Notes under the pieces: generated by a model | What the model saw: only the letters and a program-made list of their open reading frames with translations | Databases searched by the model: none | What the model was told of the DNA's origin: nothing | Shown: positions 1-32,000 of the stretch, piece after piece | Layout of the letters: the number at the start of each line of letters is the position of its first letter | Position numbering within the stretch: position 1 is the first letter of the stretch | Position numbers and translations under genes: made by a program | Assembly (NCBI GenBank): GCA_043808785.1 | Contig: JAZDEL010000010.1 | Location: forward strand, 120,001-152,000 | DNA: 32,000 nucleotides | From: Candidatus Iainarchaeum sp. | GTDB taxonomy: Archaea > Iainarchaeota > Iainarchaeia > Iainarchaeales > JAZDEL01 | Direction: 5' to 3'

Positions 1-35
1 ATGCAAACTTCGGCTTTTAGGCGGGCGGTTTTCCC

Positions 36-212
36 TTACCCTTCCTTCTTCTTCGGCCGCATTATTTCGCTGTCGGGGCCCCTCGGGATTCCCCTGCCCT
101 TTAAAGTGTCGAGCCCCGAAGCCTGGAACTTATCCCTGCACTTCTGCGAGCAGAAAACAGAATCATCCTTTACTTCAAATATCATTCCGCAGCGCGGGCA
201 CATTTTCTTCAT
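36..212 (-). CDS. Small zinc-ribbon protein (58 aa), shorter than the ORF-track cutoff
   Basis: Hand translation of the minus strand: ATG at 210-212, TAA at 36-38. Product is MKKMCPRCGMIFEVKDDSVFCSQKCRDKFQASGLDTLKGRGIPRGPDSEIMRPKKKEG. It has a CxxC-x12-CxxxC pattern with an FCS-type second half (TRASH/zf-FCS-like) and a basic tail. It competes with the antisense track ORF 1..261. Confidence 0.45.
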   Translation of the reverse strand: MKKMCPRCGMIFEVKDDSVFCSQKCRDKFQASGLDTLKGRGIPRGPDSEIMRPKKKEG

Positions 213-292
213 GAATACACCCCCACGTAACTATGGAAAAAATAGGTTAGGAACTGATTAAATAACCCGTCTTTGCGGGGTTTTGCATGGTT

Positions 293-380
293 GCAAAAAA
301 CAAAAATCCGCAGGCGGATTCCGCGGTTTGCGGAAAACAAAAACAACCCGCCAACGCGGGTTCGCGGTTGTTGTTTTGTG
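293..380 (-). terminator. Tandem hairpin plus T-run terminator-like elements downstream of the pyrophosphatase gene
   Basis: On the minus strand, just after the stop at 385-387: hairpin AACCCGC-GTTG-GCGGGTT (345-362) followed by GTTTTTGTTTT, then hairpin ATCCGCCTGCGGAT (306-319) followed by TTTTGTTTTTTG. Confidence 0.45.
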
Positions 381-384
381 CGGC

Positions 385-2427
385 TTATAGGAACAGCGGC
401 AGCAAAACCAGTGTTATCGTGCCCAGAAGCTTTATCAGCACGTGCAGGCTCGGCCCTGCCGTGTCCTTGAGCGGGTCCCCAACAGTGTCACCCGTTACCG
501 CAGCCTTGTGCGCGTCAGAGCCCTTTCCGCCGAAATGCCCTTCCTCGATATACTTCTTTGCGTTGTCCATCGCCCCCCCGCCGTTGTTCATGAACAGCGC
601 GGTAATTATTCCCGTAATCGTGCCCACCATCAGGAACGCGCCTATTGCCTCCGCCTTCAGCAGCATCCCGACGGCAACCGTTGTAGCGACAACAAGCACA
701 CCCGGCAGGACCATTTCCTTCAGGGAAGCGCTTACGCATATATCGACGCACCTTGCATAATCCGGCTTTTGTTTGCCCTTCATTATGCCCGGCATCTCCT
801 TGAACTGCCTCCTGACCTCGTTCACGATGGAGTATGCCGTCTTCCCCACGGCCCTTATCGCAAGCGAACTGAACATGAAAATCAGCGCAGCGCCCAGCAG
901 TGCGCCGACAAACACGGGCACCTTTGAGATGTCAATTGACGGCAGTTTTGCGTCGACCATGAACGCCGAAAACAGCAGGAACGCGGCAAGCCCCGCGGAC
1001 CCTACGGCGTAACCCTTTGTCAGCGCCTTTGTCGTGTTCCCGACGGCATCAAGCCTGTCGGTAATCTTCCTCACTTTCTCGGGCTGGCCCGACATCTCGA
1101 CTATACCGCCCGCGTTGTCCGTAATCGGCCCGAAAGTGTCCATCGAAAGTATGTATGCGGCAGTCGAGAGCATGCCCATTGTCGCTACGGCGGTTCCGAA
1201 AAGCCCGCCCTGCGCAACCCCGCTCCATTCCCCGAGCATGAAAGACGCAATAAGCGCCGCCCCGAGCACAACCGCGGGCAGTGCCGTGCTCTCAAGCCCC
1301 ACCGCAATTCCCGAAATTATGTTTGTCGCGTGCCCTGTCCTCGATGCCTCCGCAATTGTCTTGACAGGCCTGTATCTCCTTTCTGTGTAATAAACCGTAA
1401 TCCACACGAACAGGATTGATGCGATTATGCCCACGCACCCCGCATAGAAGAAAAATATGTTCCCGAGCAGCACCTCGGTTGCCATGTAAAGCCCCACAAC
1501 CGCAAGCGCGGCGGTTACGTAATATCCCCTGTTCAGCGCGTTCATCGGGTCCTCGGTTTCCCTTGCATCTACGGTAATTATCCCTATTATGGATGCGACA
1601 AGCCCGACAGCCCTTGCCACGAGCGGGAAAAGAATTCCGTTCAGGCCGAATACGGGGTACAGTGCAACCCCCAAAATCATTGCACCAATGTTCTCCGCTG
1701 CCGTGCTTTCAAACAGGTCAGCGCCCCTGCCTGCGCAGTCCCCGACATTGTCCCCCACCAAATCCGCAATTACCGCGGGGTTCCGAGGGTCGTCCTCGGG
1801 TATTCCCGCCTCAATCTTCCCGACCAAATCCGCGCCGACATCCGCGGCCTTTGTGTAAATTCCGCCTCCCAATTGCGCGAACAGCGCAACAAAGCTCGCA
1901 CCGAAACCGTAACCCACAATCACGAACGGCAGTTCCTCCGCGGTGAGCCCGAATATCGCCTGATAAGCGACATATATTACGGTTATTCCGAGCAGGGACA
2001 TTGCAACTATGGTTATTGCCGAAACCCCGCCCGCGCGCAGTGCAATCCTGAGCGCCTCCCTCATGCTCCTTGTCGAGGCTGAAGCTGTGCGTATGTTCGC
2101 CCTTATCGAAATCCACATTCCTATAATTCCCGCAAGCCCCGAGGAGAGCGCACCGAAAATAAACGCAACAGATGTCTGCAGGCCGAGCCTTTCCAGCCCT
2201 ATGAGGAAATACGCCCCGAACATCAGCACCGCAAAAGCGAGAGTAAGAAGCGCAATTGTGACATACTGCCTTTTTATGAACGCGTTCGCCCCTTCGGCAA
2301 TCGCGTCGCTTATTACGCGCATCTTTTCGGTGCCAGTGTCCTTCGCCAGCACCCAGCGCGCGAGTATAAATGAAACTATAAGCGCCAGAATCGAGATTGC
2401 GAACACGAAGATTATAAGGTTTGACAT
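385..2427 (-). CDS. hppA: Membrane-bound proton-translocating inorganic pyrophosphatase, K+-independent type
   Basis: 680 aa polytopic protein with the diagnostic motifs GGIYTKAADVGADLVGK, DNVGDCAGRGADLFES and GDTVGDPLKDTAGPSL. GNTTKALTKGYAVGSA carries Lys at the A/K switch position that marks K+-independent enzymes. Confidence 0.95.
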   Translation of the reverse strand: MSNLIIFVFAISILALIVSFILARWVLAKDTGTEKMRVISDAIAEGANAFIKRQYVTIALLTLAFAVLMFGAYFLIGLERLGLQTSVAFIFGALSSGLAGIIGMWISIRANIRTASASTRSMREALRIALRAGGVSAITIVAMSLLGITVIYVAYQAIFGLTAEELPFVIVGYGFGASFVALFAQLGGGIYTKAADVGADLVGKIEAGIPEDDPRNPAVIADLVGDNVGDCAGRGADLFESTAAENIGAMILGVALYPVFGLNGILFPLVARAVGLVASIIGIITVDARETEDPMNALNRGYYVTAALAVVGLYMATEVLLGNIFFFYAGCVGIIASILFVWITVYYTERRYRPVKTIAEASRTGHATNIISGIAVGLESTALPAVVLGAALIASFMLGEWSGVAQGGLFGTAVATMGMLSTAAYILSMDTFGPITDNAGGIVEMSGQPEKVRKITDRLDAVGNTTKALTKGYAVGSAGLAAFLLFSAFMVDAKLPSIDISKVPVFVGALLGAALIFMFSSLAIRAVGKTAYSIVNEVRRQFKEMPGIMKGKQKPDYARCVDICVSASLKEMVLPGVLVVATTVAVGMLLKAEAIGAFLMVGTITGIITALFMNNGGGAMDNAKKYIEEGHFGGKGSDAHKAAVTGDTVGDPLKDTAGPSLHVLIKLLGTITLVLLPLFL

Positions 2428-2447
2428 GTTTCTAATTTTTCCTCGGG

Positions 2448-2463
2448 AAGGTATATATACCTT
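2448..2463 (-). promoter_or_regulatory. Palindromic TATA box for hppA
   Basis: AAGGTATATATACCTT is centred about 28 nt upstream of the ATG at 2425-2427, consistent with a leaderless archaeal promoter. Confidence 0.45.
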
Positions 2464-2604
2464 GCGGTCGGTTCGGGGGGTTTTAAGGTCGAATTGGCGG
2501 CTTGCTGGCTGTTTTGGGGGGTTAAGTGCGGGCGCTGGCGACGGGGGGTTTTGGGTGTGTGCTTTGACGCGCCGTAGGCGCGGCGGTTTAAGGGCGTGCC
2601 CGAT

Positions 2605-2663
2605 GCGTTACAAAAATGTTACGAAAATGGGGGTTTGCGTTACATTAACGTAACGCTTTTAAA
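2605..2663 (+). promoter_or_regulatory. GCGTTAC repeat/inverted-repeat cluster abutting the TATA box of the AAA ATPase gene
   Basis: GCGTTAC at 2605-2611, GTTACG at 2618-2623, then a perfect inverted repeat GCGTTAC-ATTAAC-GTAACGC (2637-2656). TTTTAAA follows directly at 2657-2663, about 26 nt upstream of the ATG at 2686. Confidence 0.4.
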
Positions 2664-2685
2664 CTGTTGTGCGGATACAGTGCTT

Positions 2686-3867
2686 ATGGACAACGATGCC
2701 ATAGTGACAAAAGCCCTTGAGAACCATTCGGAAAACATGAAGAAAATCGGGGAGTTTGCCAAGCAGAGGTCGGCATTCCCCGCGCTCCTCAAAATAATAA
2801 AGGAAAGGGAGTATTGCCTCGGCATCACGGGGCTCAGGGGCATAGGAAAAACAATACTCCTCCTCCAGCTTGCGAAGGCAAGCAACGGCACGTACTTTTC
2901 CGCGGATGACAGGAGCCTGAGGGGCACGGATTTATACGACATAGTCAGGGCACTTGCCGAAGCCGGGCATTCAAGCATATTCATCGATGAAATCCACACA
3001 AAGCCGAACTGGGACAGCGACCTGAAATCCATATATGACGAGGGGCTGGCGCACGTCGCATTTTCTGGCTCTTCCTCAATCAAGCTCAAGGCATTGAAGT
3101 CCGACCTCTCGAGAAGGGTTGTGATAGAGCATTTGAAGCCCGCAAGCTTCAGGGAATGGCTGCACATAAAGAAAAATACGGAGTTGCCCGCAATTAGCAT
3201 GGATAAAGCCATAAGGGAGAAAGCAAGCCTTGCAAGGGAGTTCGGCTTTGCCCACAGGCACTTGGCTGAATATTACAGGCACGGCGGCGTCCTCTATGGC
3301 GCAAAAACCTACTTCCACAAAACCATAATATCCACTATTGAAACAATCGCGGCAAAGGACCTCTCCGCAATAAGGGAAGTAGATGCCGACATCGAGGAGG
3401 GCTTCTTCAAGCTCCTTTACCTTATAGCCGCATCCAGGCCCCTTGAATTGAGCTACTCGAAAATAGGCGAAACCCTCGGAAAAAACAAGGTGTGGGTTAT
3501 GCGTTTCCTTTCGGAAGTGGAGAAGTCGGAGGCAATAAAGCGGGTTTTCCCCTGCGGGGAGGGGGTGAAATTCAGGAAAGAGGCAAAATATTACCTGCCG
3601 TTCCCTTACAGGAGTTCCCTGTGTGCCGCATCCGGGAGCACGCCCGACATCGGCTCGCTCAGGGAGGAATTCTTCGCAAACCATGTTGACTGCTGCTTTA
3701 TCAGGACTTCTTCGGCAGCAACAGCGGACTTCAAATGCGCGGGAAAGGTGTTCGAAATAGGCGGCGGCTCGAAGCAGAACAGGCAGAACGCGGATTTCCT
3801 CGTTGTCGACGGGCTGGACACCTCGAAAAACAAGGTGCCTTTGTTTCTTTTCGGCATGTTGCAGTGA
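2686..3867 (+). CDS. AAA-type ATPase of the COG1373-like family (P-loop N-domain, probable DUF4143-type C-domain)
   Basis: Walker A GLRGIGKT and Walker B IFIDEIH; length about 393 aa from the ATG at 2686. The track ORF starts at 2596, but the TATA at 2657-2663 favours the internal in-frame ATG. Confidence 0.75.
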   Translation: MDNDAIVTKALENHSENMKKIGEFAKQRSAFPALLKIIKEREYCLGITGLRGIGKTILLLQLAKASNGTYFSADDRSLRGTDLYDIVRALAEAGHSSIFIDEIHTKPNWDSDLKSIYDEGLAHVAFSGSSSIKLKALKSDLSRRVVIEHLKPASFREWLHIKKNTELPAISMDKAIREKASLAREFGFAHRHLAEYYRHGGVLYGAKTYFHKTIISTIETIAAKDLSAIREVDADIEEGFFKLLYLIAASRPLELSYSKIGETLGKNKVWVMRFLSEVEKSEAIKRVFPCGEGVKFRKEAKYYLPFPYRSSLCAASGSTPDIGSLREEFFANHVDCCFIRTSSAATADFKCAGKVFEIGGGSKQNRQNADFLVVDGLDTSKNKVPLFLFGMLQ

Positions 3868-3899
3868 TTGCTTCGGGAAGGCTGCAGGTTTGCCCTAAT

Positions 3900-4796
3900 T
3901 TACTGCCGCCTGTAGAACATGAAATAGGCAATCAGCCCCAGCAGCACAGCCGCCCCTACTAACACAAGGAACCAGTCCGTGCCTTGTTCCGCAGCTTGTT
4001 CGCCCTGCGCAGGCTGCGGCATCACAGTTCCCGCGCTTGGGCAATCCTGCGGGCAGTTCTGCGCATTTTCCCCCGCATCGCACATATGATTGCCGTTGCA
4101 CCTTGAGGCTGAGGGAATTTCGGCGTGCTTTTCGATTACCGCGAACTGGAATGATTTTTGCATTGTTTTGTAGCCTGATTTTTTTGCTGTTGCCGTTAAT
4201 TCATAGCTGCCCAGCCCAAGTTCATCCGCAGCAATTGAACCAGGCAGGCTTATCTTTTTTGTTGTTCCGTCAGGCAAAAGAAGTTCGGCACTTACAACGG
4301 GTTCCGTTGCTTCGGATTCAAAACCGAAATAGATTGTTTCATCTGGCGTGAAAAAACTTGATTTGCCGTTGCAGCCCTGGTCTGCGCAGGAGAAGATTTC
4401 AAACCTGAAACTTGGGGCGGTTTCAATCCTGAATTTCTTTTTCCCCCTTGCCTGTTCGGGGCTTTTGACTTCCACAGAGGCAACGCATTCCTGGGGCTCG
4501 AGGGAATCATCTACCTGAATTCCCGAATAGGTGCCTGAATATGCCTTTCCTGCGATTAAGGTTGCGGTTTCCTCATTCAGGGGGGCATTCGGGGCGTTGG
4601 GGCACTTGACCTGCGGGACAAAAATAACCTCTGTCCCGTAGCCAGAGGAAATCGAATAATTGAAGGTGATTTTCTCGCCGCTGGAGAACGAATCGTCGAC
4701 ATTAACCGCCACATCTATTCCCGCACTTGCGGACGGCACAAATAAAAGTACCGCTAGCAAAGCAAAAATTCCCTTCGCCAGTTTACTGCGTTTCAT
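3900..4796 (-). CDS. Cassette 1, gene 3: secreted Ig-like/beta-sandwich protein with Cys-rich mini-module and C-terminal TM anchor
   Basis: Sec-type signal peptide MKRSKLAKGIFALLAVLLFVPSASA, then two beta-rich modules. CNGNHMCDAGENAQNCPQDCP lies at 4038-4100, followed by a P/Q/A linker, a hydrophobic helix WFLVLVGAAVLLGLIAYFMF and the basic tail YRRQ. Its start overlaps the upstream stop (ATGA at 4793-4796). Confidence 0.8.
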   Translation of the reverse strand: MKRSKLAKGIFALLAVLLFVPSASAGIDVAVNVDDSFSSGEKITFNYSISSGYGTEVIFVPQVKCPNAPNAPLNEETATLIAGKAYSGTYSGIQVDDSLEPQECVASVEVKSPEQARGKKKFRIETAPSFRFEIFSCADQGCNGKSSFFTPDETIYFGFESEATEPVVSAELLLPDGTTKKISLPGSIAADELGLGSYELTATAKKSGYKTMQKSFQFAVIEKHAEIPSASRCNGNHMCDAGENAQNCPQDCPSAGTVMPQPAQGEQAAEQGTDWFLVLVGAAVLLGLIAYFMFYRRQ

Positions 4797-7700
4797 CTTG
4801 CAATCTCCCCCCTGAACCTGTCATTTGTGTAATTCTGCTGGATAAAATCCACGCCTTCCGGCAAGGTAAACCAGATGGTAACCGTATATCTGTACTTACC
4901 GGAAAGATTCCCCCCCAGTATGTCGACTGAAAAATGTTTGGCCTCGCCCGGCGCCAGCGATATTGCCACGTTTTCTTCCCCCTCAATTTTAGTGGAAACC
5001 ATGACCGTAACATACCCCAATGTTACAACAGCATCTTTATTCCCGATATTCATTATGTCAAATGTTACGGAATCCCCCGAAATTCCAGGATTTTTTATGG
5101 CAAGGTCCGGGGCTTCGGAATAAAGCCCTATGTCAAAATCGTAATCCGTGAATCCTGAGTCGTTTGCGGTTGTGAAATACTCTTTTCCATACTCGTCAAG
5201 TTTTGAAACCCACAAATATTTCCTGCCTTCGGCGAGTTCGTGGTCAATCTGCCAGCCTTTCGAAACCGCAACAGGCTCGAAATCCTGCGGCGCCTCAAGC
5301 CTTGCAGTAAAGTTTTCGTTCCCCCCTACATCGGATGCCGTGGTGAAATAGCGCGGCTCTTTGCACTGGTCTGGGTAATACTCGCAGAGTTCGGCTATGT
5401 TTTGGGGCAGGTCCATCCGCATTGCGGGAACAGTTAGCCTGTAGTTTTTGCCGCCGCTTGCGTCGCTTATAAACTCCATGCGCGCTTCAGGCAAAGTGTG
5501 AACCGTTCTCAGCTTAATTGTAGGATCGCCGATTAGGAGGAACCATGCCGAATAATTGTCCTCAATAGTGCTGTCCCCAAGCGTTGCGGCATCCAGGACG
5601 ATTCCCGCGTTTTTTGAATTCCTGAATGCCTCCCCTATGGTCGAGCCGTTTGCAAAAATCTCTACAACCTGCCCCTGCATGTTCACCCCGCCCGAGCTGT
5701 CTGTTGCGCCTATGTAGCCTATCGCGCCCTGCCTTATTGCGTTCGCACAAAAGCTGCCTTTGATGAAAGAATATTTAAATGCGCAAGTTGCGCAAGCGCT
5801 TGTTGTTATGAAGGAGTTGTCCAGATAAGGTATCTCATTTGAGTATATGCCCGCCCAGGAGAGGTCGCCGTGGTCCTTGTAGGCCACGAAAAATTTATCC
5901 TTCCAGTGCTCCGGCTTCATCGGGGGGTCGGATGTGCCCGGGCTTCCTATGCCTTCAGGTATTGCAGTCGCGGCATATCCTGCAGATGACATTACTTTCC
6001 CGAAGGCGTATACATCCGCAGGGGCGTCTCCGCATGCCCTGCCCATTGTGATAAGTTGGTTCTCCTCGCTTTGCAGTGTTTCATCGTAAAACATGCTTCT
6101 CGCAACATATGCGGACGTGTCGGCCACGGTCACGCCGAAAATCCTGCCGACAGCAAGGTCAAGGAGCGGGTCGCCGTCATTGGTTTTTGAATAAAACCAC
6201 GCATCCGCGGCATAATACTCGGGAACATAGCCGCCGTTGCTGCCGTCATAATCCATATCTATTGCGTTGGGGCTTACCACTATGGTGAGATATTCAAAAT
6301 CCGACCCCAGCGCCCCTATTGAGGAGTCTATGAAATAATCCACGTTCATATAGTTGCTTAAGCGTGTGCTCAATATCAGTTCGTGTTTTGCGGACGCCAG
6401 GAAGGGCGCGGCAAGGGAGTTCCTGCTGTAAATTTCGTAGATGTAGGTGTTGCCATATGTGCCGTAGCCATCGGAATCGCCGAGGGCTTCTTTAATGTTC
6501 AGGTCATCCGGGTTTACAAGGATTAGTTTATTTGTGTTTGTCAGTTCCGCATATTTTTTCTGCATCTCCTCGATGGAGTATTGCTCGCTTCCCTTCGCAT
6601 CCGAGTTGATATAGTTTTGGGTTGCCGAATCCAGCCCGCCAACAATTATAACGTGCCTGCCGCCGATAACGTTCTTGTACTCATCCAGATTGCCCCCGTT
6701 CACAAAAATTACGGGGGCATTGAGGTATGAGGCATAAACCGAGGCAAGCAGTGCAGCCTCATAATCGTCATAATCAGCGAGCACTACAGTATCAAAAGCC
6801 TTCCAGTATGAGAAATAATCCGCAGGCGAGATTCTTTGCACCTGCCCTTCCGTAAGCCCTGCGCCGTACTCCGACTCCAGCAGCAGGAGATTATCGAGGT
6901 CTTGCGAGGTTTCGCCGACTATTGTGAGCCTTTGGGGCGGGTATTGCCTCATAAAATGCAGGGCTGATTCCGCGTCAAATGCTTCCGGCTCCTGATGGTA
7001 AATCATGGCTGGGTTTTTGTGCACTTCCTCCCCTTCCGTCCAGATTGATACTGGCACAAGCTGCAGAACATCGTGCCAGTCAGCATCGGAAACAAGGAAC
7101 ACTTCCTTCTCAGAATATTTGCTCATCAGTTTTTCGTTGTGTCCCGTTTCCCCGCCGCCGCCCGTGTATTCCCCCTCTCCAAAAATAAGATAGCCGCCAT
7201 CAGGGAAAGTGCACAGCGCATCAACGCTGTCCATTCTCCCGTTGAAAAATCCGACATTATCGATGCTTGCGCGGTTGTAGTGCAGTGTCCCGCCTTTTGA
7301 AAACCATATGTCAAGTTCGCGGTTGTCGTTCACAAGCCAGATAAACTGGTTATTGCCTGCGGCATCCTTGTAGAATGTTACCGCATCCGCAGAGGATGGG
7401 CATTTCTCCAAGCCCGCGCACTGTGCTGCGGCAATTTCGCTTATATTATAGGGCGTGTCGCTGATTTTGCCGTCCTTTATTATCCATGCCTTGCTGCCGG
7501 ATGTTATTTCATATCCATTAATGGAAGGAACATACGTGAAAGCATCTATCGGGCCGTCTATCTGCGGATAGAGTTTGGAAATAAGCCCCTGCTCCCAGCG
7601 CCTCTGCCCGATGTTCCAGCCGAAAACAGTATCTGTGCTGTTTTCAAAGTATAGCATGTATGTGGGGGTCAGGGCGCATGCATCAATTTTGTTTGGCGTG

Positions 7701-7843
7701 TTCTCTTTCAGCCCTACCGCATAAAAAAGGTCGTGCGTGTTCGGCGCCTGCACCTCTCCCTTATATGCCACAACCTGTTCGGCAAATGCGGGCGATGCAA
7801 AGAGAATGAAAAATGCAAAAAGCGCGAGCGCACAGCGGTTCAT
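4793..7843 (-). CDS. Cassette 1, gene 2: large secreted multidomain protein with C25-like (clan CD) cysteine peptidase core
   Basis: Signal peptide ending AFA-EQ, then four ~50-aa repeats opening with IDAC/IDAF/ADAV/VDAL (hemopexin-like). Two alpha/beta modules follow that resemble CWB2-type repeats (VVLADYDDYEAALLASVYASYLNAPVIFV...VIIVGG). C25-like signatures: DAWFYSKTNDGDPLLDLAVGRIFGVT, putative His in YKDHGD (5870-5872), putative Cys in TTSACATC (5792-5794), and GAIGYIGATDSS. The C-terminus has a CARDB-like module (APDLAIKNPGISGDSVTFDIMNIGNKDAVV). No C-terminal anchor. Confidence 0.8.
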   Translation of the reverse strand: MNRCALALFAFFILFASPAFAEQVVAYKGEVQAPNTHDLFYAVGLKENTPNKIDACALTPTYMLYFENSTDTVFGWNIGQRRWEQGLISKLYPQIDGPIDAFTYVPSINGYEITSGSKAWIIKDGKISDTPYNISEIAAAQCAGLEKCPSSADAVTFYKDAAGNNQFIWLVNDNRELDIWFSKGGTLHYNRASIDNVGFFNGRMDSVDALCTFPDGGYLIFGEGEYTGGGGETGHNEKLMSKYSEKEVFLVSDADWHDVLQLVPVSIWTEGEEVHKNPAMIYHQEPEAFDAESALHFMRQYPPQRLTIVGETSQDLDNLLLLESEYGAGLTEGQVQRISPADYFSYWKAFDTVVLADYDDYEAALLASVYASYLNAPVIFVNGGNLDEYKNVIGGRHVIIVGGLDSATQNYINSDAKGSEQYSIEEMQKKYAELTNTNKLILVNPDDLNIKEALGDSDGYGTYGNTYIYEIYSRNSLAAPFLASAKHELILSTRLSNYMNVDYFIDSSIGALGSDFEYLTIVVSPNAIDMDYDGSNGGYVPEYYAADAWFYSKTNDGDPLLDLAVGRIFGVTVADTSAYVARSMFYDETLQSEENQLITMGRACGDAPADVYAFGKVMSSAGYAATAIPEGIGSPGTSDPPMKPEHWKDKFFVAYKDHGDLSWAGIYSNEIPYLDNSFITTSACATCAFKYSFIKGSFCANAIRQGAIGYIGATDSSGGVNMQGQVVEIFANGSTIGEAFRNSKNAGIVLDAATLGDSTIEDNYSAWFLLIGDPTIKLRTVHTLPEARMEFISDASGGKNYRLTVPAMRMDLPQNIAELCEYYPDQCKEPRYFTTASDVGGNENFTARLEAPQDFEPVAVSKGWQIDHELAEGRKYLWVSKLDEYGKEYFTTANDSGFTDYDFDIGLYSEAPDLAIKNPGISGDSVTFDIMNIGNKDAVVTLGYVTVMVSTKIEGEENVAISLAPGEAKHFSVDILGGNLSGKYRYTVTIWFTLPEGVDFIQQNYTNDRFRGEIAR

Positions 7844-8298
7844 TGCGTTTTCACCTCATAAAAAGCTTCTATGAAATAGTCCCCGCCCTGATTGAATGTG
7901 AATGATGCACTGCTGCCTCCGTTCCCCCCGCCGTTGCCGTTTCCGTTGCCCGAACCGCCATCGCCGTTTCCGCTGCCGTTCCCGGTCCCGTCTGAGACGC
8001 CGCCTGCAGGTGGCGTAAATACTCCTGTAGCGAGCCCGCTCAGGTCCGCAGTTACTGTCGGCGCGCCGATTTTTCCCGCATCAAGTTTGGCAACAGTTCC
8101 AGGCCCGCCAAGCGCAATGCCTGCCTCCTCCTTAATCTTCGCAACCCCGCCCTCGGCAGCGGCATTAACCTCGCTCCCCGCACTTTTCGAGGTCTGCATA
8201 ATAAGAAGTATCGCAATCACGGCAACAAGCACAACCCCGCCTATGAGAAGCAGGTATTCCATCGAGCCTTGGGCGCGGCTGTTTCTGGCTTGTGGCAT
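7840..8298 (-). CDS. Cassette 1, gene 1: archaeal type IV pilin-like protein with class III signal peptide
   Basis: MPQARNSRA-QGSMEYLLLIGGVVLVAVIAILLI. Cleavage before QGSMEY would leave Q+1 and E+5 ahead of the hydrophobic helix. A Gly/Asn-rich low-complexity tract lies near the C-terminus. The track start at 8316 is a TTG; the ATG at 8296-8298 fits the TATA spacing. The stop overlaps the next gene start (7840-7843). Confidence 0.8.
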   Translation of the reverse strand: MPQARNSRAQGSMEYLLLIGGVVLVAVIAILLIMQTSKSAGSEVNAAAEGGVAKIKEEAGIALGGPGTVAKLDAGKIGAPTVTADLSGLATGVFTPPAGGVSDGTGNGSGNGDGGSGNGNGNGGGNGGSSASFTFNQGGDYFIEAFYEVKTQ

Positions 8299-8322
8299 TC
8301 GATAATAGTAACGCAAAGGTTG

Positions 8323-8334
8323 TTTATAATTATT
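8323..8334 (-). promoter_or_regulatory. TATA box of cassette 1 operon
   Basis: The minus strand reads AATAATTATAAA, centred about 30 nt upstream of the ATG at 8298. The core AATAATTATA is conserved at the equivalent position of cassette 2 (20045-20056). Confidence 0.5.
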
Positions 8335-8355
8335 GGTATTCGGCTGGCGGGATAT

Positions 8356-11300
8356 CTAGGGCTCTTCAATCTTGGCATTACCTTTCCCCGCAGCCTCCCC
8401 GTTCTCCCTTGCGGCAACCCTCATCAGCCCTTCGGTTTCCCCCTGCCTTAACCTTAACCCGACAACGGAGCTCTTCTGCTTGTTTAATGTAACTCCCACC
8501 AACTGGTCCGCCTCCGAAATTATCGTGTCGTTGTGCGTGATGCTTATGAACTGCGAGCGCCTGCTCATCTGCCCTATCATCCTGCCGAGTTTCAGCGAGT
8601 TGTCCTTGTCGAGCGCTGCATCAACCTCGTCAAATATGTAGAATGGCGCCGTCTCAAACGACTGTATCGCAAACAAAAACGCAAGCGCTGCAAGGCTTTT
8701 CTCCCCCCCGCTCATTGCATCTATGCTCTTCAGTTTCTCCCCCTTGTATTTTGCCTCTATTGTAAGCCCCCCTTCAAGAGGGTTCACGCTGTCCGTAAGC
8801 CCCAATCTCCCTTCCCCCTCGAAGAAAAGGCTGTAAAGTTCCATGAACTTGTTGTTTATCCTTGCGAAGCAGTCCGTGAAAACCTGGTTCTTTTTCACGT
8901 CTATTTTGTCTATCATTTCAACAACAGCAAGCCTTTCCTCGTCCAGCTTTTTCGCCCTCTCCCTGAGGTCGACAACCTCGTTCCTGTACGAATCGAAGTT
9001 TTCAGTTGCCTTCATGTTTATCGCGCCGAGCGCCTTTATTTCCCGCTCTATAGAGGGTATGCGCTCCCTTAATTTCGGCACGCTGAACTCCTTCAGCAGC
9101 TTCTCCCCCTTGTGCTGTTCGAACTCCAATTCCATGTCCGCAATCCTCACATCATTTTTGGATTGTGAAAGGTTCAGTTCATTTATCTCCCTGCCGAGCC
9201 TTTCCGCCTTTGCCTCGGCCTCGTCCCTCTTCAGGCCGATGTTTGAAATCCTGTTCGTTATCCTGCCCTTCTCCTCCTCGAACATCCTTGTCTCTTTCCT
9301 CGCTTTCTCAAGTTCCGCATCCTTCTTTGCAAGTTCCTCCTCGAGTTTCTTGAGTCCGTGCCTCTGCGCATCCGCAAACGCGGAGCCCTTGCTGTTCAGT
9401 TCCCCGGCTTTTTCCATCTCCGCCTCGGTTTCCGCCTTCGAGGCTGCCGCAGACTCCAGCCACGCCTCCAGTTTTGCCGCCTTGTTCTGCAGTTCGGATT
9501 TTTGCGCGTTCGCGCTTTCAATCCTCCCTATAAGCCCCGACATTTCCGTGTTTTCCTCGCTCTTCCTGAACGCCTCCACCTTTTTCGCGAGCGCGGACAT
9601 GGTTGCCTCCGCCGCAACAACGGATTTCTCCGCAGCGCCCTTCTCCGCAAGCGCGGCATTAACCCCCGCCTGCAGAGCCTTCAGGTCAATTCCCGCAGCA
9701 GCCCTCTCAACATCCCTGAGCGCGTTCCTCGAGCGCTCCAATCCCGCGGCTTCAGCAACCGCGGCCCTTTCCTCGTGCAGGAGTTCCTCCAGTTTTTCGC
9801 GCTCCTTTGAGAGTTTTTCGCGCTCTGCCGCTCTCGCCTCCGCTTCCGCGCCAACTTTTGTCAGCAGCGCCGCCTTCTTCTTCGAAATCGCCTCCTTAAG
9901 TTTCTCGCCCAGTTCCCTGTCGCACACGGGGCAGTTCTTCTGCGCGATTTTCAGTTCCCTTATCTCGTCCTCGAGCACCCTTTTGGCGTTCTTTGCCCCG
10001 TGCAATGCATCAATTGCGGCTTCAAGCGCCTTGTGATTGTCCCTTGCCTTGCCCTCAATTTTCATTTCCCGAAGTTCGGCAATCCTTTTCTCAGTGCGCT
10101 CCAGCTTTTTCACGTCCGCGGAAAGCGCATCTTCCCGCTTTTTCAGTTCCGCAAGCCTTGATTTCGCGGTTTCAAGCGCGTGCCTCATCTTGCCAACTTC
10201 GGCATCAAGCCTGTAAATCTCGCCCTTAATTTTCCCCGCCCTCTCCCTCGCCTCCTCCAGCGCCTTCTCGTCCTCCGCCGCTTTTGCGCCCGCAGCGGAA
10301 ACCTTCCCGGATTTCTTCCCGATTATCCTGTTCAGTTCCGCAAGCTGCGCATCCATCTCCTTTAATTTGTCCCTTGCGCCCCTGAGCGCCTCCTCCTTTT
10401 CCCTTGTGCCGTCAATAAGCCCCTTCCTTTTCTCCTTCAATGCCTCAATCCTTGCGCGGTTCCTCGCAATCTCCTCCTCCTTTGCCGAAATCCTCTCCCT
10501 TGCAAGCCTGACCTCGGAGCGCTTTTCCTCCACGCCCTTCCCTATCTCCTCATAGGTTTTCTCGTTCGCCCTGAGAATGTTCTTTATTGTTTCATCAAGC
10601 TTCTTTTCAAGTTCCGCAACCTCCGCGCCCAAACCCGCCTTCTCCTTCCTTGCCCCTTCAAGTTCCGCAGCAAGCGCATCGCCCTTCTTTTTCGCGGATG
10701 CGAGTTCCGCGCGCACGCGAATTATTTCCGCATTCAGCAGCGTGGCCTTGCTCCTCCTCAGTTCCTCGTTCAGCGTGTTGTATTTCAGCACGGCCTCGCG
10801 CTCCTTCTCAAGTTCGGCAAGGTATTGCTCCCTTTCCCCGAGCACAATCATCGCGTCTTTAACCCGCCTGTCCACAGCCTCCAGCTTTTTGAGCGCCTCC
10901 TCCTTCTTTCCCTCGAATTCCGAAAGCCCCGCCATATCATCGATTATTTTCCTGCGCTCCTTTGCGCTCATCTCTATTACCCTTGTGATATCCCCCTGCA
11001 CAACGATGTTCTGCCCCGTGGCCTTTATCCCGAGTTCAAGAAGCAGGGTTGTTACCTCATTCAGGCTGCGCTTCTTGCCGTCGAGCAGCATCACGGAGCG
11101 GCCTTCCTTGTCTATCTTCCTTGAAATGACATACGTCTTTTCCCCGCCCTGCAGTTCCAGCTCGACCTTCGCATACGGCTCATCGGCATCGTGGTTCACG
11201 AGGTCAGTGAGCTTTGAAGCGCGCAGCATTTTAAGCGAGGTTATGCCGAACGCGAAAAGTATCGCATCAACCAGGTTGGATTTTCCCGAGGCATTGGAGC

Positions 11301-11391
11301 CCGCTATGGCGGTGAAGCCCGAATGGAAGGGTATGTTCGCCTTCCTGAAGGACTTGAAGTTCTTCAGCCTCAGCCTGCCTATCCTTATCAA
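8356..11391 (-). CDS. SMC-superfamily ATPase: SMC-type head domains, long coiled coil, CPVC zinc-hook-like apex, no recognisable hinge
   Basis: N-head: FTAIAGSNASGKSNLVDAILFAFG...LRASKLTDLV...QGDITRVIEMSAKERRKIIDDMAGL. C-head: MSGGEKSLAALAFLFAIQ, FYIFDEVDAALD, QFISITHN. The E/K/A/R-rich coiled coil has CPVC at 9922-9933, close to the midpoint. The apparent start is a TTG at 11389-11391, with no in-frame ATG before the upstream stop. Confidence 0.85.
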   Translation of the reverse strand: MIRIGRLRLKNFKSFRKANIPFHSGFTAIAGSNASGKSNLVDAILFAFGITSLKMLRASKLTDLVNHDADEPYAKVELELQGGEKTYVISRKIDKEGRSVMLLDGKKRSLNEVTTLLLELGIKATGQNIVVQGDITRVIEMSAKERRKIIDDMAGLSEFEGKKEEALKKLEAVDRRVKDAMIVLGEREQYLAELEKEREAVLKYNTLNEELRRSKATLLNAEIIRVRAELASAKKKGDALAAELEGARKEKAGLGAEVAELEKKLDETIKNILRANEKTYEEIGKGVEEKRSEVRLARERISAKEEEIARNRARIEALKEKRKGLIDGTREKEEALRGARDKLKEMDAQLAELNRIIGKKSGKVSAAGAKAAEDEKALEEARERAGKIKGEIYRLDAEVGKMRHALETAKSRLAELKKREDALSADVKKLERTEKRIAELREMKIEGKARDNHKALEAAIDALHGAKNAKRVLEDEIRELKIAQKNCPVCDRELGEKLKEAISKKKAALLTKVGAEAEARAAEREKLSKEREKLEELLHEERAAVAEAAGLERSRNALRDVERAAAGIDLKALQAGVNAALAEKGAAEKSVVAAEATMSALAKKVEAFRKSEENTEMSGLIGRIESANAQKSELQNKAAKLEAWLESAAASKAETEAEMEKAGELNSKGSAFADAQRHGLKKLEEELAKKDAELEKARKETRMFEEEKGRITNRISNIGLKRDEAEAKAERLGREINELNLSQSKNDVRIADMELEFEQHKGEKLLKEFSVPKLRERIPSIEREIKALGAINMKATENFDSYRNEVVDLRERAKKLDEERLAVVEMIDKIDVKKNQVFTDCFARINNKFMELYSLFFEGEGRLGLTDSVNPLEGGLTIEAKYKGEKLKSIDAMSGGEKSLAALAFLFAIQSFETAPFYIFDEVDAALDKDNSLKLGRMIGQMSRRSQFISITHNDTIISEADQLVGVTLNKQKSSVVGLRLRQGETEGLMRVAARENGEAAGKGNAKIEEP

Positions 11392-11555
11392 AAAGAGCCC
11401 CCCGCACCCGATGGTTCCCCCGCCCTAAATGCCCTTATCAAAAAAATCCCCCGCAATCATAAACAACCGTGGATAGGTTTTTAAGGGTTTTAAGGGTGAA
11501 GGCGGCGTGCGTTTTTAGGGTTTTTAAGCGTGCGGGCGTTTCTGCTGCGGGCTGT

Positions 11556-12365
11556 TCACTTCCTCTTCCTTTTCTTTGCAAGGGTTCCTAGGTAATACGA
11601 TGCAAGGGCGATGCTGAAATATGCGCCGCCGATGATTGAGAACAGGGCAAGAACCGCCACTTCGGCAATTTCATTTCCTGCGGCAAGTGCGGATGCAGCG
11701 TCCCCGGCAACGCTTATTATGCCGTTGAACAAAAGCAGCAGCACAAGGAAGAGCAGGATGCCGGGCAGTTTCCCCGCGCTCCACCTCCATGTTTGCTGCA
11801 TGCCCTTCTTCGGCTTCAGGCCGTGCGCTGCCATTGCCGCGGGCACGAACAGGAGCTTGACGGAAACATACGCCGCAAGAACCGTCAGCAGCAGCGTAAG
11901 CACAAGCCCTATAAGTTCAAGCCCCGCCACGGTTGAAATCCAGAGCAGGAACATCCCCGCAAGCACGAACGCGAGGAAAAGCACCGTTACAAAAACCGAG
12001 AGCCATAGGATGCTGCCCAGGCGCGAGGTTGCGTAAGCAACCCCCTCACCCAAACTTTCCTTCCTTGTTTTTTTCATCCCTGTGTACGCAAACACCAGCC
12101 ACGCCCATAACGCATACTGCAGCACAATCACAATTCCGGTAACCAGAAGTTCCTTCCAGTAAATTGCGAAGAGCATGTAAGGCAACTCAATGAATGAACC
12201 TTCCGGCATTACCCCCGCCATGAACGTGTTCCAGAAAAAGCCCATTATGAAATCCATTGCAAGGAAAGCAAGCACGAGGTTTATTGCCGTAACCACGGCG
12301 GCGGGAATAAGCACTGCGGGCTTCCTCACAATCTCCCAAGCGGAGCCGAAAAGCGCGTTGAACAT
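11556..12365 (-). CDS. Polytopic membrane protein, function unknown
   Basis: About 6 predicted hydrophobic helices and a basic tail KKRKRK. The start is moved to the internal ATG at 12363-12365 (MFNALFGSAWEIV...), because the track N-extension runs across the divergent L44e promoter and start. Confidence 0.65.
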   Translation of the reverse strand: MFNALFGSAWEIVRKPAVLIPAAVVTAINLVLAFLAMDFIMGFFWNTFMAGVMPEGSFIELPYMLFAIYWKELLVTGIVIVLQYALWAWLVFAYTGMKKTRKESLGEGVAYATSRLGSILWLSVFVTVLFLAFVLAGMFLLWISTVAGLELIGLVLTLLLTVLAAYVSVKLLFVPAAMAAHGLKPKKGMQQTWRWSAGKLPGILLFLVLLLLFNGIISVAGDAASALAAGNEIAEVAVLALFSIIGGAYFSIALASYYLGTLAKKRKRK

Positions 12366-12420
12366 GCTAATTAGAACGGTTTTGTTGTTTTTATTACTTT
12401 CGGGGCGCGGATGTGGAAAC

Positions 12421-12430
12421 CTATATAAAC
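12421..12430 (+). promoter_or_regulatory. TATA box for rpl44e
   Basis: CTATATAAAC lies about 35-40 nt upstream of the ATG at 12465. Confidence 0.4.
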
Positions 12431-12464
12431 CCTTCATGGGAAGATTCCTTGTCAAGGCGATTAA

Positions 12465-12755
12465 ATGAACCTCCCTAAGGTTATCAAGGATTACTGCCCG
12501 AAGTGCGACAAGCACACCGAGCACAAATTAAAGCAGTTCAAGCCTGGCTCCCCCCGCACAATGGCGTGGGGCACAAGGCAGAACAAAAGGAAGCACAAGC
12601 AGGGCTACGGGGGCAAGGCCGAATTCACGGCAACCGTGAAGAAGCAGAACAAGAAGCCCGTATTCCTCGCGGAATGCGCAGTTTGCGGAAGGAAGCACTA
12701 TTTCGTTATCCCGAAAAGGATGAAGAAAGCCGAACTGATTGCGAAGACGGGTTAG
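12465..12755 (+). CDS. rpl44e: 50S ribosomal protein L44e
   Basis: MNLPKVIKDYCPKCDKHTEHKLKQFK...GYGGKAEF...ECAVCGRKH: 96 aa with two CxxC pairs and the GYGG motif typical of L44e/L36a. Confidence 0.9.
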   Translation: MNLPKVIKDYCPKCDKHTEHKLKQFKPGSPRTMAWGTRQNKRKHKQGYGGKAEFTATVKKQNKKPVFLAECAVCGRKHYFVIPKRMKKAELIAKTG

Positions 12756-12780
12756 TGCCTGAATATGTTTGTGGTTTGAT

Positions 12781-13155
12781 ATGGCGAAAAGACCTGTGCG
12801 GGGCAAGGAACCGCCTAAAAGAAACAAGCGCAATGCAGCATCCGGATGCCCCGACCCCGACTGCCGGTTGCTGGAGGACATGGGATTCCTGAAAAAAAGG
12901 CTGGCTCGAATAGGAACGCCTGCAATGTTCAAAAAGTTTGTCGAGCTGGCCAAAACCAGGAATCTTCCCCATGATTCTATTAAGCTGTGTAAGTCCTGCG
13001 GCTTTACGCCGGAGCAGGCGCTTACTGTTGAATGCCATAGGTTAAACTCTTATGGCAGCAACTGGAGCGAAGAATCAACAGTGAGATTTGCAAAAGCCAA
13101 AGTTGCAGAGGTTTACCTGCCAAAACCAAAAAAACAAAACCAAAACCGCGGTTAG
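12781..13155 (+). CDS. Hypothetical basic protein with Cys pairs
   Basis: The ATG at 12781 gives MAKRPVRGKEPPKRNKRN...CPDPDC...CKSCG...PKPKKQNQNRG. No family recognised. Its C-terminal tail is encoded by the A/C-rich arm of the downstream palindromic element. Confidence 0.5.
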   Translation: MAKRPVRGKEPPKRNKRNAASGCPDPDCRLLEDMGFLKKRLARIGTPAMFKKFVELAKTRNLPHDSIKLCKSCGFTPEQALTVECHRLNSYGSNWSEESTVRFAKAKVAEVYLPKPKKQNQNRG

Positions 13156-13184
13156 CGAACCGCGCGGTTCGTTTTTTGGTTTTT
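13144..13184. terminator. Bidirectional hairpin plus T-run terminator between convergent genes
   Basis: Palindromes AACCGCGGTT (13144-13153) and GAACCGCGCGGTTC (13157-13170). They are flanked by an A/C-run on the left and GTTTTTTGGTTTTT on the right, so each strand reads hairpin then T-run. Confidence 0.55.
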
Positions 13185-13186
13185 AT

Positions 13187-13756
13187 TTATCTCTTAAATT
13201 TCTTCAGCAGTTCTTTCGTCAGTTTCACCCTGTCATCGCACGCTTCATAAAGGCTGTCATGGACGTATGTTTCGGGGTCATAATAAAGCGTAACCAAAAC
13301 TCCAGCCTGCTTTGCGAACAATATCGCGGGCAGGAAATCGCTGTCACCCGCAACCAAAACCGCCTTGTGTATTTTGTTTCCCGCGGACAGGCTTGTCATG
13401 TCAATCCCAAGCGCCATGTCTATTCCTTTCTGCCTCAGTTCGGGGTAGCCGTCCGCTTTCCTCCGTATTCGCCCTCCTTCCTCCCGCACTATCTGCAATC
13501 TCCCCGTCCTGAATTCGAACCTCGGCAGCCTTGTTAGGTTATATTTGAAGGAATCGAATGCCGCCTTCCTTTCCGATTCCTCCTTTGCAGGCGGGAACGA
13601 CTGGTATGGCTGGCAGTCATAAACATATGTCCTAAATCGGTTTTCCTCACTGCCGGCTATTTCCGAGGAGAACGTGAGGTAATTCACGCGCACCTGCAGC
13701 CTGTCCTGAATTTTCTTCAGGTAGCCGTTGTCTATGAATACCGCAACCTTGTCCAA
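13187..13756 (-). CDS. NYN domain (LabA/DUF88-like, PIN-like fold) protein, putative ribonuclease
   Basis: VAVFIDNGYL at the N-terminus, KGIDMALGIDM, and VLVAGDSDFLPAILFAKQAGVLV. This is the typical order of NYN/LabA acidic motifs. Confidence 0.8.
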   Translation of the reverse strand: MDKVAVFIDNGYLKKIQDRLQVRVNYLTFSSEIAGSEENRFRTYVYDCQPYQSFPPAKEESERKAAFDSFKYNLTRLPRFEFRTGRLQIVREEGGRIRRKADGYPELRQKGIDMALGIDMTSLSAGNKIHKAVLVAGDSDFLPAILFAKQAGVLVTLYYDPETYVHDSLYEACDDRVKLTKELLKKFKR

Positions 13757-13906
13757 GAACCCAGCCCCTAAATTGGACTAAAAAGGCAGAAGCAGAATAA
13801 TTTACCATCGTCCCTCAAGAACGATGGCGGGTATAATTGACATATTTATGCCACTAACAAATATTTAAGGCTAACTATTCTTCCCAAACCGCGCTTTTTC
13901 AGCGGT

Positions 13907-15265
13907 TCAGCGCGCTTTCCCCAGCCCGTGCTTCTCCAAAAATTCATCCAGCGCCTTTTCAAGCGTGAGTTCCCCGATTTCCTCGAGTTCGTAGTTCGCG
14001 CGCACGAGGGGCTTCTTCGCCTTCAGCACGCGCGAAAGGTCGATAGGTGTTCCCGAAACCACAACATCCGCATTGCTCGCGTTTATTGTTTCCTCGAGTT
14101 CCTTAATCTGCTGTGCGCTGTAGCCCATTGCAGGCAGGATTTCCTTGCGCGGGAACTTTTTGAGGGTTTCCTTTATGGAACCTACGGCAAACGGCGTTGC
14201 ATCAATCAATTCCGCTGCGCCCGCATCCTTCGCGGCAAAATACCCCGCCCCGTGCTCGAGTTCGCCGTGGGTTAATGTGGGCCCATCTTCAACAACAAGC
14301 ACGCGCTTGCCCTTAACCAATTCGGGTTTGTCGAGCGTGATTGTAGAGTTTGCCATTATTATTTTCGCGTTCGGGTTTATTGCGCGGATGTTGCGTTCTA
14401 CTGTTGCGACCCCTTCTTTCGGCGCTGTGTTCACCTTGTTGATTATAACAACATCCGCAATCCGCGCGTTCACCTCCCCCGGGAAGTAAGCCAACTCATG
14501 CCCTGCGCGGAAAGGGTCAGCCACGGTTATGTATAAGTCAGGCTTGCCTTTTCCCTGCGGCCTGTAATATGAAAGGTCGTTGTTCCCGCCGTCCCAGAGA
14601 ATTACATCCGCTTCTTTTTCCGCGTGTTCAAGGATTTCGGCGTAATCAACCCCCGAAAAAATCACAAGCCCGCGCTCTATGTAGGGTTCATATTCTTCGC
14701 GCTCTTCAATCGTGCAATCATATTTCTCAAGGTCGGAATATTTTTCATAGCGCTCCCACCTTTTTTTCACGAGGTCTGCGTAAGGCATTGGGTGTCGAAT
14801 GGCAACACAACGAACGCCGCGCTTCTTCAGCAGTTCAACAATTTTTCTGCTCGTCTGGCTTTTGCCCGAACCAGTGCGCACAGCGCACACGGCAATTACC
14901 GGCTTGCTTGACTCCAGCATGGAGTGCTTCGGCCCTATTAACCTGAAATCCGCGCCGCAGGACATGCACTCCGCGGAGTTATGCATAACCTCGGCATATG
15001 TAACATCGCTGTATGCATGAACACATTCGTCAGCCCCGTGCTTCTTGATAAGTTCCTGCAGTTCCGCCCTTGCGCGGATTGGGATTCCTTTCGGGTAAAG
15101 TTTTCCCGCCAACTGCGGCGGGTAAACCCTGCCTTCAATCCCCGGAATCTGCTGCGCAGTAAAAGCAACAACCTCGTAATTTTCATTATCGCGGAAAACT
15201 GTGTTGAAGTAGTGGAAGTCCGTGCCTGCCGCGCCGATTATTATTACTTTTTTTCTCGCATTCAT
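13907..15265 (-). CDS. COG2403-family GTPase-like protein / cyclic 2,3-diphosphoglycerate synthetase-like
   Basis: KVIIIGAAGTDFHYFN, FTAQQIPGIEGRVYPPQLAGKLYPKGIPI, AVRTGSGKSQTS, RHPMPYADL, CTIEEREEYEPYI, ILWDGGNND, VVEDGPTLTHGE, LPAMGYSAQQIKELE. Start set at the ATG at 15263-15265 (the track start is a TTG two codons upstream). Confidence 0.8.
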   Translation of the reverse strand: MNARKKVIIIGAAGTDFHYFNTVFRDNENYEVVAFTAQQIPGIEGRVYPPQLAGKLYPKGIPIRARAELQELIKKHGADECVHAYSDVTYAEVMHNSAECMSCGADFRLIGPKHSMLESSKPVIAVCAVRTGSGKSQTSRKIVELLKKRGVRCVAIRHPMPYADLVKKRWERYEKYSDLEKYDCTIEEREEYEPYIERGLVIFSGVDYAEILEHAEKEADVILWDGGNNDLSYYRPQGKGKPDLYITVADPFRAGHELAYFPGEVNARIADVVIINKVNTAPKEGVATVERNIRAINPNAKIIMANSTITLDKPELVKGKRVLVVEDGPTLTHGELEHGAGYFAAKDAGAAELIDATPFAVGSIKETLKKFPRKEILPAMGYSAQQIKELEETINASNADVVVSGTPIDLSRVLKAKKPLVRANYELEEIGELTLEKALDEFLEKHGLGKAR

Positions 15266-15267
15266 TT

Positions 15268-16182
15268 TCAAGCCTCCATTTGCCTTGGTTTGTAGAATTT
15301 AAAATAAGCAATAAGCATCAGCGCAAGCAGCACAGCTGCTCCGCCAAAAACCAGAAGCCAGTCAATGCCCGCAGGTTCGGCTACGGGCTCGCCCAGCGCT
15401 GGCTGTGCAGCAGCCCCTGCGAATGGGCAATCCTGCGGGCAGTTCTGCGCATTTTCCCCAACATCGCAAACATGGTTGCCGTTGCACCTTGAGACTGAGG
15501 GAATTTCGGCGTGCTTTTCGATTACTGCGAACTGCGCGGTTTTCCGCATCGTTTTGTAGCCCTCCTTTTTTGCTGTTGCCCTTAATTCATAGCTGCCCGG
15601 CCCCAGTTCATCTGCAGCAATTGAACCAGGCAGGCCTATCGTTTTTGTTGTTCCGTCCGGCAAAACAAGTTCGGCACTTACTGCAGGCTCTGCGGTTTCA
15701 GATTCAAAACCGAAATAGATCGTTTCACTTGGCGTGAAAAAGCCTGATTTGCCGTTGCAGCCCTGGTCTGCGCAAGAGAAGATTTCAAACCTGAAACTTG
15801 GGTTGGTTTCAATCCTGAATTTCTTTTCCCCCCTTGCCTGTTCGGGGCTCTTAACGTCCACAGAGGCCGTGCATTCCTGGGGCTCTAGGGAACCGTCCAC
15901 CTCAATGCCTGAATAGGTGCCTGAATATGCCTTCCCCGCGATTAAGGCTGCAGTTTCCTCATTCAGGGGGGCATTCGGGGCGTTCGGGCACTCGACATGC
16001 GGGACAAAAACAATCCCTGTTCCGTAGTCCGAGGAAATTGAATAATCAAAGGAGATTTTCTCGCCGCTGGAGAACGAATCCGCGACATTAATCGCCACAT
16101 CTATCCCTGCACTTGCTGATGGCACAAATAAAAGCGCCGCGAGCAAAGCAAAAATGCCCTTTGCCAGTTTGCTGTGTTTCAT
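15268..16182 (-). CDS. Cassette 2, gene 3: paralogue of 3900..4796 (anchored Ig-like protein)
   Basis: Collinear with the cassette 1 protein: same signal peptide, same CNGNHVCDVGENAQNCPQDCP module and a TM tail. The extreme C-terminus differs (FYKPRQMEA). The stop lies 2 nt before the downstream COG2403 gene start. Confidence 0.8.
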   Translation of the reverse strand: MKHSKLAKGIFALLAALLFVPSASAGIDVAINVADSFSSGEKISFDYSISSDYGTGIVFVPHVECPNAPNAPLNEETAALIAGKAYSGTYSGIEVDGSLEPQECTASVDVKSPEQARGEKKFRIETNPSFRFEIFSCADQGCNGKSGFFTPSETIYFGFESETAEPAVSAELVLPDGTTKTIGLPGSIAADELGPGSYELRATAKKEGYKTMRKTAQFAVIEKHAEIPSVSRCNGNHVCDVGENAQNCPQDCPFAGAAAQPALGEPVAEPAGIDWLLVFGGAAVLLALMLIAYFKFYKPRQMEA

Positions 16183-19100
16183 CTTGCAATCTCCCCCCTG
16201 AACATGTCATTCGTGTAGTTCTGCTGGATGAAATCCACGCCTTCCTGCAAGGTAAACCCGATGTTAACCATATACTTGTCCTTGCCGGCAAGATTCCCCC
16301 CCAATATGTCTACTGAAAAGTGTTTAGCCTGGCCCGGCGCCAGTGATATCCCCACATTTTCCTCCCCCCCAGTTTTAGCAGAAACCATGACCGTAACATA
16401 CTCCAATGTTACAACCGCATCTTTATTCCCGATATTCGTTATATCAAAGGTTACCGAGTCCCCCGAGATTCCGGGATTTTTTATGGCAAGGTCCGGGGCT
16501 TCGGAATAAAGTTCTATATCAAAATCGTAATCCGTGAATCCGGAGTCGTTTGCGGTTGTGAAATACTCTTTTCCATACTCATCGAGTTTTGAAACCCACA
16601 AATATTTCCTTCCTTGGCCGTATTCATGGTCAATCTGCCAGCCTTTTGAAACCGCAACAGGCTCGAAATCCTGCGGCGCTTCAAGCCTTGCCGTAAAGTT
16701 TTTGTTCCCCCCGGCAGCGGATGCCGTGGTGAAATAGAGCGGCTCCTTGCACTGGTTTGGGTAATACTCGCAGAGTTCGGCTATGTTTTCGGGTATGTCA
16801 ATCCGCATTGCAGGAACGGTTATCCCGTAGTTTCCGCCGCCACTTGCCTCGCTTATGAATTCCATGCGCGCTTTGGGGAGGGTGTGCGCCGTTCTCACCT
16901 TCATTGTAGGGTCGCCGATGAGGAGATACCATCCCGAAGAATTGTCCTCAATGTTGCCTTGCGTAAGCGTTGCAGCGTCCAGGACGATTCCCGCGTTTTT
17001 TGAATTCCTGAATGCCTCCCCCGTGGTCGAGCCGTTTGCAAAAATCTCGGCAATCTGCCCATCCATGTTCACCCCGCCCGAGCTGTCCGTTGCGCCTATG
17101 AAGCCTATCGCACCCTGCCTTATTGCGTTCGCGCAAAAGCTGTATTTGAAATAATACTTAAACGTGCATGTCAGGCAGGCCATCGTAGTTATGAATGAGT
17201 TGTCCAGATAAGGAATCTCATGCGCATCTATGCCTGCCCACGTGGTGCCGCCATGGTCCCTGTAAATTGTGAAAAATTTATCCTTCCAATGTTCCGGCTT
17301 CATATGGGGGTTAAGCATATTGGGGCCTTCACCTTCAGGTATTACAACCGTGGCATATCCTGCGGAAGACATTACTTTCCCGAAGGCATATACTTCCGCA
17401 GGGGCGGTTTGGTCTGTCCTGCCCATCGTAATAAGCATGCTCTCCTCGTTTTGCAGTGTTTCATCGTAAAACATGCTTCTCACAACGTATGCTGACGTGT
17501 CAGCCACGGTCACGCCGAAAATCCTGCCGACAGCAAGGTCAAGGAGCGGGTCACCATCCTTGGTTTTTGAATAAAACCACGCATCCGCAGCATAATAGTC
17601 GCCGCCCTCGTCCAAATAATCCATGCCTATTGCATTTGGGCTTGCAACTATGGTAAGATATTCAACGTCCGCACCCAGCGCCTCTATTGAGGAGTCTATG
17701 AAGGCATCCACATCCATATAGTTGGCCGAGCGCGTGCTTAATATCAGCTCGTGTTTTGCGGATGCCAGGAATGGCGCGGCAAGGGAGTTCCTGCCGTAAA
17801 TTTCGTAGACGTGGATGTGGCTATATATGCCGTAGCCGTCGTAATCATCCAGCACTTCCTTGATGTCCAGGTCGTCGGGATTTACGAGGATTAGTTTATT
17901 CGTGTTTGTCAGCTCCGCATATTTTTTCTGCATCTGTTCAAGTGAATATTGCTCCGCCCCAGCTGAGTTCGAGTTGATGTAGCTTTGGGTCGCAGAATCC
18001 GCCTGGCCGACAATTATAACATGCCTGCCGCCGATAACATTCTTGTATTCATCCAGATTGCCCCCATTCACGAAAATTAGGGGCGCATTGATGTATGAGG
18101 CATAAGCCGAGGCAAGCAGTGCAGCCTCATAATTGTCATAATCGGTGAGCACGACAGTATCAAAAGCCTTCCAGTATGCGAAGTAATCCGCAGGCGAGAT
18201 TCTCTGCACCTGCCCTTCCGTGAGCCTTGCGCCGTACTCCGAATCCAGCATCAGGAGATTGTCCAGGTCTTGCGGGGTTTCCCCGGCTATTGTGAGCCTT
18301 TGGGGCGGGTATTGCCTCATGAAATACATGGCTGATTCCGCGTCAAATGATTCATAGCATTGGACTTCCTTGTCTTCGCTTATTTTTAGCCCGAACTCAA
18401 AAGTTTCCCCTTCGGGCGCCGCCCTGTTTATGTTTTCAATTTTTCCGTCCGCCGGATTTGTGAATTGGATGAAGTCCGGCTTTTCCGTTATTTCAATTGA
18501 TTTCACAACCGCCCCAGTAGTGATTTTAATGCTGAGGGTTACTTCATCGCCTGGCTTCAAGTTAGCAAACTTGCTGAACGTTCCGGTTTCATACCAGTTG
18601 GCATCTGCAGGCTCGACAGTGACCTTTGCCCCGATGGGGTCTTTGAAGCCCTTCTGCCAATCCGAACCTGTCCAATGTCCGATATATGTGAGGTCAAGGT
18701 CGGTGCTCCTGCACGGCTCCTGATGGTAAATCAGGGCGGGGTTTTTGTGCACCTCTCCCCCTTCTGTCCAGATTGATACAGGCACAAGCTGCAAAACATC
18801 GTGCCAGTCCGCGTCAGAAACAAGGAAAACCTCCTTGTCAGAATATTTGCTCATCAGTTTTTCGTTAGGCCCGATTTCCCAGCCGCCGCTGCCCGTGTAT
18901 TCCCCCTCCCCGAAAATAAGATAGCCGCCATCAGGGAAAGTGCACAGCGCATCAACGCTGTCCATTCTCCCCTTGAAGAATCCGACATTATCGATGCTTG
19001 CGTGGTTGTAGTGCAGCGCCCCGCCTTTTGAAAACCATATGTCGAGTTCGCGGTTGCCGTTCACAAGCCAGATAAACTGGTTATTGCCTGCGGAATCCTT

Positions 19101-19574
19101 GTAGAATGTTACCGCATCCCCCGAGGAGGGGCATTTCTCAAGCCCTGCGCACTGCTCCGCCGCAATTTCGCTTATGTTATATGGCGTGTCGCTGATTTTG
19201 CCGTCCTTTAGCACCCACGCCTTATTGCCCGAAGTTATTTCATAAATGTTTGACGAGGGAATGTACGTGAAAGCATCTATCGGGCCGTCTATCTGCGGGT
19301 AGAGTTCCGAAATCAGCCCCTGCTCCCAGCGCTTCTGCCTGATGTTCCAGCCGAAAACAGTATCTGTGCTGTTTTCAAAGTAGAGCATGTATGTGGGGGT
19401 CAGGGCACATGCATCAATTTTGTTTGGCGTGTTTTCTGTAAGCCCAACGGAATAAAACAAATCGTGCGTGTTCAGTGCCTGCACCTCGCCCTTGAATGAA
19501 ACAACCTGCTCGGCAAATGCGTAAGATGAAAACGCAAGGGCAAATGCCAAAAGCGCAAGCGCAAAGCGGTTCAT
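16179..19574 (-). CDS. Cassette 2, gene 2: paralogue of 4793..7843 with an extra ~120-aa inserted module
   Basis: Same domain order as cassette 1. Putative His in YRDHGG (17253-17255) and Cys in TTMACLTC (17175-17177). The insertion is bracketed by Cys residues, between LIYHQEP and SFDAES (about 18354-18713). Confidence 0.8.
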   Translation of the reverse strand: MNRFALALLAFALAFSSYAFAEQVVSFKGEVQALNTHDLFYSVGLTENTPNKIDACALTPTYMLYFENSTDTVFGWNIRQKRWEQGLISELYPQIDGPIDAFTYIPSSNIYEITSGNKAWVLKDGKISDTPYNISEIAAEQCAGLEKCPSSGDAVTFYKDSAGNNQFIWLVNGNRELDIWFSKGGALHYNHASIDNVGFFKGRMDSVDALCTFPDGGYLIFGEGEYTGSGGWEIGPNEKLMSKYSDKEVFLVSDADWHDVLQLVPVSIWTEGGEVHKNPALIYHQEPCRSTDLDLTYIGHWTGSDWQKGFKDPIGAKVTVEPADANWYETGTFSKFANLKPGDEVTLSIKITTGAVVKSIEITEKPDFIQFTNPADGKIENINRAAPEGETFEFGLKISEDKEVQCYESFDAESAMYFMRQYPPQRLTIAGETPQDLDNLLMLDSEYGARLTEGQVQRISPADYFAYWKAFDTVVLTDYDNYEAALLASAYASYINAPLIFVNGGNLDEYKNVIGGRHVIIVGQADSATQSYINSNSAGAEQYSLEQMQKKYAELTNTNKLILVNPDDLDIKEVLDDYDGYGIYSHIHVYEIYGRNSLAAPFLASAKHELILSTRSANYMDVDAFIDSSIEALGADVEYLTIVASPNAIGMDYLDEGGDYYAADAWFYSKTKDGDPLLDLAVGRIFGVTVADTSAYVVRSMFYDETLQNEESMLITMGRTDQTAPAEVYAFGKVMSSAGYATVVIPEGEGPNMLNPHMKPEHWKDKFFTIYRDHGGTTWAGIDAHEIPYLDNSFITTMACLTCTFKYYFKYSFCANAIRQGAIGFIGATDSSGGVNMDGQIAEIFANGSTTGEAFRNSKNAGIVLDAATLTQGNIEDNSSGWYLLIGDPTMKVRTAHTLPKARMEFISEASGGGNYGITVPAMRIDIPENIAELCEYYPNQCKEPLYFTTASAAGGNKNFTARLEAPQDFEPVAVSKGWQIDHEYGQGRKYLWVSKLDEYGKEYFTTANDSGFTDYDFDIELYSEAPDLAIKNPGISGDSVTFDITNIGNKDAVVTLEYVTVMVSAKTGGEENVGISLAPGQAKHFSVDILGGNLAGKDKYMVNIGFTLQEGVDFIQQNYTNDMFRGEIAR

Positions 19575-20020
19575 TGCGCTTTCACCGCCTGCAATTCGTT
19601 CTTCACATCCCCCCCGCCCTGATAGAAAGTGAAGGTTGCGCTTCCGCCGCCATCGGGGGGCACTATGCCGCCATTCCCCCCGCCGCCAGCGCCGCTGCTC
19701 GGCGGCGCGAGTATTCCTGTAGCAAGCCCGCTCAAATCCGCGGTTGTTGTCGGCGCGCCGATATTTCCCGCATAAAGTTTGGCAACAGTTCCAGGCCCGC
19801 CAAGCGCAATGCCTGCTTCTTCCTTAATCTTCACCATTCCCCCCTCCGCGGTTGCATTAACCTCGCCCCCCGCGCTTTTCGAGGTCTGCATAATAAGAAG
19901 TATCACAATCACGGCGACAAGCACAACCCCGCCTATGAGGAGGAGGTATTCCATCGAGCCCTGCCCTGCGGCTGCTTTGGTGGCATGCCTTTTTTCATTC
20001 GGGCTTTTTTGCGCGGGCAT
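19571..20020 (-). CDS. Cassette 2, gene 1: pilin-like protein with class III signal peptide
   Basis: MPAQKSPNEKRHATKAAAG-QGSMEYLLLIGGVVLVAVIVILLI, giving G at -1, Q at +1 and E at +5. The Gly-rich tract differs from copy 1. The ATG is at 20018-20020. Confidence 0.8.
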   Translation of the reverse strand: MPAQKSPNEKRHATKAAAGQGSMEYLLLIGGVVLVAVIVILLIMQTSKSAGGEVNATAEGGMVKIKEEAGIALGGPGTVAKLYAGNIGAPTTTADLSGLATGILAPPSSGAGGGGNGGIVPPDGGGSATFTFYQGGGDVKNELQAVKAQ

Positions 20021-20044
20021 CGCTAACTATAACGCCCCCAGTGC

Positions 20045-20056
20045 ATATAATTATTT
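20045..20056 (-). promoter_or_regulatory. TATA box of cassette 2 operon
   Basis: The minus strand reads AAATAATTATAT, centred about 30 nt upstream of the ATG at 20020. It is homologous to the cassette 1 promoter. Confidence 0.5.
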
Positions 20057-20288
20057 CGCAGCCCCGTTTTCCGCATTTTTCCTGCAGCGCAGCGAAAAAC
20101 GGTTTTACCCTCTACACCGTGATTTTGTATTGTAGATGGTAAGTTCCATCGCGGTTCCCTGCGCAAACCATTTTAAACCCTTATTAACCCAATACTTAAC
20201 AGCGGAAATTTGATTTGTTTTTTTGTTAAGCAAGCCGCGAGGCGAACCGAGAGGGGTTAACAAAAACCAACGAGGCAAAAACAAAACC

Positions 20289-20334
20289 AAAAAAACCAAA
20301 ACCAACCGCGCGGTTGGTTTTTGTTTTGGTTTTC
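20289..20334. repeat. Orphan copy of the GC-palindrome plus A/C-run and G/T-run hairpin element
   Basis: AAAACCAAAACCAACCGCGCGGTTGGTTTTTGTTTTGGTTTT has a perfect 16-nt palindrome CCAACCGCGCGGTTGG at its core. It belongs to the same family as 293-380 and 13144-13184, but no annotated gene ends here. Confidence 0.6.
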
Positions 20335-20349
20335 AGGGCGGTGCACGGA

Positions 20350-21207
20350 ATGACAACAAAAAACTCGATTCTGCTCATAATAAAGCAGAACAACGGCATA
20401 GATTACAACACCCTCCTCAGCAAAATCTCGGGGAATTACTCAAGCATAAACTCCGCAATGGCCGCGCTGAGCCGCGCGATAAAGGACCTCGCTGTAATGG
20501 GCTATGTGGTGAGGAAGGACAACCGCATCTACGCAACCCAGAGCGCGGAAGCGCTCATACATTCCGAAATGAAGAACAAACTGCTCCTGCGCCTGAACCA
20601 GATTGTGAACTCCAAGAACAACGTGCAGGAAATCGACTCGATTGTGGAGCACCTTCACATGCTCATAGAGCGCTCGAAGGACGATGCAGCGCTTTTGCGC
20701 GCGGCAAAAGGCTCGACCGAATTCTCGATCCGCGATTTGGAGGCAATCGATGCCGAACTCGACTCCAGAATCAAGCACCTCTCCTATATTTCGGGCGTCT
20801 TTAAGGGGCAGGTTGCGGAAATGAAGAACCTTGATTTCAACAACAGCGTGCAGATGCCGCTCTCCGCCGACACTGTTGCAAGGCTGCAGAAGGAGGCGGA
20901 GGAACTCGCCCTGCAGGACATTTCAGCGGAAACAAAGAACCCCGCGTTCCTCGCGCTCGCCTCCGGTGCCGGGGGCACGGAACTCGGCGTGAAAATGAAG
21001 GGGGCAACAACCCTGTCCGTGCCGTTATCCTCGCTCAAGGGGTTCCTGAGCCTTGCGATGAAGCACAACGCGGAGCACAGGGATTTGTTCCTCGTGCTTC
21101 ACTTCCCGCCCCTTGTAGTAAGGCTGACGCCCGTTTACTTCTCCACGGAGGGCCCGCACTCGCGCCTGAAGAAACTCGCAGGCAAGCACGGGGAGGGGCA
21201 GATTTAA
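20350..21207 (+). CDS. Hypothetical protein with N-terminal winged-helix-like DNA-binding domain
   Basis: The ATG at 20350 gives MTTKNSILLIIKQNNGIDYNTLLSKISGNYSSINSAMAALSRAIKDLAVMGYVVRKDNRIYATQ, a wHTH-like pattern. The rest is helical with no recognised family. The track TTG start at 20314 lies inside the palindrome. Confidence 0.55.
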   Translation: MTTKNSILLIIKQNNGIDYNTLLSKISGNYSSINSAMAALSRAIKDLAVMGYVVRKDNRIYATQSAEALIHSEMKNKLLLRLNQIVNSKNNVQEIDSIVEHLHMLIERSKDDAALLRAAKGSTEFSIRDLEAIDAELDSRIKHLSYISGVFKGQVAEMKNLDFNNSVQMPLSADTVARLQKEAEELALQDISAETKNPAFLALASGAGGTELGVKMKGATTLSVPLSSLKGFLSLAMKHNAEHRDLFLVLHFPPLVVRLTPVYFSTEGPHSRLKKLAGKHGEGQI

Positions 21208-21268
21208 TTCATGCCGCCTGCAGAGGAAAAGGTTATAAAAAAACCCGTGATAGTTCATATGTGGGTTA

Positions 21269-21434
21269 TGCAGCCATAGTCTAGTGGCAGGATTCGAGCT
21301 TCCCAAATCAGGGCCCTTCGGGTCCCGATACCCCCAAAGGGAACGGAACCTTCGGGTTCCGCGCCCCAAAGGTTCGGGTTGATGAGGGGTTGATGGTTCA
21401 AGCTCGCGACCCGGGTTCGAATCCCGGTGGCTGC
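21269..21434 (+). tRNA. tRNA-Gly(CCC) with a ~95-nt intron at the canonical 37/38 position
   Basis: Manual fold: acceptor GCAGCCA/TGGCTGC, D-stem GTCT/GGAT, anticodon stem CGAGC (21294-21298)/GCTCG (21401-21405), loop TT-CCC-A[intron 21305-21399]A, T-arm CCGGG-TTCGAAT-CCCGG, discriminator A. The mature length is 71 nt. Confidence 0.8.
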
Positions 21435-21601
21435 ATTCAACCGATAGTAATGTGCATCTCCATTTATGGCATTGTTCATGCCGGAATCGGTGCATTTTTT
21501 GATTGCACTTATAATGCCCAAACTGCTTAATTAAGTTTTTGGTTTTTGGCCAGTAACCTTGCGCGAAAATAACTATTTTATGCTTATCTGCCCCTATCTT
21601 T

Positions 21602-22192
21602 ATGATGCCCGAACCGCCTAAGTACCATCCAAAATATGTCCCTGTTAAGGGGCGCAAACGGCCTCCTTGGCTTGAGGAGCTCGAGAGGGAGAAAAGATAC
21701 ATTCACTGGGAGGGTGTGTCGAATTATGACCTGAGGCAACCTCTCGGATGGAGAGGCTTCTTAAATTTAATAAGCCGGCACAGCCTCTTGGAGTCAAATC
21801 AAGGGCATGCCGAGGCAATGTCAATTGCAAGGTCAAAGGCTAAGCCCGATTTCTTCCACGACGATTTTCCCGTGTGCACTACTGAAAGGTTCAAAACCCC
21901 TGACTTGAGGACAAGCCCGGGGCATGTGCTTTGGGGAATAATATTCATGGAGAAAGTCCCTGAAAAATTCAGGCAAATCGTCCTTGACCACGAGGCGAAA
22001 GTCGCAGAATTGTTTTCGCGCAATGAGCCGACAAAAAGGTCAAACCCCGACTTCAGGGAGTTCTGCGACAATGAACGGAAGTGGCTGGAGAAGCACGGCC
22101 TGCTGGCAGAATGGATTGGATGGGTGAAGAGGGATTACCCGCAGCTTTACAAAACCGCGCTTGAGCTGCGCGGGATTAAAGTTTCTAATTAA
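21602..22192 (+). CDS. Hypothetical protein (islet gene 1)
   Basis: 196-aa ORF with a TATA-like CTATTTTATG about 25 nt upstream. No family recognised by eye. Confidence 0.55.
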   Translation: MMPEPPKYHPKYVPVKGRKRPPWLEELEREKRYIHWEGVSNYDLRQPLGWRGFLNLISRHSLLESNQGHAEAMSIARSKAKPDFFHDDFPVCTTERFKTPDLRTSPGHVLWGIIFMEKVPEKFRQIVLDHEAKVAELFSRNEPTKRSNPDFREFCDNERKWLEKHGLLAEWIGWVKRDYPQLYKTALELRGIKVSN

Positions 22193-22259
22193 GCAGGCGC
22201 AACCGCATGCTGGAATGTCTGCGTGTCGGTGCGCGCTGATTTATTGCGGCTTAACTCTA

Positions 22260-22574
22260 TCATTTTTTCACTAATGGAGCAGGGTATTTCTTCGTGAACC
22301 CCTCTCTTATTTTAGCTATTGCCCCATTTAGGGATAGTTTACCGGGGAATACCTTGTGCTTTATGAATTGCTGCCTGAAAAACTCCAACCCGCCCTCTCT
22401 TTCCTCAGGGCTGCCAGCAGCCATGTCAATCTGCCGCCCCAACTCTACAGGATGGTCAAAAGCCAACTTCATAAGTGCGCCGCGCGGGTTCTTCCTAGCC
22501 TTCACACCTATCGTATGCATCCAATTAGGCTCTCTTGTTTTTCCATACATTGGTTTCTTTTCAAGCATACGCAT
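22260..22574 (-). CDS. Hypothetical protein (islet gene 2)
   Basis: 104-aa ORF with GTATATAAAC at 22591-22600 just upstream on the coding strand. The start could be the ATG at 22574 or the one at 22568. Confidence 0.5.
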   Translation of the reverse strand: MRMLEKKPMYGKTREPNWMHTIGVKARKNPRGALMKLAFDHPVELGRQIDMAAGSPEEREGGLEFFRQQFIKHKVFPGKLSLNGAIAKIREGFTKKYPAPLVKK

Positions 22575-22792
22575 ATTATATCCCTAGGGCGTATATAAAC
22601 CTTCTCAGTTACTGTAAAAACTTGCCGCCTCCGCACTAATGAATGTTTTGTTGGCGCACCCTTTGTGGAACGGAAAAACAAGCCAAATTGAGTTAGATTT
22701 CTAACTCTCGGGCATGCAGAGAACGCTTTCAGCCGAAACGGAGCCCGCTCCTGCCTTTTCGTTTCCTATGGATTCTGTCCCGCAGCCTGGCG

Positions 22793-23326
22793 TCAGTTCC
22801 AGTGCCATGCACCGAGCTTTTGCAGGGCGTTGTCATCGTGAACCAGGACAAACCCGAACTGCTGTTCAAGCTCCTGCAGCAAAACGCCGAAATGGTCGTC
22901 AGTTGTCACGAAGAAAAGGTTCGGCAGCGTAAGTGCCTGCGCCAAAATCTCCATGTCCGACTTCTCAGGCAGGGCCGAGGCGCGGTTTTTCTTCTTCATC
23001 AACTCAATCAATCGATTGTCACTCCCGTAGTTCCTGAAGAATGTTTCAACTGCCTGCAGGTGCTCATTTGTAAGGTCTTGATGTATTTTCATGGCACATA
23101 GCAGTTTATTCAATTTCCTTTCGGCGGTGGCTAAAATCCGTCCTATTTCCAAAGGGTTGTGCCCCTTTGCTTTAAGTTCGGGCAAGAATAGGTCAAGATT
23201 AACCTGTTTGTAAACACGCTGCGAACTGTGCAATGGCAATTTCCTGTCTTGGCACTTCACTATGAACTCCCTTATGCAGGTTGCCCTTGTAGGGCAACGC
23301 TCTTTCGGGAGTACCGCAGCTTTCAC
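22793..23326 (-). CDS. PIN-like domain protein (putative toxin/nuclease), tentative
   Basis: The C-terminal SDMEILAQALTLPNLFFVTTDDHFGVL matches the D-x-x-I-x-A-x-A ... T-x-D-x-x-F end of PIN domains, and NLDLFLPEL may carry the first acidic residue. The only start in frame is a GTG at 23326, 23 nt after the upstream stop. Confidence 0.45.
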   Translation of the reverse strand: MKAAVLPKERCPTRATCIREFIVKCQDRKLPLHSSQRVYKQVNLDLFLPELKAKGHNPLEIGRILATAERKLNKLLCAMKIHQDLTNEHLQAVETFFRNYGSDNRLIELMKKKNRASALPEKSDMEILAQALTLPNLFFVTTDDHFGVLLQELEQQFGFVLVHDDNALQKLGAWHWN

Positions 23327-23349
23327 ATAGTTGAGGATGGAGCTCGTTT

Positions 23350-24189
23350 CTAGGAAGATAGTGGAATCTCCATCTGGGCAATTGTTTTGAATAGACGTTC
23401 TCTGGCCTCCTTTGGAATGTCGCTGAAATCGTCATCGGCTATGGAGCGGAATATGCCTTCTTTCTCGCAGTAGTTGTCCAGATATTCAAACAGTTCCGTA
23501 GCGTAGCCGTCCGCCATACATTTGTTCCCCTTCAGCGCGCCAAATAGTTCATCAATAGTGCAAATAACCTGCCCCCTCTTCACAGGGTCTGAGACATCCT
23601 TCAATTTTTTTAATATTTCCCCGACATGGTGCAAGTACCCAAGCATACAGTATAACCTGTCCTCGTCTTCAGGTGACGACCCGTTCCCGATATTTTTGCC
23701 GACCAAATCGCGGTAAATTGGCAGGTTGCTCTCAATCCTCCCGATAGATTCAAGTGTCTTTGATTTGCTCCTGAATGTGTCCACATATGTCTTGTGCACA
23801 AAGTCGAGAATCTCAGTGGCATTCTTGTCTTTGTATTTGTTAATTATTTTTTCGGCCTTTTTTCTCTCATCATCATTGATTAGGGGCTCGCAAATATTGC
23901 GGAAATAGCGCTTGCCCTCCGGCGTTAACCGAATAGTGTAGCGGCTGTGAGGCCCTGCCGAACAAAGTTCCTCCTGCAATAATCCATTAGCGATGCAGAA
24001 ATTAACCGAAATATAATCGACTGGCCCGAATTTATAATTGGATATCGGGCTGTCATATTTAACATGCCCCTCCCCTTCAATGAGATAATGGATTTTATAT
24101 AGTTTTATTCTGCCATCTACCTTCCCCAATCTATCTAAGATAAACAGAAGCAATTGGATATTTTTATTGGGCTTTTCAAGGTCTGCCAT
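23350..24189 (-). CDS. Panacea (DUF4065/SocA)-like or wHTH N-domain protein with helical C-domain (putative antitoxin/sensor), tentative
   Basis: RIKLYKIHYLIEGEGHVKYDSPISNYKFGPVDYISVNF resembles the KLqKLlY...GPv core of Panacea domains. It is followed by GLLQEE...YTIRLTPEGKRYF (wing-like) and about 170 aa of helical sequence. Confidence 0.45.
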   Translation of the reverse strand: MADLEKPNKNIQLLLFILDRLGKVDGRIKLYKIHYLIEGEGHVKYDSPISNYKFGPVDYISVNFCIANGLLQEELCSAGPHSRYTIRLTPEGKRYFRNICEPLINDDERKKAEKIINKYKDKNATEILDFVHKTYVDTFRSKSKTLESIGRIESNLPIYRDLVGKNIGNGSSPEDEDRLYCMLGYLHHVGEILKKLKDVSDPVKRGQVICTIDELFGALKGNKCMADGYATELFEYLDNYCEKEGIFRSIADDDFSDIPKEARERLFKTIAQMEIPLSS

Positions 24190-24372
24190 CGTACCCCTCG
24201 CGGAAGTCGCTAGAAGTAACCGCTAAGTAGTATAATAATAATAACGTTTGCCCGCAGAAAGAATAAAAATGAATGTTTGTTATGTATAAATAACTATTGA
24301 TTATGTAGCTGCCTATTTTGTCTGCTCCCTTTCCTGCCTTTGAAATTCACAGGAAACTCGGTGGCTGCACAC

Positions 24373-24399
24373 CAACTTTTCTTTAAGAAAGAAAAGTTG
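24373..24399. repeat. Perfect 12-bp stem hairpin
   Basis: CAACTTTTCTTT-AAG-AAAGAAAAGTTG. Confidence 0.6.
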
Positions 24400-24441
24400 A
24401 CAAAAGAAACACAAGGCACGGTTGACAAAAAGAAGGATTTT

Positions 24442-24501
24442 CGCTCCGCGAAAATCACGCTCCGCGAAAATCGCGCTGCACGAAATCACGCCGCACTGAA
24501 C
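24442..24501. repeat. Decaying tandem repeat of a ~16-nt unit
   Basis: CGCTCCGCGAAAATCA, CGCTCCGCGAAAATCG, CGCTGCACGAAATCA, CGCCGCACTGAAC. It sits in the 3' flank of the 419-aa gene. The first unit also forms the hairpin ATTTTCGC-TCC-GCGAAAAT. Confidence 0.6.
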
Positions 24502-24524
24502 CCGCGCCGCCCGGATGGCGCCTC

Positions 24525-25784
24525 TCACACAAGCCTCTCCGCAAGCTCGGGGTTCAGCCTTGCTGCTGCGAGCGCAAGGCGCTCCGTGCACATGGAAATG
24601 CCGCTGTTCTCCAGCGCGGTTGCTGCATCTGAAATAAGCGCCGCTGCTTCCCCCTTTCCCAGGCCGTGCGCAAGCGCTGAAAGCTCCGCCATTGTTTCAA
24701 GGATGAGTTCCCTCTTGGCTTTGCCGCCCTCCCTGCACCAGAGCGGCATCATGTCGTGGAAAAGCACGCCCTGATTTGCAAGCACTTCCTCCTTGAATGC
24801 CGAATCCTTGCTCCTTGCGATTTCCCTCAGTTTTTCGGGGTAAATCGGCGAAACAGGAGAGGCTGCGAGGATTATTTTTTTGTTCGCATCCCTTATGTAG
24901 CTCATTGCCTTCTTCACATCGCCCTTTCGCACGAGTTCCGCTGCCTTGCCGACAATTATCCCCGCCTGGCTGAAGGGCTTGAGGCGCAGGGAGTAAAGCC
25001 TTTTCTGCGCTGTCCCGAGTTCCTTTGCAATGCGCTCCCTTGCCTTTACCTCGGTGCCTGCGGAAGCGAGGGCGTTAAAGTTCGCCAGCAGCGTATCCAG
25101 CGCGCCGAATATTCTCGTGTCCCGAACAAACTTCTTGTCCACGACAAGCTTGCGCCTTCTCTCAAGGAACTTCTGCTGGTTCCCGAGTTTCCTTAGCCAG
25201 TCGCCCATGTCGTTCCTGATTGCCTCGATAACCGCCGCCACAGCGCCTGCTTTTTCCACCTTCAGCAGTTCCGATGCCTGCCCGAACCTCTCGATTGCAC
25301 GTATCTTTTTCTCCTCCCTGAGCAGCAGGGGGTTTTTTGCAAGCCTGCCTGCAATGCCCGTGAAATACTCCCTGAAAGATTCCCTCTCGCCCTCCCCGAA
25401 TTTTTGCCAGCGGTTAACAAGGTCGAAATGCACGCTTGCAAGCTGGCCCTCAATCATCTCCGCCTGGTGAATCCTTGAGCCCACGCTTTCTATCTGGTGG
25501 AAGACCTGCCTCACGCCGTCCGAGATATTGTTGGCGTGCAGGAACCGCGCCACTCTGAGCTTTCCCTCCTTTCCGCCGTAAACGGGAATTTCCATTGTGC
25601 CGTCTGTGTGGAAGCGCACCTTGAGCCCCGAAAGCGGCTTGTCCCCCGCCGCGCTGAACCGAACCTGCGCGCCGCGCGGAACCTTCCCCCCTTCGGCAAT
25701 AATTTTGTTGTAATTTTCCTGCGAAAGCACAACATTTGCGCCGGGAATTTTTTTTCCGCCAGGCCTGTACCCGCCCTTAATCAT
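24525..25784 (-). CDS. Hypothetical, largely alpha-helical protein (419 aa)
   Basis: Long ORF 14 nt downstream of the membrane protein gene on the same strand. No motif recognised. Confidence 0.65.
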   Translation of the reverse strand: MIKGGYRPGGKKIPGANVVLSQENYNKIIAEGGKVPRGAQVRFSAAGDKPLSGLKVRFHTDGTMEIPVYGGKEGKLRVARFLHANNISDGVRQVFHQIESVGSRIHQAEMIEGQLASVHFDLVNRWQKFGEGERESFREYFTGIAGRLAKNPLLLREEKKIRAIERFGQASELLKVEKAGAVAAVIEAIRNDMGDWLRKLGNQQKFLERRRKLVVDKKFVRDTRIFGALDTLLANFNALASAGTEVKARERIAKELGTAQKRLYSLRLKPFSQAGIIVGKAAELVRKGDVKKAMSYIRDANKKIILAASPVSPIYPEKLREIARSKDSAFKEEVLANQGVLFHDMMPLWCREGGKAKRELILETMAELSALAHGLGKGEAAALISDAATALENSGISMCTERLALAAARLNPELAERLV

Positions 25785-25798
25785 CAGTTTGCCTCAAA

Positions 25799-27340
25799 TT
25801 ATCTTGCACCGTTAATCTCATAAATATTAGTTTCCATCCTCCCGCAGTCGTACGCGATGCCCTGCGGCAGGGGAAAGGGGCACCGCTCCCCGTACGCGAG
25901 CGAATATATTTTGTCCAGGTAATCCGCGCCCGCGAACCGCTGCGCGCTTCCCCTCTCCACATCGTCCTTGAAGTTCGTTATTATGAACCCCGCCCTGCTT
26001 TTTTGCAGGAACCCGCGCTCCTGCGCGGGGGTTTGCGCACCCGCAAGAAAGTCAAGCGTTTCCCCGAGCACCGTTTCCTTCCTCGTGTTCTCGAAATAAA
26101 GCGAGGTAAGGAGGAGAGGGTCAAGTGAAGTGCCGAGGCGCATGTACTCCGCCATGCTCGGCTCAGCGATTATCGTGCGTTCCCCATGCCCCGCCCTTGC
26201 CTCGAGGAATTCCATTGCGTGCGCATCGACCTTGTTCACGGATGGGAACAGTATCTGGAAACTGAAGATGAAGGAGGCAAGAACCATGAACACCGCAAGG
26301 AAAAAAACAAACAGCCGCCCGTAGCGTGCGGTTCGTTCGGCGGCGGTTTTCGTGGTTGCGGTTCCCGCCCCCGCGGTTTTTGTTCCCGCGCCCCCGTTTT
26401 GCCGGGTTCCGATTCCCGCGGCTCCGATAAGCATTATCCCCCCGAGCGCGAGGAACTTCAGGTGCTCCCACCCGCGGAAAAGCGGCGTTGCGAAAAACGA
26501 GAGCAGCCCAAGCACGGAAATAACGCACCACGCGAGAAGGAAAATAAACCACTGGCTTTTTTTTGTTTTTTCGCCCTGCCTTAGCGCGAGCCATGCGAGA
26601 GGCGCGAAAAACAGCGCGCCCAATAATGCAAGCACGGGCATCACGTTCCGCAGGTTGGATGCAATGAACTGCGTGCCCGCGGCAAGGCTTTCGTTTGTGA
26701 GGAATTCCGTGCCCTTTGTGAGCAGGCTGAACCCTATCATGAGCGCGAAAGCGATTGCAAGGGTTTTCAGCACCTTTTTATTCTGCCCGTAAGCAAGCAG
26801 GAAAGGCACGGCAGTCACAACAAGGGCGAAATAGTTCCAGAGGAAGGAGGAGGCATAAAGCAGGGTTCCTGCCCTTTCCTTCCCCATGTGCATAAGCAGC
26901 AGAACAAGGGGCAGGAAAAAGAACACGGCATTCTCCGGGCTGTCGTACGCGCCCACAATCAGCGGGGTTGCAACAGCAGCAAGCAGCGCCGCAATCAGTG
27001 CATTCTTCTCCCCCGCAGCCCTGCGCACGAAAACGAAAACGGAGAGCACAACAAGAGAGGAGAGCACGGGCAGCAGGAGCATCACCACTCCTTGCACGCT
27101 TATTCCCGTAAGCAGGCTGAGTTCCGCAACAAGCACGTGGTAAAGCGGGGGGTAATTGTTCGGCCTGCTGCCGAGGCTTGCGTCTATCCTCGGCACCTGC
27201 CCCGAATCCGCGACAATGCCCGCCATGCGGATGTGAAAAGGCGCATCGTGGCTCTGCGGCATGCCGTGCAGCGCAACAGGCGCAAGCCTGAGGAGTAAGG
27301 CAAGGGCGAGGATAAGGAGCAGGTGTTTCCAGTAGCGCAT
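25799..27340 (-). CDS. Polytopic membrane protein, possibly a GT-C-fold (ArnT/PMT-like) glycosyltransferase
   Basis: More than 10 predicted hydrophobic helices, an early loop with SHDAPFHIRMAG and NYPPLYH, and a soluble C-terminal domain of about 140 aa. The start is moved to the ATG at 27338-27340 (MRYWKHLLLILALALLL), because the track N-extension overlaps tRNA-Ser. Confidence 0.7.
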   Translation of the reverse strand: MRYWKHLLLILALALLLRLAPVALHGMPQSHDAPFHIRMAGIVADSGQVPRIDASLGSRPNNYPPLYHVLVAELSLLTGISVQGVVMLLLPVLSSLVVLSVFVFVRRAAGEKNALIAALLAAVATPLIVGAYDSPENAVFFFLPLVLLLMHMGKERAGTLLYASSFLWNYFALVVTAVPFLLAYGQNKKVLKTLAIAFALMIGFSLLTKGTEFLTNESLAAGTQFIASNLRNVMPVLALLGALFFAPLAWLALRQGEKTKKSQWFIFLLAWCVISVLGLLSFFATPLFRGWEHLKFLALGGIMLIGAAGIGTRQNGGAGTKTAGAGTATTKTAAERTARYGRLFVFFLAVFMVLASFIFSFQILFPSVNKVDAHAMEFLEARAGHGERTIIAEPSMAEYMRLGTSLDPLLLTSLYFENTRKETVLGETLDFLAGAQTPAQERGFLQKSRAGFIITNFKDDVERGSAQRFAGADYLDKIYSLAYGERCPFPLPQGIAYDCGRMETNIYEINGAR

Positions 27341-27435
27341 GCAGTCAACGCCTCGGGCGGGAAGGCGGGGGAGCCATTTGCCGTGCAGGGCTCCGAACCC
27401 AGCCAGCCCTCTCCGCGCCTTCTTCCCCTTCGCAG

Positions 27436-27517
27436 CGCCGAGGGTGAGATTCGAACTCACGTGCCCAAGGGCTCCCGCTCTCGAGGCGGGTGCGTTTAAC
27501 CACTCCGCCACCTCGGC
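27436..27517 (-). tRNA. tRNA-Ser(CGA)
   Basis: The reverse complement folds as acceptor GCCGAGG/CCTCGGC, 3-bp D-stem GCG/CGC, anticodon stem CCCGC/GCGGG with loop CT-CGA-GA, long variable arm GCCC-TT-GGGC, T-arm GTGAG-TTCGAAT-CTCAC, and discriminator G. Confidence 0.9.
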
Positions 27518-27613
27518 ATTTCCCTTAACCATTATTGGATAATGCCCTATTTAAACGCTATTGCCGTGCGCAGCCTTGGGGGCGTAAAAATAAAAAGAAA
27601 AAGGGGAAGCGCC

Positions 27614-28306
27614 TTACGGCGTTTCCGCGTATACCCTGGCGTATATGGTGTATGTTGTAACCGACAGTATATACACCACCAGCCCCTGCACCAGCAGGGA
27701 CAATACCCAGCCAAGCACAGGTATGAATGCGAGTATTGCAGCGATTATGCCCGCTATGAACATGGCGGCAATCGCATATGCTATCATGACAATCACCGAG
27801 ACCCAGAATGTCCCTGTAATGACCTTCTTAAGCGCAGTGCCCAGGGCGAATGCGGACATGAAATTCCCTTTCTTTACCCAGTTCATCATGCCCATTGTCG
27901 CCAGCAGGCCGCCGATTATCCACAGGAGCATGCCCAGCAGGAAAAATGCGCCTCCCGCAACTATTGCCGTGCCTATTGCAGCGCCAAGCGACTCGGATGA
28001 GCCGCTCATCACCGCAGCAATTATGGGGCCCACAGCTGCAGCAACCCCTACAAGCACGAGCACAAGCCCCGGCAGTATGTATATCATGCCTATTATTATC
28101 GCCATTATTGTTTTCACTATTATGTTCGCAATATTGCTCTTCCATGACGGCAAGCCCGCCTTCCCGTCAATTGCCTTCTTTGCAGCCAGCAGGCCGTATC
28201 CCGAAACGAACATATTCACGAACGGAATCGCGCCTATCACCGAACCGATTGCAAGGCCCTTCATATTGCCGAATGGAAGTTTTATTGCCCCCATGTAATC
28301 GACCAT
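27614..28306 (-). CDS. DUF4013-like membrane protein
   Basis: N-terminus LAIGSVIGAIPFVNMFVSGYGLLAAKKAIDGKAGLPSW, followed by multiple TM helices. A strong Shine-Dalgarno-like AGGAGGT lies about 8 nt upstream of the ATG at 28306. Confidence 0.75.
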   Translation of the reverse strand: MVDYMGAIKLPFGNMKGLAIGSVIGAIPFVNMFVSGYGLLAAKKAIDGKAGLPSWKSNIANIIVKTIMAIIIGMIYILPGLVLVLVGVAAAVGPIIAAVMSGSSESLGAAIGTAIVAGGAFFLLGMLLWIIGGLLATMGMMNWVKKGNFMSAFALGTALKKVITGTFWVSVIVMIAYAIAAMFIAGIIAAILAFIPVLGWVLSLLVQGLVVYILSVTTYTIYARVYAETP

Positions 28307-28436
28307 TTTTCATACCTCCTTTCGTTAATGCCCAATCTTAACCTATTGGCTGCGAATATAACTGCCAGCCCCTTTATTAATTTTTTTATTGCCTTTCAAT
28401 ACACGGCAAATGCCTTAAAACGCACCATGCGATAAT

Positions 28437-28820
28437 TCAGTGCAGGGTTTCGGCAATTTCCCCCGCAATCTCCCTCGCCTTCCCCTCCTCTTTCACACCC
28501 TTCACAAGCACCTTCCCGCTCCTGAAAATTGTAACGCGCGCCCCGCGGAATTTCACTATCGCAAGATAAGGGCTTTCCGCCTCGATTTCGGCGCAGGGTT
28601 TGGCAGGTTCGCCGCCAGCCGTACCCGCGCTTTCCACGCCGCCTTTGCGCGGTTTGCCGCCCGCGGAACCCCGCGCCCCGGCATTTGCCGCGCGCAATTT
28701 TGTGCACGCCTGCACAAGGTCAAGCTCATGCCTCCCCTTCGGCACGAATTCGAACCCGCCCCTGCCCCTGCACGGCTTGCATGTGAATTCGGAGAGTTCA
28801 ACTTTTTTTGCCCGGCTCAA
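28437..28820 (-). CDS. Hypothetical small protein with TBP-repeat-like C-terminal module
   Basis: N-terminal CKPC, a Gly/Ala/basic low-complexity linker, and C-terminal YLAIVKFRGARVTIFRSGKVLVKGVKEE, which resembles the (I/L)F-x-SGK-(I/V)V-x-TG pattern of TBP-like folds. It overlaps the upstream ThiI-like gene by 23 nt. Confidence 0.5.
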   Translation of the reverse strand: MSRAKKVELSEFTCKPCRGRGGFEFVPKGRHELDLVQACTKLRAANAGARGSAGGKPRKGGVESAGTAGGEPAKPCAEIEAESPYLAIVKFRGARVTIFRSGKVLVKGVKEEGKAREIAGEIAETLH

Positions 28821-29448
28821 TCAGAACAACCCTCCTTTTTCCCGACGCCTTTTCCGCGAGTTCTTCCGCGCAGATCTTCGCCTCCTCGCGCAAAATAATC
28901 AAGTTCGTCGATTTCGTTGCGGGCTTCTCAGGCACAAGAGTGCAGCACGCAACCGGCCTTATCGACTCCTGCAAAAGCCCGAATCCGCGGGATAATTTTT
29001 CAATCTCCAATTTATCCATGCCGAGCAGCGGGCGGAGCACAGGCACCCTTACCGCAGCGGCGGAGGTTGTGAGGTTGTCGAGTGTTTGGGAGGCAACCTG
29101 CCCCAAACTCTCGCCCGTAGCAAGCGCTTCGCACTTATCCTCGCGCGCGATTTTTTCAGCTGTCCTGAGCATCATCCTCCTGCAGAGCACGCACTGGTAA
29201 TGCCTTTCCCCCTTCGAGGCGATTTCGCGCTGCACAATATTCCCGAACGGAACTATCGTCAGTTTTATTTTTTTGCCGAAACGTTTTGCAATAGCCTTGA
29301 GCAGCGCCCTTACCTTATCCTCGCTCTCCCCGCTGCCGAAAGGCGCGTTCATGAAATGCACGCATTCGAGTTCCGCCCCGCCCTGCAGCACGAGTGCCGC
29401 GGCAACAGGGCTGTCTATTCCGCCGGAGACAAGCGCAAGAACCCTCAT
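28798..29448 (-). CDS. thiI: ThiI-like PP-loop ATP pyrophosphatase (tRNA 4-thiouridine / thiamine sulfur transfer), catalytic domain only
   Basis: MRVLALVSGGIDSPVAAAL (SGGxDS PP-loop), GESLGQVASQTL, and ACCTLVPEKPATKS (ThiI-type Cys motif). There is no THUMP or rhodanese domain. Start set at the ATG at 29446-29448. Confidence 0.75.
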   Translation of the reverse strand: MRVLALVSGGIDSPVAAALVLQGGAELECVHFMNAPFGSGESEDKVRALLKAIAKRFGKKIKLTIVPFGNIVQREIASKGERHYQCVLCRRMMLRTAEKIAREDKCEALATGESLGQVASQTLDNLTTSAAAVRVPVLRPLLGMDKLEIEKLSRGFGLLQESIRPVACCTLVPEKPATKSTNLIILREEAKICAEELAEKASGKRRVVLIEPGKKS

Positions 29449-29621
29449 GCGCAACGCCCCCTGAAAACAGGCACAAGCACTTTCATACCGAAGAATCCGC
29501 CCGAAGTGATTATAACTCATTTCTTTATATTATATCAAGCGCGGCCGGATAGCCTTTCCCGCAAAGCGTGCCCGCACAGCCACATAACCTTCCCGCAGCG
29601 GCACAATTGGCGCCCGCGCCG

Positions 29622-30221
29622 TCAGATAACCTTCCCCATTGCAAGGACAATCAGGATGCCCGTGGTGTTAAGCGCGTACGCAATCACCGAAAACGCGCTT
29701 GTGGAAACCTTCCTTGCCGAGGCAAGCATCGACACCCCGACCTCATCAGGCAGCGGCGAGGCGATTATGCACCCCGCAATAATCAGCACAGTCCACTCCT
29801 TTAACTTTGGCGGCAATATTGCGTCGGTTATTGCCCCGAAATCGAGCACAACCTTTTCCTTTGAAAGCATCTCAAGTTCGTCGGCAATCGAGTGCCTGAT
29901 TATGTAGAAAATCACAAGGTCCGCGGCAAGCGCGCCCAAGCCCGCGACAAGCCCGGCAAACAGCACGTTCTGCTCCTTTGCAATAATCAGCAGCAGCGCG
30001 GTTGCTGGCGCCGCTGTGAAGCCGTAAGCATATGCCGCACCCGCTACGAAAGTTCCGGCATAGCCGAGTAACGAAAGCAATTCCCTCAGCGGCAGGGAAT
30101 CCCTCCCCAGAAAAAGCAGGTATGCCAATACGTATGTAATAACCAGCAGGCTGATTTTCGGGTATTTTATTCCCCGCGCCTCCGCGTTTTCAGCCTTTTC
30201 CGCAATTTCTTCGTCCGCCAT
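29622..30221 (-). CDS. Membrane protein, function unknown
   Basis: About 5 predicted hydrophobic helices. The ATG at 30219-30221 (MADEEIAEKAEN...) lies 26 nt from the centre of the TATA GTTATATAAAGT (30241-30252 on the minus strand). The track start is a GTG. Confidence 0.65.
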   Translation of the reverse strand: MADEEIAEKAENAEARGIKYPKISLLVITYVLAYLLFLGRDSLPLRELLSLLGYAGTFVAGAAYAYGFTAAPATALLLIIAKEQNVLFAGLVAGLGALAADLVIFYIIRHSIADELEMLSKEKVVLDFGAITDAILPPKLKEWTVLIIAGCIIASPLPDEVGVSMLASARKVSTSAFSVIAYALNTTGILIVLAMGKVI

Positions 30222-30317
30222 AAACTTTACACTGCAACGCACTTTATATAACTTGCCCCGCGCGGGCGCGTTTCATGCATGTACCAAAACCGCTAAATTA
30301 GCCGCAGTTGGTTTTCA

Positions 30318-30329
30318 TTTATATATATT
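30318..30329 (+). promoter_or_regulatory. TATA box for glmS
   Basis: TTTATATATATT lies about 38 nt upstream of the ATG. GGGAG at 30351-30355 is a possible Shine-Dalgarno. Confidence 0.45.
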
Positions 30330-30361
30330 GCGGTTGAGATTATTTTGAACGGGAGTTTCAC

Positions 30362-32000
30362 ATGTGCGGAATCATAGGCTATGCCGGCAGCGGAAATGCG
30401 GTTTCCGTTGTGCTTGACGGCCTCAAGAGGCTGGAATATAGGGGCTACGATTCATGGGGCATTGCTGCCAGGGCAGAGGGCGGCAAGGGCATTGCGGCAA
30501 AGGGAAAGCTGAGCGTGAAAAAGGATGTCGGGAAAATAAGCTCTGTGAAAGGCTTTTCTTTCTCCTCGCACATCGCAATAGGGCACACGCGCTGGGCAAC
30601 CCATGGCGCGGTTACAAAGGCGAACGCCCATCCGCACCTTTCCAGCAACAGAAAAATCGCGGTTGTGCACAACGGCATAATCGAGAATTACCTCGCGCTG
30701 AAGCGCGAACTTAAGGATGCGGGCTTCAAATTCCGCTCCCAGACGGATACCGAAGTGATACCGAACCTTATCCAGCGCTTCGTTGCTGCAGGCGCGTCTT
30801 TCCCGGAGGCGGTGCGCAAAACCGCGCAGATGCTCGAGGGGCGTTACGCATTTGCCGCACTTTACACGGATTTCGGCGGCATTGCCGCGGCAAGGGACGG
30901 CTCGCCGCTTGTTGTGGGCATAGGCGGCGGAACCGCGCCCGAGGCGGAGACGTTCATTGCATCCGACATCCCGGCATTCCTGCGGCACACAAAAAATGCC
31001 GCGTTCCTCGAAGACGGGCAGATGGTTGTTGCCGAGCGGGGAAAGGGGCCAGAATATTTCGTTATCAAAAGCGGCAAAAAAGCCGCGGTGCGCGTTTCCG
31101 AGGTTGAATGGTCCGCGGAGGACGCGGAAAAGGGCGCATATAAGCACTTCATGCTCAAGGAAATAATGGAACAGCAGGAAACCGTCCTGCGCGCGGTGAA
31201 CCAGCCGGAAGAGATGTACGCAAAGGCGTGCGCGATGATAAACGATTCCTTCGGCACCTTCCTTGTCGGCTGCGGAACCGCGGGAAGGGTTGCGCTCTGC
31301 GGCACCTATCTTTTCTCCAAAATAGCGGGCAGGCACGTGAACTTTTCAGTTGGTTCGGAATTCCCGAACTATGAGCACTTCCTCACGCCAAAAACCCTGA
31401 TGATTGCGATTTCCCAGAGCGGTGAAACCGCGGACACGCTCGAGGCGATTGAAAGGGCAAAGGCGCGCGGGGTAAAAGTGATAAGCATAGTGAATGTGCA
31501 GGGCTCCAGCATAGCGAGGAAATCCGATTTCGTAATTCCCGTGAACTGCGGGCCCGAAAAGGCAGTGGCAAGCACGAAAGCGACAACGGCACAGCTCGCA
31601 ATCCTCACGCTCCTTGCATACGGGTGCGCGGGAAAATTTGCCGAGGGCAAAAATCTGCTTGCAAAGGCACAGGCGGAAGTGAACAAAACGATTTTTTCCG
31701 AAGGGTTTGTTGCGCAGGTTAAATCCCTCGCCAAAAAAATAAAATCAAAAGGCAGCATTTACATAATCGGCCGCGGCCTCAATTACCCGATGGCGCTGGA
31801 GGCGGCGATAAAACTGCAGGAAGTGCCCTACATGCACGCGGAGGGTTTCGCTGCAGGGGAATTAAAGCACGGCCCCATAGCGCTTATAGAGAAAGGCACG
31901 CCCTGCATCGTGCTCTGCGCGAACGACGAGACAAAGAGCGACATCCTCGGCAATGCAATGGAAGTGAGAAGCCGCGGCGGGTTCATGGCGGGGGTTTCCC
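30362..32000 (+). CDS. glmS: Glutamine--fructose-6-phosphate aminotransferase (isomerising), 3' end outside the window
   Basis: Hand translation: MCGIIGYAGSGNAVSVVLDGLKRLEYRGYDSWGIA...HTRWATHG...VVHNGIIENY...TDTEV, then SIS domains (AISQSGETADTLEAIERAKARG, ASTKATTAQL, GELKHGPIALIE). It is absent from the ORF track because no stop codon is reached. Confidence 0.93.
   Translation, partial: MCGIIGYAGSGNAVSVVLDGLKRLEYRGYDSWGIAARAEGGKGIAAKGKLSVKKDVGKISSVKGFSFSSHIAIGHTRWATHGAVTKANAHPHLSSNRKIAVVHNGIIENYLALKRELKDAGFKFRSQTDTEVIPNLIQRFVAAGASFPEAVRKTAQMLEGRYAFAALYTDFGGIAAARDGSPLVVGIGGGTAPEAETFIASDIPAFLRHTKNAAFLEDGQMVVAERGKGPEYFVIKSGKKAAVRVSEVEWSAEDAEKGAYKHFMLKEIMEQQETVLRAVNQPEEMYAKACAMINDSFGTFLVGCGTAGRVALCGTYLFSKIAGRHVNFSVGSEFPNYEHFLTPKTLMIAISQSGETADTLEAIERAKARGVKVISIVNVQGSSIARKSDFVIPVNCGPEKAVASTKATTAQLAILTLLAYGCAGKFAEGKNLLAKAQAEVNKTIFSEGFVAQVKSLAKKIKSKGSIYIIGRGLNYPMALEAAIKLQEVPYMHAEGFAAGELKHGPIALIEKGTPCIVLCANDETKSDILGNAMEVRSRGGFMAGVS

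What the first reader, a model, noticed from the sequence alone, without database searches (positions are those of the whole stretch)
3900..8335. Translationally coupled three-gene surface module: pilin-like protein, giant secreted C25-like peptidase and membrane-anchored Ig-like protein
Three minus-strand genes share one TATA box (8323-8334). They are joined by 4-nt start/stop overlaps at 7840-7843 and 4793-4796, so they look like one operon with coupled translation. Gene 1 has a class III (prepilin-type) signal peptide, with QGSMEYLLLIGG after the predicted cleavage site. Gene 2 is a 1016-aa Sec-secreted protein with no membrane anchor. Read by eye, it stacks four hemopexin-like repeats, two CWB2-like alpha/beta modules, a clan CD C25-like peptidase core, beta-sandwich modules and a CARDB-like module. 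Gene 3 is a type I anchored Ig-like protein. I do not know a described archaeal system that pairs a type IV pilin-like subunit with a C25-like enzyme and a dedicated anchored partner. No pilus assembly ATPase, platform protein or prepilin peptidase is in the window. The module may therefore be an accessory (tip, adhesin or processing) unit that uses machinery encoded elsewhere.
Basis: partly seen in the sequence, partly recalled or inferred. Interest (0 to 1): 0.8.

Follow-up and report, generated by a model that had tools for sequence, protein, structure and literature searches.

The report
Surface gingipain-like protease with conserved anchored partner
A tiny DPANN archaeon carries three copies of an operon for a small pilin-like protein, a large secreted gingipain-type protease and a membrane-anchored Ig-like protein; the protease and its partner turn out to be an almost inseparable, apparently undescribed gene pair found across ultra-small archaea and also in contigs labelled as ultra-small (CPR) bacteria.

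Summary
Three minus-strand genes (7840-8298, 4793-7843, 3900-4796) are joined by ATGA overlaps. An AATAATTATA box lies about 30 nt upstream of the first ATG, and Shine-Dalgarno-like motifs precede genes 2 and 3. Gene 1 has a Pfam class III signal. Gene 2 is a Pfam C25 peptidase whose His658/Cys684 align with the gingipain R catalytic dyad. Gene 3 is a signal peptide, two Ig-like sandwiches and a C-terminal TM helix.

The conserved unit is the gene 2-gene 3 pair. Gene 3 homologues follow C25 homologues in about 41 of 47 genome loci, and C25 genes precede gene 3 homologues in 41 of 42 metagenome loci. Gene 3 belongs to a family without a Pfam match (856 clusters).

Gene 1 is lineage-specific. 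However, unrelated pilin-like genes sit directly upstream of the pair in about 9 other loci, and type IV pilus ATPases lie nearby in 9.

Most likely this is a membrane-tethered surface protease complex with an optional pilin-like accessory. No function has been tested.

The parts
8323..8334 (-). TATA-box-like promoter element, AATAATTATAAA. It lies about 30 nt upstream of the gene 1 ATG, which implies a leaderless or near-leaderless transcript.
   Evidence: Read directly from the sequence. The exact 10-mer AATAATTATA occurs only here and at 20046-20055, at the same spacing from the paralogue's ATG.
7840..8298 (-). Gene 1: a 152-aa class III signal (type IV pilin-like) protein. The leader is MPQARNSRA, with predicted cleavage before Q10. 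A hydrophobic helix spans about residues 13-34. The rest is a Gly/Ala/Ser/Asn-rich low-complexity region, ending in a short conserved C-terminal FTFNQGG segment.
   Evidence: Pfam PF04021 at E = 9e-8, 32.3 bits against a cut-off of 23.7. NCBI names it a 'class III signal peptide-containing protein'. Its only relatives are the two paralogues in the same MAG. Composition.
7851..7857 (-). Shine-Dalgarno-like GAGGTGA, 7 nt before the gene 2 ATG and inside the 3' end of gene 1.
   Evidence: The equivalent GGCGGTGA is present in copy B.
4793..7843 (-). Gene 2: a 1016-aa Sec-secreted multidomain C25-family cysteine peptidase with no membrane anchor.
   Evidence: Pfam Peptidase_C25 at E = 5e-14. NCBI names it a 'C25 family cysteine peptidase'. 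The AF2 model has pLDDT 80.4 and is high from residue 230 onward. The only strongly hydrophobic segment apart from the signal peptide lies inside a confidently modelled globular alpha/beta module.
7124..7780 (-). Gene 2 residues 22-240: a lineage-specific N-terminal domain with four [IVA]DA-type repeats at residues 53, 99, 152 and 207. It looks like a hemopexin-like four-bladed propeller.
   Evidence: Foldseek matches to the hemopexin domains of vitronectin, MMP-13 and MMP-9 at probability 1.0, but with low TM-scores and on a low-pLDDT part of the model. Repeat positions. There is no Pfam match. The domain is shared only with this MAG's paralogues.
6533..7111 (-). Gene 2 residues 245-437: two CWB2-like alpha/beta modules. 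This is the most conserved part of the family.
   Evidence: Pfam CW_binding_2 at E = 1e-4, 23.1 bits against a cut-off of 24.9. Foldseek match to Cwp8 (5j6q) at probability 0.98. Column conservation is 0.55-0.61, against 0.40 for the catalytic part.
5504..6532 (-). Gene 2 residues 438-780: the C25 (gingipain-like, clan CD) catalytic domain. The His658 codon is 5870-5872 and the Cys684 codon is 5792-5794.
   Evidence: The family profile matches gingipain R (1cvr/4ief) at E = 6e-9. The HG motif aligns to RgpB YTGHGS and the AC motif to FDVACVNG. His658 and Cys684 are at least 90% conserved. Foldseek matches the separase caspase-like fold at probability 0.99.
4796..5503 (-). Gene 2 residues 781-1016: variable C-terminal beta-sandwich modules ending in a CARDB-like domain.
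   Evidence: AF2 secondary structure. Foldseek match to the CARDB domain 2kl6 at probability 1.0, TMt 0.59. Occupancy in the family alignment is low.
4805..4812 (-). Shine-Dalgarno-like GGGGGGAG, 8 nt before the gene 3 ATG and inside the 3' end of gene 2.
   Evidence: The motif is identical in copy B.
3900..4796 (-). Gene 3: a 298-aa type I membrane protein. It has a signal peptide (residues 1-25), two Ig-like beta-sandwiches (27-125 and 132-220), a Cys-rich CNGNHxCDxGENxQNCPQDC segment (228-255), a linker, a TM helix (275-297) and an RRQ tail.
   Evidence: AF2 model with pLDDT 92.6. Foldseek gives only generic tandem Ig/Fn/MG-type sandwiches. There is no Pfam or NCBIfam family. The family has 856 representative clusters.
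15268..20056 (-). Paralogous operon B: TATA-like box at 20045-20056, gene 1' 19571-20020, gene 2' 16179-19574 (1131 aa, with an extra inserted domain of about 115 aa), gene 3' 15268-16182.
   Evidence: Identity to copy A is 66%, 82-88% and 81% for genes 1, 2 and 3. The ATGA overlaps are the same.
13907..15265 (-). A fourth gene tightly following gene 3' in copy B only. The ATG is 2 nt after the gene 3' stop and a GGAGG SD lies upstream. The product is a cytoplasmic P-loop protein weakly similar to cyclic 2,3-diphosphoglycerate synthetase. It is probably co-transcribed but is not part of the module, because copy A lacks it.
   Evidence: 9sxb, E = 8e-4. No Pfam match above cut-off.

Best explanation
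The locus is one of three paralogous operons in a Diapherotrites (DPANN) archaeon.

Proposed organisation and mechanism:
- Each operon is transcribed from a TATA box as a leaderless mRNA. Translation of genes 2 and 3 is coupled through SD motifs and ATGA overlaps.
- The functional core is a two-protein cell-surface protease. Gene 2 is exported by Sec and released from its signal peptide. It carries an intact gingipain-type His/Cys active site but has no anchor of its own.
- Gene 3 is made in step with gene 2. It is a type I membrane protein whose two Ig-like domains dock the conserved core of gene 2 (the two CWB2-like modules plus the C25 domain) and hold the enzyme at the membrane surface.
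- The variable N- and C-terminal domains of gene 2 select targets. Here these are a hemopexin-like propeller, beta-sandwiches and a CARDB-like domain. In other lineages they are propellers, discoidin, LamG or dockerin domains.
- The enzyme probably cleaves external or host-envelope proteins, for peptide scavenging or for contact with a host cell.
- Gene 1 is a small N-terminally anchored, low-complexity protein that a prepilin peptidase encoded elsewhere would process. It is an optional accessory that connects the pair to a type IV pilus-like assembly system.

What is shown and what is inferred:
- Shown: gene structure, domain identities, conservation of the active-site residues, and conservation of the pair.
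- Inferred: that genes 2 and 3 bind each other, that gene 3 acts as the anchor, the substrates, and any role of gene 1.
For: Operon signals:
- ATGA overlaps.
- SD-like motifs 7-8 nt before the gene 2 and gene 3 ATGs.
- An identical TATA 10-mer at the same distance from the ATG in both window copies, and nowhere else in the window.

Copy number:
- Three copies in one MAG, with consecutive NCBI accessions MFH1224676-78, MFH1225553-55 and MFH1225562-64.

Gene 2 as a peptidase:
- Pfam Peptidase_C25 above cut-off.
- The family profile matches RgpB at E = 6e-9, with His and Cys aligned to the RgpB catalytic motifs.
- His658 and Cys684 are at least 90% conserved across 116 and 51 homologues.

Conservation of the pair:
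- A gene 3 HMM hit lies directly downstream, on the same strand, in about 41 of 47 genome loci that have room for it.
- A C25 gene lies directly upstream of gene 3 homologues in 41 of 42 metagenome loci that have room for it.
- Of 78 non-redundant junctions, 67 overlap or are at most 10 nt apart, and 19 have the exact 4-nt overlap.

Complementary topology:
- None of 102 C25 homologues has a C-terminal TM segment.
- 122 of 150 gene 3 homologues do.

Core versus decoration:
- The conserved core of gene 2 is residues 245-780. The N- and C-terminal domains are lineage-specific.

Link to pilus systems:
- A Pilin_N-type pilin family overlaps the C25 start in L024, L038, L043, L075, L081, L119 and L120.
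- T2SSE ATPases lie next to or near the pair in 9 loci.
Against: - No direct evidence shows that genes 2 and 3 bind each other. No complex model could be made.
- Gene 3 gives only generic Ig-like fold matches.
- The anchor role is only one reading of the adjacency. An inhibitor, chaperone or substrate role fits the same data.
- Some C25 homologues lack a gene 3 neighbour (L005, L018, L059, L120).
- In three Chloroflexi-labelled loci the gene 3-like ORFs are split, and no C-terminal hydrophobic segment was visible in the parts of them shown.
- Conservation of the catalytic residues does not prove activity, and the S1 specificity residues could not be aligned.
- Gene 1 has no relatives outside this MAG and lacks an obvious globular pilin domain.
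- The pilus-gene associations are a minority of loci, are partly phylogenetically non-independent, and were not compared with a background rate.
Confidence: 0.5

Rival explanations
1. Gene 3 is a dedicated membrane-anchored inhibitor, immunity protein or maturation chaperone for the peptidase. It would be an extracytoplasmic analogue of the staphopain/staphostatin logic, or of Ig-fold cysteine-protease inhibitors such as chagasin. It would keep gene 2 inactive, or protect the cell's own surface, until the enzyme is released or engaged.
For: The near-obligate adjacency and translational coupling are as expected for a protease and its cognate inhibitor. Gene 3 is all beta-sandwich, with a strongly conserved 'A[ST]KEGYKT' motif in domain 2 (residues about 204-211). 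Whether that motif is an exposed loop was not checked on the model. That staphostatin genes follow staphopain genes in one operon, and that chagasin is an Ig-fold inhibitor, is from my own knowledge.
Against: There is no sequence or specific fold match to any known inhibitor family. A permanent TM anchor on the inhibitor, together with the complete absence of anchors on the enzyme family, is explained more simply by tethering. The two roles do not exclude each other.
Confidence: 0.2
2. Gene 1 is a minor pilin that places the gene 2/gene 3 unit on or at the base of a type IV pilus built by machinery encoded elsewhere. The module would then be a pilus-associated adhesin/protease, or a pseudopilus-deployed enzyme.
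For: Gene 1 has a bona fide class III signal. Gene 1 is coupled to gene 2 in all three paralogous operons. Pilin-like genes have been recruited independently in front of the pair in about 9 other loci, 7 of them from one Pilin_N-type family with a conserved 7-nt overlap. T2SSE ATPases lie directly after gene 3 in L029, L042, L105 and L044, and within 6 kb in five more loci.
Against: Most loci (about 50 of 60 with a complete 5' context) have no pilin-like gene upstream. The CPR-labelled loci show none. Mature gene 1 is mostly Gly/Ala/Ser/Asn low complexity. Class III signals in archaea also occur on non-pilus surface proteins such as the Sulfolobus sugar-binding proteins (own knowledge). Gene 3 has its own TM anchor, which argues against the unit riding on a fibre tip. 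There is no pilus machinery in the window.
Confidence: 0.15
3. Gene 2 is not a degradative protease but a sortase-like transpeptidase, in the manner of the C25-family PorU of type IX secretion. It would cleave a C-terminal anchor, for example that of gene 3 or of other surface proteins, and transfer the protein to a surface glycan. The CWB2-like modules would bind that polymer.
For: Gene 2 belongs to the C25 family and has an intact dyad. Gene 3 ends in a TM helix plus a basic tail, the general shape of a sorting signal. The CWB2-like modules are the most conserved part of gene 2. That PorU is a C25-type sortase is from my own knowledge.
Against: Alignments of gene 3 homologues show no conserved motif before the TM helix. 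There are no T9SS components or CTD-type signals. The profile's PDB sequence match is to gingipain R, and PorU did not appear in it. The idea rests entirely on analogy.
Confidence: 0.1

Closest known systems
Gingipains RgpB/Kgp of Porphyromonas gingivalis (MEROPS family C25, clan CD)
   Same: The catalytic domain is homologous: Pfam C25 is above cut-off, the family profile matches 1cvr at E = 6e-9, and the His/Cys dyad aligns. Both are secreted, multidomain, cell-surface-associated enzymes flanked by beta-sandwich domains.
   Different: There is no T9SS C-terminal domain and no outer membrane. The catalytic domain is preceded by two strongly conserved CWB2-like modules. The enzyme is paired with a dedicated membrane-anchored Ig-like partner gene. 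It occurs in DPANN archaea and in contigs labelled CPR bacteria. The S1 specificity residues could not be aligned.
Predicted extracellular C25 peptidases of sedimentary archaea (Thermoprofundales/MBG-D and others)
   Same: These are archaeal C25-family proteins with signal peptides. They are interpreted as extracellular protein-degrading enzymes and are expressed in situ (PMC6461988; PMC8359207; PMC9563170).
   Different: Those reports list peptidase families only. The passages read mention no partner gene, pilin-like neighbour or CWB2-like core.
Clostridioides difficile cell-wall proteins with CWB2 repeats (e.g. Cwp8, Cwp84)
   Same: Alpha/beta CWB2-type modules are fused to a surface enzyme. 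Foldseek matches Cwp8 (5j6q) at probability 0.98. That Cwp84 is a CWB2-anchored cysteine protease is from my own knowledge.
   Different: There are two modules here rather than the usual three. The Pfam score is just below cut-off. The host is an archaeon, in which the C. difficile PSII ligand would not be expected, so the ligand is unknown. The protease domain is C25, not papain-like.
Archaeal class III signal peptide proteins (Pfam PF04021; EppA-type pilins of Methanococcus; Pilin_N PF07790 proteins)
   Same: Gene 1 has the QxSxExxxL motif and a hydrophobic helix. Pilin_N-type proteins occupy the same position in other lineages.
   Different: Mature gene 1 is largely low complexity with no evident globular pilin domain. 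Neither assembly into a filament nor processing is shown.
Staphopain-staphostatin operons (protease plus cognate beta-barrel inhibitor)
   Same: A cysteine protease gene is followed immediately by a small all-beta partner gene in one operon (own knowledge).
   Different: Staphostatins are cytoplasmic and unanchored and belong to a different fold family. No homology was detected.

Membership tests
Peptidase family C25 (gingipain-like, clan CD) | Sequence match to the family model above the curated threshold | tested here: met
   PF01364 at E = 4.9e-14, 52.8 bits against a cut-off of 23, covering residues 539-778. The paralogue scores 55.4 bits.
Peptidase family C25 (gingipain-like, clan CD) | Catalytic His-Gly ... 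Ala-Cys dyad at the positions of the RgpB catalytic His and Cys | tested here: met
   The family profile aligned to 1cvr/4ief places 'yadHGs' on YTGHGS and 'iadACst' on FDVACVN. His658 and Cys684 are at least 90% conserved in the family. The numbering of the RgpB catalytic residues (His211, Cys244) is from my own knowledge.
Peptidase family C25 (gingipain-like, clan CD) | Caspase-like alpha/beta fold | tested here: inconclusive
   The AF2 core has high pLDDT. Whole-protein Foldseek gave separase (clan CD) at probability 0.99, but gingipain itself was not in the top 50 for this multidomain query.
Peptidase family C25 (gingipain-like, clan CD) | Peptidase activity and specificity | not testable with these tools
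   This needs biochemistry. The S1 pocket residues fell in an unaligned stretch.
Archaeal type IV pilin-like / class III signal peptide proteins | Short basic leader, the cleavage motif (QxSxExxxL of PF04021) and a hydrophobic helix of about 20 residues | tested here: met
   PF04021 at 32.3 bits against a cut-off of 23.7. The sequence is MPQARNSRA|QGSMEYLLLIGGVVLVAVIAILLIM.
Archaeal type IV pilin-like / class III signal peptide proteins | Globular pilin domain and assembly into a filament | tested here: inconclusive
   The mature part is 118 aa, of which 30 are Gly, and is low complexity. No structure was predicted for it and its only relatives are two paralogues. Filament assembly is not testable with these tools.
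Archaeal type IV pilin-like / class III signal peptide proteins | Cognate prepilin peptidase and assembly ATPase/platform in the genome | not testable with these tools
   None is in the 32 kb window. The rest of the MAG could not be fetched.
CWB2 (cell wall binding 2) domain | Match to PF04122 above threshold and the usual triple-repeat arrangement | tested here: inconclusive
   23.1 bits against a cut-off of 24.9. The structural match to Cwp8 has probability 0.98. Only two modules are evident in the model.
Hemopexin-like four-bladed propeller | Four repeats folding as a propeller, with a match to the family model | tested here: inconclusive
   Four [IVA]DA repeats lie at residues 53, 99, 152 and 207. 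Foldseek gives probability 1.0 to 7u68, 1pex and 1itv, but TMt is only about 0.3 and this part of the model has pLDDT below 50. There is no Pfam hit.
Conserved C25 + Ig-like-anchor gene pair (defined here) | A gene 3 homologue immediately downstream of the C25 gene on the same strand, tightly spaced | tested here: met
   Window copies A and B; about 41 of 47 and 41 of 42 loci elsewhere; 67 of 78 junctions at most 10 nt apart.

The most novel reading that the evidence does not exclude
The C25 enzyme plus its Ig-like membrane partner is a shared piece of episymbiont equipment. It would have been exchanged between DPANN archaea and CPR bacteria and deployed with the help of type IV pilus-like (pseudopilus) machinery. 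Its job would be to cut into the envelope (S-layer or wall proteins) of the host cell, so that attachment and uptake can follow. In that reading the pilin-like first gene and the adjacent T2SSE ATPases mark a secretion or presentation route for a surface protease that has no described counterpart.
Probability: 0.15. Interest if true: 0.85.

Novelty: new variant of a known kind. Interest (0 to 1): 0.6.

Why it matters
DPANN archaea and CPR bacteria are ultra-small organisms that mostly depend on a host, and their host-contact machinery is largely unknown.

This work gives three things:
- It defines a widespread gene family without a Pfam match: gene 3, with 856 representative clusters.
- It shows that this family is almost always welded to a gingipain-type peptidase with an intact active site.
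- It shows that the pair occurs across many DPANN lineages and in a coherent clade of contigs labelled CPR, sometimes next to pilin genes and pilus ATPases.

That yields a concrete, testable candidate for a surface proteolytic or host-interaction complex, and a new partner-dependent way of displaying a C25 enzyme. If the pair merely scavenges peptides, the result is still a useful annotation for a large family of 'hypothetical proteins'.

Tried and rejected
- Fetching the rest of the MAG to look for prepilin peptidase or pilus genes. Look-ups for P0004, P0121, P0123 and the window's pyrophosphatase were not on record.
- A single-sequence PDB search with gene 2 found nothing. The family profile was needed.
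Both were solved with smaller or permitted alignments.
- A metagenome scan with the 86-sequence gene 3 alignment had no conserved stretch to search with. The 6-sequence alignment worked.
- A word-index search with gene 3 found only the MAG's own paralogues. The exhaustive HMMER search found 856 clusters.
- NCBIfam gave nothing for genes 1 to 3.
- The sigma-70 promoter and intrinsic-terminator scan was at background level and is not relevant to archaea.
- Six literature searches found no description of the pair.
- Rejected: that the triad is conserved as a triad, because the upstream neighbours are heterogeneous.
- Rejected: that gene 3 carries a PGF-CTERM or LPXTG-type sorting motif, because none is conserved before the TM helix.
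- Rejected: that the hydrophobic segment at gene 2 residue 363 is a TM helix. It lies inside a confidently modelled globular alpha/beta module.

Full report
**1. What is in the sequence**

Three minus-strand ORFs occupy 3900-8316.
- Gene 1 most likely starts at the ATG at 8298 and encodes 152 aa.
- Gene 2 is 4793-7843 (1016 aa).
- Gene 3 is 3900-4796 (298 aa).

Both junctions are ATGA start/stop overlaps, at 7840-7843 and 4793-4796.

The sequence AATAATTATAAA lies at 8334-8323, about 30 nt upstream of the gene 1 ATG. The exact 10-mer AATAATTATA occurs only twice in the window, both on the minus strand. The second copy (20046-20055) sits at the same distance from the ATG of a paralogue of gene 1.

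Genes 2 and 3 are each preceded, inside the upstream gene, by a Shine-Dalgarno-like motif 7-8 nt before the ATG: GAGGTGA at 7857-7851 and GGGGGGAG at 4812-4805. Gene 1 has none. A leaderless first gene followed by SD-led, overlapping distal genes is the standard archaeal operon pattern (established knowledge). The operon reading is therefore well supported by the sequence, although no transcript data were available.

Gene 1 follows an SMC gene (8356-11391). Gene 3 converges on an AAA_14 ATPase gene.

**2. A second and a third copy**

The finding does not mention that the window holds a paralogous operon. Gene 1' is 19571-20020, gene 2' is 16179-19574 and gene 3' is 15268-16182. The overlaps, SD motifs and TATA spacing are the same as in copy A. 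Protein identities to copy A are 66%, 82-88% and 81%.

Copy B runs on into a fourth, cytoplasmic gene (13907-15265) that is weakly similar to cyclic 2,3-diphosphoglycerate synthetase. Copy A lacks this gene.

Database names place the window in a 'Candidatus Diapherotrites archaeon' MAG, on a contig of 233,549 bp. A third set of paralogues (P0123, P0004, P0121) lies on another contig of the same MAG. Its NCBI accessions are consecutive (MFH1224676-78), as are those of copies A and B. P0004 keeps the same core and the YKDHG...SACDTC motifs.

**3. The three proteins**

Gene 1:
- It matches Pfam Class_IIIsignal above the cut-off. The sequence MPQARNSRA|QGSMEYLLLIGG... fits that family's QxSxExxxL motif and is followed by a hydrophobic helix.
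- The mature part (118 aa) is mostly Gly/Ala/Ser/Asn, with a short conserved FTFNQGG segment near the C-terminus.
- Its only detectable relatives are the two paralogues in the same MAG.

Gene 2:
- It matches Pfam Peptidase_C25 at E = 5e-14.
- A profile of 51 homologues matches gingipain R (1cvr, 4ief) at E = 6e-9. The family's HG and AC motifs align with the catalytic His and Cys motifs of RgpB.
- His658 and Cys684 are at least 90% conserved.
- The AF2 model has mean pLDDT 80. It is high from residue 230 onward and low for residues 20-230.
It matches hemopexin-like domains at probability 1.0, but with poor TM-scores and on the low-confidence part of the model. It also matches Cwp8 (CWB2) at 0.98, the clan CD separase fold at 0.99, and a CARDB domain at 1.0 with TMt 0.59.
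- Four [IVA]DA repeats at residues 53, 99, 152 and 207 fit a four-bladed hemopexin-like propeller.
- There is an N-terminal signal and no anchor.

Gene 3:
- It has no Pfam or NCBIfam family.
- Its AF2 model has pLDDT 92.6. It shows a signal helix, two beta-sandwiches (residues 27-125 and 132-220), a Cys-rich segment, a linker and a C-terminal TM helix.
- Foldseek returns only generic tandem Ig/Fn/MG-type sandwiches.

**4. What is conserved elsewhere**

Distribution of gene 2:
- It has 118 relatives at E <= 1e-5. Their source names are DPANN lineages (Woese-, Pace-, Aenigm-, Nano-archaeota and Diapherotrites), CPR bacteria (Parcubacteria, Patescibacteria) and, in one case, Omnitrophota.
- The shared core is residues 245-780. 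The two CWB2-like modules are more conserved (0.55-0.61) than the catalytic part (0.40). The N- and C-terminal domains are lineage-specific decorations.

Adjacency, starting from gene 2:
- A genome scan returned 57 loci. An HMM of gene 3 finds a homologue directly downstream, on the same strand, in about 41 of the 47 loci with room for one.
- One locus has the order swapped.
- Three Chloroflexi-labelled loci carry two small ORFs, each resembling one Ig domain of gene 3.
- L005, L018 and L059 have none.

Adjacency, starting from gene 3:
- In a metagenome scan, 41 of the 42 loci with at least 600 nt of upstream sequence have a C25 gene directly upstream.
- Of 78 non-redundant junctions, 67 overlap or are at most 10 nt apart, and 19 have the exact 4-nt overlap.
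- An exhaustive HMMER search finds 856 gene 3 clusters at E <= 1e-3 and 670 at E <= 1e-10.

Topology is complementary. None of 102 C25 homologues has a C-terminal TM segment, whereas 122 of 150 gene 3 homologues do.

Taxon labels need care.
- The genes from MAGs labelled Kazan and Saccharibacteria are 100% identical.
- MAGs labelled Dehalococcoidales and Methanothrix share genes at 63-72% identity, which suggests binning errors.
- The Falkowbacteria/Saccharibacteria group does form its own cluster, at about 50% identity within the group and 33-37% to DPANN.

**5. The first gene is facultative, but a pilus link recurs**

The gene upstream of C25 homologues is heterogeneous: tRNA synthetases, iPGM, CobA or nothing. 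The triad is therefore not the conserved unit.

Several observations still point to type IV pilus-like systems:
- A different family of about 166 aa, with a Pilin_N-like KRG|xSPVI N-terminus and a four-Cys domain, sits directly upstream of the C25 gene in L024, L038, L043, L075, L081, L119 and L120. In the five of these loci where the gap could be measured it is a 7-nt overlap.
- L025 and L003/L004 have other pilin-like ORFs upstream.
- Some Aenigmatarchaeota loci have a 73-aa ORF with a lipoprotein-like N-terminus and a low-complexity linker in that position.
- T2SSE ATPases follow gene 3 within about 100 nt in L029, L042 and L105 and within about 260 nt in L044.
- T2SSE ATPases lie 3.5-6 kb downstream in L002, L019, L033/L121, L040 and L119.

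These associations are a minority of loci and partly share ancestry, and I did not measure a background rate.

**6. Mechanism**

The most economical reading is a two-protein surface protease. A Sec-secreted but unanchored gingipain-type enzyme is held at the membrane by its co-translated Ig-like partner, and variable outer domains select the target. A small pilin-like or otherwise N-terminally anchored accessory is present in some lineages.
- Shown: gene structure, domain identities, conservation of the dyad, conservation of the pair, and complementary topology.
- Inferred: binding of gene 2 to gene 3, the anchor role, the substrates, and the role of gene 1.

The rivals are:
- gene 3 as a cognate inhibitor or chaperone;
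- a PorU-like transpeptidase.

None could be excluded, because no complex modelling or expression data were available.

**7. Comparison with what is known, and novelty**

- Gene 2 is a member of family C25 by the sequence tests run here, and NCBI already names it so.
- Gene 1 is a class III signal protein by Pfam and by NCBI.
- Published work treats archaeal C25 proteins as extracellular degradative peptidases, and the passages I read mention no partner.
- Six searches of the held library found no description of the C25-gene 3 pair or of a pilin-C25 association. That library is incomplete, so the absence is not proof.

I rate this as a new variant of a known kind. It is a known enzyme family in a new, conserved, partner-dependent architecture that includes a large protein family without a Pfam match. 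The interest lies in its spread across ultra-small symbiotic lineages, apparently in both archaea and bacteria, and in its recurring contact with pilus genes.

Noticed in passing
window 15268-20056 (minus strand): A second, paralogous copy of the whole three-gene operon, with the same TATA 10-mer, overlaps and SD motifs. Gene 2' carries an extra inserted domain of about 115 aa (residues about 287-407) that is also present in the third paralogue P0004.
   Followed up: yes
window 13907-15265 (minus strand): A 452-aa cytoplasmic P-loop protein starts 2 nt after the stop of gene 3', with a GGAGG SD upstream. It is weakly similar to cyclic 2,3-diphosphoglycerate synthetase (9sxb, E = 8e-4). It seems co-transcribed with operon B but has no counterpart after operon A.
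   Followed up: partly
window 27435-27517 (minus strand): A tRNA-Ser (CGA) lies inside the 5' end of the long ORF 25799-27532, which is a weak STT3/oligosaccharyltransferase-like match. The true start of that gene must therefore be further downstream than the ORF list suggests.
   Followed up: no
window 21270-21435 (plus strand): Rfam calls a tRNA (46.8 bits) that spans 166 nt, which suggests an intron-containing archaeal tRNA. ARAGORN did not report it. It overlaps ORFs without any Pfam match at 21025-21702 and 20314-21207.
   Followed up: no
window 20260-20320: A G/T-rich tract of short repeats (ggttttggtttttttggttttgtttttgcc... on the minus strand) lies about 200-300 nt upstream of operon B, next to a short inverted repeat (aaaccaaccgcgcggttggttt).
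   Followed up: no
L045 9784-10476, L050 9876-10577, L056 10342-11095: In three Chloroflexi-labelled loci the C25-like gene is shorter (about 600-750 aa, matching only the first half of the core). It is followed by two ORFs of about 113 aa, each resembling one Ig domain of gene 3. No C-terminal hydrophobic segment was visible in the parts of these ORFs that were shown.
   Followed up: partly
L007 525-746, L008 616-867, L068 1143-1364, L099/L100 6657-6878: In a group of closely related loci, at least one from an Aenigmatarchaeota MAG, a 73-aa ORF overlaps the C25 start by 4 nt. It has a lipoprotein-like N-terminus (...ILISGC) and a Ser/Gly/Pro-rich linker. It occupies the same position as gene 1, and its build (an N-terminal anchor plus a low-complexity linker) is similar.
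   Followed up: partly
L013 vs L015; L031/L034/L035/L036: The C25 genes from MAGs labelled Kazan and Saccharibacteria are 100% identical. MAGs labelled Dehalococcoidales, 'uncultured bacterium' and Methanothrix share C25 genes at 63-72% identity. Both cases are probably binning or labelling errors in public MAGs, so the taxonomic spread should be read with care.
   Followed up: partly
gene 2 residues 245-437 (window 6533-7111): The CWB2-like modules are more conserved across the family than the catalytic domain. The invariant residues D290, Y361, A371 and S476 of the larger alignment all lie outside the catalytic part (residues 531-780), and three of them fall in these modules. This suggests that the modules bind something common to all lineages, possibly gene 3 itself.
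   Followed up: partly
window 23350-24189, 13187-13756, 2596-3867: Other genes in the window are a SocA/Panacea antitoxin-like protein, a NYN-domain protein and an AAA_14 ATPase. About ten further ORFs of 100-420 aa have no Pfam match.
   Followed up: no
gene 3 residues 228-255 (window 4032-4115) and L071 1-3591: The Cys-rich motif CNGNHxCDxGENxQNCPQDC is conserved in many gene 3 homologues. A loosely similar Cys/Asp-rich repeat (ICDDGIDNEGDG.TDC.D.DC) occurs in the large secreted protein that replaces the C25 gene upstream of gene 3 in L071. It has no Pfam model.
   Followed up: no

Follow-up and report, generated by a model that had tools for sequence, protein, structure and literature searches.

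Two diverged copies of a predicted pilin, peptidase and anchor operon, probably from one old duplication, in a DPANN-type archaeon

Introduction

Peptidase family C25, in MEROPS clan CD, comprises the gingipains RgpB and Kgp as well as PorU. Its members are recognized by the Pfam profile PF01364 and are secreted, multidomain proteins, in which a His-Gly and an Ala-Cys motif each follow a hydrophobic β-strand in the order typical of clan CD and Ig-like β-sandwiches come after the catalytic core. Enzymes of clan CD can be transpeptidases, as are legumain and PorU, the latter being a sortase-like C25 member of the bacterial type IX secretion system (T9SS). In the Cwp family of Clostridioides difficile, a cysteine protease is tethered to the envelope by CWB2-type α/β-domains; Cwp84 is papain-type (C1A) and has three CWB2 repeats. 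Archaeal pilins of the EppA type (DUF361, PF04021), such as those of Methanococcus maripaludis, are small proteins with a PF04021 N terminus, the residues Q(+1), S(+3) and E(+5), and a hydrophobic helix. DPANN archaea and CPR bacteria have multi-copy families of large extracellular surface proteins, and the host-contact proteins of these uncultivated episymbionts are mostly unknown.

Here we describe a locus that bears on all of these systems. Within a 32,000-nt stretch of DNA, which was analysed as a whole and is called the window, three adjoining genes for a pilin-like protein (A), a predicted C25-type cysteine peptidase (B) and a predicted membrane anchor (C) are present twice. We think it likely that this DPANN-type archaeon carries two independently promoted, three-cistron surface operons derived from one old duplication that ran from promoter to stop codon, each encoding a surface apparatus.

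Results

The two copies are collinear on the minus strand, 3911–8284 aligning with 15291–19977 over 3730/4376 identical bases in a global alignment. A BLAST comparison of the window with itself gave two segment pairs, 3911–6985 with 15291–18353 (85.4%, 3090 nt, E = 0) and 6986–8284 with 18714–19977 (83.8%, 1306 nt), and no match beyond these. Homology extends from a TATA-like core at one end to the stop codon of gene C at the other. A preliminary description, made from the sequence alone, had recognized that the whole module recurs as a second, diverged and directly oriented copy, and that the two copies flank the genes for ribosomal protein L44e and an SMC-like protein. Both self-BLAST and the global alignment bear this out, and the distance it gave for the direct repeats, about 11.4 kb, agrees with a start-to-start spacing of 11.37–11.73 kb. 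Its estimate of 85–92% identity fits the better stretches, but overall identity is 85.2% and varies from 0.53 to 0.96 between 100-nt windows. All indels in coding sequence are multiples of three in the global alignment. The copy-specific in-frame indels measure 360, 39 and 12 nt, with several more of 3–6 nt, and both sets of open reading frames (ORFs) are intact.

Table 1. Positions of the two operon copies and of the genes between them in the window
Feature	Position	Strand	Remarks
C1, 298 aa	3900..4796	-	signal peptide, two β-sandwiches, Cys knot (CNGNHMCDAGENAQNCPQDCP)
B1, secreted multidomain protein, 1016 aa	4793..7843	-	without the 120-aa block of B2
A1, pilin-like, class III signal peptide, 152 aa	7840..8298	-	Pfam PF04021, 32.2 bits
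Copy 1 promoter core AATAATTATA, archaeal TATA-box-like	8325..8334	-	26 nt upstream of A1 ATG
Unique segment between copies	8356..15265	.	five genes
SMC/Rad50-like ATPase	8356-11391	-	
Unknown ORF, 322 aa	11556-12524	-	
Ribosomal protein L44e	12465-12755	+	
NYN-domain protein	13187-13756	-	
Unknown ORF, 454 aa	13907-15265	-	
C2, C1 paralogue, 304 aa	15268..16182	-	82% aa identity
B2, B1 paralogue, 1131 aa	16179..19574	-	84% aa identity over aligned positions, catalytic dyad kept
360-nt block (120 codons, phase 0), B2 only	18354..18713	-	Cys-bracketed domain
A2, pilin-like, class III signal peptide, 149 aa	19571..20020	-	Pfam PF04021, 26.7 bits
Copy 2 promoter core AATAATTATA	20046..20055	-	25 nt upstream of A2 ATG

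The promoter core occurs exactly twice in the window, against 0.04 occurrences expected by chance. In both copies A overlaps B, and B overlaps C, by 4 nt; ORF coordinates and sequence confirm the earlier observation that the core and both overlaps are common to the two modules. Shine–Dalgarno (SD)-like motifs precede B and C and none is found before A, so the first cistron is probably leaderless. For A1, a start at the TTG at 8316 was rejected, and the gene starts at the ATG at 8298. Sequence on all four flanks of the copies is unique. The downstream neighbor of C2, whose ATG lies 2 nt after the C2 stop codon, differs from that of C1. No integrase, transposase or repeat scar was found at the copy borders, and an Rfam scan returned no RNA element inside or adjoining either module.

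Both A proteins score above the PF04021 cut-off of 23.7 bits. A1 combines the motif RA|QGSMEYLLLIGG with a tract rich in Gly and Asn and a short tail at its C terminus, and both proteins contain QGSMEYLLLIGGVVLVAVI, with its Q..S..E motif and hydrophobic helix. A2 differs from A1 in having a longer and different prepeptide, a different C-terminal tail and a Gly tract that is shorter than in A1 by a deletion of 39 nt. The scanned ORFs of the window included no prepilin peptidase and no assembly ATPase or platform domain; such genes may be located in another part of the 233-kb contig. No NCBIfam model was found for A, B or C.

From its N terminus, B1 consists of a Sec signal peptide, a lineage-specific N-domain (residues 22–234), CWB2-like α/β-domains (about 235–440), a Peptidase_C25 clan CD core (about 441–780), and two β-sandwiches, the last of which is CARDB-like. 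PF01364 matches B1 with 52.8 bits (E = 4.9e-14) and B2 with 55.4 bits (E = 7.7e-15), well above the cut-off of 23. The CWB2 profile PF04122 reaches 23.1 bits in B1 and 17.1 bits in B2, below its cut-off of 24.9 and over one stretch only. A putative catalytic dyad is located in FFVAYKDHG (H658) and SFITTSAC (C684), which follow strands 652–656 and 678–682 of the structure model and are present in both copies. The DHG and AC..TC motifs do not vary among 11 homologues, and across 63 the conservation of H658 and of C684 is at least 90%. These two residues would correspond to the catalytic pair of the gingipains, an equivalence drawn from the clan motif rather than from direct alignment.

The AlphaFold model of B has a pLDDT of 82.5, the N-domain being poorly modeled (pLDDT <50 at residues 16–84). 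Searches with Foldseek matched the model to Cwp8 (CWB2; probability 0.97) and to a CARDB domain (1.00). The whole chain matched separase, which also belongs to clan CD, with a probability of 1.00 and a TM-score of 0.18 over 306 columns, a weak whole-chain match, and gingipain was absent from the best 50 matches of this search. The glycosidase and transglutaminase matches that dominated it were disregarded as generic β-sandwich matches. Searching PDB sequences, either with the family profile or with only the C25 core as query, gave no meaningful match, and in particular no C25 member and no solved gingipain.

The C-terminal part of C1 is formed by a disordered linker, a transmembrane (TM) helix and a basic tail. 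The structure model of C contains two β-sandwiches and the TM helix, for which Foldseek found only generic Fn3/Ig/MG-domain matches, and no Pfam model matched C across 26 homologues. At 50% clustering, the family has about 930 representatives.

Each copy is intact, old (dS about 0.4) and under purifying selection (dN/dS about 0.23), with no detectable exchange of sequence between the two. Collinearity far beyond chance between intact copies under purifying selection is what an operon duplication giving functional paralogues would show. Pairwise comparison gave dS 0.385, dN 0.092 and ω 0.24 for B, and dS 0.445, dN 0.099 and ω 0.22 for C, in keeping with the earlier proposal that the copies are maintained as distinct paralogues. 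Gene conversion, which the preliminary description had raised, left no visible tract. No stretch of identity exceeds 59 nt (permutation P = 0.07), dS is 0.32–0.41 in every domain of B, and runs at 4-fold sites reach a maximum of 16, with 17.6 expected, the run test being not significant. There is only mild heterogeneity at 4-fold sites (window variance P = 0.004; top-5 runs P = 0.007), and constraint could account for it.

Divergence is not uniform, as had been suspected. Amino-acid differences between B1 and B2 are clustered (runs test P = 0.0008; window variance P = 0.009), overrepresented in coil (OR 1.9, P = 0.0009) and at family-variable positions (P = 5e-7), and denser in the C25 core (22.9%) than elsewhere (11–14%); some of the changed loops of the core adjoin the catalytic His and Cys. 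Divergence is greatest in the Gly-rich tract of A and, in C, in the C-terminal stalk and tail. The differences had thus been placed correctly in the pilin tract, the peptidase-core loops and the tail of C, but what had been taken for one large insertion in copy 2 appears to be a loss in copy 1. The 360-nt block has a homologue (42% identity) at the corresponding position of P0004, the nearest outside relative. It was therefore most likely present in the ancestor and lost from copy 1 by an in-frame deletion. No convincing microhomology was found at its borders.

The clustering of changes, their enrichment in coil and at variable positions, their peak in the peptidase core beside the catalytic residues, and the strong divergence of the A tract and C tail are all points in favor of diversifying selection on exposed parts, which is how the pattern had first been read. 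Speculatively, the copies would on that reading also stay distinct because a crossover between them would delete essential genes. We consider the combined explanation unlikely. Positive selection is not seen: dN/dS remains below 1 in every 40-codon window (maximum 0.78, by a pairwise method of low power), is 0.33 in the C25 core and 0.44 in the pooled, hand-picked variable clusters, and comes close to 1 solely in the signal peptide of B, which is 21 residues long (1.09). The pattern can be accounted for just as well by relaxed constraint on loops, and the big indel is most likely a loss rather than a gain. With regard to crossover, the L44e and SMC-like genes do lie between the direct repeats, and it follows from the geometry that recombination would delete the intervening genes. 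Lethality, however, only purges recombinants; it neither causes divergence nor blocks non-crossover gene conversion, and 30 exact matches of at least 25 nt are still present between the copies.

Purifying selection, the lack of a conversion tract and host-matching codon usage indicate that the copies are old paralogues, not an assembly artefact. Since the source is of metagenome type and the protein record lists a contig of 233,549 bp that occurs once, the two copies could in theory be versions of one locus from different strains, misplaced 11 kb apart or brought together in a chimeric join. Such an origin is extremely improbable. An identity of 85% is far below strain-level variation, and the longest shared exact match of 59 nt means that k-mers above about 60 separate the copies. 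The in-frame indels specific to each copy spare both ORF sets, the dN/dS of 0.23 shows that both evolved as functional genes, and C1 and C2 adjoin different downstream genes within flanks that are unique on all four sides.

Paralogy by duplication also has to be weighed against gain of the second operon, as a whole, by horizontal transfer from a related DPANN lineage. The best match of B1 among 5.8 billion proteins is B2 (84% over aligned positions), with the next matches at 43–68%, and in the N-domain B1 (69.5% identity) is as distant from the outgroup P0004 as B2 is (69.0%). Being each other's closest relatives by such a wide margin speaks against transfer, as do codon usage and GC3, which do not differ between the copies and are in line with the flanking genes, the clean borders without integrase, transposase or repeat scars, and an IMG/VR scan that found no relatives in viral contigs. 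In favor of transfer, the homology ends precisely where the operon does and the flanks have nothing in common; the family has a patchy distribution that spans DPANN and CPR, implying earlier transfers; and identity to P0004 is mosaic, 69% in the N-domain and 35% in the C25 core. On balance we judge this origin very unlikely. In databases, the closest relative is a MAG of Candidatus Diapherotrites, and the gene pair MFH1224677/MFH1224678 was the only near relative found. For copy number, a GTDB genome scan with B1 and two JGI metagenome scans, which had poor peptide patterns, gave no usable close relative, nor did exact look-ups of B1, P0004 and P0123.

Beyond this genome, 63 related loci from DPANN and CPR were compared. 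In 51 of them (52 by BLAST clustering) the gene directly after B, in the same orientation, is a C homologue, mostly with a gap of −4 to +2 nt, and no other neighbor of the pair is conserved among the 63. A homologue of gene A was not detected upstream of B in most of these loci, so the A–B–C trio may be lineage-specific. In one locus (L042) the B homologue itself carries a PF04021 class III signal peptide, and in a Patescibacteria locus a PF07963 pilin gene lies 18 nt upstream of B. Pilin-like N termini, identified by motif, occur on ORFs upstream in four loci (L024, L033, L037 and L041) and on B in another (L050), and 6/63 loci have a T2SSE ATPase within 7 kb of B–C. Multiple B-family genes per MAG were also found, on three contigs of JAHISS01, on two of CAZRJS01, and as a tandem pair in L062. 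For a C25–anchor module in DPANN or CPR, searches of the literature gave nothing beyond generic mentions of secreted C25 peptidases. The B–C pair is a widespread, uncharacterized unit common to ultrasmall archaea and bacteria.

Discussion

The predicted features suggest how each copy might work. Transcription would start from the TATA box and yield an mRNA that is leaderless for A and has SD-like sites for B and C. A would be processed by a prepilin peptidase encoded elsewhere, whereas B and C would be exported by Sec. C, a predicted single-pass membrane protein, would stay anchored in the membrane and hold or present B at the cell surface, where B might cleave extracellular or envelope proteins, be they nutrient, host or own surface proteins. 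The two copies appear to have drifted apart or subfunctionalized, mainly through changes in the loops of the peptidase core, loss of one domain, and divergence in the A tract and in the C stalk and tail. If so, the cell would display two variants of the same apparatus.

B could instead be a sortase-like processing enzyme comparable to PorU, with C or pilin A as a substrate that has its anchor cut off and becomes attached to the envelope or fibre. The general capacity of clan CD for transpeptidation, the joint encoding of B and C across two domains of life, and the end of C, where a conserved motif, linker, TM helix and basic tail loosely resemble a tripartite sorting signal, all fit such a role. 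In real sorting signals, however, the motif adjoins the TM helix, whereas the conserved Cys knot of C is separated from it by 6–50 variable residues. Moreover, no T9SS, sortase or archaeosortase components were seen, and B has no sequence or fold match to PorU. We regard a sortase-like B as quite unlikely.

As a tentative possibility, B and C may represent an ancient, undescribed surface apparatus common to DPANN and CPR, both radiations of ultrasmall symbionts. A C25-like enzyme would be obligatorily paired with its own anchored partner with two β-sandwiches, and this core would be repeatedly coupled, by adjacency or fusion, to a pilin-like protein of archaeal or bacterial kind. If this is true, the module might act as a pilus-associated protease or transpeptidase for attaching to, or feeding on, host cells, and the two copies described here would be two specificity variants.

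The duplication itself yields an ordinary paralogue pair and changes little. Nonetheless, two copies of the same age in one genome provide a natural experiment on the change that a surface protease tolerates. Change was tolerated in the active-site loops, one dispensable inserted domain and the low-complexity tract of the pilin, but not in the N-domain, the CWB2-like part, the β-sandwiches or the catalytic dyad. The B–C pair with its occasional pilin ties is also a testable candidate for the surface machinery of uncultivated DPANN and CPR episymbionts.

How does the operon compare with the described systems? B shares with family C25 a PF01364 score above cut-off, the two motifs in clan CD order, each after a hydrophobic β-strand, and a secreted, multidomain architecture with β-sandwiches behind the core. 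Unlike the gingipains, it has no detectable sequence match to any solved gingipain, occurs in an archaeal and CPR context, and lacks the C-terminal domain of the T9SS. Its core is preceded by CWB2-like domains and a lineage-specific N-domain, and it is paired with a dedicated gene for a membrane-anchored partner. The resemblance to Cwp84 and the Cwp family is one of concept, a cysteine protease tethered to the envelope by CWB2-type domains. B belongs to clan CD, its CWB2 match is below threshold, and the envelope chemistry of DPANN archaea is different.

Similarly, A agrees with EppA-type pilins in its small size, PF04021 N terminus, Q..S..E residues and hydrophobic helix, but no assembly ATPase, PilC-like protein or prepilin peptidase is near it in the window, and mature A is mostly a low-complexity Gly/Asn tract. 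A also differs in sharing an operon with a protease, and in L042 the signal peptide is fused directly to the protease. Finally, the occurrence of several B-family genes per genome recalls the multi-copy surface-protein families of DPANN and CPR. Unlike in those families, the duplicated unit here is a whole three-gene operon with its promoter, and its copies are not in tandem but have housekeeping genes between them.

Two diverged copies of one operon

The window contains one large direct repeat, and neither a repeat search nor self-BLAST revealed another of such size. Each copy is a three-cistron operon encoding a pilin-like protein (A), a secreted protein with a Peptidase_C25 domain (B) and a β-sandwich protein with a C-terminal membrane helix (C). 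In self-BLAST, 3911-6985 aligns with 15291-18353 at 85.4% identity over 3090 nt and 6986-8284 with 18714-19977 at 83.8% over 1306 nt, whereas global alignment of the modules yields 3730 identical bases out of 4376 (85.2%). The three analyses bear out the preliminary description, which had proposed a second whole-module copy in direct orientation. Its estimate of 85-92% identity holds for the better stretches: 100-nt windows vary between 0.53, where gene A is Gly-rich, and 0.96.

Homology begins at the promoter core AATAATTATA, found exactly twice in the 32 kb (chance expectation 0.04), and ends with the stop codon of gene C. The motif precedes the ATG of the first gene by 26 nt in copy 1 and 25 nt in copy 2, and in both copies the A/B and B/C genes overlap by 4 nt (ATGA), confirming the shared promoter core and overlaps noted earlier. 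All coding-sequence indels between the copies are multiples of three. The identity of 85.2% over 4376 nt, the in-frame indels and an omega of 0.22-0.24 mark the two as functional segmental paralogues.

A1 correctly starts with an ATG at 8298. The ORF finder's choice, a TTG at 8316, was rejected, as it lies only ~9 nt from the TATA-like box. SD-like motifs (GGTGA, GGGGAG) are present upstream of B and C and none was found before A, which, together with the TATA-to-ATG spacing and what is generally known of archaeal promoters, suggests that the first cistron is leaderless. At the far end, only 2 nt separate the C2 stop codon from the ATG of a 454-aa gene, which has a GGAGG 8 nt upstream of it; operon 2 probably reads on into housekeeping genes, whereas operon 1 runs up against an AAA_14 ATPase gene in convergent orientation.

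Locations of features, in window positions unless a fetched locus with a B homologue (L) is named
Feature	Positions	Strand	Description
Gene A, copy 1	7840-8298	minus	~150 aa
Gene A, copy 2	19571-20020	minus	~150 aa
Gene B, copy 1	4793-7843	minus	1016 aa; Sec-type signal peptide, Peptidase_C25
Gene B, copy 2	16179-19574	minus	1131 aa; Sec-type signal peptide, Peptidase_C25
Gene C, copy 1	3900-4796	minus	~300 aa
Gene C, copy 2	15268-16182	minus	~300 aa
AATAATTATA, copy 1	8325-8334	minus	promoter core
AATAATTATA, copy 2	20046-20055	minus	promoter core
Extra block, B2	18354-18713		360 nt
C2 stop to next ATG	15263-15270		junction with 454-aa gene
SMC-like gene	8356-11391	minus	1011 aa
AACCGCGCGGTT	13140-13195; 20278-20333		palindromic core
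tRNA (Rfam)	21270-21435	plus	166 nt
Spurious ORFs	21025-21702; 21255-21521		overlie Rfam tRNA
SocA/Panacea-like gene	23350-24189	minus	antitoxin-like
STT3/AglB-like ORF	25799-27532
tRNA-Ser (CGA)	27435-27517	minus	within 5' end of STT3/AglB-like ORF
L042	4569-7367		B homologue with fused PF04021
L049	7853-8440		bacterial N-methyl pilin gene
L024	2091-2603		upstream ORF, KRG-type N terminus
L033	8485-9282		upstream ORF, KRG-type N terminus
L037	1639-2133		upstream ORF, KRG-type N terminus
L041	5829-6329		upstream ORF, KRG-type N terminus
L050	8954-13177		B with KRG-type N terminus
L062	2550-7343; 9314-13201		two B-family genes

Encoded proteins

The N terminus of A is a PF04021 class III signal peptide (32.2 and 26.7 bits in copies 1 and 2; curated cut-off 23.7) with the motif QGSMEYLLLIGGVVLVAVI. 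The Peptidase_C25 domain of B scores 52.8 bits in B1 and 55.4 in B2 (cut-off 23). Its motifs DHG (His658) and AC..TC (Cys684) are invariant among the nearest homologues aligned, and both residues are at least 90% conserved in a 63-sequence alignment. In the AlphaFold model of B (mean pLDDT 82.5, exceeding 90 over most of 235-1016), each motif is preceded by a buried β-strand, an arrangement typical of clan CD peptidases. A whole-chain Foldseek search returned mostly generic β-sandwich matches, but also separase (clan CD, probability 1.00), a CARDB domain (1.00) and the CWB2 protein Cwp8 (0.97); a Pfam CW_binding_2 match falls just under threshold. C consists of a signal peptide, two β-sandwich domains, a Cys knot (C..C..GEN..NCPQDC), a disordered linker, a C-terminal transmembrane helix and a basic tail, and neither Pfam nor NCBIfam holds a family model for it.

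Origin of the two copies

Among 5.8 billion proteins, the best match of B1 is B2, with the next ones reaching 43-68% identity over parts of the protein. Both are equidistant from the nearest outside relative, a B homologue from a Candidatus Diapherotrites MAG (P0004; 69.5% and 69.0% in the N-domain), which also matches them about equally at the sites where they differ (14 vs 16). Codon usage and GC3 are alike in the two copies (RSCU r=0.91) and match those of the flanking genes (r=0.86 and 0.87). A scan of the window found no mobile-element genes or repeats at the module borders, and no relatives of the module were found in viral contigs. These comparisons favor an old duplication within the lineage, and transfer of the second copy from a close relative is the less favored, though still tenable, account. 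That the pair is an assembly artefact is very unlikely given the 15% divergence, the unique flanks on all four sides, a longest shared exact word of only 59 nt, the in-frame indels specific to each copy and the purifying selection on both.

Copy 2 contains an additional block of exactly 360 nt in gene B, encoding 120 residues with a Cys at both ends. Although this had been described as a large insertion, P0004 has a 42% identical block in the corresponding place, and inserts are found there in two more distant homologues as well. Most simply, then, the block is ancestral and B1 has lost it cleanly. P0004 itself is 69% identical to B1 and B2 in the N-domain and only 35% in the C25 core, and has large extra insertions and a truncated C terminus; this contrast points to mosaic evolution of the B family by whole domains.

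Selection and gene conversion

Nei-Gojobori estimates between the copies give dS 0.385, dN 0.092 and omega 0.24 for gene B, and 0.445, 0.099 and 0.22 for gene C. The conserved core of A has dS 0.29 and dN 0.07, and its Gly-rich and C-terminal part is near saturation. Across the domains of B, dS is alike (0.32-0.41), which indicates a single age throughout with no young conversion patch. The longest identical run is not exceptional (59 nt; P=0.07 by permutation within codon positions) and the longest run of 4-fold sites equals expectation. Mild heterogeneity is seen in 4-fold window variance (P=0.004) and when the five longest runs are summed (P=0.007), and uneven constraint can account for it. 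No gene-conversion tract was found along the copies by identical runs, 4-fold sites or domain dS.

Amino-acid differences in B are clustered (runs test P=0.0008). They fall preferentially in coil segments of the model (odds ratio 1.9, P=0.0009) and at family-variable positions (P=5e-7), and reach a density of 22.9% in the C25 core vs 11-14% in the other domains. The clusters comprise B1 residues 452-476, 525-549, 623-646, 653-670 (flanking His658), 684-697 (following Cys684) and 754-770. The uneven distribution described previously is thus real, but the diversification of exposed parts that it was said to fit is not backed by evidence of positive selection. The C25 core has an omega of 0.33 and the pooled hand-picked clusters 0.44, and no 40-codon window goes above 0.78; the sole segment near 1 is the 21-residue signal peptide of B (1.09). 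The loop clustering fits relaxed constraint as well as it does positive selection.

Intervening segment and other features of the window

Between the repeats lie genes for an SMC-like ATPase, ribosomal protein L44e, an NYN-domain protein and two unknown ORFs, so the copies do flank the SMC-like gene and L44e, as previously stated. From the geometry of direct repeats, a crossover would remove these genes, and the recombinants would probably die. Such lethality may 'lock in' both copies against collapse. That it caused the copies to diverge is speculation, as lethality of the crossover product neither causes divergence by itself nor blocks gene conversion; 30 exact matches of at least 25 nt are left between the copies.

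The SMC-like protein matches SMC-type head halves (TIGR02169/02168) below their cut-offs. Where the hinge would be, it carries a zinc hook of Rad50 type (CPVC; PF04423, E 1.7e-4), and with a length of only 1011 aa it resembles a hybrid of SMC and Rad50. Exactly two copies of the palindromic core AACCGCGCGGTT are present (0.12 matches expected with one mismatch allowed), each embedded in runs that are AAAACC-rich on one side and GGTTTT-rich on the other. One copy sits between convergent genes and the other in the divergent region that precedes operon 2, and they may represent a shared terminator or other structured element. A tRNA detected by Rfam (46.8 bits) but missed by ARAGORN has a span implying an intron of ~95 nt. 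Because a tRNA-Ser falls inside the listed 5' end of the STT3/AglB-like ORF, the real start of that gene must be further downstream. The SocA/Panacea antitoxin-like gene has a clearly lower GC (0.436) and deviant codon usage (RSCU r=0.39 vs neighbors), and could be part of a small islet, either foreign or of toxin-antitoxin type.

A conserved B-C pair in DPANN and CPR

The B family extends over DPANN (Woese-, Pace-, Nano-, Aenigm-, Iain- and Nanohalo-archaeota), CPR/Patescibacteria and one Omnitrophota MAG. Of 63 fetched loci, 51 (52 by BLAST clustering of neighboring ORFs) have a C homologue directly after B in the same orientation, usually with a 4-nt overlap or a 1-2 nt gap, and the pair is present in 7 of the 10 bacterial-labelled loci. 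Eight of the 12 loci lacking C stop at or within ~140 nt of a contig end. The same clustering across the 63 loci found no other conserved gene family beside the pair. Searching 1.84 billion clustered proteins with a profile of C yields 930 representatives at E<=1e-3 (50% clustering).

Gene A is generally not conserved upstream of B in related loci, yet an association of pilins with B turns up repeatedly. In one locus, the N terminus of B is a fused class III signal peptide that shares 57% identity with the A1 one, and this B homologue additionally bears Kunitz and CBM_4_9 domains. In a patescibacterial locus, a gap of 18 nt separates B from the end of the N-methyl pilin gene upstream. By motif only, archaeal pilin-like N termini of KRG type are found on upstream ORFs in four loci (that of L041 is sub-threshold for Pilin_N) and on B itself in another. 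Six loci have a T2SSE ATPase within 7 kb of B-C. Besides the two B-family genes in L062, several occur on contigs of JAHISS01 (L036, L048, L055) and CAZRJS01 (L026, L038); with two or three per MAG, multi-copy paralogy of the surface protease is common in such DPANN lineages.

We propose that each operon builds a surface-exposed protease unit. From its conserved dyad and fold, B is predicted to be an active clan CD cysteine peptidase. C would be its membrane anchor or presenter, in view of their strict co-encoding and the topology of C, and A may be a pilin-type partner using the same export or assembly route, as co-transcription and the fusions and adjacencies in other loci suggest. The main functional alternative is that B is a sortase-like processing enzyme acting on C or A. 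With B as the peptidase of a surface unit, the two operons would provide two variants, differing chiefly near the active site and by one accessory domain.

We found no description of the B-C module in the searchable literature, where the only matches were general references to C25 peptidases secreted by DPANN and other sediment archaea. The duplication is an old paralogous pair of surface-protein operons, a known sort of arrangement and in itself of modest interest; as a lead, more is to be expected of the conserved B-C (and pilin) module.

Follow-up and report, generated by a model that had tools for sequence, protein, structure and literature searches.

A low-GC islet beside tRNA-Gly(CCC) in Candidatus Iainarchaeum, probably acquired by integration, with a putative Panacea–PIN toxin–antitoxin cassette

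In the 32-kb window (the whole 32,000-nt stretch of Candidatus Iainarchaeum sp. DNA analysed here), the segment 21436–24358 lies directly downstream of a tRNA-Gly(CCC) gene and was probably inserted at the 3′ end of that gene by a site-specific tyrosine recombinase. A direct repeat of the tRNA end, a shift in GC content, a break of synteny, an integrase element at the same site in the relative L001 and the presence of the islet's two-gene cassette on an integrated element elsewhere were all observed (Table 1). We favour integration because the repeated 11-mer, expected 0.01 times by chance, ends exactly at the discriminator base of the tRNA, because homology to L001 stops at the 11-mer with a different insert beyond it, and because a GC content below that of all 461 windows compared is combined with an ORFan and with a cassette that stands beside an integrase in L010. 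An earlier note, made from the letters of the window, had read the locus as an att footprint of integration into a tRNA gene, a reading that the L001 synteny break, the GC content, the ORFan and the cassette support.

Recombination between attP on an incoming element and the tRNA gene, inside the 11-bp core, would have kept the tRNA whole (attL) while adding a second, partial copy of its end at the far side of the insert (attR). The present islet encodes no integrase and would be unable to move by itself; it may be what survived when the recombination and replication modules were deleted, or it may be a minimal satellite. An L001-type integrase may once have belonged to the islet, or been borrowed by it, and the islet's Panacea–PIN toxin–antitoxin pair, in which the antitoxin-like protein is encoded first, plausibly retains and stabilises it.

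Table 1. Features of the islet and its flanks (window coordinates).
Feature	Position	Strand	Basis or remark
tRNA-Gly(CCC), probable integration target	21270..21435	+	Rfam RF00005, 46.8 bits
attL core (proposed)	21425..21435	+	last 11 nt of tRNA-Gly, CGGTGGCTGCA
196-aa ORFan	21602..22192	+	only self-match
104-aa basic ORF	22260..22574	-	
Conserved non-coding stretch, downstream of PIN gene	22668..22766	-	common to L009
PIN-fold nuclease gene, putative toxin	22793..23398	-	family motifs, AF2 model, Foldseek
279-aa Panacea (SocA/DUF4065)-domain protein, putative antitoxin	23350..24189	-	PF13274
AT-rich upstream region of Panacea–PIN operon	24190..24329	-	conserved with L009
attR core (proposed)	24359..24369	+	partial copy of tRNA 3′ end, CGGTGGCTGCA
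Conserved chromosomal flank, outside islet	24370..25784	-	89% identity to L001
419-aa conserved archaeal protein gene	24525-25784	-	family in other archaeal contigs, chromosomal contexts

The tRNA gene, its repeated 3′ end and base composition

The tRNA-Gly(CCC) gene is complete, and the low-GC segment begins right after its end. In the RF00005 match the anticodon reads CCC and its loop holds a 98-nt insertion; the intron spans 95 nt (~21306–21400, with ends ambiguous by 1–2 nt) at the canonical 37/38 position, and in sequence the exons differ little from a 71-nt tRNA of L016 that has no intron. ARAGORN missed the gene. In the distant relatives L013, L014 and L015 the tRNA-Gly is still linked to its 5′ neighbour, a 297-aa gene, and the DNA 3′ of it is different in each. 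When the islet is deleted in silico, TTTTCTTT sits 7 nt after the tRNA, which would be a typical archaeal terminator context. tRNA genes are classic landing sites of integrating elements, and the arrangement would make tRNA-Gly(CCC) an active hot-spot for integration in an archaeal lineage about which little is known.

The attL core covers the 3′ strand of the T-stem, the 3′ strand of the acceptor stem and the discriminator A. Within the window the 11-mer CGGTGGCTGCA has exactly two occurrences, each on the + strand. The repetition of the tRNA end and the position of the second copy were as the earlier note had described them, but the first copy, which it had placed at 21424–21434, lies at 21425–21435. 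Extended leftwards, the repeat matches at 15 of 17 positions in the same orientation (21419–21435 versus 24353–24369), as had been claimed. An exact second copy is expected 0.01 times per window, both strands considered (100 dinucleotide shuffles, none with two matches), in line with the 0.01–0.02 estimated before. With one mismatch allowed the expectation rises to 0.83 per window, and imperfect repeats of 12–26 nt are numerous in the surrounding 6 kb; the weight of the 11-mer therefore lies in its location, as taken alone it is one among many imperfect repeats. A 7-bp inverted repeat, TTTCCTG...CAGGAAA (24330–24356), adjoins attR.

Sliding GC agrees with the description of an AT-richer islet whose GC content rises at the second 11-mer: the segment 21436–24358 has 46.1% GC versus 53.0% in the rest of the window, a moderate shift that comes mostly from the Panacea gene and intergenic DNA. 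None of the 461 windows of equal length taken elsewhere has so low a value (minimum 49.7%, mean 52.5%, s.d. 2.1%), and tetranucleotide distance is maximal at the islet. GC content drops at the tRNA end and recovers at 24250–24500, and the 196-aa and PIN genes have GC3 values inside the host range.

The right flank and the integrase element of a relative

L001 is the only close relative in the data, and its contig stops short of the tRNA; the tRNA-side boundary of the islet would follow from att logic only. Positions 1–1712 of L001 align to window positions 26096–24359 at 89% nucleotide identity, with an ortholog of the flanking 419-aa protein that is 92% identical, and the alignment stops exactly at the islet-side edge of the second 11-mer (24359). 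The repeat could have proved to lie away from the point where synteny is lost; compared with L001, the break falls on the second 11-mer at the right boundary. The intergenic part of this flank contains a perfect palindrome with 12-nt arms (24373–24399) and GATTTTCGCG-type repeats (24436–24513).

Past the core, L001 carries a gene for a 401-aa XerA-like tyrosine recombinase, 80 nt inside, followed by a TrbC/T4SS-pilin gene, and its DNA beyond the core has no match anywhere in the window. Because L001 bears this unrelated integrase DNA there, the 11-mer appears to be a recombination core used by at least two different elements. A core of 11 bp is short for archaeal tRNA-targeting elements, and this one is unusually short and common to two unrelated inserts. 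A tandem arrangement of elements is possible in the L001 strain.

These observations also bear on whether the repeat is a coincidence in an ordinary, insertion-free stretch of chromosome with locally low GC. The many imperfect repeats nearby and the number of one-mismatch 11-mers expected would suit such a view, but an exact match is scarcely expected by chance, the 11-mer is to the nucleotide both the end of the L001 alignment and the start of the integrase element, and it also sits at the GC transition; we consider a coincidence extremely improbable.

The predicted empty site consists of tRNA-Gly followed directly by CACCAACTTTTC, without the second 11-mer. Neither JGI metagenomes nor GTDB genomes yielded such a junction of tRNA-Gly with the 24370 flank, and the predicted empty-site/attR junction 25-mer is absent from JGI metagenomes. 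A 23-mer of the tRNA, searched in GTDB and JGI, matched only the distant lineages L013–L016 and an unrelated contig, L017; none of these has the 419-aa flank, and the 3′ flanks of the distant lineages differ. A scan of GTDB with the 419-aa protein returned no relative, and exact-protein look-ups (419 aa, 279 aa and 195 aa) found nothing on record.

Islet content and the Panacea–PIN cassette

The islet spans 2.9 kb and has the four ORFs previously described (196 aa, 104 aa, PIN-fold and Panacea). The 196-aa protein has itself as its sole match among 5.8 billion proteins, with no match in Pfam, PHROG, NCBIfam or PADLOC and no IMG/VR contig; the 104-aa protein likewise matches nothing in Pfam, PHROG, NCBIfam and PADLOC profiles or in IMG/VR. 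PADLOC and NCBIfam gave nothing meaningful for the islet, and IMG/VR scans with the 104-aa, Panacea, PIN and 196-aa proteins and the L001 integrase found nothing. The comparison of islet proteins with viruses and plasmids that the earlier note had proposed thus returned no virus and, among plasmids, only a weak Panacea-domain match: with the Panacea protein as query, tblastn picked out a SocA-domain antitoxin of a Halanaeroarchaeum plasmid, and in phages it found nothing.

Every search run agrees that the islet lacks an integrase. Phage_integrase has no match in the islet ORFs or in ORFs crossing the att sites, and tblastn with three related archaeal integrases returned nothing below E 0.2, indicating that this integrase family is absent from the 32-kb window. 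A split integrase of the SSV type across the att sites was set aside, as the ORFs crossing attL and attR have no family matches. Profile searches recognised no replication, conjugation or virion gene in the islet. Because an integrase is absent, the islet is regarded as a remnant or non-autonomous derivative and not as a complete element.

Like archaeal tRNA-targeted elements with pNOB8-type or XerA-like integrases, the islet lies directly 3′ of an intact tRNA, is bounded distally by a direct repeat of part of the tRNA 3′ end, and has low GC and a cargo of ORFan and toxin–antitoxin genes, with a relative's integrase element at the same core. Unlike them, it has no integrase or integrase fragment, a core of only 11 bp, a length of 2.9 kb and four genes, and its proteins are dissimilar to those of described archaeal virus and plasmid families, apart from the weak Halanaeroarchaeum match. 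Small integrase-less remnants with toxin–antitoxin modules and ORFans are common, and as a genomic feature the islet is ordinary and of a well-known kind. Archaeal remnants of integrative elements that lack an integrase and are rich in ORFans have been surveyed (Cortez et al. 2009, PMC2718499).

Within the islet, the segment 22789–24329 matches positions 42–1586 of L009 (blastn, 73% identity over 1563 nt), so that the Panacea and PIN genes and their promoter make up a discrete cassette, whose L009 copy lies in a different context. The upstream region of the operon has TATA-like boxes and GAGGGG before the ATG. A Panacea gene is paired with a PIN-like gene in L009, L010, L011 and L018; the order Panacea then PIN with a −1-frame overlap or abutment is found in the window, L009, L010 and L011, and an overlap also in L018/L019. 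In L010 the Panacea- and PIN-like proteins are ~29% and ~23% identical to those of the islet, and this two-gene module adjoins a 402-aa integrase (28% identical to that of L001, E 8e-46) and a Prim-Pol/helicase gene, in a block of 48% GC inside archaeal DNA of 63% GC. L011 has the same cassette amid other toxin–antitoxin genes, and the genes called at that locus include no integrase. Around the integrases of L002 and L010 no convincing att-like direct repeats were found, and neither has a tRNA beside it. As judged from these comparisons, the Panacea–PIN cassette demonstrably moves between contexts, and its movement between archaeal mobile elements is documented here.

A conserved non-coding stretch downstream of the PIN gene is also common to L009, where two additional genes separate it from the PIN gene. 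Its similarity to L009 is 96% over 26 nt by blastn and extends to ~100 nt by tblastx and alignment; the 26-nt block (22681–22706) holds the palindrome AGTTAGA-AA-TCTAACT. No Rfam family matches the stretch at gathering score, and the count of the 17-nt palindrome in IMG/VR is about the chance level by a rough estimate that was not computed.

The cassette comparisons allow a different history to be weighed, in which the islet genes belong to an old local variable region that was never integrated, the 11-mer at 24359 is the attR scar of another, departed element, and the L001 element merely used that secondary site or the tRNA. Toxin–antitoxin modules and ORFans do gather in variable regions, the L011 cassette has no called integrase, the 196-aa and PIN genes have host-like GC3, and the left boundary is placed by att logic only. 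Excision, however, would restore the site, and no second core would then remain 2.9 kb from the tRNA; two copies of a core with foreign-looking DNA between them are the product of integration, the GC drop starts right after the tRNA and ends at the 11-mer, and the cassette is mobile between contexts. We therefore hold this history to be very unlikely.

Integration of the islet leaves room for a role of a co-resident integrase. CIMEs are cis-mobilisable elements derived from ICEs, described in Streptococcus; like them, the islet lies between attL and attR without recombination or transfer genes of its own, at a site occupied by a complete element in a relative. Unlike CIMEs, its host is an archaeon, a tandem with a complete element was not observed, and mobilisation in trans is only hypothetical. 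A non-autonomous, CIME-like islet, excised and integrated in trans by a co-resident integrase of the L001 type, would agree with the two intact and identical 11-bp cores, with the use of the same core and the same inner boundary by the integrase element of the related strain, with the compact islet being dominated by a self-stabilising toxin–antitoxin cassette, and with the inverted repeat adjoining attR. Against it, the window contains no integrase of the L001 family, the islet and the att-proximal DNA of L001 have no common sequence suggestive of arm sites, and neither a second copy of the islet (protein search with the 196-aa protein; nucleotide comparison with L009) nor a sign of recent movement was found. 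Mobilisation in trans is, on balance, unlikely.

The putative toxin–antitoxin pair and the start of the PIN gene

The protein that had been called Panacea-like matches PF13274 at 26.2 bits against a gathering score of 25.7, a borderline match over residues 30–133 of its 279 aa; two of four homologs also match this family. The C-terminal half (~140 aa) is helical and without assignment, and a single-sequence AF2 model is too poor to show a fold (pLDDT 50.5).

For its partner, the earlier description as PIN-like agrees with family motifs and predicted fold. The AF2 model, with beta1 included, has a pLDDT of 96.9 and a pTM of 0.91, and the best Foldseek matches are PIN/VapC proteins (PAE0151, AF0591, PAE2754 and a Mycobacterium VapC) with probability 1.00 and TM-scores of 0.52–0.65 (target-normalised) or 0.42–0.48 (query-normalised). 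Across the family (26 representatives), the beta1 E/D (FLETS/FLDTS) is conserved, the D of SDM is invariant and the D of TTD is nearly so (>=90%). The window protein has no Pfam match, with or without its N-terminal extension, and single family members weakly match PIN, PIN_3, PIN_4 and NYN (~E 1e-3); because no curated PIN model matches the window protein, it is labelled PIN-fold and is not assigned to a named Pfam PIN family. PDB sequence searches with the PIN-like and Panacea proteins were uninformative.

Together, the two genes encode a putative toxin–antitoxin pair. In PanAT systems, the Panacea/DUF4065 antitoxin is combined with diverse toxins; Panacea is reported from three archaeal phyla, with partners that span many toxin domains, RNases among them (Kurata et al. 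2022, PMC8832971). As in PanAT, the islet's Panacea gene shares a conserved two-gene operon with the gene of a putative toxin. Unlike PanAT, the islet has as putative toxin a divergent, ~200-aa PIN-fold member of a small family; the sequence of the window protein gives no link to any Pfam PIN model, its ORF overlaps the 3′ end of the antitoxin gene with ACG at the conserved start, and toxicity and neutralisation are putative. VapC/PIN toxins share with it the predicted PIN fold, the conserved acidic residues of beta1, SDM and TTD and a toxin–antitoxin-like operon; unlike VapC, it has ~60-aa helical insertions, pairs with Panacea and not with a VapB-type antitoxin, and lacks a canonical start codon.

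The mechanically defined ORF of the PIN gene begins at a GTG (23326), upstream of which the same frame encodes TIFLETSSILNY, the conserved beta-strand of the N-terminus that bears the acidic residue. The site homologous to Met1 of full-length relatives is an ACG (23398–23396), preceded by GGAGG (23410–23406) with a 7-nt spacer, and the PIN gene and the 3′ end of the Panacea gene overlap, with PIN in the −1 frame. Translation of the PIN gene seems to begin at the ACG, as a weak start. The alternative that Panacea is joined to PIN by a programmed −1 frameshift was set aside, as there is no slippery heptamer; such a fusion is also disfavoured by the homology of the PIN-frame N-terminus to free-standing N-termini, with the ACG exactly at their Met.

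The start codon enters into a broader proposal, to which we give little probability, that the islet is a still functional integrase-less satellite of a family of tRNA-Gly-targeting elements in uncultured archaea, mobilised in trans by way of the two intact 11-bp cores and kept by a Panacea–PIN addiction module in which a conserved ACG start holds toxin translation low. In such a satellite, the ACG, 7 nt after a Shine–Dalgarno-like motif and inside the antitoxin gene, would deliberately limit the toxin.

Separately, three diverged PIN homologs have ACG, and not ATG, at the conserved start, behind a conserved Shine–Dalgarno-like motif. These ACG starts could be a useful test case and would bear on non-canonical initiation in archaea, on the setting of toxin dosage and on gene callers, which systematically truncate this PIN family.

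The 11-mer repeat and the borders of the islet

Two exact copies of the 11-mer CGGTGGCTGCA, and no more, occur in the window, both of them on the plus strand (21425–21435 and 24359–24369); the earlier note had the second in place and put the first 1 nt left of its true position. That first copy forms the 3' end of a tRNA-Gly gene and terminates at the discriminator base. The leftward extension of the match to 15 of 17 positions was reproduced with a repeat finder, and the low chance rate that had been proposed (0.01–0.02) agrees with the mean of 0.01 exact occurrences per window in dinucleotide-preserving shuffles, none of 100 of which held two copies. The surrounding 6 kb contains many further imperfect repeats of 12–26 nt, so the 11-mer repeat is meaningful by its location only.

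GC content between the two copies (21436–24358) is 46.1%, against 53.0% in the rest of the window, and all 461 windows of the same length elsewhere are richer in GC (minimum 49.7%, mean 52.5%, sd 2.1%). This moderate shift is greatest in the Panacea gene (43.6% GC) and intergenic DNA; GC drops just 3' of the tRNA and climbs between 24250 and 24500, in line with the earlier claim that the AT-rich segment ends at the second 11-mer. The islet is also a peak of tetranucleotide distance from the remainder of the window, with a slightly higher value at one other region (~8500–11400), inside a gene for an SMC/Rad50-like protein. The window is archaeal chromosome, encoding that protein, an H+-pyrophosphatase, an STT3 homolog and ThiI, together with two class III signal-peptide (archaeal pilin-type) proteins and large C25-peptidase-like proteins, which look like paired surface-protein/pilin modules.

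To the right of the islet, a 419-aa protein has ten relatives in a set of 5.8 billion proteins, one 92% identical and the others 43–51%; the more distant homologs lie in unrelated chromosomal contexts. The 92% relative is encoded on L001, a 4.3 kb Logan contig from the sole close relative, of which positions 1–1712 match window 26096–24359 at 89% identity (blastn), covering the 3' end of the STT3-like gene, the 419-aa gene, intergenic repeats and a perfect palindrome. The alignment includes TGCAGCCACCG, the reverse complement of the 11-mer, and ends at that nucleotide; a repeat away from the boundary of synteny loss, which the earlier note held would count against integration, is therefore not what was found. 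Inward of the core, L001 carries DNA without relation to the window (no blastn or tblastn match), with a 401-aa tyrosine recombinase gene at 80 nt, followed by small ORFs and a TrbC/T4SS-pilin gene. Because the recombinase's top NCBIfam match, archaeal XerA (102 bits), falls under the equivalog cut-off, we describe it as an integrase from that superfamily. Conserved chromosome thus gives way to strain-specific DNA at the second 11-mer; in the sister strain this DNA is an integrase-bearing element, and the synteny break has the appearance of an att core.

The position of the 11-mer at the tRNA 3' end, the GC shift and the L001 break support the tRNA-integration reading of the earlier note, and we consider it probable that a tyrosine recombinase brought the islet in at the tRNA-Gly 3' end through an 11-bp core, and that the islet is now without its own integrase. 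Given the repeat, the composition and the L001 comparison, it is improbable that the islet genes are an old variable region beside an unrelated scar, and a chance origin of the repeat is scarcely credible. Identity to the tRNA ends at one and the same nucleotide in the window insert and in that of L001, which suggests integrases of the same crossover specificity. As had been noted, the islet lacks an integrase: tblastn with three related archaeal integrases gave no match anywhere in the 32 kb, nor did the window ORFs scanned against Pfam or NCBIfam match an integrase family. It seems unlikely that the islet is still mobilisable in trans like a CIME rather than being a fixed stump.

Since L001 stops short of the tRNA, the left boundary is set by att logic alone, and a tandem arrangement of elements at this locus is possible in the L001 strain. 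The predicted empty site, ...GGTTCGAATCCCGGTGGCTGCA followed directly by CACCAACTTTTCTTT, was not found in JGI metagenomes or GTDB genomes by k-mer and protein scans; the junction 25-mer common to the window and L001 was absent from JGI metagenomes, and a GTDB scan with the 419-aa protein gave no match. Matches to a tRNA 23-mer came only from distant lineages (contigs L013–L016), in which the tRNA lies within 1–2 kb of an ortholog (~50% identity) of the window's 297-aa upstream gene. Each of these lineages carries different DNA 3' of the tRNA, such as the FKBP-type gene 5 nt past it in L014.

The flank between attR and the 419-aa gene (24373–24513; L001 ~1580–1700) contains a perfect palindrome with 12-nt arms (CAACTTTTCTTT/AAAGAAAAGTTG), three GATTTTCGCG/CGCGAAAATC-type repeats and a duplicated GTTGACAAAAGAA motif, and 25 nt present in the window are absent from L001.

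Coordinates of features in the window and on related contigs
Feature	Sequence	Position	Strand	Remarks
C25-peptidase-like proteins, 1016 and 1131 aa	window	4793–7843; 16179–19574	minus	
Class III signal-peptide (pilin-like) genes	window	7840–8316; 19571–20020		adjoin C25-peptidase-like genes
tRNA-Gly	window	21270–21435	plus	Rfam, 46.8 bits; anticodon CCC; large anticodon-loop insertion
tRNA-Gly(CCC) intron	window	21306–21400	plus	95 nt, anticodon loop
196-aa gene	window	21602–22192	plus	
104-aa gene	window	22260–22574	minus	
Conserved non-coding stretch, ~100 nt	window	22668–22766		core 22681–22706
Conserved non-coding stretch	L009	2411–2525		
PIN-like ORF, 177 aa	window	22793–23326	minus	downstream of Panacea gene
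Panacea-domain gene, 279 aa	window	23350–24189	minus	Pfam
419-aa protein gene	window	24525–25784	minus	right of islet
tRNA-Gly(CCC) relative	L013	4689–4885	minus	
tRNA-Gly(CCC) relative	L014	768–924		
tRNA-Gly(CCC) relative	L015	3164–3320		
tRNA-Gly(CCC) relative	L016	157–227		
Tyrosine integrase family, ~400 aa, archaeal	L001	1793–2998		26–34% pairwise identity within the family
Tyrosine integrase family	L010	8647–9855		
Tyrosine integrase family	L002	14522–15736		

Islet genes and the Panacea–PIN cassette

All four islet genes lack housekeeping identity, as first described. The 196-aa protein has no family match (Pfam, PHROG, NCBIfam, PADLOC) and its sole match among 5.8 billion proteins is itself; the 104-aa protein has no family match in profile libraries and no relative in IMG/VR. 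The 279-aa protein scores just above the Pfam cut-off for the Panacea/SocA domain (26.2 against 25.7 bits) and has a weak match to a SocA-domain antitoxin gene carried by a Halanaeroarchaeum plasmid; as an antitoxin domain, Panacea is documented with dozens of toxin types as partners, archaea included (PMC8832971). The 177-aa ORF has no Pfam match; the small family to which it belongs has 26 representatives in a set of 1.84 billion proteins, and their alignment contains PIN-type motifs (xFL(D/E)TS, which lies in the first strand, SDMxI and TTDxHF). An AlphaFold model from this alignment (pLDDT 96.9) has PIN/VapC proteins as its top PDB matches, so it is the predicted fold, rather than any sequence model, that confirms the 'PIN-like' label.

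The upstream region and both cassette genes (22789–24329) match contig L009 (42–1586) at 73% identity, and the DNA on both sides is unrelated except for a conserved non-coding stretch of ~100 nt. In contig L010 the two-gene module adjoins a 402-aa integrase, with a Prim-Pol/helicase gene also present, and forms a 48% GC block in 63% GC archaeal DNA; its integrase is 28% identical to that of L001 over 367 aa (E 8e-46), including a C-terminal CxxC...CxxC motif. In L011 the module lies amid other TA genes. These contexts show that the cassette is mobile, and the islet's main cargo therefore belongs to a type that integrase-bearing archaeal elements carry. The TA pair is a plausible reason for the islet's persistence. 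The islet belongs to a well-known kind of genomic feature, and its interest is modest.

The integrases of L001 and L010 share a zinc-ribbon-like CxxC...CxxC tail and sit at the edge of element-like DNA; no adjoining tRNA or clear att repeat was found for those of L010 and L002. In the window the conserved non-coding stretch closes the TA operon, and in L009 it comes two extra genes further on. Its 26-nt core, 96% identical to L009, contains a palindrome (AGTTAGA-AA-TCTAACT) with a T-run after it. The stretch matches no Rfam family and may represent a terminator, a small RNA or a site for protein binding. Near each end of the islet is one copy of a 26-nt direct repeat (73% identity) that starts AAATAACTATT: one just upstream of the 196-aa gene (21567–21592), the other upstream of the Panacea genes, on the strand opposite to that operon (24288–24313). 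The repeat could be a common promoter-like element or a chance match.

The start of the PIN-like gene

Upstream of the mechanical ORF start, a GTG at 23326 (minus strand), the same frame encodes the first PIN beta-strand and its acidic residue (...NNCPDGDSTIFLETSSILNY, then VKAAV...). This stretch runs across the 'intergenic' gap of 23 nt and into the end of the Panacea gene, which it overlaps in the -1 frame, with no in-frame ATG, GTG or TTG upstream that covers the first strand; a canonical start is likewise missing in L009 (65% identity; ~960–1050) and L018/L019 (45%; L018 ~90–170). In the eight codons of the gap, three of the changes between the window and L009 are synonymous and two are conservative, so these codons are being read. 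Met1 of full-length relatives lies exactly 13 residues ahead of the first strand, where the window (23398–23396), L009 and L018 have ACG, separated by 7 nt from a GGAGG or GGGGG ahead of it; L010 has the same spacing (GGAGG-N7-ATG). As the ACG is also constrained by the Panacea frame (R-E-R), its conservation alone is no proof of a start. Our preferred explanation is ACG initiation, which would yield a weakly translated putative toxin, a small curiosity worth recording. A -1 frameshift fusing Panacea and PIN was rejected, there being no slippery site and the PIN N-terminus having homologs among free-standing N-termini. In several database entries of this family the called protein is truncated at '...NYVK', and these may share the start-codon calling problem.

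The tRNA-Gly intron

The exons of the window tRNA-Gly are nearly identical to an intron-less 71-nt tRNA-Gly on the metagenome contig L016, and the window gene therefore has a 95-nt intron. ARAGORN did not detect the gene in the window, and missed all three intron-containing copies given to it (window, L013 and L014). The anticodon-loop introns (95 nt in the window, 126 nt in L013, 86 nt in L014/L015) are mutually unrelated in the three lineages, with nearly identical exons. L016 has the same flanks as L015 and no intron, an intron presence/absence polymorphism. This variable long intron is a second small curiosity worth recording; two CCTTCGGG hairpins and one TGATGA motif are present in the window's copy.
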